Origin: an uncultured Acidobacteriota bacterium
Lineage (GTDB): Bacteria > Acidobacteriota > Vicinamibacteria > Fen-336
Direction: 5' to 3'
Assembly: GCA_963703985.1 (NCBI GenBank)
Contig: CAVPGH010000001.1
Coordinates: 1,122,746 to 1,186,745, forward strand
Length of the DNA stretch: 64,000 nt
This document shows positions 1-64,000 of the stretch, piece after piece. Under the pieces are notes generated by a model that saw only the letters and a list, made by a program, of their open reading frames with translations, made no database searches and had not been told where the DNA came from. The translations under genes were made by a program, and so were the position numbers. Numbering within the stretch: position 1 is the stretch's first letter; each line of letters opens with the position of its first letter.

Positions 1-1073
1 GGCGAGCCGGCGCGCGGTCTCGAACTCCTTCTCTGCCTCGCCCATCCGCGCCTTCATCGCAAGGAGCACCCCGCGCTGCACGTAGAGCTTCCACGAGTCC
101 GGGAGCTGGCCGAGGCCGATGTCCACGATCTCGAGGCCGAGGTCGAAGTTGTCGTGCTCGACGCAGATGGACGCGAGGTCGATGTAGTTCTCGACCGCCT
201 TGGGCTCGAGGCGCGTGGCCTGGCGCAGCGCGTCGTAGGCTTCCTGGATCCGCCCGGCGTTCACGTACGCGCGCGAGGCGAGGTTCCAGAGCTCGGCGGG
301 CGCCTTGCCCTCCGCGATCAGCTCCCGCGACACCTGGATGGCGGCCTCGGCGTCGCCCGCTTCCACGAGCATCAGCGTCTGGTTGTAGCCCGCCGTATAG
401 GGGTCGGGAAAGCGGCGGCGCGCCGCTCCGAAGAGCCGGGCCGCCTCCGCGTACGCCTTCGCCCGCCCGAGCCACACCCCCGCCTCGAACAGGCTCTCCC
501 CCGCGCCCACCGGGATCCTCTCGAAGACGGCGACGGCCGCCTTCGTCCGTCCCGCTTCGAGCAGACAGCGCCCGTAGTGCAGTGTCCAGAGCGGGTCCTG
601 TGCGTACCGGTTGCCGCTCTTCTCGTAGCGGGGGAGGGCCGCCCGCAGCCGCTTCGCGCCGTAGTCGATCTCGCCGAGGTAGAGGTTCGCGATCTCGTCG
701 GCGGGGACGATCTCCAGCACACCCTCGAAGTGGGCGCGAGCGGCGTCCGGGCGCCCGGAGTCGTACTCGTTGATCGCGAGGTTCTTGAGCGCGGGATAGA
801 AGCGGGGATCGATCGCGAGGGCGGCCTTGAAGCGCTCGTTGGCCGCGTCCCTTCTCCCCGCCCCGGTGAGCACGATGCCCATGAGGTTCAGGGCCTTCAG
901 GTCCCGGGGCGAGCTCGTGAGCTGCTGATCGAGGTAGCGGATGGCCTCCGCGAAGTCGCGGCGGTCCAGGTGGAAGAGCGCGCAGTCGTAGGCGGTCGAC
1001 CCGCAGTCGGCGGCGTGGGCGAGAGGAGCTTGGAGAAGTAGGGCGAGAGCGGGTCCGCGGAGGAAGGAAATGG
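1..1073 (-). CDS. TPR-repeat protein with N-terminal signal peptide (3' end runs off window start)
   Basis: Minus-strand translation from GTG at 1073 gives VSISISFLRGPALALLLQAPLAHAA, followed by repeated TPR-like helix pairs (A..Y..LG...A...ALEIDP motifs). It is absent from the ORF track only because there is no stop inside the window. The + strand ORF 154-1041 is its antisense artefact. Confidence 0.55.
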
Positions 1074-1190
1074 AGATCGACACTACGAACGGATTCTACG
1101 GCCAGGCTCTGAGGGGTTGGAAAGATGGGACGGGCGAACGAAATAGGACCGGAGCGACCCCCGTGGCAGAAGGGGTCGCTCCGGACCTTG

Positions 1191-4100
1191 TCAAAACTGG
1201 AACCGCGCTCCGAACTGCACGATGCGACCCGGCAACGCGCTCGTCGACTTGCCGAAGTTCGGGTTGCTGAGGTCGCCGATCGGGTTGAGGAGGTTCACGG
1301 TGTTGAAGAGGTTGAAGGCCTCGATGCGGAGCTGCAGGTTGCTGCTCCGGCCGAGCGCGGGGATGTTGATGGACTTCACGAGGGCCATGTCCACGTTGAA
1401 GTAGCGCGGCCCGCGGTAGGTGTTCCGTCCTAGAGTGCCGTCCGTGCCCGGCGCCGGCTTGGGGAAGTCCGAGGCCTTGAAGATGCCGGCCAGGTAGTCG
1501 TCGTTGGACCCGCTCTTCGAGTCCCCGAATGCCGGGACATTCGGCCGGTCGAATTGGGTGCCGTCCGCGTTGTAGTCGCAGCCCGCGGTGAAGCTGCTGC
1601 CGCAGAAGACGGTGAAGGGGGTGCCGGTCTGCGCGAGCATGACTCCCGCGAGCTGCCACCCTCCGAGGATCGCCTTGGCCGCGCCCTCGGAGGGGCCGGG
1701 GAGCCTCCAGTTGAGCGAGAGCGCCAGCTTGTGCCGGACGTCGAAGTCGGTCGGACCCCTGTCCTGGTCGTTGGGGCCGTAGGCGTTCGGGCGCTGGGTC
1801 CCCGAGAACGAGCTCGAGTTGTCGGTCCCCTTCCCTAGCGTGTAGGCGGCGCCGAGGTTCAGGTCGGTCTTCTGGACCCGGACCGAGAAGTTGAACCCGT
1901 TGTAGTGGCCGTTGTCGATCCCCTGGGTGTAATTGACGGCGGCGAAGCCGGGCATGATGCGGTTCAGGGTGCCGTCCAGGAGGTCACCGTCGAAACGGTT
2001 GATGTTGAGTTGGTAGTACATCTGGCCGCCTTGCGACCCGACGTAGTTCCCCTCCACCACGACGGATTTCCCGAGCGCCCGCTGCACGCCCACGAACCAG
2101 TTCTGGGCATGCTCCACCGGCATGTCGGAGTCACCCACGACCACGGAGGCGGTGCCGTTGAGGAGGCCGCCGTTCGGCCGGACGCCGGCGGTGAGGCCCG
2201 CCGGGAACGGGAACCCGTAGGGGAGTATGGCCGAGGTGCCCAGGGCGAAGAGCGGCTTCACCGGCTGGAGGACGTTGACGGCGGCGTTGGCGTACCCGGG
2301 GAGGTTCTGGTGCTCGGAGTCCCAGATCTGGTTGGACATTCGGTCGTAGAAGCGCCCGTAACCGCCGCGAACCGACATCGCGCCCTTCTTCGTGGGATCC
2401 CAGGCGAAGCTCACCCGTGGGGCCAGGCTGTTCTGCGGGCCGAACACCCCCCCGTTGAGCCAATACTGCCGCGCCACCATCTGGGCGTAGGCGAGGTCGC
2501 TCTGGAGGTTGCCGGTGTCCACGGGAAACTCGATGTTGGTCACGATGTCGTCCGAGGCGTCCGTGATGTTCATGAACCACTCAAAGCGCAGGCCCGCGCT
2601 CAGCGTGAAGTTGGGCCTCACCTTCCACTCGTCCTGCACGAAGGTGTTCAGGGACTGGGTCCGGTGGAGCCGCTCGATCGAATCGGGCACCTGGCCGGTG
2701 CGGGGATCGAGAGGGATCTGGCTCTCGGAGAACGGGGCGTCGTTGGCGAAGTCGAACACGTTGTTGAAGGTGAACGTCGGCCGGGTGATGGCGCGGGCGG
2801 AGTCGTTGTCCGCGTGCTCCTTGGTGTAGCCGGCGCCGATCTTCATGCTGTGGGCGCCGCGCGTCCAGGTCACCACGTCCGACCAGAGGAAGCTGTTCTG
2901 GACGAAGATGTTGGGTCCCCATCCCACCTGGTACGTGTTGATCCCGGTGACGCTGATCCCCGGGATGTCGGCGTGGGGGTTCTCGAGCTCGCCCCAGGGC
3001 CGGACCCACGAGAACTGGAACTCGTTCACCACGTTGGAGGACCAGACCCTCGTCCAGTTCGTGTTGAGCTGGAGGCTGCTCGTGGGCGAGGCCGCGGTGA
3101 AGGCGGGATAGACCTCGGGGACGCCGAAGCCCACCTTGTCCGTGGTCGTCCGGTTGAAGGACGCGTACACGCGATCCTTGCTGCTGAAGTGGTGGTCGAT
3201 GCGCACCGTCCACTGGAAGCCGTTGCGGGGCGAGGTCTCGTTCCAGATCCCGTTCCCCGTCGCCTGGAAGTCGCAAGGCACCGGGCCGATCGGGGTGTCG
3301 ATCGGGGTCGAGCCGGTGCAGCTCGAGCCGAGGATCTGCCCCGCGGTCCGGAAGTTCCGATCGGGGGTGAAGGAGGCGGGGTAGTCCCGGGCGATGCGGG
3401 TGGCGATGCCGTTCGGCCGCCTCTGCTGCATGAGCTGGATGAACTGCGGGGTGAGGATGGGGACGACACCGCTCACCGCCACGTCGGAGCGCAGCACGTC
3501 GCCGGAGACGAAGAAGAAGGTCTTGTCCTTGATGATGGGGCCGCCCACGCCCCACGAGACCTCCGTGCGCCCGAAGGCGGGGATGTTGAAGTTCGCGGTC
3601 TGCTCCTGGAAGTAGTTCTTCGACTGCAGGCCGTCGTTGGTGTAGAAGCCGGCGAGGCTGCCGTGGAAGGCGTTGGCCCCGCTCTTCGTGACCACGTTCA
3701 CGAGCACCGAGCTGTTGCGGCCGTACTCGGCGTTGAAGTTGTTCACGAGGACCCGGACTTCCTCGACCTGCTCCGCGTTCGGGTTGACGTTCACGACGCC
3801 GCTGCGCTGGCTGGAGCTGACGGTGGCGGAATCGACCATGAAGTTGTTCGACTCCGTGCGCCCCCCGTTGCCGTTCATGTTGACGCCGTACTCGTTGTTG
3901 TAGATGTCCGCGTTCGCCTGGGCGTAGGCCTGGCCCCCGCCGGTGGCGCGACCGGTGACGCCGGGAGTGAGCACGACGAGATTGAAGAAGTTCCGGCCGA
4001 TGAGCGGCAGGTCCTTGACCTGGTTCTCCTGGATGAGGCCGGAGACGCGGGCCTGCGAGGTCTCGACGAGCGGGGAGTCCGCGGTGACCGTCACCTCTTC

Positions 4101-4457
4101 GGAGCCCGCGGCCCCCATCTCGAGCGCGACGTTGATGGCCCGGGTCTGCGTCGACTCGAGGCGGACGTGCTCGCGGTTCCAGGTCTTGAACCCCTGCAGC
4201 GACACCTTCATGGTAAAGAGGCCGCCGGGCAGGGCCGGGAATCGGAAGTAGCCGGCCTTGGTCGTCTGCCCTGTCTGCGTGACCCCGGTGGCTTCGTTGG
4301 TTATGGTCACGGTCGCGGCGGGCACGACCGCGCCGCTCGGATCGGTCACTATGCCCTCGAGTGTGCTCGCAAACTGAGCCCACGCGACGGGAGCCGCGGC
4401 CACGACGAGCGTGGCGAGCAGCACGCCCCGTACAACGATCCCCTTGCCTATCGACAT
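1191..4457 (-). CDS. TonB-dependent-receptor-like outer membrane protein with carboxypeptidase-regulatory-like N-domain
   Basis: Real start is ATG at 4457 (MSIGKGIVVRGVLLATLVVAAAPVAWAQ signal peptide, GGAGG RBS upstream), not the ORF-track start 4607. N-terminal Ig-like CarbopepD_reg segment (GIVTDPSGAVVPAATVTITNEATGVTQTGQTTKAGYFRF), plug-like region, long beta-barrel, and an aromatic C-terminus (GARFQF) typical of OM barrels. Confidence 0.8.
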   Translation of the reverse strand: MSIGKGIVVRGVLLATLVVAAAPVAWAQFASTLEGIVTDPSGAVVPAATVTITNEATGVTQTGQTTKAGYFRFPALPGGLFTMKVSLQGFKTWNREHVRLESTQTRAINVALEMGAAGSEEVTVTADSPLVETSQARVSGLIQENQVKDLPLIGRNFFNLVVLTPGVTGRATGGGQAYAQANADIYNNEYGVNMNGNGGRTESNNFMVDSATVSSSQRSGVVNVNPNAEQVEEVRVLVNNFNAEYGRNSSVLVNVVTKSGANAFHGSLAGFYTNDGLQSKNYFQEQTANFNIPAFGRTEVSWGVGGPIIKDKTFFFVSGDVLRSDVAVSGVVPILTPQFIQLMQQRRPNGIATRIARDYPASFTPDRNFRTAGQILGSSCTGSTPIDTPIGPVPCDFQATGNGIWNETSPRNGFQWTVRIDHHFSSKDRVYASFNRTTTDKVGFGVPEVYPAFTAASPTSSLQLNTNWTRVWSSNVVNEFQFSWVRPWGELENPHADIPGISVTGINTYQVGWGPNIFVQNSFLWSDVVTWTRGAHSMKIGAGYTKEHADNDSARAITRPTFTFNNVFDFANDAPFSESQIPLDPRTGQVPDSIERLHRTQSLNTFVQDEWKVRPNFTLSAGLRFEWFMNITDASDDIVTNIEFPVDTGNLQSDLAYAQMVARQYWLNGGVFGPQNSLAPRVSFAWDPTKKGAMSVRGGYGRFYDRMSNQIWDSEHQNLPGYANAAVNVLQPVKPLFALGTSAILPYGFPFPAGLTAGVRPNGGLLNGTASVVVGDSDMPVEHAQNWFVGVQRALGKSVVVEGNYVGSQGGQMYYQLNINRFDGDLLDGTLNRIMPGFAAVNYTQGIDNGHYNGFNFSVRVQKTDLNLGAAYTLGKGTDNSSSFSGTQRPNAYGPNDQDRGPTDFDVRHKLALSLNWRLPGPSEGAAKAILGGWQLAGVMLAQTGTPFTVFCGSSFTAGCDYNADGTQFDRPNVPAFGDSKSGSNDDYLAGIFKASDFPKPAPGTDGTLGRNTYRGPRYFNVDMALVKSINIPALGRSSNLQLRIEAFNLFNTVNLLNPIGDLSNPNFGKSTSALPGRIVQFGARFQF

Positions 4458-4596
4458 GAGGTCCCTCCGGGTTTTTGTACCAGGATCGAACAAACGAGTC
4501 GCGTGGACACTATCTGTCATATCAAATATATCTGTGTCAAGAGGATTTTTTGTGCAGGGCATGAATTCTAGGCATAAGGCTACGCAGATTGACGTT

Positions 4597-5109
4597 TCAG
4601 CGCCCACAGCGACGCTTCACCTGCTGGGTGATCGCCAGGCTGGACGGAGGGTTTTCGTCGAGCCCGAGGGCATGGAGCATCTCGTGGATCACGTAGATCT
4701 CGGCTAGGTCGCGCTCCTGTTGGACGGTCTGCAGGAACGACTTGCAGACGAAAACTCTGGCCACCCCTCTCGTGGTGAGGAGCTGCGACTGGTTCGCCTG
4801 ACAGAGCGGGCGGCTCCGGCCGTCCAGGAACGGAATGACGGCGAGGAACTGGTCGGGCTCCATCGCGAACGGCCGCAGGTTCTCGAGAGGAGTGCGTCCC
4901 TGGGGGTCCTTGAAGTCGCTGAGCACCTGCCGGCACTCGGCCGACTGCAGACGGCGCATGGCCCCCTCGCGCGCGAACTCGACGACGCGGGCTTCGTAGG
5001 GCGCCAGGGGACGAATGCCCGCCTGGGCCGCAGCCGGCTCGGGGAGGGCGAAGAGGGCGGAGGCGAGCGCGAGGGACGAGGCGATTGGGGAACGGCGGGG
5101 CTGGCGCAT
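4597..5109 (-). CDS. small secreted hypothetical protein with HExxH motif
   Basis: Signal peptide MRQPRRSPIASSLALASALFALPEPAAAQA; HEMLH zinc-binding-like motif (IYVIHEMLHALGLDE); 170 aa; no family recognised. Confidence 0.45.
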   Translation of the reverse strand: MRQPRRSPIASSLALASALFALPEPAAAQAGIRPLAPYEARVVEFAREGAMRRLQSAECRQVLSDFKDPQGRTPLENLRPFAMEPDQFLAVIPFLDGRSRPLCQANQSQLLTTRGVARVFVCKSFLQTVQQERDLAEIYVIHEMLHALGLDENPPSSLAITQQVKRRCGR

Positions 5110-5304
5110 CGGCGGCTCCCTTCCCGGGGGAGCCGCCGGTTCCGGCGCCTCCCCCGTTGCACCAACCAGTGACGGGAGAGAGCCTTACGGAATTGCGAAG
5201 CGAGCCTGAAGAATCCCTGAAGGAGGCCTGAAGCGAGCCTCGCGCGACGTCAGTGGAGGGTCGGGTGGCTAGGAGGGGTGCTGAAAAAGCGAAATTGACT
5301 GTCG

Positions 5305-5727
5305 CTAGGGAGCGGTGGCGAAGCCCTCGCTGCGGGCCGCAGCGAGGAGTCGCTCGTCGAAGGCGACGAACAGGACGGGGAGCCCCAGGTGCTGGCGCAG
5401 CTCGAGGCCGGCCGCGAGCTGGAGCGCATCGGCCGCACGGAGCGGGTGCCGACAGAGGAGGGAGACCGCCTTCGCTACGACGCCGGCCGTGGTCTCGACC
5501 AGGGAGAGGGTCCGAAAGTCTTCGCGCAGCCGGGTGATCGCGCGATCACGCTCGCCCGGCGGGAAGGCCCCCTCGCGGCACCGCCGCGCGAGCGCCGAGG
5601 CGATCTCGGCTTCGGAGAAACGGGCGGTGGAGGGCGTTCCTTCGTCGAGCAGGGTCCGAACGGCCTCGCTCCCCGTCTCCTCGACGTAGCGCTTCACGAG
5701 CGCGCTGGCGTCGAAGTAGCCGATCAG
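5305..5727 (-). CDS. vapC: PIN-domain toxin VapC (type II TA)
   Basis: IGYFDASALVKRYVEETGSE...RAADALQLAAGLEL...VLFVAFDERLLAAARSEGF is a classic VapC/PIN pattern with conserved acidic residues. The ORF track starts at internal GTG 5697. The PIN N-terminus (IGYFDAS) lies upstream, so the start is probably the non-canonical CTG near 5727, overlapping the antitoxin stop by 4 nt. Start is uncertain. Confidence 0.6.
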   Translation of the reverse strand: MIGYFDASALVKRYVEETGSEAVRTLLDEGTPSTARFSEAEIASALARRCREGAFPPGERDRAITRLREDFRTLSLVETTAGVVAKAVSLLCRHPLRAADALQLAAGLELRQHLGLPVLFVAFDERLLAAARSEGFATAP

Positions 5728-6020
5728 AACCGGTCCTCCCGGTCTTCCCGGATGGCGTCGCTCAGGGGGCCTCCCTGGCTCACCGGAATCGCGGCGAAGG
5801 GAGGGAGAGGACCGCTCTTCTCACGCGCGAGGATCCCCAGGGCGGCCAGCTCGTGCATGCGCCTCTCGACGTCCCCTTCTGCGGTGGGAATCGGGCGCAG
5901 CTCCGCCACCGGCTCGCCGCGCTCGGTGACGACCAGGGTCGCCCCTCGGCGGACCTGGCGAAGGTAGGTTCCGAGCCGCGTCTTGAGCTCGCGGGCCCCC
6001 ACCTGCTTCCGACGTGCCAT
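5724..6020 (-). CDS. Phd/YefM-family antitoxin
   Basis: 98 aa; ELKTRLGTYLRQVRRGATLVVTERGEPVAEL matches the Phd/YefM antitoxin fold; lies immediately upstream of and overlapping the PIN toxin. Confidence 0.6.
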   Translation of the reverse strand: MARRKQVGARELKTRLGTYLRQVRRGATLVVTERGEPVAELRPIPTAEGDVERRMHELAALGILAREKSGPLPPFAAIPVSQGGPLSDAIREDREDRF

Positions 6021-6095
6021 GTGGTCATTGTAGTCACAAGCAGGACGATGTCAAGCGACCGCGTTTCCCTGGGCCTCGAGAAGCCCGAGCGGCGG

Positions 6096-7082
6096 CTACC
6101 AGCTCGCGTGGACGAGGGCGCGGACGCGCTCGTCGTAGAGGGAGCGGACGGACGCCATGGTTCCTTCGCTCAGGGGAGGAAGGTCCGCGGCCGCCGCGTT
6201 GTCGCGGGCCTGGGTCTCCGTCTTCGCGCCCGGGATCGCACAGCTCACCGCGTCGAACATGAGGATCCAGCGCAGGGCGAGCTGGGGAAGGGTCGCCCCC
6301 GCCGGCACGAGCGGACGGAGCGCCTCCACCGCCTCCAGCCCGACTTCGTAGGGCACACCGGAAAACGTCTCACCCTTGTCGAAAGCCTGCCCCTCGCGAT
6401 TGAAGCGGCGGTGGTCGTTCTCCGCGAACGTGGAATCACGCCGGAGCTTGCCGGTGAGCAGGCCGCTGGCCAGGGGAACACGGGCGAGGATGCCCACCCG
6501 CCGTGCCTTCGCCTCGGGGAAGAAAGCCTCGGCCGGCTTGAGGCGGAACATGTTGAATATGATCTGGACGGTCTGGACGTGGGGGTGGCGCAGGGCACGC
6601 ATCGCCTCCTCCACCGTCTCCACGCTCACCCCGTAGTAGCGCACCTTGCCTGCGGCCACCAGCTCGTCGAGGATCCCGAAGACCTCGGGGAGCTCGTAGA
6701 CCTTCGGGTGCGGGCAGTGGAGCTGCAGGAGATCCACCGCGTCCATCTCCAGGTTCTTCAGGCTGCGGTCGACCCACGCGCTCAGGTTCTCGCGGGTGTA
6801 GCCCTCCGGCGTCTGCTTCGGCAGCCGCCGGCCGGCCTTGGTGGCCACCCAGATCGTGCTCCCCGGCCGCTCGCGGCGGAGGCGCGCCACCAGCCGCTCG
6901 CTGCGGCCGTCGCCGTAGACGTCGGCGGTGTCGATGAAGTTCACGCCTGCGTCCACCGCCGCGTGCAGGGCGCGCAGCGAGTCGGCGTCTTCCACCGGGC
7001 CCCACGTCCCCCCGATGGCCCAGGCCCCGAAGCTGACGGCCGAGACCTTCATGTCCGTGCGTCCGAGCGGGCGGTATTCCAT
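6096..7082 (-). CDS. aldo/keto reductase
   Basis: MEYRPLGRTDMKVSAVSFGAWAIGG...IDTADVYGDGRSE...LLQLHCPHP: canonical AKR motifs. Confidence 0.85.
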   Translation of the reverse strand: MEYRPLGRTDMKVSAVSFGAWAIGGTWGPVEDADSLRALHAAVDAGVNFIDTADVYGDGRSERLVARLRRERPGSTIWVATKAGRRLPKQTPEGYTRENLSAWVDRSLKNLEMDAVDLLQLHCPHPKVYELPEVFGILDELVAAGKVRYYGVSVETVEEAMRALRHPHVQTVQIIFNMFRLKPAEAFFPEAKARRVGILARVPLASGLLTGKLRRDSTFAENDHRRFNREGQAFDKGETFSGVPYEVGLEAVEALRPLVPAGATLPQLALRWILMFDAVSCAIPGAKTETQARDNAAAADLPPLSEGTMASVRSLYDERVRALVHASW

Positions 7083-7091
7083 GGCGGCTCC

Positions 7092-8114
7092 TTATTGCGC
7101 CTTCGTCGCGTAGGTCTGCCGATGCCCGGTGGAGGGCACCCAGACCGTGTACGACCGCCCCCGGGGATCGACGGACAGCCTGATGAAGTGGCCGGCGCAT
7201 TCCTCCTCCTCGTTGGCAATCCGGTCCGCGCTCGTGTTGCGGTCCGGCGCCAGCAGGCTGCGGTGCATCTGGTAGACCCCGCGGATGCTCCCGGCCGTGC
7301 CGAGGGCCGTCAGCGTTCCCGCCTCCCCGCCCTTGCGGGGGCCGTTGTTCACGATCACCACCGCCGGCTCCAGCGTGCGCAGCAGCACCGGGTTGTTGCT
7401 GTCGTCGAGTCCGTGGTGGTCGATCTGGAACACGTCCATCGGCCCCCCCACGCGGTCCCGGGGGCAGACGAGGTCGGCCTCGGCGGCCCAGGTCAGGTCG
7501 CCTCCGTCGAAGAAGCGGAAGGGCCCGAAGGTGAGGAGCGACACCACGCTGTTCTTGTTGTCGCTCGGGTCCGGGTCCTTCGGGGTCTGCCCTCGACACG
7601 CGGCATTGTCGGCCTTCCGGGGCGCGACGAACTGGGCGTTCGCGCCCAGGATGTCCAGCCTCAGCGGCGCCGTCCCCGGGGCCTCCTTCAACGTCAAGCG
7701 GTCACCCGCCTTCACCAGGGACCGACGTTCCACGGCCACCGTCTTGTACGGCTCGAGCTCCGGCTGGGTGCGCTCCCCCTCGGGGGCGGAGGCGAGATAG
7801 CGCTCGTGGAGCGTCGTCACCGGCATCAGGCGGACGAGATCCGCGAGGCCTCCGAAATGGTCGCGGTGGAAGTGAGTCACGATCACATGGTCGATTCGCG
7901 CGAGGCCCGCCGCCTGCGTGGCCACCCGGTGGATGCGGCGGGCGTCGCGGTCGCCGGGAAAGCCCGTGTCGATCAGCACGGACTCCCGCGCCGGAGTGAC
8001 GATCAGGGTCGCCCCTCCGCCCTCCACGTCGATCCAGTAGATCTCGAGTCCGCGCTCCGCCGAAGCGGCCGTTGCCGCCGCGAGGACCACCGCCCAGGCG
8101 ACGATCGTTCTCAT
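7092..8114 (-). CDS. MBL-fold metallo-hydrolase, secreted
   Basis: True start MRTIVAWAVVLAAATAASA at 8114 (signal peptide); HxHxDH motif (VIVTHFHRDHFGG). The upstream part of the 580-aa track ORF is non-coding. Confidence 0.7.
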   Translation of the reverse strand: MRTIVAWAVVLAAATAASAERGLEIYWIDVEGGGATLIVTPARESVLIDTGFPGDRDARRIHRVATQAAGLARIDHVIVTHFHRDHFGGLADLVRLMPVTTLHERYLASAPEGERTQPELEPYKTVAVERRSLVKAGDRLTLKEAPGTAPLRLDILGANAQFVAPRKADNAACRGQTPKDPDPSDNKNSVVSLLTFGPFRFFDGGDLTWAAEADLVCPRDRVGGPMDVFQIDHHGLDDSNNPVLLRTLEPAVVIVNNGPRKGGEAGTLTALGTAGSIRGVYQMHRSLLAPDRNTSADRIANEEEECAGHFIRLSVDPRGRSYTVWVPSTGHRQTYATKAQ

Positions 8115-8214
8115 CGCTTCCCCTCGCCGCCGGAGTGTTATACGCGACCTTCGGGTCGGGCGCGATCCGGGGGTCGGGCCAGGGTAATATGCCGGCCCGC
8201 GGGAGGACTGCGCA

Positions 8215-9227
8215 TGGCCCTGGCGAAGCGGCCGCTCGGCAAGAGCGGCCTCGAGATCACCACCGTAGGGTTCGGGGCCTGGGCCGCCGGGGGCGGGGGC
8301 TGGGCCTTCGGATGGGGGCCGCAGGACGACGAGGCCTCGGTGTCGGCCATCCACCACGCCGTGGGGATGGGCATCAACTGGATCGATACCGCCGCGGTGT
8401 ACGGCCTGGGCCACTCCGAGGAGGTGGTGGGCCGGGCGGTGCGGGAGCTGCCGTCCTCGGACCGGCCTCTCGTCTTCACGAAATGCGGGTTGCAGTGGGA
8501 CGAGAAGAACCCGATGGTCCAGGCCAAGCGCTCGCTGCGGCCCGATCTCATCCGGCTCGAATGCGAGGCCTCGCTCCGCCGGCTGGGCCTCGAACGCATC
8601 GACCTCTTCCAGTTTCACTGGCCGGACGAGAGCGGGGTCGCGGTCGAGGATTCCTGGGCGGCCATGGTGAAGCTCGTGGAGCAGGGGAAGATCCGGGCCG
8701 CCGGCCTCTCCAACTTCGACACCGCGCTCCTCGAGCGATGCCAGGCCGTACGGCAGGTGGACTCGCTGCAGCCGCCGTTCTCCCTGATCCGCCGCGGGGT
8801 CGCGGCGGCCGAGATCCCCTGGTGCGCGGCCCACGACGCGGGCGTGATCGTCTACAGCCCGATGCAGTCCGGCCTGCTCACCGACACCTTCACCGAAGAC
8901 CGTGTGGCCAGGCTCCCCGCCGACGACTGGCGTCGGAAGGCACCGCAGTTCCAGCCCCCGAACCTCCAGAAGAACCTCGCCCTGCGCGATGCCCTCCGAC
9001 CGATGGCCGCCCGCCGCGGCGTCTCCGTGGGCGCGTTTGCCGTGGCCTGGACGCTCGCCTGGCCAGGTGTCACCGGCGCCATCGTGGGGGCCCGGTCGCC
9101 CGAGCAGGTGGACGGCTGGATCGCGGCCTCCGGCCTCGAGCTCGAGGCGGCCGAGCTGGGCGAGGTCGCGGCCGCGATCGAGCGGACGTCCGCGGGCAGC
9201 GGGTCTTCTCGCCCTCCCCGGCGCTGA
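8215..9227 (+). CDS. aldo/keto reductase
   Basis: MALAKRPLGKSGLEITTVGFGAWAAGG...IDTAAVYGLGHSEEVVG; the real gene is the 3' third of the spurious 1124-aa track ORF 5853-9227. Confidence 0.85.
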
Positions 9228-9230
9228 GGG

Positions 9231-10505
9231 TCAGACCCCCGTCTTCATGTAGCGCTGGATCGCGCCCAGCGCGCGCTCCACCTCCGAGTGGAGGTTGTAG
9301 AAGTGCGGGGAGAAGCGGAGACCACCGCGGTCCGCGTAGGGGCGGGGCGCCCCCGCGATGCGGTCCTGCTCGTAGAGCGCAGCCGACAGCCTGGGAATGT
9401 CGAGGCTCCCCGGCTGGAATGAGACCACCGCCACCGACCGGCCGGCTTCCGGGTGGGTCCAGACCTTCACCCCGTCGATCTTTCGCAGGCCGGCGAGGAG
9501 CGCCTCGCTCAGCTCCCGCGCCCGCGCCTGGATGGCGGGTCTCCCCAAACGCGTCTGGAACCGCAAGGCCTCCCCGAATGCGATGAGGGCGGGCTCGTCG
9601 CGCTGGCCGAAGCTCTCGAACGTCCGGGAGAGGCCGATCGCCCCCGGATAGGCGCTCACGATGCTGGGCCATATCCGGGACTGGATGCTCTTGTTGACGT
9701 AGAGGACTCCGACCTCCTTGGGACCGCACGGCCACTTGTGCCCGCTGCCCGAATAGAAGTCGGGCTGCATGTCGGCGAGGTCCACGTCCAGGAGGCCCAC
9801 CGATTGCGCGCCGTCCACGAGAGTCAGGACGCCCCGATCGCGCGCGCGGCGGCAGAGCTCCTTCGCGGGCAGGAGGTCGCCCACCGTGCTCGTGAGGTGC
9901 GTGAAGCCCAGCACCTTCGTACGGTCCGACATCTGGCGGGTGAACGCGTCCAGGTAGTACTCGTCGCCGGGATGCGGATTCACCTGGTCGACGATCTTGA
10001 CGGTGTAGCCGAACCGCCGGGCCTTGACCTTCCAGGCTTCGAGGTTGCTCGGATGGTTGTCCGAGAAGAGGAGCACCTCGTCGCCCGGCTTCAGGTCGAG
10101 CCCGTTCGAGACCAGGTTGTTCGCCTCGCTCGTGTTGCGGGCGAGGATGATCTCCTCCGGGGTGACGCGCAGGAACTCGGCCAGGAGCCGGCGCGTGGCT
10201 TCCTTGCCTTCGCCCATCTTCACGCGATTGGGGAAGGAGGGGTCGCGGTCCATGTCCCGGGTCGCGGCCACCAGGGCCTCCACTACCGAGGCGGGGGCGG
10301 GGCAGAGGTTGGCCGCGTTCATCACCCCGAGGTCCGCGGGCATGAGGAACTGCTCCCGCACCGAGAGCCAGAAGGTCTCCTTCGCACCGGCGGGAGCGGA
10401 GGGAAGCTCCCGAGGCGGCACGCCGCCCTGGCTCCGGCGTGCGAGGAGAGCGGCCATTCCCGTGGCCCCCAGCCGACCCGCAAACTCCCGTCGGTTCAAG
10501 CTCAT
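9231..10505 (-). CDS. class V aminotransferase (cysteine-desulfurase / isopenicillin-N-epimerase-like), Tat-exported
   Basis: Twin-arginine signal MSLNRREFAGRLGATGMAALLA; PLP-fold motifs including SGSGHKW (PLP lysine). Confidence 0.75.
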   Translation of the reverse strand: MSLNRREFAGRLGATGMAALLARRSQGGVPPRELPSAPAGAKETFWLSVREQFLMPADLGVMNAANLCPAPASVVEALVAATRDMDRDPSFPNRVKMGEGKEATRRLLAEFLRVTPEEIILARNTSEANNLVSNGLDLKPGDEVLLFSDNHPSNLEAWKVKARRFGYTVKIVDQVNPHPGDEYYLDAFTRQMSDRTKVLGFTHLTSTVGDLLPAKELCRRARDRGVLTLVDGAQSVGLLDVDLADMQPDFYSGSGHKWPCGPKEVGVLYVNKSIQSRIWPSIVSAYPGAIGLSRTFESFGQRDEPALIAFGEALRFQTRLGRPAIQARARELSEALLAGLRKIDGVKVWTHPEAGRSVAVVSFQPGSLDIPRLSAALYEQDRIAGAPRPYADRGGLRFSPHFYNLHSEVERALGAIQRYMKTGV

Positions 10506-10562
10506 CGCATTCGACCCCCGGACGCGATTCTACCCACGCCGTCCCCTGCGCGCAGCCCTCGA

Positions 10563-11153
10563 CTAGCCCGCGAACAGCGGGATGGGATCGACGGCGGCGC
10601 CGCTCCAGCAGCCGCCTCCGGCGCGAAGGTGCACCGCGAAATGCAGGTGCGGAGCGTCGGTTGGAGCGTTGCCGGAGGTGCCCACGTAACCGAGCACCTG
10701 GCCGCGGGTCACGACGGCCGCGTCGGCCAGGCCGGGCGCATACCTCTCGAGGTGCGCATAGACGAGACAGTAGCGACCGGAAGCCTCGTCCTGCTCGACG
10801 GTGAGACCCGCCCCCGCGTGGTTCGCCAGACGCACCGGACCGTCCGCGGCTGCGCGCACGGGGGTGCCCCGGGGGGCCGTGATGTCCACGGCCTCATGTC
10901 GTCGGAGGCCTCGCGCGGCCAGGAAACCCTGGCCGACCGCGTCGGGCGCGAGGCCGACGACAGGAAAAAGAAATGCCGGCCTCGGAACCGAATGCGACAC
11001 ACCTTCATCAAGGCCTACCCGCTCCGGCTCGCGGTGCTTCTCCATGACCAGTGCGAGCACCATCAGGCCCAGCCCCCACAGAGCACCCGCGGCCATGCCG
11101 GTGCGCACGATGCCGGGCACCGTGTGCAGGTCGAACGCCCCCCGTCTTCCCAC
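10563..11153 (-). CDS. M23 family metallopeptidase, membrane-anchored
   Basis: TM segment MAAGALWGLGLMVLALVM; M23 motifs HEAVDI...G.VL..G..G..G.HLHF (HLHFAVHL). Confidence 0.65.
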   Translation of the reverse strand: MGRRGAFDLHTVPGIVRTGMAAGALWGLGLMVLALVMEKHREPERVGLDEGVSHSVPRPAFLFPVVGLAPDAVGQGFLAARGLRRHEAVDITAPRGTPVRAAADGPVRLANHAGAGLTVEQDEASGRYCLVYAHLERYAPGLADAAVVTRGQVLGYVGTSGNAPTDAPHLHFAVHLRAGGGCWSGAAVDPIPLFAG

Positions 11154-11194
11154 TCCGAAGAGGATAGCCGGAATAGAATGCGGACCTTCCTTCC

Positions 11195-12568
11195 ATGAGC
11201 GCCCAGGATCCCCGCGCCCTTTCCCTCAACGCGCTCGGTGCCGGCCTGCGCCGGGGCTCGCTGTCGAGCGAGGCGGTGACGCGTGCCTTTCTCGACCGAA
11301 TCGACGCGGTCAACCCGAAGCTGAACGCGGTCGTCCAGCTCCGCCGCGAGGGGGCACTCGAGGAAGCGCGCGCAGCCGACCGGGTGCCGCCGGGAGATCG
11401 TGGGCCGCTCCACGGCCTGCCCGTGACGATCAAGGACTCGCTCGACACCGCGGGCATCGTGACGACCGGCGGCACGAAAGGGCGGACCGCGTTCGTGCCG
11501 CGCGGGGACGCCACCGTGGTCGCGCGCCTGCGGGCCGCGGGCGCGATCGTCATGGGCAAGACCAACACCCCCGACCTGACCCTCGGGTACGAGACGGACA
11601 ACCTCGTCTACGGCCGGACGAACAACCCGTTCGACCCGGAACGAACCTCCGGGGGATCGAGCGGAGGGGCGGCCGCGATCGTGGCGGCCGGGGGTTCGCC
11701 GCTCGACATCGGGAGCGACACCGGGGGCAGCATCCGCCTGCCCGCGCACTTCTGCGGCATCGCCGGGCTCAAGCCGACCGCGGGCCGCGTCCCGCGCACG
11801 GGGCACATCATCGACTACCACGGCGCGTCCCAGTTCCTCACCCACATCGGCCCGCTCGCGCGGAGCGTCGAGGATCTCGCCCTGGTGCTGGGCGTGATCG
11901 CCGGGCCCGACGGGGTGGACCCCCACGTCGCGCCCGTACCCCTCCGCGACCCCGCGGCGGTGGCGGTGGCCGGGCTCCGCGTCGCCCACTTCACGAAGCT
12001 GGCGCCCCTCGCGCCGACGGAGGAGACGGCCAGCGCGGTCGCGAACGCGGTCGCCATCCTGGATCGCGGGGGCTGCCGGACGCGCGCCCTCGAGGCGATC
12101 CCGGACTCCGAGCGGATCTACGAGAAGTACATGGCCGTGCTCTACGGCGACGGGGGAGCCGCGGTTTCCCGCCTGCTCGACCGATGGGGGAGCGCCGAGT
12201 CGCCGCTGCGGGAACGACTCGCCCGGGCAACCAGGCTGCCGAGCGCCGAGCTGACGGCGCTCTACGAATGGATCGACGAATGGCGAACGCAGATGCTCAC
12301 ACTCGTCGCCGATCACGACGCGATCGTGTGCCCGGTCAACGCCGGCCCTGCCCCGCCGCACGGGACCTTCGACCGCGCGTCCGCAGCCTACACGCAGCTC
12401 TTCAACGTCACCGGGTGGCCGAGCACGGTGATTCGCGCCGGGACCTCGAAGGAAGGGCTACCCCTCGGCGTGCAGGTGGTGGCGCATCCCTGGCGCGAGG
12501 ACGTGTCGCTCGCGCTCGCCCGCCACCTCGAGCAGGCCCTGGGCCCGCTCCCCGGGCCTCCCCTCTAG
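11195..12568 (+). CDS. amidase (amidase-signature family)
   Basis: GGSSGGAAAIVAAGGSPLDIGSDTGGSIRLPA amidase signature; 457 aa. Confidence 0.85.
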   Translation: MSAQDPRALSLNALGAGLRRGSLSSEAVTRAFLDRIDAVNPKLNAVVQLRREGALEEARAADRVPPGDRGPLHGLPVTIKDSLDTAGIVTTGGTKGRTAFVPRGDATVVARLRAAGAIVMGKTNTPDLTLGYETDNLVYGRTNNPFDPERTSGGSSGGAAAIVAAGGSPLDIGSDTGGSIRLPAHFCGIAGLKPTAGRVPRTGHIIDYHGASQFLTHIGPLARSVEDLALVLGVIAGPDGVDPHVAPVPLRDPAAVAVAGLRVAHFTKLAPLAPTEETASAVANAVAILDRGGCRTRALEAIPDSERIYEKYMAVLYGDGGAAVSRLLDRWGSAESPLRERLARATRLPSAELTALYEWIDEWRTQMLTLVADHDAIVCPVNAGPAPPHGTFDRASAAYTQLFNVTGWPSTVIRAGTSKEGLPLGVQVVAHPWREDVSLALARHLEQALGPLPGPPL

Positions 12569-12594
12569 CGGATCGCCCAGAGCGAGCTTCGGGC

Positions 12595-13842
12595 TCACGG
12601 CTCGGAGAGCGCCGCGTCGATCGGAAAGGTCTCTCCCGACCAGGCGCGCTTTGCGGTCCAGGGCTCGGGCGGCGCGGACCAGAACGGATCGGCGGCGGGG
12701 AGGCCGAGCGGCAGGAGGCCCACCGCGCAGAGGTAGAGGCTGCCCGTGGAGATGTAGCGCTCGCCGATGCCGGGCTGGTGTCCGCAGAAGCCGATGCGGA
12801 GCCAGCCCTGGGCGTCGAACGTGCCGGGAGCCTCGATCGACCGCCGGATCATCGCGGTGAGCGCGCCGCGCACCTGCGACGGCGCCACCCCCGCGGGCAG
12901 GTCGCGCCGGAGCGCCATCTGGGCGAGAAGCTGGAAGGCCCCGAAGCGATAGGCGATCGAGCGGCCGATCGCGGGGAACGTCCCCTCGGGCGAGACGAGC
13001 CGCTCCTGCAGGGCCGCGTGGCGGCGGGCCCGCGCCACCGCGGGGGCCTTCATGGCCTGCCACGCGGGGGACCGGGGGCCGCACACCTCGAGCACATCGA
13101 GCAGCATCGGCTGGATCACGAAGCTGTTGTAGTAGTCCCAGTGGAACTCCGGCCCGTCCCCGTACACGCCGTCGCCCTTGTACCACTGCGCGTGCTGGCG
13201 CAGCGCGTAGTCGACCCGTGTCGTGTCCCACCCCGCGTCCAGGCGCGCGAGCCCCGCTTCCACCATGGCCGTGAAGAGCAGCCAGTTGCTGAAAGCGGGC
13301 TGGATGACCCGCGTCGACTCCAGGGCCCGGACGAGGTCGCTCTTCGTCCGGGGAGGGAGGGACTCGAGGAGCACCTGGGGGGCGCGCAGCAAGCCGTGGG
13401 CGAGGAAGGCCGCGTCCACGAGGGGCTGGCGCTCGCGCGTGAAGTTCAGGAAGTCGGGAGAGCCGGGATCGACCGCGCTCCCGATCGCGCGCCGGGCCAG
13501 GTCCGCGTACTTCGCGCGCAGCGCGCCCTCGGGGCTCCCGTCGTCGCCGAGCTCCAGCCAGGGCGCGATGCCCGCGACCAGCCGGCCGAGCGCCTCGAGA
13601 TGCGTGACCGAAGCCCGGCCCGCGCCCGCCGCTTCTTCAACCGGCATTCGGGCCTTGAGCGTTCCGTTCGCGAGGTTCGTCAGGACCGGATCGGCGAGAC
13701 GCCGGGCCACTCCCACCCAGTACCCGCGGTCGGCGGCGCCGGTCGGGCTGGTCTCGGCGCGCGCCGGTGCGCCGCCGGCCGCGCCCAGGACGACACGCGC
13801 GGCCGTCCCCAGGAAATCCCGCCGGCCCGACGGCCCGCTCAT
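12595..13842 (-). CDS. DUF2264-family protein, Tat signal
   Basis: MSGPSGRRDFLGTAARVVLGAAGGAPARA Tat motif; DUF2264-like central region (HWDYYNSFVIQPML); 4-nt overlap (ATGA) with the downstream isomerase gene. Confidence 0.55.
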   Translation of the reverse strand: MSGPSGRRDFLGTAARVVLGAAGGAPARAETSPTGAADRGYWVGVARRLADPVLTNLANGTLKARMPVEEAAGAGRASVTHLEALGRLVAGIAPWLELGDDGSPEGALRAKYADLARRAIGSAVDPGSPDFLNFTRERQPLVDAAFLAHGLLRAPQVLLESLPPRTKSDLVRALESTRVIQPAFSNWLLFTAMVEAGLARLDAGWDTTRVDYALRQHAQWYKGDGVYGDGPEFHWDYYNSFVIQPMLLDVLEVCGPRSPAWQAMKAPAVARARRHAALQERLVSPEGTFPAIGRSIAYRFGAFQLLAQMALRRDLPAGVAPSQVRGALTAMIRRSIEAPGTFDAQGWLRIGFCGHQPGIGERYISTGSLYLCAVGLLPLGLPAADPFWSAPPEPWTAKRAWSGETFPIDAALSEP

Positions 13843-14684
13843 CGCCCGAAGGCTCCCCTGAGGAACGCGATCGTCCGCGGGGCTTCCAGCGCAAAGTCGG
13901 CCGACCGCGCCTCGACGCTCATCCGCCCCTTGTAGCCGATCTTGCGGAGGCTGTCGAAGAAGCCCGCGTAGTCGAACTCCTCCCCGCGCAGCGGGAAGAC
14001 CCGTCCCGTGGGGTTGGCCATGTGCACGTGCCGCACGTGCGGTCCCGCCTTCACCACGACCCTCGGGTCTTCCTTCACCTCGGCCAGGTGGTAGAAGTCG
14101 ACGGTGAGCTGGATGGCGGGATCGTCGACCGTGCGCACGAGGTCGAGACCCCCCGCCACCGAGTTGACGATGTTGCTCTCCTCCGGGCGCTGGGGCTCGA
14201 TGGCGATCGTGATCCCGCGGCTCTTCGCCTCCGGGGCGAGCCGCCGGCAGAAGCCGACGAACTGGTCGAGCCCCTTCTCCTTCGAGAATCCCTCGGGGAC
14301 GCGGCGGGCGGTGCCGCTGCCCAGGACCACGGTCTGGGCCCCCAGTCGGGCGACCCGCGTGAGGGCCTTCTTCACGTAGGCCATCTGCGCGGCCTCGTCG
14401 ACGGCGGGGCCCGTGAGCTTGAGGTCGGGAGGGATGAACAGGAACGTCACGGGGACCGGCGGCCCGTCGCGCTTCAGACCTTCCGCCAGCATCTCGAAAT
14501 CGGCGTCAGAGAGCGCGGCCACTTCCGACGTGCGCAGCTCGACGTAGTCGAAGCCGGCGGCCCGCACCGCATCGATCTCCTTGAGGGTGGAGCAGTAGCC
14601 GATGGGAATGGTCTCCCTCTCGCCCCCTCGTCCCGCGGCCGCAAGCAGGAGCAGGGGCCAGAGAGAGAGCCACGGGCGCTTCAT
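13839..14684 (-). CDS. sugar phosphate isomerase/epimerase (xylose-isomerase-like TIM barrel), secreted
   Basis: True start MKRPWLSLWPLLLLAAAGRG at 14684 (the ORF-track start 15032 is too far upstream); TIM-barrel motifs GFDYVEL...ITIAIEP...HVHMANP. Confidence 0.65.
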   Translation of the reverse strand: MKRPWLSLWPLLLLAAAGRGGERETIPIGYCSTLKEIDAVRAAGFDYVELRTSEVAALSDADFEMLAEGLKRDGPPVPVTFLFIPPDLKLTGPAVDEAAQMAYVKKALTRVARLGAQTVVLGSGTARRVPEGFSKEKGLDQFVGFCRRLAPEAKSRGITIAIEPQRPEESNIVNSVAGGLDLVRTVDDPAIQLTVDFYHLAEVKEDPRVVVKAGPHVRHVHMANPTGRVFPLRGEEFDYAGFFDSLRKIGYKGRMSVEARSADFALEAPRTIAFLRGAFGR

Positions 14685-14841
14685 GGATGGGCGCACGCTA
14701 GTTCGGTTGGGGGCGGCGGTCAAGACCTCGGGCGCTTGTATGCTTCGCCGGGCCCGTCGCCTGGCGTCACGGCCGAATCGCGGGCCGAAGTTGCCTTGAA
14801 TCGCCCTCTCTGCCAAGCTCTCCGCCGCCAAGGAGGGCTCG

Positions 14842-16263
14842 ATGGCGGCACGGCGCGAGTTCATCAAGACGACGGTCCTGGGAGCGGCGGCGGTGGGCCT
14901 GGGGACGACCGCGCGCGGGCAGACCCGCGTCCTGGGCGCGAACGACCGGGTGGTCCTCGCCTCGATCGGCATCCGCGGGCAGGGCAACGCGCTGAAGCGC
15001 GGGTTCGCCCGCCTCAAGGGGGTCGAGATCAAGACGCTGTGCGACGTCGACGAGAACCTGTTCGCGGAGCGCGCGAACGACCCGAAGCTCGCCGACGTCC
15101 CGACCTTCCGGCCCCGCTACGAGAAGGACCTGCGCCGGGTCTTCGACGACAAGGACGTGGACGCGGTGATGATCGCCACCCCCAACCACTGGCACGCGCT
15201 CGCCTCGATCTGGGCGATGCAGGCGGGCAAGCACGTGTTCGTGGAGAAGCCAGCCTCCCACACGGTCTGGGAAGGCCGCCAGATGACGGACGCGGCGCGG
15301 AAGTACAAGAAGATCGTCCAGGTGGGGACGATGAACCGCAGCCGGCCCGCGGTGCAGACCGCGATCAAGTTCATGCACGACGGAGGGCTCGGCAAGCTCT
15401 ACATGGCCCGCGGCCTGTGCTTCAAGGTGCGACCCTCGATCGGGAAGTACCCCGACGGGCCGCTCGCCCCCGGGGAGAAGTACCGGCTGAACGTCGAGGC
15501 CAAGGACTACGAGCCCACGTGGGACGCGGCCTACCTGGCCAAGGTCGACTACGACCTCTGGCAGGGCCCCGCGCCCGCCCGCCCGTTCAACCGGAACCGC
15601 TTCCACTACAACTGGCACTGGCACTGGGACACCGGCAACGGCGACACCGGCAACCAGGGCCCGCACCAGTTCGACATCGCGCGCTGGGGCCTCGGGATCG
15701 GCGTGCACCCCGTGCGGATCAGCTCCACCGGCGGCCTCTACGAGACCGGGGAGAGCTCGCAGGAGACCCCCAACGTCCACACCTCGCTCTTCGAGTACGA
15801 GGACGGCCGCGTGATCGAGTTCGCCACCCGCGGCACGATCACGAACGCGGAGGGCGGGCAGCGCATCGGCAACCTCTTCTACGGGACCGGGGGCTGGCTC
15901 TTCATCGACGGCGACGGCCGCGAGTGGCAGAGCTACCTGGGACGGAAGGAGGAGAAGGGCCCCGGCTCCGGCCCCGCGCCCGCCCAGGGTGGGGGCGACC
16001 CCAACGTCCTCACCAGCATCGAGTACCCGCACTACCAGAACTTCGTCGACGCTCTACGGGCGGGAGACCCCAAGAAGCTCAACTGCGAGATCGAGGAGGG
16101 GCATCTCTCGTCGACCCTGCCCCACCTCGCCAACATCGCCTACCGCCTGAAGCGCACCGTGCGCTTCGACCCCAAGACGGAGACGATCCCGGGCGACGCG
16201 GAGGCGAACCGGCTGCTCACCCGGGAGTACCGCGACCCGTACCGGGTGCCCGAAAGGCTCTGA
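14842..16263 (+). CDS. Gfo/Idh/MocA family oxidoreductase, Tat-exported
   Basis: MAARREFIKTTVLGAAAVGLGTTARGQ Tat signal; Rossmann VLASIGIRGQGN; AAGGAG RBS. Confidence 0.85.
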   Translation: MAARREFIKTTVLGAAAVGLGTTARGQTRVLGANDRVVLASIGIRGQGNALKRGFARLKGVEIKTLCDVDENLFAERANDPKLADVPTFRPRYEKDLRRVFDDKDVDAVMIATPNHWHALASIWAMQAGKHVFVEKPASHTVWEGRQMTDAARKYKKIVQVGTMNRSRPAVQTAIKFMHDGGLGKLYMARGLCFKVRPSIGKYPDGPLAPGEKYRLNVEAKDYEPTWDAAYLAKVDYDLWQGPAPARPFNRNRFHYNWHWHWDTGNGDTGNQGPHQFDIARWGLGIGVHPVRISSTGGLYETGESSQETPNVHTSLFEYEDGRVIEFATRGTITNAEGGQRIGNLFYGTGGWLFIDGDGREWQSYLGRKEEKGPGSGPAPAQGGGDPNVLTSIEYPHYQNFVDALRAGDPKKLNCEIEEGHLSSTLPHLANIAYRLKRTVRFDPKTETIPGDAEANRLLTREYRDPYRVPERL

Positions 16264-16264
16264 G

Positions 16265-17305
16265 GTGACCCGGCCGGGATGGGGTGTGCTCGCCACGCTC
16301 CTCGTCGCGCTCCCGGGCGCGGGCGGAGAACCGGCGATACAGGTCGTCGGCCGGGAGCGCGACCGGCGTGTCGACGTCCTCGTGGACGGGCAGCCCTTCA
16401 CGTCCTACATCTGGCCGGAGTCGCTGACCAAGCCCGTGCTCTATCCCCTCCGCACCGCGAAGGGGACGCTCGTCACGCGCGGCTTTCCCCTCGACCCGCG
16501 CCCCGGCGAGCGGACGGACCATCCCCACCACGTCGGGCTGTGGTTCAGCTACGGGGACGTGAACGGCGTCGACTTCTGGAACAACTCCTCGGCCCTGCCT
16601 CCCGAGCGCCAGGGGAAGATGGGCCGCGGCCGTCAGGTGCGCGTCGTCTCCGCGCAGAGCGGCGACCAGGAGGGCCGCCTGCGCGTCCTCGTCGAGTGGG
16701 TGATGCCGGACGGGACGGTGGCCCTGGAGGAAGACGCGACCTTCGTCTTCCGGAAGACGCCGGGCGGTCTCCTCGTGGACCGGATCACGACCCTCACCGC
16801 CCGCGAGAAGGCGGTGGAGTTCGCCGACAACAAGGAAGGAGTGCTCGGCCTGCGCGTGGCCCGCGCCCTCGAGCAGCCCTCGAACGAGCCGGCCACGTTC
16901 ACCGACGCCGCCGGCCAGCCCACGACCGTGGCCAAGCTCGACAACACCGGCGTGACCGGCCTCTACCACAGCAGCGAGGGCAAGGAAGGCGACGCGGTGT
17001 GGGGGACCCGGGGGCGGTGGTGCGCGCTGTCCGGCCGTCTCGGCACCGAGGACGTGACGCTCGCCATCCTCGATCATCCGGAGAATCCCGGGGCCCCCAC
17101 GTATTGGCACGCCCGGGGCTACGGGCTCTTCGCCGCGAATCCCCTCGGCCAGAAGGCGTTCTCGGACGGCAAGGAGACGCTCGACTTCACGCTCGCTCCG
17201 AAGGCCTCGGCCACGTTCCGCTATCGCCTGGCCATCCTGTCCCGTCCCTTCGTGGCGTCCGAGGTCGACGCGCTGGCCCGGAGCTTCGCGACCAAGACGC
17301 GCTGA
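16265..17305 (+). CDS. PmoA-family (DUF6807) protein
   Basis: GTG start 2 nt after the Gfo stop; conserved YIWPESLTKPVLYPLRTAKGTLVTRGFPLDP..DHPHH.GLWFSYGDVNG pattern of the PmoA-like family that commonly partners Gfo/Idh/MocA oxidoreductases. Confidence 0.55.
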   Translation: MTRPGWGVLATLLVALPGAGGEPAIQVVGRERDRRVDVLVDGQPFTSYIWPESLTKPVLYPLRTAKGTLVTRGFPLDPRPGERTDHPHHVGLWFSYGDVNGVDFWNNSSALPPERQGKMGRGRQVRVVSAQSGDQEGRLRVLVEWVMPDGTVALEEDATFVFRKTPGGLLVDRITTLTAREKAVEFADNKEGVLGLRVARALEQPSNEPATFTDAAGQPTTVAKLDNTGVTGLYHSSEGKEGDAVWGTRGRWCALSGRLGTEDVTLAILDHPENPGAPTYWHARGYGLFAANPLGQKAFSDGKETLDFTLAPKASATFRYRLAILSRPFVASEVDALARSFATKTR

Positions 17306-17309
17306 GCTC

Positions 17310-17341
17310 GGGCCGGCGCCGGGTGTATCCTGACGCCGGCC
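17310..17341 (+). terminator. GC-rich hairpin after the PmoA-family gene (possible terminator/attenuator)
   Basis: GGCCGGCG (17311-17318) pairs with CGCCGGCC (17334-17341); large 15-nt loop; no clear U-tract; the next gene starts at 17342. Confidence 0.25.
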
Positions 17342-18493
17342 TTGACCCTTCATCTCTCCGTTCTCGCGCTCCTGGTCGCCGGTCTCGCCCCGCCGTCTTC
17401 CCTCTCCGCAGCGACGCGCGACGGCCCGATCTTCCGGACCGCGTCCGTGAACGGCGCGCGATCGGAGGAAGTCTTCCGCCGCACCCGCCGCATGCTCCAC
17501 GCCTGGCTGGCCTACGCGGACGCGCGGACGCTCCTGCTCCCCGACGTCCTCCCCGGCTTCAAGCGCGGACCGCAGGGCCTGGGCATCTACCGGCCCCACA
17601 ACTCCGGCGCCGACAACTATCCCTACCTCGTCGCGACATCCTTCTTCACGGACCGCGCGCTCTTCGAGGGCCGGATGCGCGAGATGCTGCGCAACGAGAT
17701 CCTCTACACGAACGCGCTCGACCAGATCCCGGCCGACCTCGACCTGCCCCGCGCGAAGCTCGGCCCCCCCAGCCTCTTCGGGGCCGCGGAGTACGCGAAA
17801 GACGGGCTCCTCGCCGTCACCGAGCTGCTCGGCCGGAGCCCCTGGTTCTATCGCATGGCGGACATGACGGCCTCGCTCATGGAGCACGCGCCGGTCAAGA
17901 GCGCCTTCGGAAACCTGCCCGACCCGGGAGCGGAGCTGAACGGCGACGTGCTGCAAACCCTGGTGCGCCTCGCCCCCATGACCGGGGACCGCCGGTTCCT
18001 GGAATGGGCGGAGCGGGTCGGCGATGCCTATGTTCAGGAAGTCCTGCCCCGCAACCACGGCCTTCCCGGGTACACCTGGGACTTCGAGAAGCACGAAGGA
18101 CCCGACCGCATGCGCCTGCGCGACCACGGCAACGAGATCGTGGTGGGCCTGGTGCTCCTGCACGCGCTGGAGACCGACCGCGGGGGAGCGCGCGCGACCT
18201 CCTACACCGAGCCGCTCGCCCGCATGCTGGACCGCATCCTCGCTTCCGCCAACCCCGACGGCCTTCTCTTCGACGACATCCGGGCCTCCGACCTCGTGCC
18301 CCGGGAGACGAGCCTCTCCGACAACTGGGGCTACGTCTACGGTGCGATCTACACGTTCCACATGGTCACCGGCGATCCCCGTTACCGCGAGGCGGTCCTG
18401 AAGGTGCTGCGTAACCTGCCCCGCTATCGTGGGTACGACTGGGAAAGGGGGAGCCAGGATGGCTACGCCGACTCCATCGAGAGCGCGCTCTAA
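17342..18493 (+). CDS. hypothetical secreted protein (N-terminal part of a gene apparently split by an in-frame TAA)
   Basis: TTG/ATG start with signal peptide MTLHLSVLALLVAGLAPPSSLSAAT; ends TAA at 18491-18493; the next ORF is in the same frame 3 nt later. Confidence 0.45.
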   Translation: MTLHLSVLALLVAGLAPPSSLSAATRDGPIFRTASVNGARSEEVFRRTRRMLHAWLAYADARTLLLPDVLPGFKRGPQGLGIYRPHNSGADNYPYLVATSFFTDRALFEGRMREMLRNEILYTNALDQIPADLDLPRAKLGPPSLFGAAEYAKDGLLAVTELLGRSPWFYRMADMTASLMEHAPVKSAFGNLPDPGAELNGDVLQTLVRLAPMTGDRRFLEWAERVGDAYVQEVLPRNHGLPGYTWDFEKHEGPDRMRLRDHGNEIVVGLVLLHALETDRGGARATSYTEPLARMLDRILASANPDGLLFDDIRASDLVPRETSLSDNWGYVYGAIYTFHMVTGDPRYREAVLKVLRNLPRYRGYDWERGSQDGYADSIESAL

Positions 18494-18496
18494 CTC

Positions 18497-18979
18497 GTGG
18501 CCCGCGAGCCGGTCCCGGAAGCGCTCGACTGGATCGAGAGCGAGGTGAAGACGCTCATCGCCTTCCAGCAGCCGGACGGGACGATCGAGCGCTGGTACGG
18601 GGACGGAAACTGGGCGCGGACGCTGCTGCTCTACGCGATGATGAAGACGCAGGGCTGCTACCTAGAGAACTGGCAGGAAGGCGTGAAGCTCGGGGCCGTC
18701 CGCGACGGCGAGCGGCTCCTCGTCTCCCTGGAAGGGCCGCCCGGGTTCAAGGGGAAGCTCCACTTCGACTACGCCCGCCACCGACGCTCCTTGAACTTCG
18801 CCCGCAACTACGTCCGCCTCAACGAGTGGCCGGAGTGGTTCGCAGTCGACGAGACGACGCTCTACCGCGTGGTGGACGGCCGTGGGCGCGAGGAGATCCG
18901 GCTCGGGTCCGAGCTCGTGGAGGGGATCTCCGTCTCCGCCCCCGCCCGTCTCGTGGTCGACAAAGCCGACCTCAAGTAG
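18497..18979 (+). CDS. in-frame continuation ORF (QxxDGxW-like repeat; alpha/alpha-toroid-like?)
   Basis: Starts GTG 3 nt after the TAA, same reading frame as 17342-18493; IAFQQPDGTIERWYGDGNWARTLLLYAMM; probably the C-terminal part of the same protein. Confidence 0.35.
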   Translation: MAREPVPEALDWIESEVKTLIAFQQPDGTIERWYGDGNWARTLLLYAMMKTQGCYLENWQEGVKLGAVRDGERLLVSLEGPPGFKGKLHFDYARHRRSLNFARNYVRLNEWPEWFAVDETTLYRVVDGRGREEIRLGSELVEGISVSAPARLVVDKADLK

Positions 18980-19044
18980 TCTCTCAAGCGACTCCGTCCG
19001 GACGGAGTCGGGTGGTAGCATCCGCGCCACGAACCGGAGGGAGC

Positions 19045-20271
19045 ATGCCCAGGGAACTGCTCGTCCTCATGACGCTCGCCGCCGCCCCCGCCGTCGCTGC
19101 TCCGCCCGAGCCGCTGGCCCTGACGAACGCGAACGTCGTGGACGTCCGGGACGGCAAGGTTCGGACGGGCGTCACCCTCGTCCTGCGCGACGGGAGGATC
19201 GAATCGATCGGTGCGGGAGCCGCTCCCGCCGGCGTGCGCGCGGTCAACCTGCGCGGGCGGTACGTGGTCCCCGGCCTCGTCGACGCCCACACCCACCTCG
19301 CCAGTTTCGCCGCGGCGCGGCTGGCCCTGGAGTCTGGAGTCACGACGGTGCGCAGCTCCGGCGTGTCCTACTACTTCGACGTGGGCTTCCGCGAGCTCGT
19401 CAAGAGGGGGGCCTTCGCCGGGCCCGACATGGTGGCGTCCGGCTACCACGTCCGGCCGCGGCTGGCGGAGGAGGCCTTCGTCAGCCACCCCTCGCTCTTC
19501 GAGCTGATGTCCGGCATCGACACCGCGGACGAGATCCGCCAGATGGTGAGGGCCAACCTCGCGGAGGGCGTCGACTGGATCAAGATCCTCGCCACCGAGC
19601 GCGCGGGCACCGCGGACACGGATCCCCGCAAGCAGGTCTACACGGAGGCGGAGCTCCGGGCGGCGGTGGACGAGGCGGCGGCGAAGGGTGTGCCCGTGCA
19701 GGCTCACGCCCACGGCGCGGAGGGCGCCCTCGCCGCGGTGCGGGCGGGGGTGCGCAGCATCGAGCACGGGACGTATCTCACCGACGAGACGCTGCGGCTC
19801 ATGAAGGAGAAGGGGACGTACTACGTCCCCACCTACACGACCGTGGTCGACCTCACGGAGCCGGGGGGCGACTACGACGTCCCCGCGCTGCGCCTCCGCG
19901 GGGAGCACATGCTGCCGCGGCTGCGCCAGTCCGTCCAGCACGCGCACCGGATCGGGGTCAAGATCGTGACCGGCGCCGACACCGGCTATGGTCCGGGCAG
20001 CTTGACGCGCATCTCCGTCGAGGTGACGAACCTCGTGGACATCGGCCTCACCCCGCTGGAAGCCCTTCGTAGCGCAACCTCCGTCGCCGCGGAGATGCTG
20101 GGGAAGGAGCGCTCGATCGGTGCCTTGGAGCCCGGGCTCGAGGCCGACCTCGTCGCGGTCGAGGGCGACCCGCTCCAGGATCCCCGGTCGCTTCAGGATC
20201 CGCTCCTGGTGGTGAGCAACGGCCGGGTGGCGCTCGATCGGCTGGAGTTCGGCAAGGGGACAACCTTCTAG
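19045..20271 (+). CDS. amidohydrolase-family metal-dependent hydrolase, secreted
   Basis: True start MPRELLVLMTLAAAPAVAAPPEP at 19045 (GGAGGG RBS); HTH metal motif GLVDAHTHL; amidohydrolase fold. Confidence 0.75.
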   Translation: MPRELLVLMTLAAAPAVAAPPEPLALTNANVVDVRDGKVRTGVTLVLRDGRIESIGAGAAPAGVRAVNLRGRYVVPGLVDAHTHLASFAAARLALESGVTTVRSSGVSYYFDVGFRELVKRGAFAGPDMVASGYHVRPRLAEEAFVSHPSLFELMSGIDTADEIRQMVRANLAEGVDWIKILATERAGTADTDPRKQVYTEAELRAAVDEAAAKGVPVQAHAHGAEGALAAVRAGVRSIEHGTYLTDETLRLMKEKGTYYVPTYTTVVDLTEPGGDYDVPALRLRGEHMLPRLRQSVQHAHRIGVKIVTGADTGYGPGSLTRISVEVTNLVDIGLTPLEALRSATSVAAEMLGKERSIGALEPGLEADLVAVEGDPLQDPRSLQDPLLVVSNGRVALDRLEFGKGTTF

Positions 20272-20343
20272 GTTGACGCCCCTCCGGAGGCCGGGCTATC
20301 GTCGGCCGGCCGCAGGGAACCTGCCGTCTTCGGGAGATGCGCG

Positions 20344-21585
20344 ATGCCCGTGAAGCCCTTCCAGCCGCAATACATGAAGATAGGCGTGCTCACCGCCGCC
20401 CTCCAGGAGCTGACCCCGCGCGCCGTCCGCGATCCCGATCCCGACCGGGCGATCGAGGACTGGGCGGCCTTCGCCCGCAAGGTGGGTGCCGACTACATGC
20501 AGCTCTCCGCCGCCCTGCACCCGAGCGAGAGCGACGTGCCCGCGGAGGCGATGCTGGATCCCGTGGCCAACACGCTGGACCTGCGCAAGCCCTTCGACAG
20601 GGAGCGGGCGAAGAGAGTGCGCGCCGCTCTCGAGATGAACCGCCTCGGCCTCTCGGACCTCGGCTACTTCGACAACATGCTCCACGACGAGCCGGCGGTC
20701 CGCAGGAAGAAGCACGACTTCATGAAGCGGGTGATGGACGCGGCTGTCCTCCTCGGGGTGGACGCGGTCTGCGGCTTCGTCGGACGCAACCAGAAGCTCT
20801 CGATGGACCAGAACCTCGTGGACTTCGCCGAGGTGTTCGTGCCGCTCCTCCAGTACGCCAGGGAGCGGGGCCTCGTCTATCGGGTGGAGCAGTGCCCGAT
20901 GCCGGGCTGGACCACGGGCGACAACTGGCACAACAACATCGCCTACGTGCCGGGGACGTGGATCGCCCTGCACCGCATCTGCGAGAAGCACGGTGTGGGC
21001 GACCGGTTCCGGATCCACTACGACCCCTCCCACGCGATCCTGATGGGCCAGGACACGCGCTCGCTCTTCCAGTACCTGAAGGACGAGGGCTACGACTTCC
21101 TGATCGGCGGCTTCCACGTGAAGGGCCAGGTGGTGGACGCCAAGGGCGTGTCCGGGTGGGGCTACGGGGGCCAGACCGTGGAGCGGGGCGACTGGAAGAA
21201 CGGGAAACCCTCGGAGAGTCCGGCGGACCAGGTCAACGCGTGGAAGAAGCAGACCGTGCTCTGCGAGCACGAGCTGCCGGGAACCGCGAAGCACGATCCC
21301 CTCGCCTACCTCCAGAACCGCACCGTGGACTGGCTCGACCACCAGCTCGCCGCCCGCGAGCTGCTGAAGCTGGACGTGGCCAACACCCACCTGGTGGTCG
21401 AGCACGAGTACCCGAAGGCGCGCATCCAGGACGCGGAGCGGCTCGCGCCCATCCTCGCGGGGTCGATCGCCTTCACCCGGAAGATCGACGAGGCGGCTGC
21501 GTGCATGTACGCGCTGCAGCACGAGGTCCTGGCCGCCCAGGGCATTCCCGCCCAGGGCCGTGGCCGCGAGGCCTACCGGAGCTGA
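20344..21585 (+). CDS. sugar phosphate isomerase/epimerase (xylose-isomerase-like TIM barrel)
   Basis: TIM-barrel metal-site motifs ([18 protein letters not shown]); 413 aa; directly upstream of the GMC gene. Confidence 0.7.
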
Positions 21586-21594
21586 ACGGACCCC

Positions 21595-23288
21595 ATGCAG
21601 ATCGTGGCCAAGGCGAAGACGTACGACGTGTGCATCGTCGGCTCCGGCGCCGGAGGCGGCATGGCGGCCAAGGTCCTGGCCGAGGCGGGCGCCGATTGCG
21701 TGCTCCTCGAGGCGGGGCCGATGTGGGCGGCGAACAAGGACGGCGCGATGTTCAAGTGGAACTACGAGTCGCCGCGCCGCGGCGGCGGCTCGCGCCTCCG
21801 GCCCTTCGGCGAGTACGACGGCTGCATCGGGGGCTGGGACATCGAGGGCGAGCCCTACACCGTGGCCGAGGGCGATCGCTTCCTCTGGTTCCGCGGGCGG
21901 ATGCTCGGCGGGCGCACGAACCACTGGGGGCGGATCTCGCTGCGGGCGGGACCCTGGGACTTCAAGGGGAGGAGCCGCGACGGCCTCGGCGACGACTGGC
22001 CCATCGGCTACGATGACCTCAAGCCCTACTACGACCGGCTCGACGAGCTGGTCGGCCTCTACGGGTCGAACGAGGGGATCGAGAACGAGCCGGACGGGAT
22101 CTTCCAGCCGCCGCCCCCGCCACGGGCCTACGAGGGGCTCATCAAGAAGGCTTCCGACCAGCTCGGCGTTACCTGCATCCCGGCCCGGCGCTCCGTCCTC
22201 ACGAAGCCCCTGAACGGCCGGGCCCCCTGCCACTACTGCGGGCAGTGCCACCGCGGGTGCTCCACCGGCTCCAACTTCTCGACCCCGTCCGTGCTCCTTC
22301 CCCCCGCGCTCGCGACGGGACGCCTGACCCTCGTGACCGGGGCCATGGTCCGGGAGGTGCTGACGAACGAGGAGGGCCTGGCCACCGGCGTGTCGTACGT
22401 GGACACCGCCACCGGGCGCGAGCAGCAGGTGCGCGCCAAGATCGTGGTCCTTGCCGCCAGCGCCTGCGAGACCGCGCGTCTGCTCTTCAACTCGAAGTCG
22501 CCGCGGCATCCCGCCGGCCTCGCCAACTCCAGCGGCGCCGTCGGCCGCTACCTGACCGACACCACCGGCTCTCACCTGAGCGGCCACGTCCCCGCGCTCG
22601 AGGCCCTGCCTCCCTACAACGAAGACGGCACCGGAGGCATGCACGTCTACATGCCCTGGTGGCTGGACAACCGCACGCTCGACTTCCCGCGGGGCTACCA
22701 CATCGAGCCCTGGGGCGGCCGCTCGATGCCCGGGATCGGATTCATGGGCGGCATCCACCGCCTGCAGGGCGGCGGTTACGGGAAGAAGCTCAAGGACGAC
22801 TATCGCCGGCTCTACGGCTCGTTCGTCGGCTTCGCCGGCCGCGGCGAGATGATCCCCAACAAGGACTCGCTACTGCGAGATCGACCCGCGCGTGGTGGAC
22901 AAGTGGGGGATCCCCGTCCTGCGCTTCCACTGGAAGTGGTCGGACTACGAGCTCCTCCAGGCCCGGCACATGCAAGAGACGTTCGTCCGCATCATCGAGG
23001 CCATGGGGGGCAAGGTGATGGGCGACGTGCCCGGCCGGGCCGAGGAGTACGGCCTGAAGGTCGGGGGCGAGATCATCCACGAGGCGGGCACCACGCGCAT
23101 GGGCACGAGCCCGCTGCACCTCGGTCCTGAACGAGTGGTGCCAGGCCCACGACTGCAAGAACGTGTTCGTGGCGGACAGCGGGCCCTTCGTCAGCAACGC
23201 CCACAAGAACATGACCTGGACGATCCTCGCCCTCTCCATGCGGACGAGCGAGCACATCGTCGAGGAGCGACGGAAGGGGAACCTCTGA
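21595..23288 (+). CDS. GMC-family FAD oxidoreductase (glycoside 3-dehydrogenase-like catalytic subunit); two apparent +1 frameshifts
   Basis: N-terminal FAD motif [23 protein letters not shown]. Homology continues in a second frame from about 22866 ([19 protein letters not shown]...) and a third frame from about 23120 ([56 protein letters not shown]), matching the intact paralog at 58014-59708. Stop TGA overlaps the next gene's ATG. Confidence 0.7.
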
Positions 23289-23943
23289 TGAGCGAGATCG
23301 CACGACGTTCGGCCCTGCGCCTGATCGGGGGCGCGCCCCTCGCCGCGGGCTTCGGTCTGGGCGGGGGCGGGGGCGGCGCGGCGCCGGGGAGCAGGCGGCG
23401 AAGGCGGTGGCCGCCTCCCGCCAGGGCGTCGTCTACAAGCCGAGGTTCTTCACCGCCCACGAGTGGGAGACGGTGCGCGTGCTCGTGGACCTGATCCTCC
23501 CGCGCGACGAGCGGTCGGGCAGCGCCACCGACGCGGGCGTGCCCGAGTTCATGGACTTCTTCCTGACCGATCCCTACGAGGACGATCGCTCCCGCGAGAG
23601 CCGCCAGACCGCGATGCGGGGAGGCCTCGCCTGGATCGACGCGGAGTGCCGGCGCCGCTTCGGGGGCAAGGACTTCACGGAGTGCGCGGCACGCCGAGCA
23701 AGCCGCGCTCCTCGACGACATCGCCTACTGGAAGGGCGACGAGGAGGACGACCGGGCGATGCGCGACCGGGGCCCGCACGTCCTCCTGCGCCACGGCCCC
23801 AACTTCTTCAATTCCTTCCGGGACCTCACGGCCTCGGGCTTCTGGAGCAGCAAGATGGGCGTCGAAGATCTCGGCTACAAAGGCAACACGTTCGTCGTGG
23901 AGTTCCAGCCCCCGCCCGCGGAGGTCCTGCGCAAGCTCGGGCT
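23288..23943 (+). CDS. gluconate-2-dehydrogenase subunit-3-family small subunit (Tat signal), frameshifted
   Basis: [25 protein letters not shown] twin-arginine signal, then a frame change to ...AKAVAASRQGVVYKPRFFTAHEWETVRVLVDLILP..., and another to ...EQAALLDDIAYWKGDEEDDRAMRDRGPHVLLRHGPNFFNSFRDLTASGFWSSKMGVEDLGYKGNTFVVEF. No stop before the downstream DUF1080 ORF. Confidence 0.55.
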
Positions 23944-24694
23944 CGTGGTCGCGCTCGTCGCCTTCCTGGGGCCGGCGGCGGTTCGCGCCGCCGACGTCGG
24001 CAACTGGCCCATCCACGACCGCACCCGTCCCGCCCCGAAGGCGGTCGATCCGGGCACCGCCAGCACGCAGGAGCAGCCAGGCAAGCCGCCCTCGGACGCG
24101 ACCGTGCTCTTCGGCGGGAAGGACCTCTCGCTCTGGAAGTCCAAGAAGGACGGCGGCCCCGCCAAGTGGAAGGTGGAGAACGGCTACATGGAAGTCGTGA
24201 AGGGAACGGGCTACATCGAAACGGCCCAGGGCTTCGGCGACTGCCAGCTCCACGTGGAGTGGATGGCCCCTTCGCCGCCGGTGGGCCAGGACCAGGACCG
24301 CGGCAACAGCGGCGTCTTCCTGATGGGCCAGTACGAGGTGCAGGTGGTCGACTCCTATGAGAGCGCGACCTATCCCGACGGCCAGGCCGCGGCCCTCTAC
24401 GGTCAGTACCCGCCCCTCGTCAACGCCTCGCGTCCGCCCGGCCAGTGGCAGACCTACGACATCGTCTTCCACGCGCCGCGCTTCGACGCCGAGGGGAAGG
24501 TGACGCGGCCGGCGCGGGTGACCGTCCTGCACAACGGGGTGCTCGTGCAGGACGACGCGGAGCTCACCGGCCCTACGGCGCACAAGGCGCGCCCGCCCTA
24601 CACGGCCCACCCCGCGAAGCTGCCCCTCGCCCTGCAGGACCACGACCACCCGGTCCGCTATCGGAACATCTGGGTCCGGGAGCTGGCGGAGTAG
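23944..24694 (+). CDS. DUF1080 (3-keto-disaccharide-hydrolase-like, laminin-G jellyroll) protein
   Basis: Putative GTG start giving signal peptide VVALVAFLGPAAVRAADV; WKVENGYMEVVKGTGYIETAQGFGDCQLHVEW...NSGVFLMGQYEVQV...LPLALQDHDHPVRYRNIWVRELAE is characteristic of DUF1080. It is in frame with the upstream small-subunit ORF without an intervening stop. Confidence 0.65.
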
Positions 24695-24741
24695 GAGCCG
24701 CAGATACCGTCACGCGGGAGGGCTCGGCCGGAGATCGAGCG

Positions 24742-25964
24742 CTAGCGCGGGGTCCGCGCCGCCGGCCGCGCCTGCGCGGACCGCTTCTCGATCAGGAACG
24801 CCGCGAGGTCGGCCATGTCGCCGGGCCCGAAGCGTGGCCAGAGCACGCCCAACTTGCGCGATTCCTCTTCCATTTTCGGCGCGTGGTTCCACATCGCCGC
24901 GATGATGGCGATGGGGTCGTCGAGCTGGGGCACCTCGGCCAGGTTCGGCCCCAAGGCCGCGGCGGTGTGGCACCGCGAGCAGCGTTCCTCGAAGAGGCGG
25001 GCGCCGCGAGAGGGCGTGCCGCGAACGTCGGCGTAGTTCACGAAGTAGAGGTAGGCGATGATGTCCGCCATCTGCTCGCCCGAGAACTTGGTGTGGCTGA
25101 TCCCGCGGCGGGCGAACTCCGCGACCATCCCCTGGCCGTGGTTCCACATGACGCCGGCGATGGCCGATACCGAACCGATCAGCTCCCGGCGTCGCGTCCC
25201 GAGCTCGGGGCCGCCCCGGCCGCCCGTCCCGCCAACCGAGTGGCAGGCGTCGCAGCGCTTCGCGGCGAACAGGTCACGACCGCGCCGCGGGCTGCCGGGC
25301 TCGAAATACACGGGCTCGGCGCGACCCCACGTTGCCTGCCTGCAGGTAGCCGAGCAGGTCGCCCATCTCCCGACCCGCGAACCTGGGCCAGGGGATGCTC
25401 TGTCCCCGCATCAGCTTGGCCATCTCGGGCCCATGGTTCCACATCGCCTGGGCCAGGAAGATGGGCGAGAAGCGCCCCCGGTAGCGGTCCAGGCTCGGCC
25501 CGGGCTTGTCCCAGGAGTCGCCGCCTCCGTGACAGCTGCACGCATCCCTTGGAGACGAAGACGGCATGGCCCGCCGCGGGATTCGCCGGCTCCCCGACTT
25601 CGGTCAGGTAGTAGCGGTAGGCCGTGAGGAAGGCGACGAGGTCGGCCATCTCGCGGCTCGTCATCGTCGGCGCGGGGATCTTGAGGTCCTGCATCTTCTC
25701 CCGCATCACCGGAGAGTGGTTCCAGAAGGCGCCGGCGATGTCGAGCACCGTCCCCGTCAGGTGAATGCGTCCGAGGTCGGGCCCGACGCGCGCCTCCTCC
25801 CCGCCCAGCGAGTGGCAACGGACGCAGGCCTTCGTCACGAAGAGCCGCGCGCCGGCCGTCGGGTTGTTCGGCAGCTCGACCGAAAGGCGCACCGAGGGCT
25901 CCTCGGCCGCCGAGACGACACTCAGGCCGAGCAGGGCCACCGAGCCCAGGAGCCGGGCGCGCAT
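24742..25964 (-). CDS. c-type cytochrome of four tandem homologous monoheme domains (frameshifted)
   Basis: Signal peptide MRARLLGSVALLGLSVVSAAEE. Four repeats each carrying G.RLF...C..CH (CVRCH, C.SCH, CDACH, CSRCH), (A/V)xWNHxPxM, and MADLxAFL. Reading-frame changes at about 25570 and about 25320; the ATG overlaps the NrfD stop (TGATG). Confidence 0.6.
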
Positions 25965-27274
25965 CAGGCACCCACCTCGGCCATCTCTGCACCGGGGTGG
26001 TCGGCCCGCGTCCTGCGGCGCCGCCTCCTCCAGCTCCCAGATCGAGATGATCGGAAACAGCTTCGTGAACCCCATGTACAGCAGCGCGAAAGCCGCAAAG
26101 CAGCCCGCCATCAGCGACCACTCGACCCAGCTCGGCGCGTATCCGAAGCCGTGGATCGGCGCCCGCGGGTTCGAGAGCGACGGCACCACGATCGTGAAGC
26201 GCTCGAGCCACATCCCGATGTTGACCGAGATCGACGCCACCACGGTCCCCGCCACCGTGCGCGTCTTGTTGTTGGCCAGGATCACGAACGGGATCACGAA
26301 GCAGAAGACGAACATCGCCCAGAAGTAGGGGGCGAAGTGGCCCGAGAACTTGGCGTCGAAGACCGCGATCTCGTTGGGCTCGTGCGCGTACCAGGTCGTC
26401 AGGTACTCCGCGAAGGTGAAGTACAGCCACAGGCACGCCATCACGCAGCAGCAGCAGCCCGAGGTTGTTGAAGTGGATCGGCTTGCAGGTAGGCCTCGAG
26501 CCGGTACACCTTCCGGACGATCACCATCGCCGTGATGATGGCCGCGATCCCGGAGAAGATCGCCCCGACCACGAAGTACGGCCCGAAGATCGTGGAGTGC
26601 CACATCGGCTGGATCGTCATGGCGAACACCCACGACACCACGGTGTGCACGGAGACGGCGATCGGAATCACCAGGATCGCCATCACGCCGATGGCTCGCT
26701 CGAGGCGGTGCCATTGCTGCGGCGTGCCCGTCCAACCGAGCGACAGCCGTCGCGTAGAACCGGTGGCGCCAGCCTCGCCGTCCGATCGCGCAGCAGCGCG
26801 ATGTCCGGGATCAGCGGGCAGGTACAGGTAGAGGCTGCTGGCGGTGAGATAGACGCTGATGCTGGCCACGTCCCACAGCAGCGGCGAGCGGAAGTGCGGG
26901 TGCAGGATGACGTTCAGGGCGCGATCCGGCCGCCCCAGGTCCAGCAGCACGTTGCCGACGCCGAAGAAGAGCACCAGGACGGTGATCACCTCGGCCATCC
27001 GCGTGATCGGCCGGCGCCACTCGGCCTGAACGATGCGCAGGATCGCCGAGATCAGCGTCCCGGCGTGAGAGACGCCGATGAAGAAGACGAAGTTGGTGAT
27101 GTAGAGCCCCCAGTACACCGGCCGGCCGAGCCCGGTGGCTCCGAGGCCATGGATGAGCTGCCACGACCAGGCCATGACCGCCCAGGCGACCACGGCCGCC
27201 AGGCCGAGGGCCCATCGCCTGAAGGAAGGCCCCGTCGTCAGGACCGGCTCGAGGATGGCCGTGCTCTCCCTGCA
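25964..27274 (-). CDS. NrfD/PsrC-family integral membrane quinone-interacting subunit (frameshifted)
   Basis: Pieces in three frames: PSFRRWALGLAAVVAWAVMAWSWQLIHGLGATGLGRPVYWGLYITNFVFFIGVSHAGTLISAILR... and ...LWLYFTFAEYLTTWYAHEPNEIAVFDAKF...GMWLERFTIVVPSL...: polytopic NrfD-like. ATG at 27274 is 2 nt after the FeS-gene stop. Confidence 0.65.
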
Positions 27275-27276
27275 TG

Positions 27277-27956
27277 GCTACTCGCCCTCGCGCAGGTAGA
27301 CCACCTTGGGTCGCGTGCCCAGCTCCTCCATGAAGCGGAAGGCGCGTGCGCTCTCCACCAGCGGGGCGACGGGGTCGTGCGGATCGTCGAGATCGCCGAA
27401 GACCAGGGCCTCGGCGGGACAGGTCTGGACGCAGGCCGGCACGTAGTCGTCCGGCGCCAGCTCGCGCCCCGCCGCGCGCGGCGCGCTCGCGTGCCAGCAT
27501 CAAGCGGTGATGACAGAACGTGCACTTCTCGACGACGCCCTTGGGCCGCACCGACACGTCCGGGTTCATCATCGAAGCCATCGACTCGGGCCACTCCGGC
27601 GTGGTCCAGGTGAAGACCTTGACGGCGTAGGGACAGGCGTTGGTGCAGTAACGGCAACCGATGCAGCGCGGATAGACCTGCGCGACGATGCCTTCGGGGT
27701 TCAGGTAGGTGGCGCTCGTCGGACAGACGTCCACGCACGGCGGCCGATCGCAGTGCTGGCACATCAGCGGAAGCACGGCGGCCCCGGCGCGGCCCGGCAC
27801 CTCGGCCGGCACGAGCTGCAGCCAGGTCATGAGGCGGCCCTCGGCCGCGACCTCCGGCATCGAGAACGGCACGTTGTTCTCGTGCTTGCAGGCGACCACG
27901 CACGCCTGACAGCCGGTGCAACGGTCCAGATCGACGACCAGGCCCCAGCGCGACAC
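27277..27956 (-). CDS. 4Fe-4S ferredoxin-type subunit (PsrB/NrfC/ActB2-like), one frameshift
   Basis: GTG start with AGGAGG RBS; four Cys clusters (CTGCQACVVACK, CQHCDRPPCVDVCP, CIGCRYCTNACP, CTFCHH); after about 27460 the C-terminus continues in another frame (ELAPDDYVPACVQTCPAEALVFGDLDDPHDPVAPLVE...VVYLREGE*). Confidence 0.75.
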
Positions 27957-27966
27957 GAGATGCCTC

Positions 27967-30181
27967 CTAGGCGCGCGTGACGCGCACCATCAAATCCCCG
28001 CCGACGGGCGACGTCGTCCGCGAGCAGGCGCAGGTCCGAAGCGATTTTGCGCGCCCAGCGACCGCTCCCCGGGACGGCCGGCACGAAGGCGAGCGCGACC
28101 GAGTCGGCGGGCATCTTCTCGACCAGGACCGCCACCGCCTCCACCGCGCCCCGCGGCGAGACGATCCGGATGCGGGCGCCCGCCCCGACCGCCAGCGCGC
28201 GCGCGGTCTCGGGGCTCAGCTCGGCCCAGGCCTGCCACGGCGCGCCGTCCGGCTGGCCGAGCAGCTCGAAGAGCGCGGGCTGGTTGGGGCTGCCCCGGTC
28301 GGTGACGAGGGCCGGCTTGAACGGAACGAGGCGCAGGGGATACTCGGCGGCCCCGACCCGCGCCGACGAGCGCCCGGCGGCCGCTTTCGCCAAGGCCACG
28401 GCCGGCGATGAAAGGCGCAGGCCCGCGCGGGCGCGCAGCGATTCACGGACCCGCCCCGGGGTGACGTACGGGTCGGCCCAGCCGCCGGCCTCCACCACCG
28501 CCGCGGCGAACGCTTCGCGGGATGGCGCCGGGGCGACCCACCAGCCGCCCTTTTCGAGCTGCCGCACCCATTCGGTTTCGTAGAGGTCCGAATAGGGAGC
28601 GCCGCGCCTCAGGCCACAGAGCCGCTCCAGCTCGTCGTGAACGACGTCGTCCGAGGCCGTCCATGGGCACGCGCCGGCGAGCGGCTCGCCCGCGCCGACC
28701 GCGACGTCCTTGAGCAGAGAGGCCGCGTCCTTCGTGGACAGCAGCGGCTTGACGGCCGGCTTGGCGATGGCCACCGCTTCGAGGGCAGCGGCCTGAGCCG
28801 GCAGCGTGGCGTGCCAGCTCTCGAGAGCCGTGTGCGTTGGCATCAGCAGGTCGGCGATCGCCGCGGCTTCGTCGAGGAAGGGGGAGAAGCTCACGACGAG
28901 GTCCGTCGGCCGCAGCGCCGCCCCCAGGTTGCGCGGCGATGCCAGCGCGCGCAGCGCCGAGGCGTCCCGGAAGGCCAGGATCGCGGGACGGATCCGGCCC
29001 TCGGCGACCTCCCGCAGCGTCGTCGTCGCGTCTTCCACCTCGGCGGCCGGGCGCCGGGGCGCGCAGGTCACGCCGCCCGCCCGGTCGAACGCGCCGATGA
29101 GCGCATTGAGGGCGAAGACCGCCTCGACCAGGGAACGGTCGGCATCCGCCGCCACCACCGCCAGCGGTCTGGCGCTGCTGGCCAGCTCGCGGGCCAGCCG
29201 GAGCACCGTCACCACCGGCACACCGGTCACCGAAGCGACGTCGTCGGGCGTGTAGTTGGCGGCCACCTCGCGCTCGAAAGCGGCGAGGTCGCCCCCCAGG
29301 TCGTCGAGGAACGCGCGGTTGACGCGGTTCTCGCGCAGCAGGACGTAGGCGATGCCGTAGGCGAGCACGGCCTGCCTTTCGGAATGGACCGCGAGCCACT
29401 CGTCGGCCTTGCGCGCCGTCATCGAGCGGCGGGGCTCGATCTGGACCAGCCTTCCCCGCGCGCCGGATCCGCGCCGGAAGCGGCCGTAGCTGCGCTGGGT
29501 CCAGACTCCCGACAGCCAGTCCTCGGCGACCGGCGCGCCGAACGACAGCACGTAGCTGGCGTGCTCCAGGTCGAAGAGCGGATCCGCGGAGACGCCGGTC
29601 AAGGCCCGGAAGGCAGGGCCGAGCCGGGCCGCGCTAGCGGCCCGCGTCCACACGACCCGGGCGCCCGCCGCCGTCCAGAAGCGCGTCCAGGCGTCGGCCA
29701 AAGGCCCCTCTTCTTCGGAAGCGAGGGCAAGCACGCCTTGGCGCCCACCGCCGGCATCCCGCAGTCGCGATGCCAGGAGGGCGATCGCGGCGTCCCACGT
29801 GATCGGCTCCCACTGCCCTTCGCCTCTCTTCCCCACGCGTCGAGCGGGGCCCACCAGACGGTCGGGGTCGAAGTAGGACTCGAGCGATGCCTGGCCCTTC
29901 GCGCACAGCCGCCCGCGCGAGACGGGGCAGAGCGGGTTGCCCTCCAGCTTGACCGGCGCGCCGTCCATCAGCCGTACGCGGATCCCGCAGGCCGCCGGGC
30001 ACTCGCGACAGACGCTCGTGGCCCAGCTCTCGACGCCTCGTCCCCGCCAGCCGGCGGCGCGCTCGTCGGCGCGCGCGAGCTGTCGACGGCCCAGCTCCCC
30101 GAGCGTGATGCCGGCGAGGGTCGCGCCCCCGTAGACCAGGAAGTCCCGGCGGCTCAGCGATTGGTCGCTCATCGATGGCAC
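27967..30181 (-). CDS. molybdopterin-oxidoreductase-family catalytic-like subunit (PsrA/ActB1-like), Tat-exported
   Basis: MSDQSLSRRDFLVYGGATLAGI Tat signal; N-terminal FeS motif CRECPAACGIRVRL...CPVSRGRLCAKGQA; about 735 aa. The ORF-track frame runs on to 27827, but the likely true end is ...GDLMVRVTRA* in another frame (stop at about 27967) just before the FeS-gene RBS. Confidence 0.75.
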
Positions 30182-30651
30182 GCCGCGCAGTCCTGGCTGG
30201 CGCCCTCACGCTTGTGGCAGTCGAGACAGGCGTTCATATCCAAGCGCATCGGTGGGCGCCCGGGCGGCACGGCGCTCGTCCCCACGTCCGCGTGGCACGA
30301 CGCACACTCGAGCCGGGCGAGGCCGACGTGGCGCCGGTGAGAGAACATGACGTGCTCCGGGAGATGGGAAACGCGCAGCCAGGCGATCGGCTGGGCGCGC
30401 CCGGCCTCGTCCCATTTCACCCCCGCCGCGGCCCTCGGAGCCGTGGCGTGGCACTTCAGGCACACCGCCGCCTCGGGGATGCCGGCACGGGCTTGCTCAA
30501 AGGCGCCGCGGTGGCAGACGCCGCAGCCCATCCCTGCATGCCGGGCATGGTTGAAGGCGACAGGCTGGGCGAGGGGCGCCCGCGGCAGCAGCAGCATCCA
30601 TGCGCCGGCCACGGCCAGCGTCAGCGCGGCGAATCGAAGCAATCGGCCCAT
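30169..30651 (-). CDS. pentaheme c-type cytochrome (NrfB/ActA-like)
   Basis: Signal peptide plus five CxxCH motifs (CGVCH, CLKCH, CASCH, CLDCH, CAACH) in 160 aa; overlaps the Mo-subunit start by 13 nt. Confidence 0.75.
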   Translation of the reverse strand: MGRLLRFAALTLAVAGAWMLLLPRAPLAQPVAFNHARHAGMGCGVCHRGAFEQARAGIPEAAVCLKCHATAPRAAAGVKWDEAGRAQPIAWLRVSHLPEHVMFSHRRHVGLARLECASCHADVGTSAVPPGRPPMRLDMNACLDCHKREGASQDCAACHR

Positions 30652-30663
30652 GAGGGAAGCGGC

Positions 30664-31077
30664 CTAAAGGCCGGGTTTCGCCGCCGCCTCTTTGAGCTTC
30701 TTGTCGTAGAGCTCCTTCTTGCGGATCTTCGAGTCGTACACGACGAACTCGAAGATCTGCTTGCCCTCGTCCGGGCTGATGAAAGTGCCCGCCTTGCGCA
30801 TCATCCTCTTGATGTAGCGCTCCCACTCGTCGTCGAGGACGAATTCGCAGTTGATCGCGCGGGCCGGCGTGTGGCACTTGCTGCACTTCGTCAAGAAGAC
30901 CTTGTAGCGGGCCTTCATGTCTTCGGGGTACTTGGAGACGTCGATCTTGGCCGGACCCTTGTCATACGCGAGGATCCGCGGATCGACCGGCTCCTCCTTG
31001 TCCTGGGCCACGATCTTCAGGGCGAGCGCCGCGAAGGCCAGCAAGACAAGCGCGGTGACCGTAACGGTACGTGTCAT
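30664..31077 (-). CDS. monoheme c-type cytochrome, secreted (lysine-rich, lower GC)
   Basis: Signal peptide MTRTVTVTALVLLAFAALALK; single CSKCH; GC visibly lower (about 60%) than the flanks. Confidence 0.6.
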   Translation of the reverse strand: MTRTVTVTALVLLAFAALALKIVAQDKEEPVDPRILAYDKGPAKIDVSKYPEDMKARYKVFLTKCSKCHTPARAINCEFVLDDEWERYIKRMMRKAGTFISPDEGKQIFEFVVYDSKIRKKELYDKKLKEAAAKPGL

Positions 31078-31093
31078 GTCGGAAGCTCCTCCT

Positions 31094-33793
31094 CTAGAAG
31101 TTCAGGATGTAGGACACACCGAAGATGCTCACCCCGTAATTGAACGGCTGCTCGTTGGTCGGCAGCACGCCGCTCAGCGACCCGAGCTGCATGCCCTCGT
31201 AGGCCGGGTCGTTGGATCGCATGCGCAAGTACGAGTAGTCCAGGCGCACCGACTGGCGCTTGTCGATCGCGAATCGGCCGCTCAGGCGCAGCTCGCCCGT
31301 GTTGGTGGTGATCGTCGGCATCGGGGCGCCCGCGATGAAGAACGCCGCGATGGTCGTCGGAGGCCCGCCCGGGCCGTTGAGGATGTTGTTGGCCCAGTTT
31401 CCGCCCGCCGCTGCGCTGGTGTCCGACCGCGCGCGGGACAGGATCAAGTTGCCCAGAAGGTCGAAGCTGCCGGCCCGCTTCCGCAACCCGACGCCCACCG
31501 TGTGCACCTTGTCGAGCATGTTCGTGGACCAGTCCAGGCACGGGTCCAGCTTGTTGTTGTTGTTCCGCTGTTGCAGCGTGGTGTAGCCGTCGCAGCTGTT
31601 GCCCGAGAGGCCGACCGCCCCTGGCTGACCGTTGTTCAAGGCGGCCACGTTGCTGTTGGCCGTATAGCTGTTGCCCGCGCGTCATGGGAACTGAAGTTCT
31701 CGTACGTGTAGCAGACGTTCACGCTCGTGGCGTCGCCCAGCGCGTAGGTCCCGTCGACGTTCACGGCCCAGTTCTTTGCGTCCTGAACGCCGTAGGTCGA
31801 GCCGGGGTAGCGGTCCTTGTTGAGATCCAGGCCGCCCTGGAACGACAGCTGCTCGGTTGCCTGCCAGCTGAGCAACGCGCGCAGCTTGTCTCGATTGCGA
31901 TCCGCCACGTAGTAGCGGCGCATCCCCGGAAGCTCGCTGATCCGGTTGTTGTTGGCGTACATCGCGTTGGCCAGGGCGTTGTTGCTCGGGAAGAACAGGT
32001 TCATGTTGCCGGTGGTGACGGCGAAGCCGGCCGCAGGTCCCCATCCGTTCCAACCGTTCGCCTGCATGAACGAAAGAGCGGTCGCGCCCCCGGTCGCCGC
32101 GGCCGGGCTGACGTTGGCGTACGGGACCAGCGCCAGGAAGGCGTTCTCGTTGTAGTCCGGCGCTCTGCGCGCGGAATACGCATAGCCGACCCGGGCGGTG
32201 ACCTTCTCACCCAGCGTGCGCCCGCCATTCGGCCCGCAGCGTGTGCTCGTTGGTCGTCGCCGCATCCGCGCAGCTGATCCAGGACGCGAAGCAGGCGCGG
32301 TCGATCTTCTCGAACTCGTAGCCGACCTTGATCCACTGGCCCTTCACGAAGCCGTAGTCGGCCTCGGCGGTGACCTGATTGAGCTTCCTGCTGTACGGAC
32401 GATTGGCGTTTGCGTTCTGTGCGACAACGGCGCCGAGAGGATTGTTGGGGCCGGCGGGGAAATTGGCGTTCGCCGCGGGCGCTTCGCCGGCGTCCGCGTA
32501 CTGGTAGATGTTGACGGCGGTGCGGTTGTCGCGGTCGTCGTACCTGTACGCCGCGGTCAGGGTCAGCTTCTTTGCCGGCCGGGTCGTGAATCGGCGTTGA
32601 ACGTCGTGGTCACGACGAGGCCGTCCAGCGAGCTGACCGGCACCACCGGCGTCGTCGCATCGGTCAGGAACGCGTCGTTCTGCGTGTTGCGTCGCGTACG
32701 ATCCGGTCGCGACCAGCTTGGTGGTCGAGCGAGAAGTTCATGCCGCCGGTCGCGTTCCACTGGTTGAAGGTGTTGCCCGGCGTGCTGCTCATGGTGTTGA
32801 CCGACCCTCGTGGGGGTCGCCCAGTTCTGCCACGACATGAACGGCACGTTGTTCTTGAAGAACGAGCCGTAGTACCCGGCCTGCGCGAAGCTCTTCGGGC
32901 CCGTGAAATTCAGACTCATGGCGACCTGGTTGTGATCGGTGTCGATCACATCGGGAATGATGGTCGAGATGTCGGCGCCGGTGTTTCGAGAGACCGTCCC
33001 CATCGGCTTCACACCGTCCTTGTGCTCGGGCCGGAAAGTCACGTCGACTCCCCAGCGCTGGTCGAAGTTGTAGTTGAGGCCGACGTCGAACCTCGTGCGC
33101 TTCGTGAACAGGTTGAAGTTGTGGAACAGCGGCACGTCGGCGGCCGCGGCGGCGTCGACGAGCGCCGTCTGGGCCGCGTTCGGCGTTCGCAACGCGCCCA
33201 TCGCCGGCGAGTTCGTCGCGACGTCGATGTAAGGCGCGTCGCCGATCGCCGGGATGAGGCCTCGCGCGCTGACGATGTTCGTCGTGTTGTTGGTGCCGCT
33301 GCTTCCGGCCACCGTCGGTACGATGCCAGGATCGCGGCAACGTGAGGACGTTCGTCCCCGTGCCGTTGAACGGCGTCTGATACGTGTCCGATCGGTTCCG
33401 GCGCAGCTCGTCGTAGCCGAACGTCAGCCGGAACTTGCCCTGCTGGCCGATCTGGGCGGATGCATTCGCGATCTCGAGGCCGAGATCGGTGCCCTTGATG
33501 CGCCACCGCAGCGTGCTGTCGCTGTTGTAGCCGGCGGCGCCGCCGCGCCAGTCGAGGTTGCCGATGCCGAACGCGCCCTTGTTCTCGAGGCCGTTGTATT
33601 CGCCGGCCTTGTAGGACCCGTCGCCGACGGTGCCCGCGCCGACTTCGACCGTGCTCGTCGGCTTGGTTTGGGCTTCCGCATGGGCAGCGTACGCGCGCCA
33701 GCGCCGCCGCGAGCGCGACTCGAGCGACGGCCACGCGAGCCCGGGTAGGCGAATTCGCTGTGCGTTTGTCATGACATCGCTCCCTGATCGCAT
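31094..33793 (-). CDS. MtrB/PioB-family outer-membrane porin (decaheme-associated beta-barrel), multiply frameshifted
   Basis: About 900 codons spread over at least three frames (ORFs 32789-33793, 32563-33312, 31636-32265, 31094-31648). Recurring beta-strand, Gly/Asn/Tyr-rich composition and the motif GYDELRRNRSDTYQTPF; terminal YILNF aromatic C-terminus; lies immediately downstream of the decaheme cytochrome. Confidence 0.55.
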
Positions 33794-33797
33794 CGGG

Positions 33798-34824
33798 TTA
33801 GCGCTGGAACTTCGCGCCGGCCGGGTGATTCGAGCCGTGAATCAGCACATGACAGTTCAGACACGCGCGCGCGCCCGCCTGGGCGCGCGGCGCCGCCGCG
33901 CCGGGCTGCTGAAGCCCGTTGATGGTGGTCACGTCGCCGACCGCCAGGTTCGCACCGCTGTTGACCTGTGCGCCGTGGTCGCCGCTGTGGCACTCCTGGC
34001 ACAGCCACGGCGCGCGCGCCTTGAGCAGCGGTGCGTTGCTCGAGCCGTGCGGCGTGTGGCAGTTGGTGCAGTCGTCCGAGACCGGCGCGTGCTCCCAGAG
34101 GAACGGGCCGCGCTTCTCGGGATGGCAGGTGAAGCAGGTCTCGTTGACCGAGTTCTTGACGAGCATCTTCGGACCGGTCGACCCGTGCGGGTTGTGGCAG
34201 TCCGAGCAGGCCATCTTGGCGGCGCTGGCCAGGCTGGTCACCGCCAGCGGATGGGTCGAGATGCGCCGCGTCTGCGCGCGCTGCGCCTTGTGGCAGGTGA
34301 AGCAGACGTCGGCCTGGGTCGCCTTGCTCAGCACCTTCTGTTCGGGAGCGTGGATGTTGTGGCAGTCGGTGCAGGCGACGCCACGACCCTCGTGCTGGCT
34401 GGCCGGTCCAGTAGGAGCGCAGGCCGGCCTCGTGGCACGACAGGCACTTGGCATTGCGTTCGGCGACGGGCGAGGCTTTCCGCCCCTTGTACACGATGCC
34501 CACCGGATTGCTCGTGACGGCAATGTGGTCGGGACTCGCCCCGTGACACGTTTCGCACAGGTGCTGGGCGAACGGCGTGCGCTGATCGCCCTTGACGGCG
34601 TGCGGCGTCTGGAGGATCAACGTGGTCGGCTCTTGGTTGTGGCACTCGCGCAGGCAGGTCTGCACGGGATTCGGCGCGTACTCCGGCGGTCCGGGCGCGG
34701 GCGCAGAGGTCGGCTCCTGGTCGGCGCGCGCCGGCGCGGTCGCGACGGTGAGCGCGGCGAGGACCAGCGCGCCGATGTGGGCAGCGTGTCTTTGGCGTTG
34801 CACGGAACGGGCGCGGATTGACAT
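33798..34824 (-). CDS. decaheme c-type cytochrome (MtrA/MtoA/PioA-like), one frameshift
   Basis: ATG at 34824 with AAGGAG RBS; signal peptide MSIRARSVQRQRHAAHIGALVLAALTVATAPARA. Hemes 1-3 (CLRECH, CETCH, CLSCH) are in one frame. Hemes 4-10 (CTDCH, CFTCH, CSDCH, CFTCH, CTNCH, CQECH, CLNCH) are in the frame of ORF 33798-34523. Total ten CxxCH in about 340 aa. Confidence 0.7.
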
Positions 34825-34859
34825 GGGTTCTGCGCTCCTTCGACAGAGAGCCGTCGGCT

Positions 34860-35312
34860 TCACCGCCACTTCTCCGCGGCCCCGGACTTCGGAAGGAGGC
34901 TCATGAGGTGCTCGACCAGGTCGGTCAGCTCCGCGTCGGACATCTGAGCGCCCCAGCCGGGCATCCTGTACGGCGGCCGCGGACCTTTCGCGTCCTCGCG
35001 GCCGATCGTCGCCAGGCCATCGAGGATCTTCTTCTTCAGCTCGGCGCGCGTGAACCCCTCCGCCACGAACGTCAAGCCGGGCACTTTGCCGTCTGTCTCC
35101 GCGTTCCGGTTGGCGAACCCGCCCTTGGCGTCGGCGCCGTGGCACAGCCCGCACCCGTAGCGCTCGTAGACGCGGCGGCCGCGTTCCGGAGCGGCCTCCC
35201 GGCCCGCGTCACGGGGCACGGCGCGAACGATACGGGGCAGCGGCGTCCGCGTCTGGGCCCAGGCGGCCATGCCCAGCAGGACCAGCAGCGCGAACGGGAG
35301 CAGCCGCCTCAC
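34860..35312 (-). CDS. monoheme class-I c-type cytochrome, secreted
   Basis: Signal peptide MRRLLPFALLVLLGMAAWAQ; CGLCH; 150 aa. Confidence 0.65.
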   Translation of the reverse strand: MRRLLPFALLVLLGMAAWAQTRTPLPRIVRAVPRDAGREAAPERGRRVYERYGCGLCHGADAKGGFANRNAETDGKVPGLTFVAEGFTRAELKKKILDGLATIGREDAKGPRPPYRMPGWGAQMSDAELTDLVEHLMSLLPKSGAAEKWR

Positions 35313-35369
35313 GCCCCCAACGATGGGCCCCGAGAATTAAGGAACGATGAAACGCCGGTGAGGGACGCC

Positions 35370-36851
35370 TTAATCCAGCGAGGACGCCGGGTCGGCTTGG
35401 GGGGCCGGCTGGGAAGGGGGCGATCCGGCCCCCTCGGGCGCACTTGGCAGGTAGACCGCGAAAGTGGACCCCCGGCCGGGGACGCTGGTGAGCTTGATGG
35501 TGCCCCGGTGCAGCCGCACGATCTGCTCGACGATGGCGAGACCGAGGCCGGAACCGCCCGTGTCGCGAGCACGCGCCGGATCCGATCGGTAGAACGGCTC
35601 GAAGATGTGGGGCAGATCCTGTGGCTCGATCCCACAGCCGTGATCCACGACCATCACCATCGCGTGGCCGTGGGGCCGCCCAACGGTCACGACGACGTTG
35701 GACGCGGCCGGAGAATAGCGGATCGCGTTCTGGAGCAGGTTGAGCACGACCCGCCGCAGGTGGAGCGGGCTGCCGAGCACCAGGGGGCGGCCCTGGATGG
35801 ACGTCTCCACCACCACCTGTTTCTCCTCCGCCATGGCGCTCGCGATCTCGCAGCACTCCAACACGAGCTCGGCCAGGTCCACGCCCTCGGCCACCTCCAG
35901 CATCTGACCTCGATCGGCCAGGGCCAGCAAGCGCAGATCACGGATCAGCGTCGACAGGCGCTCGGTCTCCTCGAGCAGGCCGGCGGCGAGCGCGCGGTAG
36001 TCGGTCGGAGTCCGATCCGCGCGCAAGCACAACTCGACGGCACCGCGCATCGCGGCCAGCGGCGTCTGCAGCTCGTGCGACGCGTCGGCCGCGAAGCGGC
36101 GGGCGCTGCGGAGCGATCCCTCGATCCGGTCGAGCATCTCGTTGAGGGTCGTGGCCAAGCCGTCGATCTCGTCGCTGCCGGTACGCGCCTCGAGCCGCTC
36201 GTTGATGTGGGCCGATTGGATCAGCTGGACCCGGCGCACGATCTCGTCCACCGGGGCCAGCGCCCGGCGCGCGGTGAAGGCGCTGCCGTAGCTCGCGAGC
36301 ACCAGCACCACCACGATGGACAGCACCATCCCGAGGGCCAGGCGGACCTGGTCGCGGCGCACCGGCTCCACCGAGGCCGCCAACTGCACGATCAGGCTCT
36401 CCGCTCCCGGTCGTGGGACCACGGCCGTCGCGACCCGTAGCGGGGCTCCCGAGATGTCCGCCACGGTGATGAGCGGCGTGCGCTCGCGGACCGCCGCCGC
36501 GGCCGCGCGCTCGCTCGCCCAGTCCAGCCGCGGGAACCCCCGCGAGCGGAAGAGCACCGGTCCGGACGCCTGGCGCACGAGCACCGGCGCCTCCGCCGCC
36601 ACCTCGCTCGCGAGAACGCTTGCCACGTCGAGGGTCAGCAGAGCCGCGCGGCGATCCGCCACGAACCCGAGCAGGCGCACTTGCAGCTCGCGATCGAGCT
36701 CGTGGTAGGAGGTCCGCGCCTGGCTGACCAGGACGAACACGGCCAGGGTTCCGAGCGCGCCGCTGAGGGTGAGCAGGTACCAGAGCGTCAGGCGGGTGCG
36801 AAGGCTCCTAGGGCGAAGTCGAGCCAGGATCCCCAAGGACATACCCCACAC
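35370..36851 (-). CDS. sensor histidine kinase (CusS/CzcS heavy-metal-sensor-like)
   Basis: Two TM helices with periplasmic loop, HAMP, H-box ASHELQTPLAAMRGAVE, and HATPase G-boxes (DHGCGI, GGSGLGLAIV). Confidence 0.8.
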   Translation of the reverse strand: MWGMSLGILARLRPRSLRTRLTLWYLLTLSGALGTLAVFVLVSQARTSYHELDRELQVRLLGFVADRRAALLTLDVASVLASEVAAEAPVLVRQASGPVLFRSRGFPRLDWASERAAAAAVRERTPLITVADISGAPLRVATAVVPRPGAESLIVQLAASVEPVRRDQVRLALGMVLSIVVVLVLASYGSAFTARRALAPVDEIVRRVQLIQSAHINERLEARTGSDEIDGLATTLNEMLDRIEGSLRSARRFAADASHELQTPLAAMRGAVELCLRADRTPTDYRALAAGLLEETERLSTLIRDLRLLALADRGQMLEVAEGVDLAELVLECCEIASAMAEEKQVVVETSIQGRPLVLGSPLHLRRVVLNLLQNAIRYSPAASNVVVTVGRPHGHAMVMVVDHGCGIEPQDLPHIFEPFYRSDPARARDTGGSGLGLAIVEQIVRLHRGTIKLTSVPGRGSTFAVYLPSAPEGAGSPPSQPAPQADPASSLD

Positions 36852-37494
36852 CGCGGACGGCCACTATCAGGCTGGGCCGCCCGGGAACGTCGAGCTTCTC
36901 GCGCAAGTGCTTGACGTGAACGTCGACCACGTTGCTCCCGGGATCGAAAGTGCAGTCCCACACGTGCTCGGCGATCATGGCCCGAGTCAGCACGACACCG
37001 GACCGCCGCATGAGGTACTCCAAGAGCGCGTACTCCCTCGGGGTGAGGGCGATCAGCCGGCCGGATCGCTTGACGGTGTGCGTCGCGGGATCGAGATCCA
37101 GGTCCCCGGCGGTGAGGACCGGCGCTTCCGTGACGCGGTGGCGCCGGCTCAGGGCGCGCAGGCGCGCCGCCAGTTCCTCCAGCGCGAACGGCTTGACCAG
37201 GTAGTCGTCGGCTCCCGCATCCAGCCCACGGACGCGGTCCTCGACCATGTCCCGCGCCGAGATGATGAGGATCCGGGTCTTGTTGCCCGCCGCGCGAAGG
37301 CGCTTGCAGACGGTCAGGCCGTCGATGCCGGGCAGCATCAGGTCCAGCACGATCGCGTCGTAGTCGTAGGTGGCGGCCAGCTCCAGAGCGCTCGGGCCGT
37401 CGTGTGCGACGTCGACGGCAAACGACTCCTCGGCGAGCGCCCGACAGATGTAGTGCGCCATGCGCCGCTCGTCCTCGACGACCAGGAGCCTCAA
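36808..37494 (-). CDS. OmpR-family response regulator (CusR-like)
   Basis: Receiver MRLLVVEDERR...DLMLPGIDG...wHTH VRGVGYVL; the likely TTG start at 37494 restores the receiver N-terminus (the ORF-track start 37581 is too far upstream). Confidence 0.75.
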   Translation of the reverse strand: MRLLVVEDERRMAHYICRALAEESFAVDVAHDGPSALELAATYDYDAIVLDLMLPGIDGLTVCKRLRAAGNKTRILIISARDMVEDRVRGLDAGADDYLVKPFALEELAARLRALSRRHRVTEAPVLTAGDLDLDPATHTVKRSGRLIALTPREYALLEYLMRRSGVVLTRAMIAEHVWDCTFDPGSNVVDVHVKHLREKLDVPGRPSLIVAVRGVGYVLGDPGSTSP

Positions 37495-37756
37495 CTGGTT
37501 GCCCGGCGCGGCTCGGCCCGCGCTACTCGACCCGGTGCCCCAGGTCGTGCGGCAGGCCGAGGTCCTTGATCTGCCCGACACCCTTGTCGAGCAAGCCCGC
37601 TGACCGGCAAGGTCGGGTCATCGGGGCGAAGGTGGACGTTCTGCGGCATGGCTCGCGGTATCGCGAGCGACAACTATGCCGCGGGCGCGGGCTGCGCGCA
37701 AACGCCGAGTAGTCAAAGCGCCTCGAAGGTCCCGAAAAAGCCAGGTCCTATCCCTC

Positions 37757-40546
37757 TCACCGAACCAGTGACGGCCAGTTGATGATGACGTGTATCCGCC
37801 TGCCGGCGTCCTTCTCGACGGGGACCTTCATGAGAAAGCGCTGGCCGTCGGCGGTCACCGCGTAGTCGTAGTAGTCGGGTGCGAATCGGCCCGCCTCGAA
37901 CAGGGCCGTGGGGAGTCCCACCTCGATGCGTGCCTCTCCCGGCCGGACGTCCACTGCCATCAGCCGCCCGTCGGTCGACAGATAGAAGAGCTCCTTCCCG
38001 TCGCCTCGCCACTTCGGCTGACCGCCCCCCTCGGGGGAGACGCGCAGTTTCTCCCCGGCCCGACGGAAGGGCTGGACGTAGACCTCCCAGCGCCCCGACT
38101 CCTCCGAGATGTAGGCCAGCCATCGACCGTCTGGAGAGACCTGGGGCTGGTCGATCCGGAAGCCGGTGTTCAGGAGGGGCTCCGGCTTACCGCCCCCCTT
38201 CAGGGGCAGCGCCCAGGTGGCCTCTTTCCCCGCATCGTTGGTGACGTAGACGAGGAACCTCCCGTCCCCCGACCAGCTTTTCACGTACACATCGACGGGA
38301 GATTCCAGGAGGAGCGACTCGGTCTCGTTGGCCGACAGGCTCTTTCGGACGATGTCCCTCCGGCCGTTGCGGTCCCGCGCGAAGACCAGCTCGCGCCCGT
38401 CCGGAGACCACACGGGGTCCATTTCGCTAGCGGGATCGAACGTCAGGCGGCTCGCCACCGCCCGCGCCAACTCGATCAGCCAGATGTCGTTGTTCCCCTC
38501 CGCGTCCGGGATCTCCACTGCGACGCGTCGCTCGTCGGGAGAGAGGACGATCTGACCGTACGCTGCGGGCTTTCCGACGTTGCCGAGCCTCCCTCCCTTC
38601 CGGTCGAGCCACGCGAGCTGGTGGTTGCTTTCGCCCCGCGCCATGTAGGCCAAGACACCACCCGCCGACGCCGAGAACCAGCCCCAGCTAGGGACGTAAG
38701 CGAAGGAATCCACGGACTGAGCGACGGGGACCGCCTCACCCTTCGCCTCCAGGCGCTTCCAATCGAAAGACTGGGCCAGGAGCGTGTTCTCGCGGACAAA
38801 AAGCAGCCGCCCAGGCGGGGCGTACTCGAAGCGCCCACCCTGGGCCAGGATGCGCCGCCGCTCCCCCGGTGAATCGAGGGAGGCGGCGTGGAGGCCGCCG
38901 CTCTCCGGTCGCGGGCTGCCGACCATGAAGAGGAACCGGCGCCCGTCGGGAAGGAACCAAGGCATCGTATGGCCGGTCTCTCCCCGCGACTGGTCCAGGG
39001 TCGTCAGGGGCTTCGCCTCTCCCCCGTTCGCCGCCACCGCGAAGAGCCGCGACGCACTGCTACCGCCGGACGCGAACACGATGGTCCCCGACGGACTCCA
39101 GGTGCCGCCAGCGATCCCGGTCAGGGGGAGCGGACACACCTTCTGCGCGGCCCCGCCGGAGAGGATGATCCGCTTCAGCTCCGGACCGGCGAAGAACGCG
39201 ACGGACCCGCTGTCGGGAGACCAGAAGGGCGATTCGGCTCCCTCAGTTCCGGGCACAGGCCGGGCCGCGGGCGACTCCAGGGGCCGGATCCATAGGAGGC
39301 TCTGGTTGCCGTTCGGAGGTCTAGCCGTGAACGCGAGAAAGCGTCCATCCGGCGAGATCGCCAACGGGTCGAAGCCCGAGAAGGACACTCCATCGGGCAT
39401 CTCGATGACGAAGTGGGCGGCCGGCCGGACCGCGGGGACCTGGGCAAAGTGCAGTAACGCGAGGAGAGCCGCGAGCCCGCTGCTCACCAGCGCGACCGCG
39501 GCCCAGGCCCACCTCTCGCGGATCCGACGGCGCTCCGCCGCTCGCGGCACAGCCGTGCCCGGTGTGGCCGACTCCAGGTCCTCCGGAACCCCAGCGAGAA
39601 CGTCGGACAGCTCGAGCCGGGCATCTCCGATATCCTGGAGCCTCTCCCGGGGCCGCTTGCGGAGGCAGCGCCGGAGGAGCTTGGCGATCGCGGGCGGGCA
39701 GTCGGCGGGCAGGCGCTCCCACGACGGCTCCTCCTTGATCACAGAGGCGAGGATCTCGGAGACGGTCTCACCGGTGAAGAGCGCCCGGCCCGTGAGCATC
39801 TCGAAGAGGACGACCCCGAATGCCCAGATGTCCGCCCGTTTGTCGACGGTCTTGCCGCTCGCCTGCTCCGGGGGCATGTAGGCGGCGGTGCCCAGGATGA
39901 CCCCGGCCAGGGTCCCGGAGCGCGCGAGCGTCGGCGACTGCGAGAGATCGGCCGAGGACGCTCCGGTCCCCGTGTCGCCTGCGTACGCCTTGGCCAGGCC
40001 GAAGTCCAGCACCTTCACCTTGCCGTCCGACGTCAGCTTCACGTTGGCCGGCTTCAAGTCCCGGTGCACGATGCCCTTGGCGTGGGCATCCTCCAGTGCC
40101 TCCGCGATCTGCTTCGCGATCTCGAGCGCCTCGTCGACGGGAATCGGCCCTCGCTTCAGCCGCACCGCGAGGTCCTCGCCCTCGACCAGCTCCAGCACGA
40201 GGAACGGTTGCGCGCCCTCCTCCTCGAGACCGTGGATGGCGGCGATGTTCGGATGGTTCAGCGCGGCGAGCAGGTGCGCCTCGCGTCCGAAGCGGGCAAG
40301 GCGCTCGGGGTCCTGCGCGACCTCGACCGTCAGCACCTTGATCGCCACGTCGCGGCCGAGCTTCGTGTCCCTCGCGCGGTAGACCTCGCCCATCCCTCCC
40401 GCCCCGAGAGGCGAGAGGAGCTCATACGGCCCGAGACGTTGACCCGCCGACAGCCTCACGCCGCTTCCTTTTGATGATTGCGAGTTATCGGATTGTAGCC
40501 GAACGGCCAAGGCAGGACCTGCCCTATCCAGGCCCCGACCTCCCAC
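37757..40546 (-). CDS. Ser/Thr protein kinase with C-terminal TolB-like beta-propeller
   Basis: Hanks kinase motifs (GAGGMGEVYRA, HRDLKPANV, DFGLA); TM segment; repeated WSPDG propeller blades. Confidence 0.8.
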   Translation of the reverse strand: MGGRGLDRAGPALAVRLQSDNSQSSKGSGVRLSAGQRLGPYELLSPLGAGGMGEVYRARDTKLGRDVAIKVLTVEVAQDPERLARFGREAHLLAALNHPNIAAIHGLEEEGAQPFLVLELVEGEDLAVRLKRGPIPVDEALEIAKQIAEALEDAHAKGIVHRDLKPANVKLTSDGKVKVLDFGLAKAYAGDTGTGASSADLSQSPTLARSGTLAGVILGTAAYMPPEQASGKTVDKRADIWAFGVVLFEMLTGRALFTGETVSEILASVIKEEPSWERLPADCPPAIAKLLRRCLRKRPRERLQDIGDARLELSDVLAGVPEDLESATPGTAVPRAAERRRIRERWAWAAVALVSSGLAALLALLHFAQVPAVRPAAHFVIEMPDGVSFSGFDPLAISPDGRFLAFTARPPNGNQSLLWIRPLESPAARPVPGTEGAESPFWSPDSGSVAFFAGPELKRIILSGGAAQKVCPLPLTGIAGGTWSPSGTIVFASGGSSASRLFAVAANGGEAKPLTTLDQSRGETGHTMPWFLPDGRRFLFMVGSPRPESGGLHAASLDSPGERRRILAQGGRFEYAPPGRLLFVRENTLLAQSFDWKRLEAKGEAVPVAQSVDSFAYVPSWGWFSASAGGVLAYMARGESNHQLAWLDRKGGRLGNVGKPAAYGQIVLSPDERRVAVEIPDAEGNNDIWLIELARAVASRLTFDPASEMDPVWSPDGRELVFARDRNGRRDIVRKSLSANETESLLLESPVDVYVKSWSGDGRFLVYVTNDAGKEATWALPLKGGGKPEPLLNTGFRIDQPQVSPDGRWLAYISEESGRWEVYVQPFRRAGEKLRVSPEGGGQPKWRGDGKELFYLSTDGRLMAVDVRPGEARIEVGLPTALFEAGRFAPDYYDYAVTADGQRFLMKVPVEKDAGRRIHVIINWPSLVR

Positions 40547-40656
40547 CCGGGATGCGCGGAGCGCCGGTTGCCACCCTGGCGCCGCTCGACCTATGATGCG
40601 GCCTTCCCAGTTGACAAGACGTTTCGCGCGCCGCTTCCGCGGCGAAAGGAGTATGC

Positions 40657-41418
40657 ATGCGAAGGACGATCTGGCTCCTCACGGGAGCCATCGCGTTGCC
40701 CCTGTCGGTCCAGGCCGCGGAGCCCGCCGGCGCCGCGGCCCGCGTGTTCGCCAGCCAGGCCAAACCGGGGATGAACGCCCAGCTCGAGGCGGGTCGCAAG
40801 CGCCACATGGAGTGGCACCGCAAGCAGAACGACACCTGGGCGTGGCTGACCTGGGAGGTCGAGACGGGCGACCGCACCGGGACCTACCTCACGGGGACAT
40901 TCGCGCACCAGTGGAAGGACTTCGACGAGTGGGAAGCCAAGCTCGGCAAGGGCGACACCGCGGACGGGGCCCTCAACCTCGTGCCCTTCGTGGGATCCCA
41001 GACCAACGGGTTCTACATGATGCTCCCCGATGCGAGCCGCCCGAGCGCAAGCGCGGAGCCCTCGCCCATGAGCGAGCTGAACCATTACCTGCTCAAGATG
41101 GGCACGGAGGAGGAATTCCTCAGCACGATGAAGAAGATCCACGAGGCGATCGGGAAGAGCACCTGGCAGGTCAACTACACCTGGTACCAGCTCGTCGACG
41201 GCGGCGAGCACCCGTCCTTCGTGCTGGCCTTTCCGATGAAGGGGTTCGCGGACATGGCTCCCCCCGACCCTCCGTTCCCCGCGATGCTCGAGAAGGCCGT
41301 CGGCCGGCACGACGCCGAGGAGCTGATGAAGTCCGTCGATCGCTGCGTGAAGTCCGTGCGGACCGAGATCGTGCGCTACCGGCCCGACCTGTCGTACCTG
41401 CCGACGCCCGCGAAGTAG
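40657..41418 (+). CDS. hypothetical secreted protein (two internal ~100-aa repeats)
   Basis: Signal peptide MRRTIWLLTGAIALPLSVQAA; no family recognised. Confidence 0.5.
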   Translation: MRRTIWLLTGAIALPLSVQAAEPAGAAARVFASQAKPGMNAQLEAGRKRHMEWHRKQNDTWAWLTWEVETGDRTGTYLTGTFAHQWKDFDEWEAKLGKGDTADGALNLVPFVGSQTNGFYMMLPDASRPSASAEPSPMSELNHYLLKMGTEEEFLSTMKKIHEAIGKSTWQVNYTWYQLVDGGEHPSFVLAFPMKGFADMAPPDPPFPAMLEKAVGRHDAEELMKSVDRCVKSVRTEIVRYRPDLSYLPTPAK

Positions 41419-41483
41419 GCCCGCTTCGGCCGACGGGCGGGACCGAGCCGTCCCGCCCGTCGTGGTTTGCCCCCTCGCTACCG

Positions 41484-41580
41484 CTCGCCCTCCAGGACCA
41501 CGACCACCCGGTCCGCTATCGGAACATCCGGGTCCGGGAGATGGCGGGTGGGAGCGGCAGGTACCGTAACGCGGGAGGGC
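41484..41580 (+). repeat. orphan copy of the 3' end (+ ~30 nt downstream) of the DUF1080 gene at 24627-24723
   Basis: About 97 nt at roughly 87% identity to 24627-24723, including the coding tail LALQDHDHPVRYRNI(W/R)VRE and the downstream non-coding sequence; stop codon lost (GAGTAG to GAGATG); no upstream DUF1080 body. Confidence 0.55.
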
Positions 41581-41598
41581 CAGGGCCCGGCCTCCGTC

Positions 41599-42252
41599 TC
41601 AGGCCGGGACGAGGCGATCGAACGTGTCGAGAGGCAGGTCGGCCAGGCTCTCGACTACCACATCGGCTTCGAGAACTCCGAAGTGCGCCGACCGCACGCC
41701 GATCGTCCGCATACCGCCGCGTCGGCCCGCGAGGAGGCCCGCCGGCGCGTCCTCGACCACGACCGCGCGCTCGGGGTGGACCCCGACCCGCCGTGCGGCG
41801 GTGAGGAAGATCGCCGGATCCGGCTTGCCGGCGCTCACGTCCTCGGCCCCGAGCACCGCGTCGAAGAACGCGCTGAGGCCCACGACGGGCAGCACGGCCT
41901 CGGGATTCGCGCGCGGGGCCGACGTGGCCACGGCCTGCCGCCAGCCCGCCCGCTTGAGCCGCGGCAACCACTCCGCCGCGCCGGGCAGGAGCTCGAGCCC
42001 CTGCTCCCGCACCAGCTGCCGGTAGAGCTCTTCCTTCTCGTCGCCGATCCGCAGGATCTTGGCCTCGCTCACGCTCTCGCCCAGCAGCCCGCGGATGATG
42101 GTGTCGTTGCGCTTGCCGAACGACTCGGTGAAACGCTGCCGATTCATCGGGTGACCGAGCTTCTCGGCGGTCAAGCTCCAGGCTTGGAAGTGCTGCTCGC
42201 CCGAGTCCACGAGCGTCCCGTCGAGATCCCACAGAACCGCGCGAAGGGCCAT
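41599..42252 (-). CDS. HAD-superfamily hydrolase (beta-phosphoglucomutase-like)
   Basis: True start MALRAVLWDLDGTLVDS at 42252 (DxDGT motif I); motif III/IV KPDP...VVEDA.AG. Confidence 0.75.
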   Translation of the reverse strand: MALRAVLWDLDGTLVDSGEQHFQAWSLTAEKLGHPMNRQRFTESFGKRNDTIIRGLLGESVSEAKILRIGDEKEELYRQLVREQGLELLPGAAEWLPRLKRAGWRQAVATSAPRANPEAVLPVVGLSAFFDAVLGAEDVSAGKPDPAIFLTAARRVGVHPERAVVVEDAPAGLLAGRRGGMRTIGVRSAHFGVLEADVVVESLADLPLDTFDRLVPA

Positions 42253-42342
42253 GTCGCATCTATGGTATGTCCTCCACCGACCCTTCCGCGGTCGAGTGAC
42301 TGAAGCGGCCGCGGCGGGGGCCCGTGGCCGGCCGAGAGACCC

Positions 42343-42813
42343 ATGACCCAGGGCGTGCCGAGTCGCTACGAATGGGCGGGCGGAATGCCCGCGCTGGAGC
42401 GCCTGACCACCCGGTTTTACGAGCGCGTCGCGAGCGACGCGCTCCTGGGGCCGGTCTTCGCGGAGATGGATCGTCACCACCCCCGCTTCGTGGCGCAATT
42501 TCTCGCGGAGGTGCTCGGCGGGCCAAAGGCGTACTCGGCGGAGCGCGGCGGCCATCCTCACATGGCGGGGCGCCACCTGCATCGTCACCTCACGCAGGAG
42601 CAGCGCTCCCACTGGGTACGGCTGCTCCTCGACACCGCCGACGAGGTAGGCCTCCCCGACGATCCCGAGTTCCGGTCCGCCTTCGTGTCCTACCTCGAGT
42701 GGGGATCGCGGCTCGCCGTCATCAACTCGCAGCCGGGAGCAGCCGTAGATCCCGAGGCGCCGATGCCGCACTGGGGCTGGGGGGAGGTCGGCGGGCCCTA
42801 CGTGAAGAAGTGA
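42343..42813 (+). CDS. truncated-hemoglobin-family globin
   Basis: 156 aa; trHb-like helices (RFYERVASDALLGPVFAEMDRHHPRFVAQFLAEVLGGPKAYS...HPHMAGRHLHRHLT). Confidence 0.6.
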   Translation: MTQGVPSRYEWAGGMPALERLTTRFYERVASDALLGPVFAEMDRHHPRFVAQFLAEVLGGPKAYSAERGGHPHMAGRHLHRHLTQEQRSHWVRLLLDTADEVGLPDDPEFRSAFVSYLEWGSRLAVINSQPGAAVDPEAPMPHWGWGEVGGPYVKK

Positions 42814-42895
42814 AGCGCCCCTAAGCTGGCGGCGCACCGAGTCCGGGCGCGTTCCCGCGTCAATCCCCTTCCACCTCACCGGTGACTTCCCCGGA

Positions 42896-44203
42896 CTACA
42901 GATAGCTGAGCCAACAGCGAGAGGCCTGGTGGCTTGTCTTGTAGGCGGCGAACCACCGGCAGCAGGGATACAAGGCGAGCACAACCCCGAGCCACACGAG
43001 GTACACCGTCGACAGGCTGAGACCGTAGCCCTTGAGCGCAGCCGCGTCGTTGACGCCGCCCGCGAGGATCATGTCACTCACACGGTAGCCGGTCGCGCTC
43101 GCCGCGATGGTGGCCACGACGTGAATCAGGAGGATGTGAGCCATGTAGAAGAACAGGGGGACCTTTCCGAAGGTCACCATCCAGCGGGTCAGGCGGCCCA
43201 AGGGCTTTTCCGCGAGGGCCAGACCGACGAGTGCCGGTCCCAGCGTCATCAACGTGTACAGGAGCGATGGCGGATACTTGGTCACGTTGAGGAACGCGAG
43301 GAGGCTGAAGAGATCCGACTCCTGTGGCGACCACGGCGCGGGATCCCCGTAAAGATTTCCCGCCCGGACCAGGACGAACAGTCCCGTCGCGAGGAGGCCG
43401 GCCAGCAGCAAGCCCCGTCTTCTCGTCTCGGGTCGGCACTGCCCGCCGTACCATGGCCCGCAGCAATAGCCAAGGGCCATGATCCCGATCCAAGGCAGCA
43501 GCGGATAGTGCACGCAAACCACGGTCCAGCCCAGCTCGAAGCGTCCCATCTCGTGTAGGACGGCCCAAAGGAACGCGGACACGCCGCCGCCCGGAACGTG
43601 CACTCGATCGAGGAGGTTGTGACCGGCGACCAGCGCGACGGCGACGAGGAGCAGGAGTTGCCTGTCGAGGTGAATCAGCGCGGACATCACGATCATCCCG
43701 ACGCCGATCGCCCAGATCACCTGCAGGTTGAAGTATGGGTAGGCCGGGTTGAATGTCCTGCACAGCGACACCGCAAACAGCTCGAGGCATGCGAGCCAGG
43801 CGCCCCGGGTGGCCAGAAAGAGGGAGAGCTCCTTCCGGCTCTTCCGTGAGCCGTGCAAGTAGGCGGCCAGACCGGCGAGAAAGACGAATACCGGCGCACA
43901 GTAGTGCGTGATCCACCGGGTAAGGAAGAGAGCGGCCGTCGTGCGCGCCAAGTCAGTGGGGTCGTATAAGAAGGCATCGGCGTGGAAGTAGTCGCGGACG
44001 TGATCCAGGGTCATGAGGACTATGACCGCGCCCCGCAGCAGGTCGATGGAGTCGATGCGCACCCTCCTCGTGAGCGCGTCGCCGTGACTCGGTGCGATGC
44101 GTTCATGTGTCGATGCCAAGGCCGCAACAACATCGCCTTCGAGATGGGCGGGGGTGGAGATCAGTGCCAGGCGCCGGCGGTGGTCATCCTGCTCGCGAAG
44201 CAT
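42896..44203 (-). CDS. DUF1624/acyltransferase-3-like polytopic membrane protein
   Basis: RIDSIDLLRGAVIVLMTLDHVRDYF N-terminal motif of HGSNAT-like DUF1624 proteins; about 10 TM helices. Start taken as ATG 44203 (MLREQ...), which leaves the AT-rich LysR-box intergenic region free; the track start 44719 is not credible. Confidence 0.6.
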   Translation of the reverse strand: MLREQDDHRRRLALISTPAHLEGDVVAALASTHERIAPSHGDALTRRVRIDSIDLLRGAVIVLMTLDHVRDYFHADAFLYDPTDLARTTAALFLTRWITHYCAPVFVFLAGLAAYLHGSRKSRKELSLFLATRGAWLACLELFAVSLCRTFNPAYPYFNLQVIWAIGVGMIVMSALIHLDRQLLLLVAVALVAGHNLLDRVHVPGGGVSAFLWAVLHEMGRFELGWTVVCVHYPLLPWIGIMALGYCCGPWYGGQCRPETRRRGLLLAGLLATGLFVLVRAGNLYGDPAPWSPQESDLFSLLAFLNVTKYPPSLLYTLMTLGPALVGLALAEKPLGRLTRWMVTFGKVPLFFYMAHILLIHVVATIAASATGYRVSDMILAGGVNDAAALKGYGLSLSTVYLVWLGVVLALYPCCRWFAAYKTSHQASRCWLSYL

Positions 44204-44249
44204 GCCCCATGGTGAGGTCCCGCCCAACGATAAGTCAAACAGCTTGTTG

Positions 44250-44264
44250 TTATCAATATGATAA
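44250..44264. promoter_or_regulatory. LysR-type operator palindrome in divergent intergenic region
   Basis: TTATCAATATGATAA is a perfect inverted repeat fitting T-N11-A, lying 13 nt upstream of the LysR ATG and between divergently transcribed genes; locally AT-rich. Confidence 0.45.
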
Positions 44265-44276
44265 GCTGTGGTGATC

Positions 44277-45206
44277 ATGGAACTACGCCATCTGAAGGGG
44301 TTCCTCGCCGTGGCTCGGCACGGCCACTTCACGCGGGCCGCCGGACAGCTGGGCCTGGCCCAGCCGGCGCTCTCGCAGCAGATTGCCCAGCTCGAGGAGG
44401 AGCTGGGGGTGGCGGTCTTCGAGCGCTCCCGGCGCGGGGCGCGGCTGACCGCGGCCGGCCAGTCGCTCGTCCGGCGGGCGGAGCGGATCTTCCTGGAGGT
44501 CGACGAGGCCCGCCGCGAGGCAGGGCGATATGCGAGCCTCGACCACGGACGCGTGGTGATCGGAACGATCTCGTCGATCGCGGTCCTGCGTCTGCCCGCG
44601 CTGTTGGCCCGGTTCCGGGCCCGCCACCCGGGCGTCGAAGTCGAGGTCCGCGAGGGCCACGTTGCGCGACTTCTGGAGCTGCTCGGATCGGGGGCGCTCG
44701 ATCTGGCGGTGGTCCACACGGGCTCTCTGAGAACGGGGCGGGTCGCACCGCCACCCGGGCGGGGGGGAGCGCAGATCTCGTGGGAGACGGCCTATTCCGA
44801 GGAGCTGGTGCTGATCGTGGGCCGCCGCCATCGACTGGCGCATGCGCGTGAGGTTCGATGGGTCGACCTGAGCGATGAAGCGTTCGTCATGTTCCATGAG
44901 GGCTCGATGCTGCGAGGCATCGTCGGGGCCGCCGCGGCGGTCGCGGGCTTCAGCGCGCGCATCGCGCTCGAGGTGGACGAGACCGCGACCGTGCGCTCGT
45001 TCGTCGCGGCCGGCCTCGGCGTGTCGGTGCTGCCGCGCTCCATGGCGGCGTCACCCGGTCCGCCGGTCGACCTCGTGCGCCTGGCCGTCCCCCGGCTCTT
45101 TCGGACCGTTCGCCTGGGCTGGCGGCGACAGGCAGACGCCAACCCCGCGGCGGTCGCCCTGGTCGACCTCCTCCGTTCGCAATTGGTCCGGCTTGGTCAA
45201 CCGTGA
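44277..45206 (+). CDS. LysR-family transcriptional regulator
   Basis: MELRHLKGFLAVARHGHFTRAAGQLGLAQPALSQQIAQLEEELGV HTH; LysR substrate-binding domain. Confidence 0.8.
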   Translation: MELRHLKGFLAVARHGHFTRAAGQLGLAQPALSQQIAQLEEELGVAVFERSRRGARLTAAGQSLVRRAERIFLEVDEARREAGRYASLDHGRVVIGTISSIAVLRLPALLARFRARHPGVEVEVREGHVARLLELLGSGALDLAVVHTGSLRTGRVAPPPGRGGAQISWETAYSEELVLIVGRRHRLAHAREVRWVDLSDEAFVMFHEGSMLRGIVGAAAAVAGFSARIALEVDETATVRSFVAAGLGVSVLPRSMAASPGPPVDLVRLAVPRLFRTVRLGWRRQADANPAAVALVDLLRSQLVRLGQP

Positions 45207-45264
45207 CTGGCGCAGCGGTCGACCCGCCCGACGGCGGCGGGAAGTCATTGAAGGGCCTGGTAGG

Positions 45265-45479
45265 GGTTGGCTCCTCAGGTAGGATTCGAACCGAGAATCA
45301 GCCTCCGACGCCAGCCGACTCGGACCCACGCGATCCTGACCCGGATGGCACTTAGCTCACTTCGCCTTCGGTCAGGCTTGACCCGATTCTCACCGAGAAG
45401 AGGGACAGTTGAGGGACAGTCAGGCCCGCGGCATTTCCCGAACGCTCAAGACTTCGTGCTCCGTCGCCTGCGCGAAGCC
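45265..45479. repeat. direct repeat copy 1 (about 215 bp; first 154 bp near-identical to copy 2) with tRNA-like T-loop/CCA motif on the minus strand
   Basis: 45265-45418 differs from 50015-50159 at 2 positions; minus strand reads ...GGTTCGAATCCTACCTGAGGAGCCA; the tail 45419-45479 is more diverged. Confidence 0.6.
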
Positions 45480-45551
45480 CCTCCTCGGGCGCGTCCTGCG
45501 TCAGAACCACGCGCCGGTACATTCGATGGGGACTCGCACCAGGGGCCTCTC

Positions 45552-48446
45552 TCAGCGACCTGGCCAGACGACTCCCGCCAGCAGCACCACGTCCGCCTCG
45601 CCCTCGCCCAGTGCGGCAAAGATGGATCGGCCGTCGGACGACCACGACAGGCGCCGCGCGATGAAAGTCGCCCGCCGGCCAAAATCGGTGAGCGGGCGAA
45701 ACGTGCCGTCGGCGGTCGACACGGCCCAGATGTTGGACGTTCCGTGGTCGACGAGCGACAGCGCGAGCCACTTGCCATCCGGTGAGATCACAGGCTGCAT
45801 CATCAGCCAGATCGGGACGCGGCTGGCGGGAATGTGGGCTAGCGTCCGGGGGGAGCCGTCTTCGGGACTCGCCGTGCGAATCTCGTAGTCGGCGAGGCCA
45901 GATCCTGCGAGCAACTCGACCAACCAGTACAAGGCCGATCCGTCGCGGCTGATCGCCGGGCGGGTCGCCGTGTCCGTCCGCACGACAACCGGCTGTCCGC
46001 CGTCGATCGCCACCTTCGAAACGGCCGCCCGACGTGGGTCCTCGGAGTAATACACCCAGCGACTGTCGGGGGACCAATCCGCCCAACCGGCAAGGAGCCT
46101 GAGATTGCGCAGGCCACTGCCATCCGGGCTCACCAGCCAGTAGCCGTTCTGGCCTTTCGGCGCCTCACGGCTGGAGGCGAAGGCGATGTGCTGCCCGTCA
46201 GGCGACCAGACGGGAACGCCCACGGAGATTTCCGGATCCCGCTCGTAGGTGATCTGGCGGCTCTCCCCCGTTTCGAGCTTCGTCACCCAGATGTTCGCGT
46301 GACCGCCGCTGTCGGACACGTACGCGACTTCCTTGTCCCCCGGGCCCACCGTCGGTGTGCGCACCTGTCCCGTTTGCCGCGTGACACGCTCGCCACGACG
46401 GACGTTCTCGACGCCGCCGAAGTCCACTGGATACCGCCAGATGTCCGACCGCAACTGAAGCCGCGTCGCCACCAACGTTCCCGTCCGATCGACGTCTGGA
46501 TAGAGATACGAGACTTCCCCAAACGTAACCTGGCGCCAAGCGCCGCCTCTTGACGGGACCGTCCACAGATTGAACGAGGGCAGGTAGTAGAGCGTGCTTC
46601 CCCGCGACGAGCTCATGACGATCCCCGATCCGTCGGGCAACCAAGCGAAGCCGCTCATCCGATTGTTGGCTTGCGTGATCCCCCGGGGCTCGCCGCCGCT
46701 CGCCGGCACGACGAACACATCATCGTCCAGGCTCATCCGGTTTCTTTGGTACGCGATCAACGTATCGTCCGGCGACCATCGAGGTGACACGTAGGAATAG
46801 CCAGCTGCGAGATGGACGATGACCTGGGCATTGGTGCCGTCACGATCGGCCGTCACCAGCTCGAGTCGTCCGTCGGCCGATCGAACAAAGGCGAGCCGCC
46901 TGCCGTCGTGGCTGACATCACCATCGGCGAGGCTGTCCACGATGCGGTGTGGAGCGCCGCCAAGGGCTGAGATCTCCCAGAGCGTCCCCGTGAGCCCGCC
47001 ACCGGCCGGCGGCGAAAAGTAGATGAGCGAGCTCGAATCGGGAAGCCAGCGCGGACGCAGATGCTCGCTCGCATCGCGCGTGAGCTGCAGCGGCGCGCCG
47101 CCCGTGATCAGCTTCATCCAGATCTGACGCAGCCCGCCCTCGCCCGCGGTAAACGCCACGGACCTCCCATCGGGAGAGATCGCGGGGTACTCCTCGAGGC
47201 CCGGGAAGTCGGTCAGCCGATCGATACGAACGGCGGTTGCCGGCGCGGACGCGGTGCGGGCACCCACGAAGTAACCCGCGGCCGCCATCGTGCCAAGCGC
47301 GACGATCATCAGGGCGGGAATCATCCGCCGTCTGCCTGGCTGCGGAACGGTCGGCCGCGCGTCGTCTGCGTCGGCATCCGATTCGGCGAGCCACTGCAGC
47401 TCGCGCAGGAGATCGCGTGCGGTCTGCCAGCGATCGTCGGGATCCTTGGCTAGACAGGTTTGAACGATGCGCTGGAGCGCAGGCGTTGCCAGTGGTTGGA
47501 ACTGCGAGAGCGGTGGAGGCTCGCTCCTCAGGATCGCCGCGATGAGCCCGGCCCGGCTGGGCGCCTCGAAGGCCTTGCGGCCCGTCACCATCTCGTAGGC
47601 CACCAGCCCGAAGGCGAAGATGTCGGTCCTCGCGTCGACGGGCCTGCCTTCGAGCTGCTCCGGGGCCATGTACTGCGGTGTCCCGACGATGAACCCCTCG
47701 CCGGTGAGCGACGCGGCAGCGGCGGTGGGCGCTCCTTCCGAGAACGCACCGGCAAGGAGCTTGGCGATCCCGAAATCGAGCAGCTTCGCGCCCTTTTTCG
47801 TCAGCATGACGTTGCCCGGCTTCAGATCGCGGTGCACGATTCCGGCCAGGTGTGCGTCCGCGAGGGCGTCCGCAATCTGACTCGCGTAGCGCAGGGCCTC
47901 GTCCAGAGGTAGTGGGCCCCGAGTCAGCCGATCGGCCACGTTCTCGCCCTCCAGATACTCCATGACCAGGAAGGTGAGGTCGTCCTGCTCGCCCACGTCA
48001 TAGAGCGGGCAGATGTGGGGATGGCTCAGCTTCGAGATGGCGCGAGCCTCCCGCTCGAAACGCTTGCGCTGCGTCGGGTCTCCGGATACAGCCGGCGGCA
48101 GGACTTTGATCGCGACGATCCGATCGAGCCGCGTGTCGCGGGCCTTGTAGATCTCGCCCATGCCGCCCCCGCCGACGGGAGCCAGGATCTGGTACGGGCC
48201 GAGCAAACGGCTAGGCGAGAGCGCCGGGGGGGGCGGCTCGGCTTCGTCTATACGGGCCGGCTCGGATAGGAAGTCGCCGGCCTCACGCCCGGCGGCGAGG
48301 AGTGCCTCGACCTCACGGCGGAGGACGTCGTCGTCGCCGCAGGCCTTCTGCAGATAGGCCTCGCGTGCCTCGGCCGGCCGCTCGAGTGTGTCCTGGAAGA
48401 GCTCCGTTATGCGTTGCCAACGCTCGGGCGTCATGGGTGGGACCAA
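45552..48446 (-). CDS. Ser/Thr protein kinase with N-terminal sigma-factor-associated domain and C-terminal TolB-like beta-propeller
   Basis: N-terminus MTPERWQRITELFQDTLERPAEAREAYL; kinase motifs HRDLKPGNVML, DFGIAK; TM; repeated PDG propeller blades; 4 nt downstream of the ECF sigma gene. Confidence 0.8.
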   Translation of the reverse strand: MVPPMTPERWQRITELFQDTLERPAEAREAYLQKACGDDDVLRREVEALLAAGREAGDFLSEPARIDEAEPPPPALSPSRLLGPYQILAPVGGGGMGEIYKARDTRLDRIVAIKVLPPAVSGDPTQRKRFEREARAISKLSHPHICPLYDVGEQDDLTFLVMEYLEGENVADRLTRGPLPLDEALRYASQIADALADAHLAGIVHRDLKPGNVMLTKKGAKLLDFGIAKLLAGAFSEGAPTAAAASLTGEGFIVGTPQYMAPEQLEGRPVDARTDIFAFGLVAYEMVTGRKAFEAPSRAGLIAAILRSEPPPLSQFQPLATPALQRIVQTCLAKDPDDRWQTARDLLRELQWLAESDADADDARPTVPQPGRRRMIPALMIVALGTMAAAGYFVGARTASAPATAVRIDRLTDFPGLEEYPAISPDGRSVAFTAGEGGLRQIWMKLITGGAPLQLTRDASEHLRPRWLPDSSSLIYFSPPAGGGLTGTLWEISALGGAPHRIVDSLADGDVSHDGRRLAFVRSADGRLELVTADRDGTNAQVIVHLAAGYSYVSPRWSPDDTLIAYQRNRMSLDDDVFVVPASGGEPRGITQANNRMSGFAWLPDGSGIVMSSSRGSTLYYLPSFNLWTVPSRGGAWRQVTFGEVSYLYPDVDRTGTLVATRLQLRSDIWRYPVDFGGVENVRRGERVTRQTGQVRTPTVGPGDKEVAYVSDSGGHANIWVTKLETGESRQITYERDPEISVGVPVWSPDGQHIAFASSREAPKGQNGYWLVSPDGSGLRNLRLLAGWADWSPDSRWVYYSEDPRRAAVSKVAIDGGQPVVVRTDTATRPAISRDGSALYWLVELLAGSGLADYEIRTASPEDGSPRTLAHIPASRVPIWLMMQPVISPDGKWLALSLVDHGTSNIWAVSTADGTFRPLTDFGRRATFIARRLSWSSDGRSIFAALGEGEADVVLLAGVVWPGR

Positions 48447-48450
48447 TGGG

Positions 48451-49038
48451 TCAATTCTGCCTCAGACGGTCGAATAGCCAGGCTCGGGCCACCGTCCAGT
48501 CGCGCTTCACGGTGGGGACCGACACTCCCACCACCTCGGCCACCTCCTCCAGCTTCAGGCCGCCGAAATATCGCAGTTCGACGACTCGACCCTGCCGGGC
48601 GTTGAGGGCGGACAGCTCGCAGAGTGCCTCGTCGAGCAGGACGAGATCGACCTCGGGCTCCGCGACCGATTGGACGGCCTCGTTCAATGTCACGTGAATG
48701 GCGTCGCGCTTGGCCGCACGCCGCCGCCGAGCGTGATCGACGAGGATCCGGCGCATCAGGTTGGAGGCCACGCCGAAGAAGTGGGACCTGCTGCGCCAGT
48801 GGCCCCGGAGGCCGACGAGCCTCAAATAGGCCTCGTGGACCAGCGCCGTGGGTTGAAGGGTATGCCCGGGTCGCTCTCTGCGAAGGTAGGCTCCGGCGCG
48901 GCGGCGCAACTCATCGTAAACCAGGGGGATCAGCCGGCGTCCGGCCTCTTCGTCCCCCGCATTCCAGGCCTGGAGCAGGGCGGTTACCGACTCCGGCGGC
49001 TGAAACTTCACCGTGGGCTCGGCCCCATTGTGAGCCAT
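48451..49038 (-). CDS. ECF sigma factor (STK-associated ECF subgroup)
   Basis: Sigma-70 regions 2 and 4 (LVHEAYLRL; LEEVAEVVGVSVPTVKRDW); N-terminal extension TALLQAWNAGDEEAGRRLIPLVYDELRR typical of ECFs paired with protein kinases. Confidence 0.8.
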   Translation of the reverse strand: MAHNGAEPTVKFQPPESVTALLQAWNAGDEEAGRRLIPLVYDELRRRAGAYLRRERPGHTLQPTALVHEAYLRLVGLRGHWRSRSHFFGVASNLMRRILVDHARRRRAAKRDAIHVTLNEAVQSVAEPEVDLVLLDEALCELSALNARQGRVVELRYFGGLKLEEVAEVVGVSVPTVKRDWTVARAWLFDRLRQN

Positions 49039-49102
49039 TTCGCCTCCTCATTGCGCTTCCGGGATGGCGGACCTTCAAAAGGGCCGTCTTGGGAGGTGTC
49101 TC

Positions 49103-50023
49103 ATGGGACGCAATAAGCGCGTGACGCTGGCGGCGGCCGGTCTGGTTGCTCTCGGCCTCACGGCCGGGGCGCACGAGGGGTTACTACGGTTCTCGCCGAT
49201 CGACTTCCCGGGCGCCGCCGCTACGACCGCCTTCGGCATCAACGAACGCGGCGAGGTGGTGGGCAGTTATCGCGATTCGTCGAACCGGACCCATGGATTC
49301 GTGCGGGTCGGGGAGCTGCTCCGCTCGATCGATTACCCCGGCGCAGCTTTCACCGATGCGCGGGGCATCAGCCCGGCGGGCGAAGTGGTCGGAGCGTACC
49401 GACTGCCCGGAGAGCCCCCGGTGAACTTCCATGGGTATCTGTTGACGAGGGGCGGAGAGTTCCGCCGCATCGATTTCCCCGATCACACCAACACCATCCC
49501 GCAGCGGATCGGCCGCGACGGAACCATTCTCGGTTGCTATCACGACGCTGACACCATGGACACCATGCACGGGATCGTCATCGCAGACGACGTGTTCACT
49601 GGTTTCGAGATGCCGGCGAGCATGCACAACGGGGCTACCCCCAACGGGAAGACCATCGTCGGGCTTTACACCGAAATGGGCACGGGGCGAGGGCGCGCGT
49701 ATCTGCTCGATCGTGGCGACTTCGTCCCCTTCGATTTCCCGGGCAGCGTCTTCACGGCTGGGTGGGACATCAACCCTGCGCGACGTGCGGTCGGCGTCTA
49801 CCAGGACGCGGGCGGGCGGTTCCATGGCTTCGTCGTGGACCGACACTGGAACTTCGATACCATCGATTATCCAAGCGCGACCGGCACTCGCGTGTTCGGG
49901 ATCAACTCCCGCGGCGAGTTGGTGGGCAATTACGTCGACGCGGCCAACAAGACGCACGGCTTCCTGGCCCGCCGGCAGGACGAGGGCGAAAACGACGAGG
50001 AGGAGGGTTGGCTCCTCAGGTAG
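49103..50023 (+). CDS. secreted HAF-family extracellular repeat protein
   Basis: GGGAGG RBS; signal peptide MGRNKRVTLAAAGLVALGLTAGAHE; five repeats of the form GIN.RGEVVG.Y......HGF (the HAF pattern). The last codons and the stop lie inside repeat copy 2. Confidence 0.6.
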   Translation: MGRNKRVTLAAAGLVALGLTAGAHEGLLRFSPIDFPGAAATTAFGINERGEVVGSYRDSSNRTHGFVRVGELLRSIDYPGAAFTDARGISPAGEVVGAYRLPGEPPVNFHGYLLTRGGEFRRIDFPDHTNTIPQRIGRDGTILGCYHDADTMDTMHGIVIADDVFTGFEMPASMHNGATPNGKTIVGLYTEMGTGRGRAYLLDRGDFVPFDFPGSVFTAGWDINPARRAVGVYQDAGGRFHGFVVDRHWNFDTIDYPSATGTRVFGINSRGELVGNYVDAANKTHGFLARRQDEGENDEEEGWLLR

Positions 50024-50219
50024 GATTCGAACCGAGAATCAGCCTCCGACGCCAGCCGACTCAAACCCACGCGATCCTGACCCGGATGGCACTTAGCTCA
50101 CTTCGCCTTCGGTCAGGCTTGACCCGATTCTCACCGAGAAGAGGGACAGTTGAGGGACACTCGTCAGGCGCGTGCCATCTCCCTGACGCTCAGAACCTCG
50201 TGCTCCGTCGCTTCGCGGA
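50015..50219. repeat. direct repeat copy 2
   Basis: See copy 1; 50015-50159 is near-identical to 45265-45418, with a 3-nt insertion then a diverged tail. Confidence 0.6.
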
Positions 50220-50283
50220 CGGCTCCGGCGAAGGCTTCTCGGCGCACCTCCCCAGGCCCTTCCGGAATGAATCGCCCGACTCG

Positions 50284-50322
50284 TCACGCATTTCTTGCTA
50301 CACGCATTTCTTGCTATTGACG
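50284..50322 (+). promoter_or_regulatory. tandem 16-bp direct repeat abutting a -35-like TTGACG
   Basis: CACGCATTTCTTGCTA occurs twice (50285-50316), followed by TTGACG, N17, TAGCCT. A second palindrome TGCAATCGATGCATTGCA lies at 50540-50557, just upstream of the AAGGAG RBS of the 50577 gene. Confidence 0.3.
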
Positions 50323-50576
50323 TGGGCCGCGGCGCGGCGTAGCCTGCGCGCACCTACCCTGAGAACCATGATGGCAGCCGCCTTTCCTCGTCCCCTCGGC
50401 CGCCACGGGCGTCCTCGGTCCGCCACCGAGCCGGGGGCGACTCCGGAGGTGTTCGTGCACCTGGATAGCCGCGGACGAGCGCGTTGGGCCGAGCACGCGG
50501 GCCGTCGGTGTGGTTGTGTGGTCTCTCGGCGTCGAACCATGCAATCGATGCATTGCAGCGGAAAAGGAGATGGTCC

Positions 50577-53500
50577 ATGGGCACATCTGATTCTTTCTTC
50601 CGAGCCCTACTAATCGGCAACTTACTGCTCACGATGCCCTTATCACAAGGGCAAGCCCGACCCGCGCAGGCGGGCACGACGTCCATGCCGGTCCCCCGCT
50701 TGGGAGCCCTGCCGCACACCCTGTCTCTGCCCGCGGAAGAGGTTTCCATCCAATACCCGGACGAGTGGTCGCTAGCTCACCCGACAGCCAATTCCTGGGT
50801 GGTTCTGAACGTCCCTGCCGACCAGCTGGATAAGGTCGGACCCACGGTCCGAGTGCAAATCGGCTACCTGGAAAGAAGCGACCACGCCGGCGCCGTCCGA
50901 GAGCTCGCCGAGATCGCGAATGAATATGCAACGCGATCGAGGTTCCTGACCATCGGGGGCTGGCCCGCCCTCGAGCGGGTACAACTCCTCGATAGACCCC
51001 AGCCGAGCGAGGCGCCCCGCTACGCTGACCCGCGGATGGTTCAGATCACGACGGCGGTGGCGGCGGGCAGCCTGCTGATTCGCCTCGAGGGCAGACTTCC
51101 CTCCGATGCCGACCGGCCGCTCCGACGCCTCGTGCTCGACATTGGGCGCAGCCTCACATTCAAATCCGAGGGCGATGCGGCAGACGTCGAGCAGGAGGTC
51201 AAACGGCTCCAGCGCTTGCTGAGGGGCGCCGAACCTCCGCCAGACGGTGTTTCCATCCAAGATCGGGCGACCCCGCTCTCCGCCGCTGACACGTTCTTCG
51301 CCGACGCCGGCGCCAACCCGATCCTGACATTGACGCAGGTCCCATTTGGAACCAACGGTGAACTCGAGATCGCCGCCTCCAATGACGGCGCCGACATCGT
51401 CATGGTCAAGCAAAGCTCCTGGCTCACCTCGAATGATGGCGGGCAGACGTTTCCGTTCAGCGGAAGCCTTCCCGTTGGGGATGGCGACAGCGCGATCGCC
51501 TTCGGAGCCAGTGGGAGCTTCTATCACGCGGCCCTCGGCTGCTTCGGGACGAGCTGTGCTGCTGTCTGTCCGGCCAGCAGCAACTGCGCGGAAATCGCCG
51601 CGTCCGCGACCAACGGTCGGACGTTCGGCGCGCTGGTCAACGCCGCGGTGTGTCCGAACTCGGGGGGCGGAGCTTGCAGCATCGACCAGGAACACATTGC
51701 CTCCGACCGTTTCAACACCACGGCAGGCGGCCAGGACCGTGTCTATATGGCCTTTCGACAGTGCCTGGGTGGGTGCGGATCGGATTCCCGTATCACCTGC
51801 TCCCTGGACAGCGGCGCCACCTGGGCGCCGCAGTTCTCGCTGGAGGTTGGTGCCGACTTCCCCCGCGTCGCGGTGGGGAGTGACGGGTCTTTCTATGTAG
51901 TGTATCGGCTCGGTGGCGACTTCCGGATCGACAAGTACAACGCCTGCAGCACCAATGCGGCGGTGATGACGAGGGCCGCCGGCGGATTCCCGAAGACGGT
52001 GAGCGCATTCACCACCGTTGCCGGCTGCGAGGTGGCCAATGGGTTTCCCGGTCTCGACCGGTGCAATGACGGGAACCTCCTCTCGAGTCCAACCGTGGCC
52101 GTGGACGACACGAACGCGAACCATGTCTATGTGGCGTGGGCGACCAACACGGCCACGGGCCCCAACCCGGGACTGGGCAACGAAAACGTCATGGTCGCGG
52201 ATTCCACCGATGGTGGCGTGACCTGGGGGGCCGCCGGGCACACCCCCGTCGTCGTCAACAGCACGGGTACCAACGGGCGCCGCATCATGCCGTGGGTCTG
52301 CACTTCCGCTGGAAAGGCCTTCGTCACCTGGTACGACCGCCGAAGCGCCACCGCGGCGAACAACGACTTGCAGGACTACTTCGCGGCCAGCGCCGGGCTG
52401 TCCGGTGGCAACCTCGTCGCCAGCAATGACGAGTTCAGGATTTCGACGGCCACGGATGCAACGTGCACGACCTGGCCGAGAGGACCTCGCAGCACCTTCG
52501 ACTCGGAGAATTGCTCGGTTCAGCCACAAGACGCAGGCAACTGCAGCGTGACGACGGCCACACGCTGCGATTTTAGCGGCGACGGTACGCTATGCCCAAG
52601 GGACAGAGACCTGCCAAACGGGAAATGGCGCCGTCAAGTATGGCGACTATAACGGCAACTATTGCGTCCTCGGACGTCTCTATACGGTGTTCGCATCAAG
52701 CGCTGGTCAGCTCACGACGGGCGCACCCCGGAACTTCTACCAGTCTTTCGTGGTGACCTCGACGACGACAACGGCTGTATACAGTGGCGCGACTACCGGC
52801 GACTATCATGACGACGTCACTCTTTCCGGCAAGCTCACCCTCAGTGGCACACCCATAGGGATCGCCGGCCAGACCCTCAGCTTTACCATCGGCAGCCCAG
52901 AGCTGCAGCGACACCACCGTCGCCTCCGGCGTGGCGTCGTGCACCCTCAACCTCAATCAGGTGCCCGGTCCCTACACGGTGACCGCCAGCTTTGCCGGCA
53001 GCGGCCTCTACGAAGCCAGCAGCAGTGCGGCGACGCCGTTCATCATCACGAAAGAGGAGACCACGCTGAGCTACACGGGCCCCACCGTCATCGCCAATGG
53101 CCTCCCCCTGACCGTGACCGGCGTCTTGCTGGAGGATGGCGTGGTCCCCATCGCCGGCCGGACCGTGTCGTTTACGCTGGGCACGGGCGGCAGCGCGCAG
53201 ACTTGCAGTGGCGTGACGGACGCGACGGGCAACGCCTCCTGCACGATCCCGGTGGTCAACCAGCCTCTCGGCGCGAACACCGTCGGCGTCAGTTTCCTTG
53301 GCGACGCCTTCTACTTGCCGTCCTCCGCGAGCGCCAACGTCATCTCGTTCGCGTTCCCCGCCCGGGGTGATTTCGTGGTCGGGGACCAGACGGCGACCGG
53401 CGCCGTGGAGTTCTGGGGCGCCGATTGGGCCAATGTGAACCTGCTGAGCGGCGGTGCCGCTCCCGATGCCTTCAAGGGTTTCGCCGCTAGCATCAGCACG

Positions 53501-53731
53501 CCGCCCGCCTGCGGCACCACTTGGGCCTCCAGGCCGGGCAACAGCTCGAACCCGCCGAACCCGCCGCTGCCGAGCTACATGGGCGTGATCGTTTCCACCG
53601 CCGTCAACAAGTCGGGCTCGACGATCTCGGGGGATGTGTTCAAGATCGTCGTGGTCACAACGAACCCGGGCTACGACGGCAATCCAGGCCATCACGGCAC
53701 GGGCACCGTGGTCGCAACCTACTGCCCATAG
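50577..53731 (+). CDS. large secreted BNR/sialidase-fold protein with C-terminal bacterial Ig-like repeats; at least two frameshifts
   Basis: Signal peptide MGTSDSFFRALLIGNLLLTMPLSQGQA; Cys-rich beta-propeller-like N-region with S.DGG.TW motifs (about 50578-52600); continues in a second frame (AVYSGATTGDYHDDVTLSGKLTLSG...) and a third (PYTVTASFAGSGLYEASSSAATPFIITKEETTLSYTG...) with Ig-like repeats to 53731. Confidence 0.55.
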
Positions 53732-53760
53732 CGGGTCGTCCAGCGGCTCAAGACCGGGGC

Positions 53761-54537
53761 TCAGTGGCTGTGCTGGACGACGTAATTCATCGCCTCGCTA
53801 TAAGGCGCCGTCCAGATGCTGCCGCGATGCGCCGCCAGATAGTCGAGCAATTGCTGATGCGCCTCGGCCGTGACCGAAAGATAATCGCCGCCGACACCGT
53901 GAAATACCACGATGCCGAGGGCGCCGGCGCTCTCCACCTGTTTCACCCAGGCAATCATGTCGGCGCCGCTCGTACCCACGAAGCCATTGCCCATGATTGT
54001 CGGGCCATGAGGGAAAGCAGGCATCACGGATGAGTTGCGAATGAAAGTGACCAGAGCCGATGCTCTGAGCGGTGCCATGTAATCCTGCCCGCCGACGGTG
54101 GTGTGCTCGCAAGGTGTGGCGAAAGCGTGCTCGGGTTTGCCGTCGAGCGCCGTGAGCAGCGTATTCATCACGCCGATCTCGGTGAGCAGGATTTCCACGC
54201 TGTAGCTTTCGGAATGGTATTGCACCGGCATGTCGTAGGTGCCGCGCCGGCAAGGATGGTTGACGGTGTGATTGCCGAGCTCATGGCCGGAGGCGGCCAA
54301 GGCTCGCCAACGCGGCACGTCTTCGGCGCGCATTGCCTTGCCCATGAGGAAGAACGTGCCCTTGAGCTCGGCGCGATCCAGTTGCGGCGCCGCCACCTCC
54401 AAGTCCGAGGCGAGGATCGCATCGTCATAGGTGAGCAGGATTGCCGCCTGTCGGCCATCCGGCCAGGCGAACTTCGGTTCGGGGAGAGCTTGAGTCGCGC
54501 TTAGCGCCAACAGGCCCAGGGCCAACAGGCTCTTCAT
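53761..54537 (-). CDS. polysaccharide deacetylase (NodB/CE4), secreted
   Basis: Signal peptide MKSLLALGLLALSATQA; NodB motifs TYDD, HELGNHTVNHP. Confidence 0.8.
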   Translation of the reverse strand: MKSLLALGLLALSATQALPEPKFAWPDGRQAAILLTYDDAILASDLEVAAPQLDRAELKGTFFLMGKAMRAEDVPRWRALAASGHELGNHTVNHPCRRGTYDMPVQYHSESYSVEILLTEIGVMNTLLTALDGKPEHAFATPCEHTTVGGQDYMAPLRASALVTFIRNSSVMPAFPHGPTIMGNGFVGTSGADMIAWVKQVESAGALGIVVFHGVGGDYLSVTAEAHQQLLDYLAAHRGSIWTAPYSEAMNYVVQHSH

Positions 54538-54552
54538 CGGATGCTCTCCATC

Positions 54553-55650
54553 TCACTTCTGGAACAGCAACAGGACGACGTCCAGGACGAACAGGGCCAC
54601 GATGATCGTCTCCAGGACGAGCATGCGATGGGACTCGATCTCGGAGTGGACCATCGAGTAGAGGTGGTCCAGCTCTCCCAGCTTGCGGTCGATGCTGGCC
54701 TGCCAGTGGGAGAGGTGGAAGCTCTCCTTGCAGGCCAGGTACACGCGCGCCAGGTACCAGTCCCCCACGAACTTCGTGATGTTGGCGGATTCGTCGGCCA
54801 CCTTGGTGATGTCCACGCGTATCGTGCGCAGCGCCCCCAGGATGCCGTGGGGCATCCGGAAGTAGCGGCGCGACGCGTAGTAGCGCTCCAGGTCGTCGTA
54901 GGCCTGGAGGGCGAAGGCGTCCATACGGTCGTCCAGCGTGCGGAACTCTTCGAGCTGGAGGTTGGCCAGCTCCATGACGTAAACCACGTCGTCGAAGAAC
55001 CCGCTGCTGTCCGCGATGAGGGCGGCGTCCCAATCGACGATCGTGAGGTCGTCGTTGCTGTAGGAGAGCGAATGGCCCAGCGTATCCGCCACCTGGGCAG
55101 GCGAGAGGCGTCCGGCCGGCTCCTCCAGAAGCAGGGCCGCCACCTCCTCCCGCTTGCCCTGCGCCCAGGCCGAGAGCTCGCCCGGCCCCACGCCGTCGAT
55201 CGACTCGATGCAGAAGACGGTGTAGGCCTCCGCCGGGGTCCGTTCGCGGTTGGGCTTCACCAGGTAGGGGCGGATGCTCTCCGTCACCTGGTCGCAGAGC
55301 TCGTTTGCCACCGCCGCCAGATCGCGCCCCCCCACCTGCAGCCGGTGGTAGGGGACGAGGTCGGCCAGGCCCGCCACCTCGAACGGCACCTGGTAGGTGA
55401 CCGAAAGCGCCCCCACGTCGAACAGCTTCACCGTGCAGCGCACGCGGGGACGGCCGCTGAGGCCTTCGGCCTCCTGGTCTCCCGCGCTGATCAGGAGCGG
55501 GCGGTAGATGCGCACGTCCTTGGGGATGGCGGTCCCCGCGCGGACCAGGAACGGCGCGGGCCGGGCGGCCAGCACCTCGCGCACGTTGGCGGTCTCGATC
55601 TCGTTGGCCACGTCGAAGGCGTACAGATAGACGACCGTACCGCGCAGCAC
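54553..55650 (-). CDS. hypothetical protein with single C-terminal TM anchor (RMD1/DUF155-like?)
   Basis: 365 aa soluble domain and a terminal helix MLVLETIIVALFVLDVVLLLFQK; family assignment is tentative. Confidence 0.4.
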   Translation of the reverse strand: MLRGTVVYLYAFDVANEIETANVREVLAARPAPFLVRAGTAIPKDVRIYRPLLISAGDQEAEGLSGRPRVRCTVKLFDVGALSVTYQVPFEVAGLADLVPYHRLQVGGRDLAAVANELCDQVTESIRPYLVKPNRERTPAEAYTVFCIESIDGVGPGELSAWAQGKREEVAALLLEEPAGRLSPAQVADTLGHSLSYSNDDLTIVDWDAALIADSSGFFDDVVYVMELANLQLEEFRTLDDRMDAFALQAYDDLERYYASRRYFRMPHGILGALRTIRVDITKVADESANITKFVGDWYLARVYLACKESFHLSHWQASIDRKLGELDHLYSMVHSEIESHRMLVLETIIVALFVLDVVLLLFQK

Positions 55651-55774
55651 CGCTGGCTCCCTTCGTCCCCCGACGCTACCCCTTCCCGGGCCCGGGAATC
55701 AACGCGCCCGGATCGTCGGGCGAGCCGGATCGCATCCGACCTGTGAGGGCGCTCACCGACGCCGCGTCCGGCCC

Positions 55775-56824
55775 ATGGCAGTCTCCACCCAGATCCGGAT
55801 GAAGCAGGACTCCGTCGTCATCCGCCTGAAACCCGGCCTGTCGCGGGACGACGCCGACAACCCGGGCACGATCTGCCTCCACTGGCCCGGGCCCCGGCGG
55901 GCCTTCCGCGACGTCTTCATCGAGAACTACGAGAACCTCCGCTCTTCCCGCGAGGCCCTTTCCGGCCCGGGGGTCACGGTGACCGCGATCGGGCCTTCGG
56001 GATTCGAGGGCTCCGCCGTGATCTCCGCCCAGCGCGACGAGATCAACGTCCTGACCATCGGACGGCACAGCCATGCCGACCTCTTCCTGTCCGGCGAGAT
56101 GCTCCTCTCCCTTCGCCAGGGCGCGGTGATCGTGTACCCGCTCGTCGCGGGCGAGAACGTCCGGTTCAGGGTCCTGGACCTGCGCGCGGCCAGCCCCTTC
56201 GAGGACGAGCGGGGGAGCCCGTTCGGGGCGCTCGAGGCCGACGGGCCGGTCTTCCTCAATGCCGGCAACTACTCGATCTTCGTCTTCCCGATGAGGCCCG
56301 ACTCGCCGCGATGGTCGGGGTCACCCGAGCAGGTCTGGGAGGGAATACCAGAACGCGTCTACATCGAAGAGCTCGCCGTGGAGCGCGCGGAGGAGCGCTT
56401 CCGGGCTCGATCCGCGAGCGGGTGGCGGCACGGGGACACGCTGGCCCTGTCGCTCCCCGGCCCCACCCTCGAGGACGAGAGGCTGCTCGAAGAGGGGGAG
56501 CCGGCGCGAGGCCAGCTCGTGGTCCGCTCGGACGCGGGCGAGATGACGCTGGTCCTGGGGCGGGCCGCCGCCTCGAGAGGGGTGCTGCTCGGCCGGTACG
56601 AGCGCTGCGACGGCAGCCGTCTCGGGGTGCTGAACGACCCCGCCATCTCGAGGGTGCACGCGCTCGTGATCGAGATCGCGGGAAAGCTTTACGCGGTAGA
56701 CGCGGGCAGCAAGAACGGCCTGTGGGTGGGAGGAAAGCGCGTTCCCCTGGCCGGGCTCCGCGCCGGAATGCCGGTGGTGCTCGCCGGCCACGTGGCCCGG
56801 CTCGAGTGGGCCTTCCGGCACTGA
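55775..56824 (+). CDS. FHA-domain protein (two FHA-like modules)
   Basis: C-terminal FHA: LVLGRAAASRGVLLGRYERCDGSRLGVLNDPAISRVHALVIEIAGKLYAVDAGSKNGLWVGGKRV; N-terminal FHA-like LTIGRHSHADLFLSGEMLLSLRQGAVIV. Confidence 0.7.
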   Translation: MAVSTQIRMKQDSVVIRLKPGLSRDDADNPGTICLHWPGPRRAFRDVFIENYENLRSSREALSGPGVTVTAIGPSGFEGSAVISAQRDEINVLTIGRHSHADLFLSGEMLLSLRQGAVIVYPLVAGENVRFRVLDLRAASPFEDERGSPFGALEADGPVFLNAGNYSIFVFPMRPDSPRWSGSPEQVWEGIPERVYIEELAVERAEERFRARSASGWRHGDTLALSLPGPTLEDERLLEEGEPARGQLVVRSDAGEMTLVLGRAAASRGVLLGRYERCDGSRLGVLNDPAISRVHALVIEIAGKLYAVDAGSKNGLWVGGKRVPLAGLRAGMPVVLAGHVARLEWAFRH

Positions 56825-56857
56825 CGAGCCCCCGTTCGCGGCCCCCCGCCCGCCGGG

Positions 56858-57985
56858 CTAGACTTTTTCCCAGCGTCGCCGTCGCGCGGAACGGGTCCAG
56901 GCGGCCAGCACCTTCTGGTTGCGCACACCGTCCTCGAAAGTAGGCCGCGGCGACCGGCCGTCCGCGATGCCCTCGAGCAGATCGTAGAAAGTGTGGATGA
57001 AGGTGTGCTCGTATCCGATGATGTGGCCGGGTGGCCACCAGGCCTTGACGTACGGATGGTGGGCGGGCTCGGTGACGAGGATGGTGCGGAAGCCGAGCCG
57101 GCCGGGAGGGTCGTCGACCCGGTACACCTCGAGCTCGTTCATGCGCTCGAGGTCGAAGGCCAGGCTCCCCTTGCTGCCGTTGATCTCGAACCGGTTGTAG
57201 TTCTTCCGCCCGGGGGCGAGGCGCGTGCCCTCGATCGTGCCCGTGGCCCCGTTCGCGAAGCGGACGAGGGCGGCGGACGCGTCGTCGACCGTGACCTTGC
57301 CCTTCTTCGCGGGGTTCTCGGGGAGGGGCCGCTCCTTGATGAAGGTCTTCAGGTCGCCGGAAACCGCGGTGATCTCCCCGACGAGGAAGCGGGCGAGGTC
57401 GACGGAGTGGCAGGCGATGTCGCCGAGCGCGCCCGATCCCGCCTTCTCCTTCTGGAAGCGCCAGAGGAGGGGCAGCTTCGGATCGACGATCCAGTCCTGG
57501 AGGTAGGTCCCGCGGTAGTGGTAGATCTCGCCGAGCTCGCCCGCCTCGACCATCTGCTTCGCGAGCCAGACCGCGGGCGCGCGGCGGTAGTTGTGGCAGA
57601 CCATGTGGACGACCCCGGCCTTCTTGACCGCGGCGAGCATCTTCTCGGCGTCGCGCACGGTGTTCGCGAGGGGCTTCTCGCACAGCACCGCCTTGCCCGC
57701 GCGGGCCGCCGCGATCGCGATCTCGGCGTGGCTGTCGCCGGGGGTGCTCACGTCCACGAGGTCGATGTCCTTGCGCCGCACCACCTCGCGCCAGTCGGTG
57801 GCCGTCTCCTCCCAGCCCAGCCGGCCCGCCGCCTCCTTCACCGCCACCGGGTCGCGGCCGCACAGGACCTTCATGCGGGGACGGAGGCGGGGGGACATCG
57901 ACGGCCCCACCTGGCGGTAGGCGTTGCTGTGGGCGCGGCCCATGAAGGCGTACCCGATGAGGGCCACCCCGATCTCGCCGGTCAT
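56858..57985 (-). CDS. Gfo/Idh/MocA family oxidoreductase
   Basis: [16 protein letters not shown] Rossmann; EKPLA motif. Confidence 0.85.
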
Positions 57986-58013
57986 CTTCTTCCCTCGCCT
58001 CCGTGCCGGCGGT

Positions 58014-59708
58014 CTAGAGGTTCCCGCGCTTCATCTCCCCGAGCAGGTAGTCGGTGGAGCGCACGGCGAGGGCCATGATGGTCAGGGTCGGGTTCTGGCA
58101 GGCGCCGGAGGTGAAGCCCGCGCCGTCCATCACGAACAGGTTCGAGACGTCGTGGGCCTGCTGGTACTGGTTGAGCACCGACGTCTTGGGGTTCTTGCCC
58201 ATCCGGGCCACCCCGATCTCGTGGATGCCGAAGCCGGGGACGCGGTCGAGGTGCATGAAGGGCTTGATGTTCTTCGCCCCGCTCGCCTCCAGGATCTCCG
58301 CCGCCGATTCCATCATGTCCGGGATCATCTTCTTCTCGTTGTCGCCCCAGGACATGTTGATCCGGAGCACGGGGATGCCGAACACGTCGCACACGTTCCT
58401 GTCGATCTCGACGTAGTTCTCGTAGTAGGGCAGGCACTCTCCGAAGCCGTCCAGCTTGTAGCGGATCACGGGATCGAGTACGGCGCTCTTGAAGGCGGCG
58501 CCGAAGCCGGGGGCCTGCCAGTTGAAGCTCGTGCTCCCCCCGCCCTGGAAGCCGTACCCTCGGAGGAAGTTCTTGTCCCGCGGCCCGTTCTTCGTGTTGC
58601 GGAAGCGGATCACGTACATGCCGTCGGGGCGCTGGGGAGCGCTCGCGCTCGGCTTGTCGTACTTCGCGAGGTCGGGGAACTCGCCGGCGGCGCCCCCCGC
58701 CACCCAGAGGTGGTCCATCAGGTAGTGGCCGAGCACCCCCGACGAGTTGGCGAGGCCGCTCGGGTCCTGCTCGCTCGACGAGTTCAGCATGATGCGCGCC
58801 GACTCCAGGGCCTGGGCGGCGAGCACCACCGTCCGGGCGTGGACCTCCTTGGCCTCCCGCGTCACCCGGTCGATATAGAGCACGCCTCGCGCCCGGTGGG
58901 TGGCGGGGTCCATGAGGACCTTGTAGACCATCGCGTTGGGCACGAGCGTGCAGTGACCGGTGGCGAGGGCGTCGGCGACGGTGGTGAATGCGGAGTTGAA
59001 GTAGGACTTGGTCACGCAGCCGCGGTCGCAGGGCCCGCAGTAGTGGCAGGGCTGGCGGCCGTTGATGGGCTTGGTGATGTTCGCGGAGCGCCCGAGGGTG
59101 ATCGTCCAGCCGAGCTTCTTCTTGGTCTGGGCGGACACGTACCGCTCCACGCAGCGCATCCCCATGGGGGGGTGGAAGTGGCCGTCGGGCAGCTCGTAGA
59201 CCCCTTCCGCGATTCCCGTGATCCCGACGTAGTCCTCCACGAGGTCGTAGTAGGGGGCGAGGTCCTCGTAGCCGAGCGGCCAGTCCTCGCCGAAGCCGTC
59301 GAAGGAGGCGGACTTGAAGTCGAGGTCGGACAGCCGGTAGCTCTGGCGGCCCCACACGTTGGTGCGGCCGCCCACCACCTGCATGCGCCCCTGCCAGGAG
59401 AAGGGCTTGCCTTCGGGCGTGGTGTAGGGCTCCTCGAGGTCGTTCCGGAACCAGTCGTAGTTCCACTCGCTGCAGGAGCCGAGCTGGGTCTGCACCGGCC
59501 GGGTGCGGCGGATCATGTCCCGCCCCTGATTGCGGTACTTCAGGTCGAAGGCGGGGACGTGCTCCTTGTATTCCTCCGGCTTGAGCACACGCCCGGCGTC
59601 GAGGAGGGCCACGTTCACCCCCGCCTCGGCGAGGCGCTTGGCCGCCCATCCCCCCGACGCCCCCGAGCCGACGACGATCACGTCGAAAGAGGCTGCTGCT
59701 TTCTGCAT
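58014..59708 (-). CDS. GMC-family FAD oxidoreductase (intact paralog)
   Basis: [23 protein letters not shown]; C-terminal HEIGVARMG...[44 protein letters not shown]; 564 aa, uninterrupted. Confidence 0.85.
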
Positions 59709-59771
59709 GGGCTTCTCCTACGCTGACTTCGCCACGACGACGCGAACGATAGCACTTTTCACCGGCCCGCC

Positions 59772-62555
59772 TCAGACCCGCGGCGCGTCCGCGAGCCGCG
59801 CCTGCGCCTGGCGCACGGTCTCGCGCAGGAGCGGGTCGGGGTCGTCGCGCCACGCGTCCAGGTGCGGCGCGAGCGAGACGAGCCCGAGCGAGCCGATCGC
59901 GTAGGCGGCGCACGAGCGCAGCCACGGATCGCCCGTGCTGGCGAGGGCCTCGATCCCCTGCTCGGGGCTCTCGACCGGTGCGCCGACGAGTCGGTGCGCG
60001 AGGCGTACCCGCTGCGCCTCCGGGACCTCGGGGTCGACGAGCGGCACGAGCAGCGCCTTCGTCTCCGGCCGCAGCAGGCTCTCGAGCAGATCGAGCGCCT
60101 GGTCGTGGATCACCGCGTTGCCGGACTGCAGCGCCACCCACGCGGCGCGGAAATCACGGCGGGGATGGAGCAGGTCGAGCAGCCGGAAGATCCGCTCCAG
60201 CTCCTGCCTCATCGCCGTCCGCAAGCCGCGCTCGATCGGCTCCGGCCCCCCCGGCCCCCTGTGCGGCGGACCCGGCGGGGGAACCGGGCCAGCGATGATG
60301 CCCAGGATCTGGTAGGAGCGGTAGTGGCCGAGCACCTCGGCGGTGAGCCCGGACTCGAGCAGGCGTGTGTCGATCGGCAGCGCGGGCTGGTCGTCCCGCA
60401 TCGTGCCGAGGGCCACGAGGATCCGCATGCGCAGGGCCGCGTCGCCGTCCAGGAGGTGCTCGGCCAGCAGCTCCGTGGCCGCCTCGCCCCCGACGCGCTC
60501 GAGTACCGCGGGGACCGCGCGTCGCGCGGCGGGCGGGACGCGCCGATCCCCGAGCAGGGCGGCGAGCGGTGCGAGCGCCTCCTCGCCCACGGCGAGCAGC
60601 GCCTCCTGCACCTCGGTCGCGAGCGCGGGCTCGCCGAGGCGCGCGACCAGCTCCTCGACGAACGGCCGGGCGTCGTGGCGCGCCACCGCCCGGATCGCCG
60701 TACGCGCGACCTCGGGGTCCTCGTCACGGAGCAGCCGCCGCAGGGCGTTCTCGAAGGGCAGGGGCTGGCGCTCCGCGAGCCGCGCGGCCTCGAGACGGGT
60801 CCGCTGCCCGGCGGCGCCGGCCTCGGCGACCATCGCCTCGAACAGCGGCTCCGCCGCCTCGAGCCGCCCGTCTCCGAGCCGCGCCAGCACCGCGACCACG
60901 GCCGCCCGCACCGAGAAGTCCGGGAAGTCCGCGAGGTCCTTGATCCGGGACAGCGGGTCCACGTGGGCGTGGCGCGACAGGTAGAGCAGGGCCTCGGTGC
61001 GGACCTCGAGCTGGGGGTCGTGCAGCAGGGCCTCGGCGCGATTGGCGATGGAGAGGTCTCCCGCCTCGCTCAAAATCGCGAGCGCCCGCCGGCGCACGTC
61101 GGCGTCCGCGTGGTCGAGCAAGCCGCGCAGCGCCGGGTGGGCCGCCGCGGCGTGGCGGTCGGCCCCCAGCAGGTCGAGCGCGTAGAGGATCTCCTTCGGA
61201 TCCACCGCTCCGAGCCGCGACGCCAGCACCGCGGTCGTCTCGCGGTCGAACACCGTCGCGGAGGCCCGCTCGGTATCGAGCCGGTGCTGCTGCAGGCCCT
61301 CCTCGAGCGTCGCCACGTAGCGGTGGTGGACGCGCGACGCGAGCAGAAGCCACACGCCGATCGCGGGCAGGGTCACGAGGCTGAGGCGTGAGGCCCCCGC
61401 GCCGCCGAGCGTCGCGAGGATGAGCACGACGAGCCCGGCGAGGCCGTCGCCCGCCCGCCACGCCACGGTGTCGATGAACGATTTCGCGGGCAGCTTGATC
61501 GCGGTCGGCACCGGCAGGTAGAGCAGCTCCATCGCCGGCCGGTCGATCGAGTAGCGCAGCACCTTGTCCGTCCCCTTCAGCAGGATCGCGGCGCCGAGCG
61601 TCGAGAACGCGAGCAGTCCGGCCGACCCGAAGATGAGACCGAGGGGCAAGAGGAAGAGCACCGGCCCCAGGCCCAGCCGCCGCAGGACTCTCGCCGTCAG
61701 CAGCACCTGGGTCGCCACGCACAGCAGGCCCACCCAGGCGTTGAAGGACCCGAAGAACGCGGCCATGGCGTCCTTGCTCACGAGCGTCTGCTGGGCGATC
61801 GCCTTGAACTGCCAGCTCGCGACCGCGGTCACGAAGGAGGAGAGCACCACCACCACGGTGATCGCCCGCAGGTGGGCGGATCGCATCACCAGGCGCAGGC
61901 TGGAGCGCAGGCCGCCGCGGTCGGTCGATGCCGGCCCCGTCACATGGCGCAGCGCGGCCGGGCGGCGACGCCAGAGAGCGGAGACGAGCACGGTCGCGAG
62001 CAGCAGCAGCCCCGACATCAGCACGAGCAGGCTCTCGGCGCCAAAGCGGCGGGCGAGGGCGCTCGAGACGAAGCCGCCGGCCGTCGCCCCCAGAGTGGCG
62101 CCCGCTCCCACGAAGCCGAACATACGGCGAGCCTCGCGAGGGGTCAGGACGTAGTTGGCGAGCGTCCAGACCTGGGCGGGGGCGAGCACGCCGAAGACAC
62201 CGACCAGGATGTAGACGGCAGGGAAGAGCCAGGCGGGCGGCGACCCGCGGGCGAGGACCGCGAACACGAGGCTCACCGCCCCGAAGACGACCAGGCTCCC
62301 CGAGATCAGGCGGTCGAGGGAAAGCCACCGGCCCGCGCGCACGTAGAGCGCGACCACCGCGCCCACGGTGAGGAACAACGACATGTCGGCGAAGGGCAGC
62401 CGCGACGCGCTGAAGCGGCCGAGGAAGAGCGCGTCGCGCGCCACCTGGCCGACCAGGTAGGCGCAGATGACGAGGAAGAGATGCGTGAAGAGCAGCAGCC
62501 CGCGGGCAAGGTCCCCCCGTTGCAGTTGGAGAAGCCGCTCGAGGGTCCGCCGCAT
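59772..62555 (-). CDS. fusion protein: N-terminal 12-TM transporter (TLC / MFS-like) plus C-terminal HEAT-repeat domain
   Basis: About 420-aa polytopic membrane region, then about 500 aa of HEAT-like helical repeats (repeated RRRALAILSEAGD / VRTEALLYLSRHA / VARTAIRAVARHD units). Confidence 0.65.
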   Translation of the reverse strand: MRRTLERLLQLQRGDLARGLLLFTHLFLVICAYLVGQVARDALFLGRFSASRLPFADMSLFLTVGAVVALYVRAGRWLSLDRLISGSLVVFGAVSLVFAVLARGSPPAWLFPAVYILVGVFGVLAPAQVWTLANYVLTPREARRMFGFVGAGATLGATAGGFVSSALARRFGAESLLVLMSGLLLLATVLVSALWRRRPAALRHVTGPASTDRGGLRSSLRLVMRSAHLRAITVVVVLSSFVTAVASWQFKAIAQQTLVSKDAMAAFFGSFNAWVGLLCVATQVLLTARVLRRLGLGPVLFLLPLGLIFGSAGLLAFSTLGAAILLKGTDKVLRYSIDRPAMELLYLPVPTAIKLPAKSFIDTVAWRAGDGLAGLVVLILATLGGAGASRLSLVTLPAIGVWLLLASRVHHRYVATLEEGLQQHRLDTERASATVFDRETTAVLASRLGAVDPKEILYALDLLGADRHAAAAHPALRGLLDHADADVRRRALAILSEAGDLSIANRAEALLHDPQLEVRTEALLYLSRHAHVDPLSRIKDLADFPDFSVRAAVVAVLARLGDGRLEAAEPLFEAMVAEAGAAGQRTRLEAARLAERQPLPFENALRRLLRDEDPEVARTAIRAVARHDARPFVEELVARLGEPALATEVQEALLAVGEEALAPLAALLGDRRVPPAARRAVPAVLERVGGEAATELLAEHLLDGDAALRMRILVALGTMRDDQPALPIDTRLLESGLTAEVLGHYRSYQILGIIAGPVPPPGPPHRGPGGPEPIERGLRTAMRQELERIFRLLDLLHPRRDFRAAWVALQSGNAVIHDQALDLLESLLRPETKALLVPLVDPEVPEAQRVRLAHRLVGAPVESPEQGIEALASTGDPWLRSCAAYAIGSLGLVSLAPHLDAWRDDPDPLLRETVRQAQARLADAPRV

Positions 62556-62598
62556 CGGGAGTTGCGCGCCTCAGTGCAGAGGCGCCCGCCGGCGCATC

Positions 62599-63855
62599 CT
62601 ACGCAGCCTTCGCGATTGCTGCTTCCGGAGAGCCCTTTTCCTCCCGGAAGAGGAGGGCGAAGATCACGATCACGACGAAGGCCATGGCCGCGGGCACGAT
62701 CCAGATCGAGCGCCAGTGGTGCCCGAGGATCTCCGTCCCCCGCATCACCTGGTAGGCCTCGACCACGCGACCCGAGACGAGGCTGCCGATGAGCATGCCC
62801 ACGCCGTAGGTGATGAGGGTGATGAAGCCCTGGGCGCTGGCCTGGATCGACTTGGGCGCGGTGTTGTCCACGTAGATCTGCCCGGTCACGAAGAAGAAGT
62901 CGTAGCACACGCCGTGGAGCAGGATGCCCAGGTAATAGAAGAGGACGAGCTCCGACGCGTTGCCGAAGGCGAAGAGGAGGTAGCGGGCCGCCCACGCCAG
63001 CATGCCCACGATCAGCATCTTCTTCACGCCCAGGCGCACGAAGAAGAAGGGCATCACGAGCATGAAGAGGACCTCGGACATCTGGCCCATCGTCATCTTG
63101 CCCGCGGCCCCCGCCACTCCCTGCTCGTTCAGGAAGAGGTTCGTGAAGTTGTAGTAGAAGGCGAGGGGGATGCAGATGAGGAGCGAGCCGAGCACGAACA
63201 CGGCGAAGGAGCGCTCCTTCATGAGCCCGAGCGCGTCGAGCCCGAGCACGTCGCGCACCGTCACCTTGTGCCCTAGCGATTTGGGTGGGGTGTGGGGAAG
63301 CGCGAAGGCGAAGAGGCCCAGGAGGAGGGAGCAGGCCGCCGCGATCTGCAGGGGCCGCGACGTGGCCTCCACCTTGAGGAGGCTGACGATCAGGCCCGCC
63401 ACGATCCAGCCGAGGGTGCCGAAGACGCGGACCGCCGGGAACTGCTTCTCCGGGCTCGCCATCTGGTTGAACGCGATCGCGTTCACCAGGGCCAGGGTGG
63501 GGTTGTAGCACATCGCATAGGCGAGAAGGATCCAGAACACCTCGCTCGGGGTGTGCGCGCGGGCGGCCACGTAGAGCAGGCCCGCGCCCAGAGTGTGCAT
63601 CAAGCCCAGCACCTTCTCCGCCGCGAAGAACCGGTCCGCGATCATCCCCACCAGGAAGGGGGCCACGATCGCGCCCCAGGGCATCGTGCTGTAGGCGGCG
63701 CCGATGTCGGTCCCCGCGAAGCCCTTGCCGAGGCCGAGGTAGGTGGAGAGGGTCACGAACCACGCCCCCCAGACGAAGAATTGCAGGAACATCATCGCGG
63801 ACAATCGCGCGCGCACCGACGGGGAAAGGGTGAGGTCCTGGCTCATGAAGTCCAC
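62599..63855 (-). CDS. MFS transporter (nucleoside:H+ symporter-like)
   Basis: 12 predicted TM helices; NupG/XapB-like N-terminus MFLQFFVWGAWFVTLSTYL. Confidence 0.75.
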   Translation of the reverse strand: MDFMSQDLTLSPSVRARLSAMMFLQFFVWGAWFVTLSTYLGLGKGFAGTDIGAAYSTMPWGAIVAPFLVGMIADRFFAAEKVLGLMHTLGAGLLYVAARAHTPSEVFWILLAYAMCYNPTLALVNAIAFNQMASPEKQFPAVRVFGTLGWIVAGLIVSLLKVEATSRPLQIAAACSLLLGLFAFALPHTPPKSLGHKVTVRDVLGLDALGLMKERSFAVFVLGSLLICIPLAFYYNFTNLFLNEQGVAGAAGKMTMGQMSEVLFMLVMPFFFVRLGVKKMLIVGMLAWAARYLLFAFGNASELVLFYYLGILLHGVCYDFFFVTGQIYVDNTAPKSIQASAQGFITLITYGVGMLIGSLVSGRVVEAYQVMRGTEILGHHWRSIWIVPAAMAFVVIVIFALLFREEKGSPEAAIAKAA

Positions 63856-64000
63856 CCCCGAATCCGCCAGAGAGTACAGGCGGACGATCGGCGGGTCAAA
63901 GCCGGGAATCGGTCAGAGGTACAGGTTGCAGCTGGGCCAGGAACGTCCTGGTCGGATTGTCGCTGGGCGGTCGCTGGTGTTAACCTCCACCGGCAAAGCG

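Follow-up and report, generated by a model that had tools for sequence, protein, structure and literature searches.

Homologs of PioA and PioB have already been noted in Acidobacteria, and PioA itself carries a heme-free N-terminal region 1-270 (PMC10654088). MtrCAB systems are known from the Acidobacteriia as well, where the Group 5 clusters of Acidobacteriia/Bryobacterales encode MtrC together with a tetraheme cytochrome and were reported to be without a quinone oxidoreductase of the inner membrane in their vicinity (Baker et al. 2022, PMC8805035). According to the same authors, MtoA and PioA do not form function-specific clades (PMC8805035).

Here we analyzed a 64-kb window (the whole stretch of DNA studied) in which a gene for a multiheme cytochrome is followed by a gene for a large outer-membrane protein, a pair that the preliminary description had interpreted as being of the MtrAB/PioAB type. 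This interpretation is supported, with both products passing the curated family models and matching MtrA and MtrB, respectively. We consider it very probable that the locus encodes a two-component conduit of the MtoAB/PioAB type from Vicinamibacteria, that it is linked to a Qrc/ACIII-like gene cluster, and that the frameshifts it contains are assembly errors. The conduit type as such, here from a soil/groundwater member of the Acidobacteriota, is ordinary and already annotated, and the gene identification adds little, as standard pipelines already name both proteins and relatives with 87-89% identity are publicly deposited.

The decaheme cytochrome and barrel genes

The two genes of the pair are the following:
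33798..34824, minus strand: predicted decaheme c-type cytochrome of the MtrA/MtoA/DmsE family, 341 aa once a +1 insertion at 34405 is removed
31094..33772, minus strand: predicted MtrB/MtoB/PioB-family outer-membrane beta-barrel, 889 aa after correcting eleven frameshifts, with the C-terminal sequence YILNF

The cytochrome gene starts with ATG 34824 and ends with a stop codon at 33800-33798, and the N-terminus of its product is a Sec signal peptide. Ten CxxCH motifs in about 340 aa had been reported for it; the number of ten motifs in 341 aa is right, but nine of them are CxxCH and one, motif 1 at residue 57, is a CX3CH (CLRECH), and as sequenced the insertion at 34405 places motifs 1-3 and the last seven in different frames. 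A CX3CH first motif is common to the related loci L001, L009, L011, L029 and L032. The cytochrome obtained 280.7 bits with TIGR03508, the model for DmsE family decaheme cytochromes (cutoff 192.2), covering profile positions 3-257 of 258, and its sequence matched residues 57-333 of the solved MtrA (6R2Q_A) with E=7e-68 and with all ten heme sites aligned. The earlier view of an MtrA/MtoA-like cytochrome is borne out by these two matches and, judged by family model and heme motifs, the product of 33798..34824 belongs to the DmsE/MtrA/MtoA family.

For the barrel gene, homologs support a start at ATG 33772, which lies 25 nt past the cytochrome stop and is preceded by AGGGAG. The spacing of 5 nt given in the preliminary description depended on ATG 33793 and has to be abandoned, as this start is in frame solely through an inserted base at 33782. 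After removal of three insertions the signal peptide, judged by eye, reads MTNHSEFASRARVAVARVALAAALAAYAAHA/EAQ. The description as a Gly/Asn/Tyr-rich protein ending in YILNF proved accurate (Asn 9.3%, Gly 9.3%, Tyr 4.2%), the C-terminus being GVSYILNF* with its end at 31094 and YILNF resembling, by eye, an aromatic beta-signal. When the frameshift-stitched protein was scored, the suggested MtrB/PioB model check came out clearly positive, with 374.7 bits for TIGR03509 (cutoff 240.05) and 385.1 bits for PF11854 over profile positions 8-635 of 635. At the sequence level, the family profile of the barrel matched the solved MtrB (6R2Q_B) with E=5.7e-42.

Homologs available for modelling of the barrel were all at least 60% identical, and an AF2 model was obtained for P0001, a homolog with 87% identity. 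Its mean pLDDT was 58 and its pTM 0.52, with pLDDT values of mostly 80-93 in the strand blocks. About 25 long strands and one short N-terminal strand were counted, an approximate number from a model that is poor overall, which is in agreement with the large barrel of about 26-28 strands expected beforehand. In Foldseek searches the top PDB match of this model was MtrB (6R2Q_B, E=2.5e-25). TonB-dependent receptors were matched at E about 1e-8 with TM values of 0.27-0.31, and this weak barrel-level similarity is what would speak for an outer-membrane protein of a generic kind (a TonB-dependent receptor or a porin, for instance) whose gene just happens to adjoin that of an unrelated periplasmic multiheme cytochrome. 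However, the match to MtrB is stronger by about 17 orders of magnitude, the domain search found no Plug or TonB_dep_Rec domain in the barrel, the MtrB_PioB model was matched over its full length, and 33 of 35 related loci have a multiheme gene directly preceding the barrel gene, which in all except three of these encodes nine or ten heme motifs. A generic identity, which had been named at the outset as an outcome that would overturn the assignment, is effectively refuted by model, domain, sequence and fold matches and retains almost no probability. From family models, fold, neighboring gene and terminal signals, the product of 31094..33772 is classified as an MtrB/PioB-family outer-membrane protein.

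Relatives of the barrel are numerous (528 homologs at E<=1e-10), and among the best 120 listed nearly all have 870-910 aa and many are already labelled as MtrB/PioB family by NCBI or JGI. The assignment to Vicinamibacteria is based on the MAG JBGPBV010000130 of this class, which has 90.4% nucleotide identity to the locus over 10 kb. Barrel identities of 42-51% were obtained with proteins from Gallionellaceae, Sulfuricella, Leptothrix ochracea and Rhizobacter MAG loci.

Frameshifts in and around the pair

Neither gene of the pair is intact as sequenced. In comparison with the 90%-identical Vicinamibacteria MAG, eleven frameshifts were found in the barrel gene and one in the cytochrome gene. The preliminary description had noticed two compensating indels in the signal peptide region; indels that restore the frame are indeed present there, but they are three +1 insertions (33763, 33746 and 33696, net +3), and eight further frameshifts of the barrel gene had escaped notice, namely +1 insertions at 33325, 32803, 32729, 32694, 32219, 31685 and 31680 and a -1 deletion at 32592. 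Once these indels are removed or padded, a clean ORF of 889 aa without stops is obtained. The breaks extend well beyond the pair:
22865..35322, both strands: frameshift-rich stretch with about 27 frameshifts, a feature of sequence quality and no biological element

These comprise 21 mapped +1 insertions, one mapped -1 deletion, and four or five inferred ones in plus-strand genes. The stretch covers three transcription units, and the genes affected are unrelated and lie on either strand; downstream of the pair, those for the FeS, NrfD and cytochrome c proteins are also frameshifted, and break points occur on the opposite strand in an unrelated GMC oxidoreductase and a gluconate-dehydrogenase subunit. 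A scan of the window with a codon-usage Viterbi procedure and a stop-distance check, which replaced a GC3 frame plot too noisy to tell gene boundaries from frameshifts, detected no frame breaks outside 22.8-35.3 kb, where genes of 900-1100 aa were intact with full-length HMM coverage.

If the frameshifts were real, mtrAB and a large part of the respiratory module beside it would form a cluster of decaying pseudogenes. Such a reading could draw on the uneven distribution of the breaks, with 12 in the 3.7 kb of the pair and 2 in the other ~6.3 kb aligned to L001, and on the fact that 28.0-31.7 kb (3.7 kb) and the genes of a two-component system are clean. Natural bacterial indels are deletion-biased and slippage-driven. 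The mapped ones are regarded as unlike these, 21 of 22 being single-base insertions that mostly lie outside homopolymers (an inserted base extended a homopolymer in 2 of the 14 indels seen against L001). Also, the sugar-oxidoreductase genes broken on the other strand are unrelated to the pair, and dN/dS values against L001 (0.37 for the barrel, 0.17 for the cytochrome) are as in the intact neighbors (0.23-0.33), with no nonsense substitutions and no in-frame stops left in either gene after indel correction. It is the sequence of the window that is aberrant, as the short-read relative L001 is intact and more than 100 homologs are full-length. In one scan of JGI metagenome contigs, no match was found to the exact pattern over the 33325 site, with or without the inserted base.

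Decay of the cluster is therefore unlikely. Because the breaks are clustered across unrelated genes and both strands, because dN/dS is neighbor-like and because no stops remain after correction, the reading-frame breaks are most likely sequence artefacts, forming a local patch of errors nearly all of which are +1 insertions, and in the organism itself the genes of the pair are most likely undamaged. With ~12.5 kb affected, any gene, pseudogene or "novel ORF" call within 22.8-35.3 kb is suspect.

The adjacent gene cluster and its possible link to quinones

The pair is part of a tightly packed, same-strand cluster of ~10.5 kb whose genes overlap or are 35, 25, 16 or 12 nt apart, and in which a monoheme cytochrome c gene, the decaheme gene, the barrel gene and the gene for a small CxxCH protein are followed by a Qrc/ACIII-like complex. 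Besides the pair, the features of the cluster and of the region just upstream of it are:
35370..36851 and 36808..37581, minus strand: two-component system of a HAMP/HisKA histidine kinase and an OmpR-type response regulator, both intact
34860..35312, minus strand: monoheme class-I cytochrome c (CGLCH), 150 aa with signal peptide; PF00034 and PF13442
30664..31077, minus strand: exported protein of 137 aa that has one CSKCH motif, starting 16 nt past the barrel stop
30169..30651, minus strand: pentaheme c7/c3-type cytochrome, QrcA/ActA-like (69 bits with the QrcA model, cutoff 180)
27967..30181, minus strand: Tat-exported molybdopterin-oxidoreductase-like subunit, QrcB/ActB1-like; shortly ahead of the stop the frame is lost through a +1 insertion at 28005
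27278..27956, minus strand: 4Fe-4S subunit, QrcC/DsrO/ActB2-like; +1 insertion at 27479
25990..27275 (boundaries approximate), minus strand: NrfD-type integral-membrane quinone-interacting subunit, DsrP/QrcD/ActC-like; +1 insertions at 26818, 26775, 26753, 26476 and 26445
24742..25985 (start approximate), minus strand: four-domain cytochrome c, each domain being of the class-I monoheme type; +1 insertions at 25538 and 25318

The monoheme cytochrome c gene lies 35 nt upstream of the decaheme gene and adjoins mtrAB in relatives too; by analogy of position to MtoD, its product is a candidate periplasmic carrier. Similarly, the two-component genes, located upstream on the same strand, are kept beside mtrAB in relatives. 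The 137-aa CSKCH protein matched no Pfam or NCBIfam family, and it was detected in 10 related loci, nine of which also contained the pentaheme gene (50-86% identity). The heme motifs of the four-domain cytochrome c are CVRCH, CVSCH (after correction), CDACH and CSRCH. Scans of the whole window for tRNA and Rfam families found nothing.

The downstream module follows the subunit logic of Qrc and ACIII, with a multiheme cytochrome, a molybdopterin-like subunit, a 4Fe-4S subunit and an NrfD membrane subunit. Strict membership in the QrcABCD menaquinone reductases was rejected, as all four Qrc models (NF041781-4) remained below their equivalog cutoffs (QrcA as listed above, QrcB 242.5 bits with cutoff 440, QrcC 236.7 with 400, and QrcD 44.7 with 570). 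Strict membership in Alternative Complex III was rejected as well, the module having one NrfD-type gene versus two (ActC, ActF) and a four-domain cytochrome c instead of ActD and the monoheme ActE. Among the Dsr models the cutoff was just reached for DsrO (200.2 bits, cutoff 200), and DsrP scored 122 bits (cutoff 350). Judged by these scores, the partner in the inner membrane is related to complexes of the Qrc/ACIII/Dsr type but is not one of them.

The order of a decaheme gene, a barrel gene and, further on, molybdopterin and FeS subunit genes resembles that of dmsEFAB, so that the decaheme cytochrome and barrel might instead feed the adjacent molybdopterin/FeS subunits, in the manner of the extracellular terminal reductase with which Shewanella respires DMSO; the best model of the cytochrome is the DmsE family, and the molybdopterin subunit has weak DmsA/PhsA-type matches. 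However, the best match of this subunit is QrcB (242 bits), and QrcB is a scaffold without cofactor. The module also contains an NrfD-type membrane subunit and a pentaheme QrcA/ActA-like cytochrome, which are typical of inner-membrane quinone-interacting complexes; the Shewanella dms operon is not known to include a membrane-anchor subunit. Moreover, in four relatives (L003, L008, L013 and L014) the module is encoded on the strand opposite to mtrAB. Altogether, a DmsEFAB-like reductase appears highly improbable.

In favor of a conduit connected to a quinone-interacting complex, 14 Acidobacteriota loci contain a Qrc-like module no more than 10 kb away from mtrAB, arranged in two different ways, and such a module is lacking in all nine proteobacterial loci compared. 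No tetraheme ORF that could encode CymA (NapC/NirT tetraheme) or MtoC is found in the 64-kb window, and we infer that the Qrc/ACIII-like complex may provide the connection to the quinone pool that CymA or MtoC provides elsewhere. A literature search found no paper on MtoAB of Vicinamibacteria or on a linkage of MtoAB to a Qrc/ACIII-like module.

Function and direction of flow are read here from homology and gene neighborhood. By homology to the solved MtrAB of Shewanella, the periplasmic decaheme cytochrome would be inserted into an outer-membrane barrel of ~26 strands, and its heme chain would conduct electrons across the outer membrane, while the Qrc/ACIII-like inner-membrane complex would couple the conduit to the quinone pool. 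Inward flow, in which Fe(II) or another extracellular donor is oxidized, may be marginally preferred over outward reduction because a surface cytochrome of the MtrC type is missing and because the partner is Qrc-like (cytochrome to menaquinone). The absence of MtrC is weak evidence on direction, as MtoA and PioA are not separated by function (PMC8805035). If the linkage is functional, it would add to the known routes between outer-membrane conduits and the quinone pool and would suggest that soil Acidobacteriota, which are widespread, take part in the redox cycling of iron.

As a tentative extension, which we hold to be possible but somewhat short of an even chance, Vicinamibacteria-type Acidobacteriota may possess a lineage-specific, complete trans-envelope pathway leading from an MtoAB-type conduit (CX3CH) via monoheme cytochromes to a dedicated Qrc/ACIII-like oxidoreductase, with a two-component regulator of its own. 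If this is true, abundant "heterotrophs" of soil and groundwater would be capable of oxidizing Fe(II) or minerals or of extracellular respiration.

Comparison with known conduits

In comparison with MtrCAB of Shewanella (6R2Q), MtrA aligns with the cytochrome over ten heme sites and MtrB is the best solved-structure match of the barrel, with 18% identity in the structural alignment. The barrel is ~200 aa longer than MtrB, and the extra residues, which fall into low-confidence segments of the model, are taken to be loops. Apart from the decaheme cytochrome and the pentaheme cytochrome at 30169..30651, the 64 kb contain no MtrC, OmcA or other ORF with at least five hemes. The Group 5 MtrCAB clusters come from the same phylum and have the same MtrAB core, whereas the Vicinamibacteria-type cluster lacks MtrC and contains a quinone-interacting module.

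PioAB(C) of Rhodopseudomonas palustris TIE-1, which functions in phototrophic Fe(II) oxidation or electron uptake, belongs to the same families (TIGR03508 and TIGR03509) and likewise has no extracellular cytochrome. The N-terminal extension of PioA is absent here, given a length of 341 aa and a first heme motif at residue 57, and a gene for the HiPIP PioC is not present in the operon, whose ORFs (24.7-35.3 kb) were all assigned to other families.

The Mto system resembles the locus in having a decaheme cytochrome of ~340 aa followed by a large barrel, in lacking MtrC and in having a monoheme cytochrome c gene next to the pair, a position comparable to that of mtoD. In contrast to Mto, which uses an inner-membrane cytochrome of the CymA/MtoC type, the operon described here carries genes for a Qrc/ACIII-like complex, heme 1 is bound by a CX3CH motif, and the host belongs to the Acidobacteriota instead of the Betaproteobacteria.

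The decaheme cytochrome and its barrel partner

The decaheme cytochrome and barrel genes belong to a tightly spaced cluster of nine genes, all on the same strand, with an OmpR-type two-component system immediately upstream.

35312..34860, minus: first gene, monoheme class-I cytochrome c
34824 (ATG) to 33800-33798 (stop), minus: second gene, decaheme cytochrome, from six-frame translation
33772 (ATG) to 31094, minus: third gene, MtrB/PioB-family barrel, from six-frame translation with a homolog-supported start
31077..30664, minus: fourth gene, predicted exported protein of 137 aa with one CSKCH motif, between the barrel and pentaheme genes
24742-30651, minus: Qrc/ACIII-like complex (ACIII, Alternative Complex III) of five genes, directly downstream of the barrel
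Minus: fifth gene, pentaheme c7/c3-type cytochrome; sixth gene, molybdopterin-oxidoreductase-like subunit, predicted to be Tat-exported
Minus: seventh gene, 4Fe-4S subunit; eighth gene, NrfD-type membrane subunit; ninth gene, four-domain monoheme cytochrome c

In six-frame translations neither gene of the pair forms a single open reading frame as sequenced, the cytochrome changing frame once and the barrel passing through all three frames. Taking out the +1 insertion at 34405 gives a cytochrome of 341 aa, and removing the insertions and padding the deletion gives a barrel of 889 aa, both clean and with zero internal stops. In HMM scans of these frame-stitched products, the cytochrome obtained 280.7 bits with TIGR03508 (DmsE-family decaheme; cutoff 192.2), and the barrel obtained 374.7 bits with TIGR03509 (MtrB/PioB family; cutoff 240.05), the check proposed in the preliminary description, and 385.1 bits with PF11854, covering the entire profile; no plug or TonB-receptor domain was found in the barrel. 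The cytochrome matched the solved Shewanella MtrA (6R2Q chain A; E=7e-68) over all ten heme sites, and a barrel-family profile matched MtrB (6R2Q chain B; E=5.7e-42). The structure of P0001, an 87%-identical homolog of the barrel, was modelled by AlphaFold2; loops were poor (mean pLDDT 58) and barrel strand blocks were mostly at 80-93. About 25 long strands and one short N-terminal strand were counted in this homolog model; PioB and MtoB have been modelled as 26-strand barrels (PMC10654088). Its best PDB match was MtrB (E=2.5e-25), followed by TonB-dependent transporters at about 1e-8. The HMM, MtrA/MtrB sequence and fold results thus bear out the MtrAB/PioAB-type pair proposed from the sequence alone and argue against an unrelated outer-membrane protein or a generic TonB receptor. 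Translation also showed the barrel to be a long Asn/Gly-rich protein with the C-terminus GVSYILNF followed by the stop at 31094.

Ten heme motifs are present in the cytochrome as had been described; nine of them are CxxCH and the first is CxxxCH (CLRECH; 34656-34639, minus). This CX3CH motif is not a sequence error, because it is identical in L001, the closest related locus (Vicinamibacteria MAG JBGPBV010000130), and because CX3CH also occupies this site in L009 (CLRQCH), L011 (CTSACH), L029 and L032 (both CLKQCH). The remaining relatives carry CxxCH there, and the CX3CH first heme occurs in a subclade of acidobacterial MtrA homologs, a mildly novel, clade-specific trait.

The barrel family exceeds Shewanella MtrB in length by about 200 aa and has two invariant cysteine pairs, C492/C499 and C724/C742 in P0001 numbering (motifs ACFASWISC and SCDGYTTLQQRNNNNKLDPC; window about 32290-32270 and 31590-31530). 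In the model, the first pair lies across a strand end and the short low-confidence segment following it, the second within a low-confidence segment, and both may form disulfide-stapled loops.

Frameshifts in the cluster and their origin

Frameshifts in and around the pair were mapped by aligning P0001 to the DNA with frameshifts allowed and by aligning the window directly to L001, and the two mappings agree.

35322 and 33782 (the latter inside the RBS): intergenic insertions, from alignment
34405: one +1 insertion in the cytochrome, from alignment
33763, 33746, 33696, 33325, 32803, 32729, 32694, 32219, 31685, 31680: ten +1 insertions in the barrel, from alignments
32592: one -1 deletion in the barrel, from the P0001 and L001 alignments
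28005: one C-terminal insertion in the molybdopterin-like subunit
27479: one insertion in the FeS subunit
26818, 26775, 26753, 26476, 26445: five insertions in the NrfD subunit
25538, 25318: two insertions in the multi-domain cytochrome c
Near 22865, 23121, 23378, 23681, plus: frame switches in GMC oxidoreductase and gluconate-dehydrogenase-subunit-3-like genes

The 5-nt gap first read between cytochrome and barrel is illusory, since the apparent start at 33793 results from the base inserted at 33782; the homolog-supported start is the ATG at 33772, preceded by AGGGAG. The indels suspected in the signal-peptide region are present in the sequence, though not two but three +1 insertions fall within the first 26 codons, and because of them a hydrophobic segment is readable only in another frame.

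In total, roughly 27 frameshifts affect three transcription units on both strands within about 12.5 kb (22865-35322), in patches at 22.8-23.7, 25.3-28.0 and 31.7-34.4 kb. Were they genuine, the affected genes would be pseudogenes; five observations favour an artefact. Single-base insertions account for 21 of the 22 mapped indels, and just 2 of the 14 found in the L001 alignment lengthen a homopolymer, a spectrum not expected of natural bacterial indels. The same defect hits the FeS, NrfD, cytochrome c and molybdopterin-like genes. It also breaks the opposite-strand GMC oxidoreductase and gluconate-dehydrogenase genes, which are functionally unrelated to the operon and continuous across the switches. 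In stretches called as coding (excluding 45.2-47.5 and 50.0-51.8 kb), a codon-usage Viterbi check placed no frame switches outside 21.5-35.4 kb except at stop codons; no frameshifts were detected in the other ~51 kb of the window, where genes of 900-1100 aa are intact and HMM matches full-length. After indel removal, dN/dS against L001 was 0.37 for the barrel, 0.17 for the cytochrome and 0.23-0.33 for neighbours, consistent with purifying selection, with zero nonsense substitutions. Given the +1 spectrum, the spread over genes and strands, the confinement to 12.5 kb and the normal purifying selection, the best explanation for the frameshifts is that this part of a long-read assembly was poorly corrected, and the apparent damage to the genes most likely has a technical cause.

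The plus-strand stretch 21587-24689 encodes the GMC oxidoreductase and the gluconate-2-dehydrogenase-subunit-3-like protein, which has a Tat signal, with about four or five frameshifts; the domain following the latter in the same frame was matched by no tool used. A second GMC oxidoreductase (58015-59685) is intact. Window G+C is about 69%; 45172-47526 and 50016-51789, not called coding by the codon-usage model, lie in a slightly lower-GC area (about 65%), and a 2.9-kb open frame (45552..48464, minus) received only a partial coding score from this model.

Relatives, the Qrc-like module and electron flow

At E<=1e-10 the barrel has 528 homologs. Among the top 120 listed, nearly all measure 870-910 aa, NCBI or JGI already label many as 'MtrB/PioB family decaheme-associated outer membrane protein', and such organisms as are named are Acidobacteriota or Vicinamibacterales. 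The pair, correctly identified in the preliminary description, is a new example of a well-known family that is annotated as a matter of routine. A scan of species-representative genomes with two peptide patterns, and so biased to this sub-family, yielded 35 loci. The closest, L001, comes from a short-read MAG and shows 90.4% DNA identity to window 27493-37533 in one alignment. Relatives with 42-51% identity occur in MAGs of Gallionellaceae, Sulfuricella, Leptothrix ochracea, Rhizobacter and Methyloglobulus, lineages in which MtoAB has been discussed.

The four core subunits of the downstream module are closest to QrcABCD (and DsrO/DsrP), scoring under the NCBIfam cutoff with every Qrc model; a canonical ACIII is ruled out by the single NrfD subunit. 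Fourteen Acidobacteriota loci have such a module <10 kb from mtrAB, arranged in one of two ways: co-directional and downstream, as in the window (L001, L011, L016, L029, L032), or opposite-strand and upstream (nine loci: L003, L004, L006, L008, L010, L013, L014, L027, L035). It was found near mtrAB in none of nine proteobacterial loci. The 137-aa CSKCH protein matched no Pfam or NCBIfam family and was detected, at 50-86% identity, in 10 related loci, nine of which also have the pentaheme gene. MtrC-like multiheme and tetraheme CymA-type genes are absent from the 64-kb window, and the operon has no room for a HiPIP gene, all its ORFs belonging to other families.

From this gene content we infer a trans-envelope pathway in which electrons would pass between the outer-membrane conduit, periplasmic monoheme carriers and the Qrc/ACIII-like quinone module, the latter replacing CymA/MtoC. 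We lean only slightly towards inward flow, i.e., Fe(II) or mineral oxidation, because MtrC is missing and a Qrc-like partner would run from cytochrome to menaquinone; Baker et al. caution that MtoA and PioA are not function-specific clades (PMC8805035).

An account of a Vicinamibacteria-type mtoAB plus Qrc-like cluster was not found in the searchable literature, which is absence of evidence only, and just the CX3CH first heme and the conserved Qrc/ACIII-like linkage are mildly novel. PioA/PioB homologs have been noted in Acidobacteria (PMC10654088), and for Cyc2 of microaerophilic Fe oxidisers ACIII has been put forward as the inner-membrane partner (PMC5566968). The MtrCAB clusters of Acidobacteriia (Bryobacterales) include MtrC and have no inner-membrane quinone oxidoreductase nearby (PMC8805035), whereas the cluster described here is devoid of MtrC and has the Qrc-like module.

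Follow-up and report, generated by a model that had tools for sequence, protein, structure and literature searches.

Direct repeats in a Vicinamibacteria contig as probable attachment-site scars of a tRNA-Asn-targeting family of integrative mobilizable elements

A 64-kb stretch of DNA from an uncultured member of the Vicinamibacteria (all 64,000 nt that were analyzed are called the window below) contains two near-identical direct repeats whose minus strands end like a tRNA, which raises the question of what these repeats are and how they came to bracket a set of signalling genes. A first-pass annotation had suggested either the attL/attR pair of an element integrated at a tRNA 3' end or a tRNA-derived dispersed repeat, and had considered the genes in between as a possibly mobile cassette. 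The evidence below points, with a probability of roughly 0.8, to both repeats being far-end att sites of a family of integrative mobilizable elements (IMEs) that targets tRNA-Asn(GTT) of Vicinamibacteria (Acidobacteriota). The family itself, its link to tRNA-Asn and an integrase, one complete element and one empty/occupied pair are established.

The repeat pair and the genes between its copies

The direct repeat pair reported in the first-pass annotation is real. Its two copies (45264-45421 and 50005-50162) agree over 158 nt with 3 mismatches, located at 45322, 45323 and the last base, 45419, in copy 1 numbering; past a 3-nt indel, 45419-45467 and 50163-50211 are 82% identical (9 mismatches in 49 nt). 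Outside the repeat, ungapped identity is close to chance, with 25/100 in one flank and 34/100 in the other. The window has exactly two occurrences of the 35-nt end of the repeat, where shuffles predict 0, and a profile search of the 64 kb with the conserved unit described below returned just these two copies. The minus strand of both reads ...GATTCTCGGTTCGAATCCTACCTGAGGAGCCA and terminates in a 29-mer core, GGTTCGAATCCTACCTGAGGAGCCAACCC, which agrees with the T-loop/CCA end described previously and is composed of half of the T-stem, the T-loop, the acceptor 3' strand, CCA and ACCC. The 82% extension corresponds to the last 16 codons of a decayed DUF4926 gene beside copy 1; that the repeat also carries such a 3' end goes beyond the earlier description. 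An intact DUF6883-DUF4926 pair is present at the corresponding position in L001, L004, L017, L026, L028 and other loci, and roughly half of the other contigs have a DUF4926 gene adjoining the unit.

The ECF sigma factor, Ser/Thr kinase and HAF-repeat genes between the copies were recovered as first described (Pfam and NCBIfam), whereas integrase, excisionase and relaxase genes were all absent from this segment (Pfam/NCBIfam and tblastn). The HAF stop codon, TAG at 50021-50023, does fall within the core of copy 2. Homology to a HAF orthologue that has no unit beside it (L049) ends at 50005, and the stop codon of this orthologue aligns to GAG at 50003-50005, so that the HAF gene of the window is 5 codons longer (GWLLR), running to the TAG inside the core; copy 2 meets the gene precisely at the position of its native stop codon. 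The ECF/kinase/HAF triad, or the HAF gene alone, is present in other Vicinamibacteria contigs, and the unit is absent from the HAF-bearing contigs with readable DNA (L048 and L049, one redundant locus). Because copy 1 retains 40 nt of the P' arm and the HAF gene adjoins copy 2, the 4.7-kb segment is read as either leftover cargo of a decayed element or a piece of chromosome trapped between two integration scars. The module is at most trapped or leftover; the idea of a mobile signalling cassette gains no support from these unit-free contigs, and the module has no second arm for excision.

Table 1. Coordinates of features in the window and in the complete element L035
Feature	Position	Strand	Basis or remark
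P' arm remnant, copy 1	45228..45263	-	directly beyond copy 1 core; ~40 nt including the ACCC common with the core
Copy 1 core, displaced tRNA-Asn 3' fragment	45264..45292	-	29/29 nt identical to intact tRNA-Asn(GTT) 3' end in L002 and L035
Putative fossil integrase ORF 3' end, excised (attP) form	45269..45355	+	GSSGRIRTENQPPTPADSDPRDPDPDGT, stop TAG 45353-45355
Copy 1 element arm (P arm)	45293..45421	-	unit conserved across 29 aligned copies from other contigs
Copy 1 arm motifs, two tandem 10-bp, far end	45402-45421		GGGACAGTTGAGGGACAGTC on +; motif columns nearly invariant
Decayed DUF4926 remnant by copy 1	45420..45522	-	tblastn with intact L001 DUF4926 protein
Ser/Thr kinase with PD40 beta-propeller	45552-48446	-	Pfam, NCBIfam
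ECF sigma factor	48451-49038	-	Pfam, NCBIfam
HAF-repeat protein	49064-50023	+	Pfam, NCBIfam
Copy 2 core, displaced tRNA-Asn 3' fragment	50005..50033	-	29-mer identical to that of copy 1
Copy 2 element arm	50034..50162	-	arm-type motifs at 50143-50160
Decayed DUF4926 remnant by copy 2	50164..50229	-	tblastn, residues 86-106 at 81%
L035 tRNA-Asn	2067-2141
L035 tyrosine integrase	2078-3556	-
L035 unit	11235-11395		same orientation as tRNA

The unit at tRNA-Asn genes of related Vicinamibacteria

A conserved unit of ~160 nt was detected in 36 other contigs; 34 metagenome loci were retrieved by an exact 22-nt pattern, and the conservation of this 22-nt stretch is therefore partly an artefact. In related Vicinamibacteria the 29-mer core is the exact 3' end of tRNA-Asn(GTT), and the displaced fragment lies 1.5 and 9.2 kb downstream of the tRNA gene, in the same orientation (L002 and L035). 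In L035 the tRNA and its neighboring tyrosine integrase gene are followed by a MobA/VirD2 relaxase, a NikA-like protein, a kinase with PD40, a PIN toxin and then the unit, and the whole is flanked by 28-nt direct repeats. At 9.2 kb, L035 is an IME in which the unit forms the far att site (element arm plus displaced tRNA core); apart from its duplicate in L008, no other complete two-ended element was found. A kinase with PD40 is thus common to the L035 cargo and the window. An empty/occupied pair was also found: tRNA-Asn in L002 is followed by a metallophosphoesterase flank, and the unit in L013 is followed by the matching flank (94.5% identity over 1373 nt).

The integrase has 683 homologues at E <= 1e-30, from Vicinamibacteria wherever the source was named. 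In all ten loci examined (L038-L047, about six of them independent), the 3' end of the integrase gene overlaps tRNA-Asn(GTT) on the opposite strand. Most of them have an HTH_17 excisionase-like gene next to the integrase, L042 has a relaxase and NikA, and the chromosomal side is conserved (Arf-like GTPase, Roadblock and RecR). The core-proximal half of the unit appears to be the last part of the integrase reading frame, in antisense and as it exists in the excised circle: the peptide and its stop are kept in most units, and entropy by codon position is 8.4/9.9/16.2 upstream of the stop and 14.8/13.7/13.4 past it. The C-terminus would be ...GSSGRIRT-ENQPPTPADS...T in the circle and is ...GSSGRIRT-YNPPVNSRMLYP in the chromosome, each followed by a stop codon. 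As the reading frame crosses attP, integration swaps the C-terminal end of the integrase; the exchanged tail comprises 12-20 residues, ~60 residues past the catalytic tyrosine, and the catalytic domain is unchanged.

At the far end of the unit (P arm), TGTCCCTCAACTGTCCC is nearly invariant, and it recurs in the P' arm, 45-55 nt past tRNA-Asn, in L035, L012, L038-L040 and L044; the tandem TGTCCC motifs are probably arm-type binding sites of the integrase. L012 and L021 have the unit, then the P' arm, then an integrase pseudogene reduced to its last 75-95 codons, an order in line with a tandem junction and not with a free circle. P' remnants are progressively shorter in L020, L024, L028 and copy 1 of the window. 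Past CCA, the minus strand of copy 1 reads ACCCCTACCAGGCCCTTCAATGACTTCCCGCCGCCGTCGG, compared with ACCCCTACTTTAGCGGTCAACGACTTGCCGCCGCCGTCGG past tRNA-Asn in L035; integrase residues 460-484 match 45230-45304 at 80% (tblastn), and 22 nt separate the end of the remnant from the stop codon of a LysR gene (45206). At the HAF-gene side of the copy 2 core, a P' remnant is absent. Direct arrays of 2-3 units or core fragments were observed in L001, L004, L017, L018, L031, L016, L032, L009 and L035, with a spacing of 0.8-4.7 kb filled by small gene sets without an integrase. The 64 kb of the window are likewise devoid of tRNA-Asn, full-length integrase, excisionase and relaxase genes, the 25-residue tail by copy 1 being the sole integrase trace; the parental tRNA-Asn, if it exists, is more than 14 kb from the repeats.

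Origin of the two copies and alternative readings

A possible history of the locus may be proposed from these relatives. The tyrosine integrase would recombine attP of the element with the tRNA gene at its T-loop region. Because the element brings a copy of the last 29 nt of the tRNA, the gene would be rebuilt at attL, beside the integrase gene, and the displaced 3' fragment would be moved to the other end and joined to ~130 nt of element arm, forming the unit. Repeated integration into the regenerated tRNA, together with decay of older integrase and mobilization genes, could then leave direct arrays of units, and the two-unit state of the window may reflect such a history. The suggestion of an att site at a tRNA 3' end is therefore retained, the tRNA being tRNA-Asn(GTT) and the integrase being present in relatives, but that of an attL/attR pair is not: both copies are the same type of site (~130 nt of arm plus displaced core), since integration duplicates only the ~29-nt core and attL would be an intact tRNA. 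Several points weigh against this account: the window itself has none of the tRNA-Asn, integrase, excisionase and relaxase genes, L035 is the sole complete element, the window copies are far more alike than other array pairs, and copy 2 lacks a P' remnant while meeting the HAF gene at its native stop codon.

Other readings of the unit itself fare poorly. A small structured RNA, encoded by the unit in two copies and mimicking the T-arm, acceptor and CCA of a tRNA at its 3' end, is extremely unlikely, although the length of ~160 nt is constant despite many substitutions, the 5' boundary of the unit is sharp and its 3' end has a T-loop and CCA. The constant length of the core-proximal half is explained by antisense coding with third-position variability, and the conserved 5' block also occurs in the P' arm by the integrase gene, as expected of a DNA binding site. 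In keeping with the earlier remark that no D arm, anticodon arm or T-stem could be folded, ARAGORN found 0 tRNAs in the window and Rfam gave nothing at the gathering score; a relaxed search gave one chance match (E = 3.5), with no tRNA or tmRNA family even at E <= 10. Fold energy did not stand out from shuffles (z = +1.7 for the minus strand, -0.1 for the plus strand), the consensus structure was near-empty (-4.4 kcal/mol, 0 compensatory pairs), candidate hairpins and the T-stem had pair counts equal to those of shuffled controls, and, of the five T-stem positions, two were never paired among 27 sequences. Both a tRNA gene or tRNA-like RNA (ARAGORN, Rfam and the T-stem) and a structured noncoding RNA family (compensatory changes and folding) were rejected on these grounds. 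A tRNA-derived dispersed repeat of SINE or MITE type, spreading by itself and independently of site-specific integration, is very unlikely as well. Copies are numerous in soil metagenomes, often several to a contig, and neither tRNA nor integrase is seen near the unit in most contigs; most metagenome contigs are only 1-5 kb long, so that the absence of the tRNA weighs little. However, all copies on any one contig point the same way, the unit terminates an integrase-bearing element at tRNA-Asn (L035), it stands exactly where the tRNA-Asn 3' end does in the empty/occupied pair, and many units precede remnants of a P' arm and integrase. Terminal inverted repeats are missing from the unit: scanning 44000-51500 for repeats turned up no inverted pair at the ends of either copy. 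On inverted repeats, orientation and the link to tRNA-Asn and the integrase, a MITE or SINE identity was rejected, and the many copies without tRNA or integrase association that, according to the first-pass annotation, would indicate a generic dispersed repeat are not what relatives show, since these tie the unit to tRNA-Asn and a tyrosine integrase.

Two further readings accept att-derived units and concern how the pair arose or what it does. A recent local event, either gene conversion of old scars or duplication of a scar, may account for the near-identity of the window copies, although this is less likely than not. The copies are 96.6-98% identical (96.6% over columns outside the search pattern), whereas array pairs elsewhere share 60-72%; where the arm motifs end, beside the 3-nt indel, identity drops sharply from 98% to 82% (2/158 mismatches in the unit versus 9/49 in the DUF4926 remnants, Fisher p = 5e-5), and the DUF4926 remnants beside the two copies are similarly shortened. 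This mosaic is not accounted for by two independent integrations and neutral decay alone, but elements of the same lineage could share the integrase and attP module and yet differ in accessory genes. It is also conceivable, but unlikely, that the arrays are a working cassette system, loosely integron- or CIME-like, in which the integrase captures, excises and shuffles short gene sets via the units. Arrays with 1-3 genes between units are recurrent, cores and arm motifs are intact in both window units, L035 too carries a kinase with PD40, and cis-mobilization of decayed tandem elements has been documented elsewhere (PMC5704250). On the other hand, pairs inside arrays are divergent, HAF orthologues exist without units and a circular junction was not seen; the missing P' arm at the copy 2 end means that the segment is not a complete attL/attR-bounded element, and the graded decay of P' and integrase remnants indicates passive erosion. 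The unit was rejected as an integron attC, with no significant single-strand fold on either strand; the integrase lies at a tRNA gene with a relaxase and scores 17 bits with the NCBIfam XerA/integron-integrase model against a cut-off of 220.

Comparison with known systems

An att scar at a tRNA gene is an ordinary kind of feature, whereas the Asn island family is apparently undescribed: no description of a Vicinamibacteria tRNA-Asn island family was found in a literature search. In enterobacteria, ICEKp1 and the Yersinia HPI target asn tRNA genes. The present family differs from those islands in its host phylum, Acidobacteriota (Vicinamibacteria); ICEKp1 is named in the title of PMC13023037. 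The Islander catalog (PMC4383910) covers islands at tRNA genes in general, including tandem islands and crossover in the T-stem. As in such islands and IMEs, the integrase gene adjoins an intact tRNA, the displaced tRNA 3' fragment lies at the far end in the same orientation, crossover occurs in the T-stem/T-loop region and tandem arrays are formed; as in IMEs, there is a relaxase and NikA but no conjugation apparatus. Unlike in the Islander islands, the displaced fragment is joined to a long conserved arm, which makes the family findable by sequence, and, unlike intact islands, the window holds scars only, without integrase or tRNA.

The arrays resemble those produced by tandem accretion and decay of ICESt1-type elements and CIMEs (reviewed in PMC5704250) and the Dehalococcoides arrays of displaced ends of tmRNA genes (PMC3146451): att repeats form direct arrays downstream of a tRNA or tmRNA gene, an integration module is missing from many intervals, and repeated integration and decay are invoked. 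However, a CIME retains attL and attR, whereas the window segment is flanked by two P-arm-plus-core sites, with no P' at the copy 2 end, and the Dehalococcoides ssrA islands depend on a serine recombinase, with a repeat of 20 bp. Placement of attP within the integrase reading frame is shared with phage Mx8 of Myxococcus xanthus and SSV-type archaeal integrases (PMC6070905, PMC4383910, PMC7253208); in contrast to these, the Asn integrase belongs to an IME rather than a phage and exchanges only a short tail, leaving its catalytic domain intact.

The repeat pair and its tRNA-Asn-derived end

Over 158 nt, the two window copies (45264-45421 and 50005-50162) differ only at 45322, 45323, and the terminal 45419; beyond this stretch, a 3-nt indel is followed by 49 nt at 82% identity, and similarity farther out is at chance level. 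The 35-nt end occurred twice in the window against an expectation of zero, so the repeat described in the first-pass annotation is real and non-random; its minus-strand end, GATTCTCGGTTCGAATCCTACCTGAGGAGCCA, had also been read correctly. A profile of the whole family recovered these two copies and no others from the 64-kb window. A tRNA or tmRNA gene was excluded, as ARAGORN detected zero tRNAs in the 64-kb window and no Rfam family matched the window repeat. A separate 71-nt segment also occurs twice (24619-24689 and 41477-41547; 93% identity, 16.9 kb apart), and probably marks a region conserved between two paralogous genes.

Relatives were recruited by the exact junction pattern, which yielded two Vicinamibacteria MAG contigs from a genome collection and 34 soil-metagenome contigs. 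Alignment of the copies defined a unit of ~160 nt (~130 nt of element arm, here the P arm, plus a 29-nt core), with a sharp start at GACTGTCCCTCAACTGTCCC in tRNA sense and an end at ...GAGCCAACCCC. The starting motif consists of two 10-bp direct repeats and is the best-conserved part among columns outside the search pattern. About half of the copies have the 3' end of a DUF4926 gene just before the unit, the usual partner of this gene being DUF6883; the 82% extension in the window corresponds to the decayed last 16 codons of DUF4926 (...EHEVLSVREM(P/A)RA, then stop), and on the copy 1 side an additional DUF4926 fragment reaches 45522. On two contigs, L002 and L035, ARAGORN called an intact tRNA-Asn(GTT) that precedes the unit in the same orientation, and both window copies end in exactly the last 29 nt of this tRNA and its trailer, GGTTCGAATCCTACCTGAGGAGCCAACCC. 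To the left of this block, the unit reads ...GATTCTC whereas the tRNA reads ...GGGTTGTA; identity thus begins inside the T-stem, which is why no T-stem folds in the unit (two of five T-stem positions never pair among 27 sequences). Units with GGTTCGAATCCTACC and then CGAAGAA(T/A)ACCGGG in place of TGAGGAGCCAACCC were observed in L007 (1635-1736) and L015 (2959-3108), and could reflect T-loop crossover with a different target; L007 also carries an inverted arm motif joined to the 3' half of the unit.

A complete element and its integrase

Contig L035 (13 kb; duplicated as L008) is the only complete example, none of the ten integrase loci fetched separately (L038-L047) reaching the far end of the element. 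Its two ends share 28 identical nt, and its gene content (see the table) is arranged as is standard for an integrative mobilizable element (IME) at a tRNA gene: the intact tRNA with the adjoining integrase forms attL, and element DNA joined to the displaced 3' fragment of the tRNA forms attR. Just past tRNA-Asn, the other arm (P' arm) contains aTGTCCCTCAACTGTCCC, the motif of the far end of the unit, which was also found in the P' arm of L038, L039, L040, and L044. A motif in both arms is as expected for arm-type integrase sites, and TGTCCCTCAACTGTCCC is a candidate binding target of the N-terminal part of the integrase; crossover between attP and tRNA-Asn is predicted within GGTTCGAATCC. In L002, a metallophosphoesterase flank directly follows tRNA-Asn (empty site), and in L013 this flank comes after a unit (94.5% identity over 1373 nt; occupied site), placing an element between tRNA and flank in the L013 genome with the unit as its right junction.

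Coordinates of features in the window and in related contigs
Feature	Location	Strand or type
LysR regulator	window 44268-45206	+
Copy 1 including 82% extension	window 45264-45467	repeat
Ser/Thr kinase with PD40 propeller	window 45552-48446	-
ECF sigma factor	window 48451-49038	-
HAF-repeat protein	window 49064-50023	+
Copy 2 including 82% extension	window 50005-50211	repeat
Unannotated 722-aa ORF	window 50484-52652	+
Integrase frame tail in window copies	window 45269-45355, 50010-50096	+
tRNA-Asn	L035 2067-2141	+
Tyrosine integrase ORF, 3' end entering tRNA	L035 2078-3556	-
MobA/VirD2 relaxase	L035 4457-5530	-
NikA-like protein	L035 5598-5948	-
Ser/Thr kinase with PD40	L035 7806-10508	+
PIN toxin	L035 10505-10933	-
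Unit	L035 11235-11395	+
Recurring ECF/kinase pairs	window 45552-49038; L038 20470-21260; contig of P0144; L035 7806-10508	
Toxin-antitoxin-like genes	L001 3427-4004; L035 10505-11247; L001 2688-3212; and equivalents	

At E <= 1e-30, 683 homologues of the L035 integrase were recovered, many of 418-419 aa and 80-91% identical, and the few with a named source are called Vicinamibacteria. Ten loci (about six independent) were retrieved for six of these proteins. In every one, the integrase 3' end overlaps an opposite-strand tRNA-Asn(GTT), and the chromosomal side (Arf-like GTPase, Roadblock, RecR, YbaB, and DnaX) is kept; an HTH_17 (excisionase-like) gene adjoins the integrase in most of them, and relaxase and NikA are present in L042.

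On the antisense strand, the integrase frame crosses the core into the unit as GSSGRIRT-ENQP(P/S)TP(A/D)DS..DP....T, with a stop codon in a conserved CTAAGT in most copies. Variability by codon position was 8.4/9.9/16.2 before this stop and 14.8/13.7/13.4 after it, which supports real coding by the frame, and the 1-nt indels of diverse members are located past the stop; the core-proximal half is constant in length because the frame continues through it. When the element is integrated, the frame instead terminates within the tRNA, reading ...GSSGRIRT-YNPPVNSRMLYP before its stop, and the called integrase genes at L038-L047 likewise end there. Since the frame crosses the attachment site, the last 12-20 residues differ between the integrated form (from tRNA-Asn) and the excised form (from the unit).

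Other readings of the unit were weighed against this one. Protein coding on the tRNA-sense strand, suggested by an open frame and Arg codon swaps, was rejected, as it lacks a start codon and is interrupted by 1-nt indels among family members, and its periodicity is that of the antisense integrase frame. A structured RNA was likewise rejected: on both strands, folding of the unit was no stronger than that of shuffled sequence, the consensus fold was nearly empty and contained no compensatory pair, and in pair counting the named hairpins scored like shuffled controls. Long-range pairing of GAGAATC with GATTCTC fails in that only the 3' partner is fixed, the 5' one being free to change. A phage origin was also discarded; viral contigs gave no match in exact-pattern scans, and an integrase scan returned one 26% relative only.

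Origin of the window pair and its bracketed module

The window feature is of an ordinary class, namely integration scars of a tRNA-targeting mobilizable element. The suggestion that the copies resemble attL and attR of an element integrated at a tRNA 3' end was right as to the kind of site but not in its details: one integration event duplicates the core only, so the copies, which are the same junction type, are not the two ends of one event. Read on the minus strand (tRNA sense), a DUF4926 remnant, arm, and core (copy 2) are followed by HAF (antisense), ECF sigma factor, and kinase, and then by a second DUF4926 remnant, arm, and core (copy 1), 40 nt of P' arm, and LysR (antisense). No tRNA, integrase, or relaxase gene is present across the 64-kb window, and the parental tRNA-Asn, if existing, would lie beyond 64000. 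Between copy 2 and the 722-aa ORF, a 15-bp tandem direct repeat (ACGCATTTCTTGCTA, two copies) with TTGACG directly after it (50287-50322) is a possible operator or promoter.

Many related contigs (L001, L004, L009, L016, L017, L018, L031, L032, and L035) likewise carry units or core fragments in twos or threes, all in one orientation and 0.8-4.7 kb apart, with only small integrase-less gene sets between them (HigA-type antitoxin, CAAX protease plus an unknown gene, M20 peptidase, or beta-propeller protein). P' remnants after the unit range from an arm plus the last 75-95 integrase codons (L012 and L021), through ~100 nt with a degraded motif (L020, L024, and L028), to 40 nt at window copy 1 (45228-45267) and none at copy 2. 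In L018, two full units separated by 4.7 kb have between them an armless core-only fragment, CGAATCCTACCTGAGGAGCCAACCCC (2667-2705), which adds a third type of scar to a single array. Toxin-antitoxin-like genes (DUF6883-DUF4926, PIN toxin with a small partner, and HigA-type antitoxin) adjoin the unit in many contigs, and a HigA cassette of ~0.9-1.7 kb has a unit on each side in L001, L004, L017, and L035.

The window pair is 96.6% identical in columns outside the search pattern, versus 60-72% for pairs in other arrays, and the nearest foreign unit is at 84%; identity between the adjoining DUF4926 remnants is only 82% (Fisher p = 5e-5). These values fit gene conversion limited to the unit, and also fit two integrations from one lineage whose recombination module is near-identical and whose accessory genes differ. 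The module between the copies may have arrived as element cargo, as the L035 kinase did, or been trapped between scars. The HAF-ECF-kinase triad was also found in the contig of P0144 and HAF orthologues without units exist; the module is thus a common Vicinamibacteria gene set here lying between two scars. The window kinase is not a near copy of the L035 cargo kinase (same architecture, only 32% identity). Pairs of ECF sigma factor and Ser/Thr kinase that include PD40 or TPR sensor parts are found repeatedly in these genomes, within islands as well as elsewhere.

The HAF stop codon lies within copy 2, as the first-pass annotation had it. Homology to a unit-less orthologue (L049) ends at 50005, and the orthologue stop codon aligns with window GAG 50003-50005, so that HAF is longer by five codons and stops at a TAG within the core. 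Truncation by insertion was rejected, as homologues are 295-304 aa and share its acidic tail, and the stop has moved by 5 codons only; by this comparison, the gene is complete. The copy 2 core abuts the HAF stop codon exactly, which is not accounted for by the integration scenario. Exactly at the junction (49997-50020) is a 6-bp inverted repeat centred on GGTTGG, one half being the HAF acidic tail codons (GAGGAGGAG) and the other the CTCCTC of the core, which derives from the acceptor.

Implications and comparison with known systems

Vicinamibacteria are abundant in soil and mostly uncultured. The ~160-nt unit and the integrase family, with hundreds of homologues, provide a signature to map horizontally acquired DNA in this class. 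Paralogue-rich signalling genes (kinase with PD40, and ECF sigma factor with kinase) can occupy or adjoin such islands, which bears on the growth of the large regulatory repertoires of soil Acidobacteria. For the window, the practical weight is modest: homologous recombination between the scars may cause loss of the 4.7-kb module, whose own mobility is only putative.

The element family appears undescribed, and no account of it emerged from a non-exhaustive literature search covering mobile elements of Acidobacteriota and tandem accretion. The arrays and the graded P' remnants fit repeated integration into the regenerated tRNA, with older elements then eroding. Tandem accretion and CIME formation by repeated integration and subsequent erosion are known (PMC5704250), a similar pattern has been reported downstream of the tmRNA gene in Dehalococcoides (PMC3146451), and Islander has documented tandem islands and T-stem-region crossover sites for tRNA genes generally (PMC4383910). 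It is conceivable, although we consider it improbable, that the units are not dead scars, and that in tRNA-Asn-linked arrays short gene sets, ECF sigma/kinase modules among them, are still being excised and reshuffled by the integrase, with the exchange of tails between circular and integrated forms biasing direction. Integrases extending across attP are already known from Mx8 and SSV (PMC6070905, PMC4383910); as reported for Mx8, such tail exchange may bias integration versus excision, which is put forward here as a proposal only.
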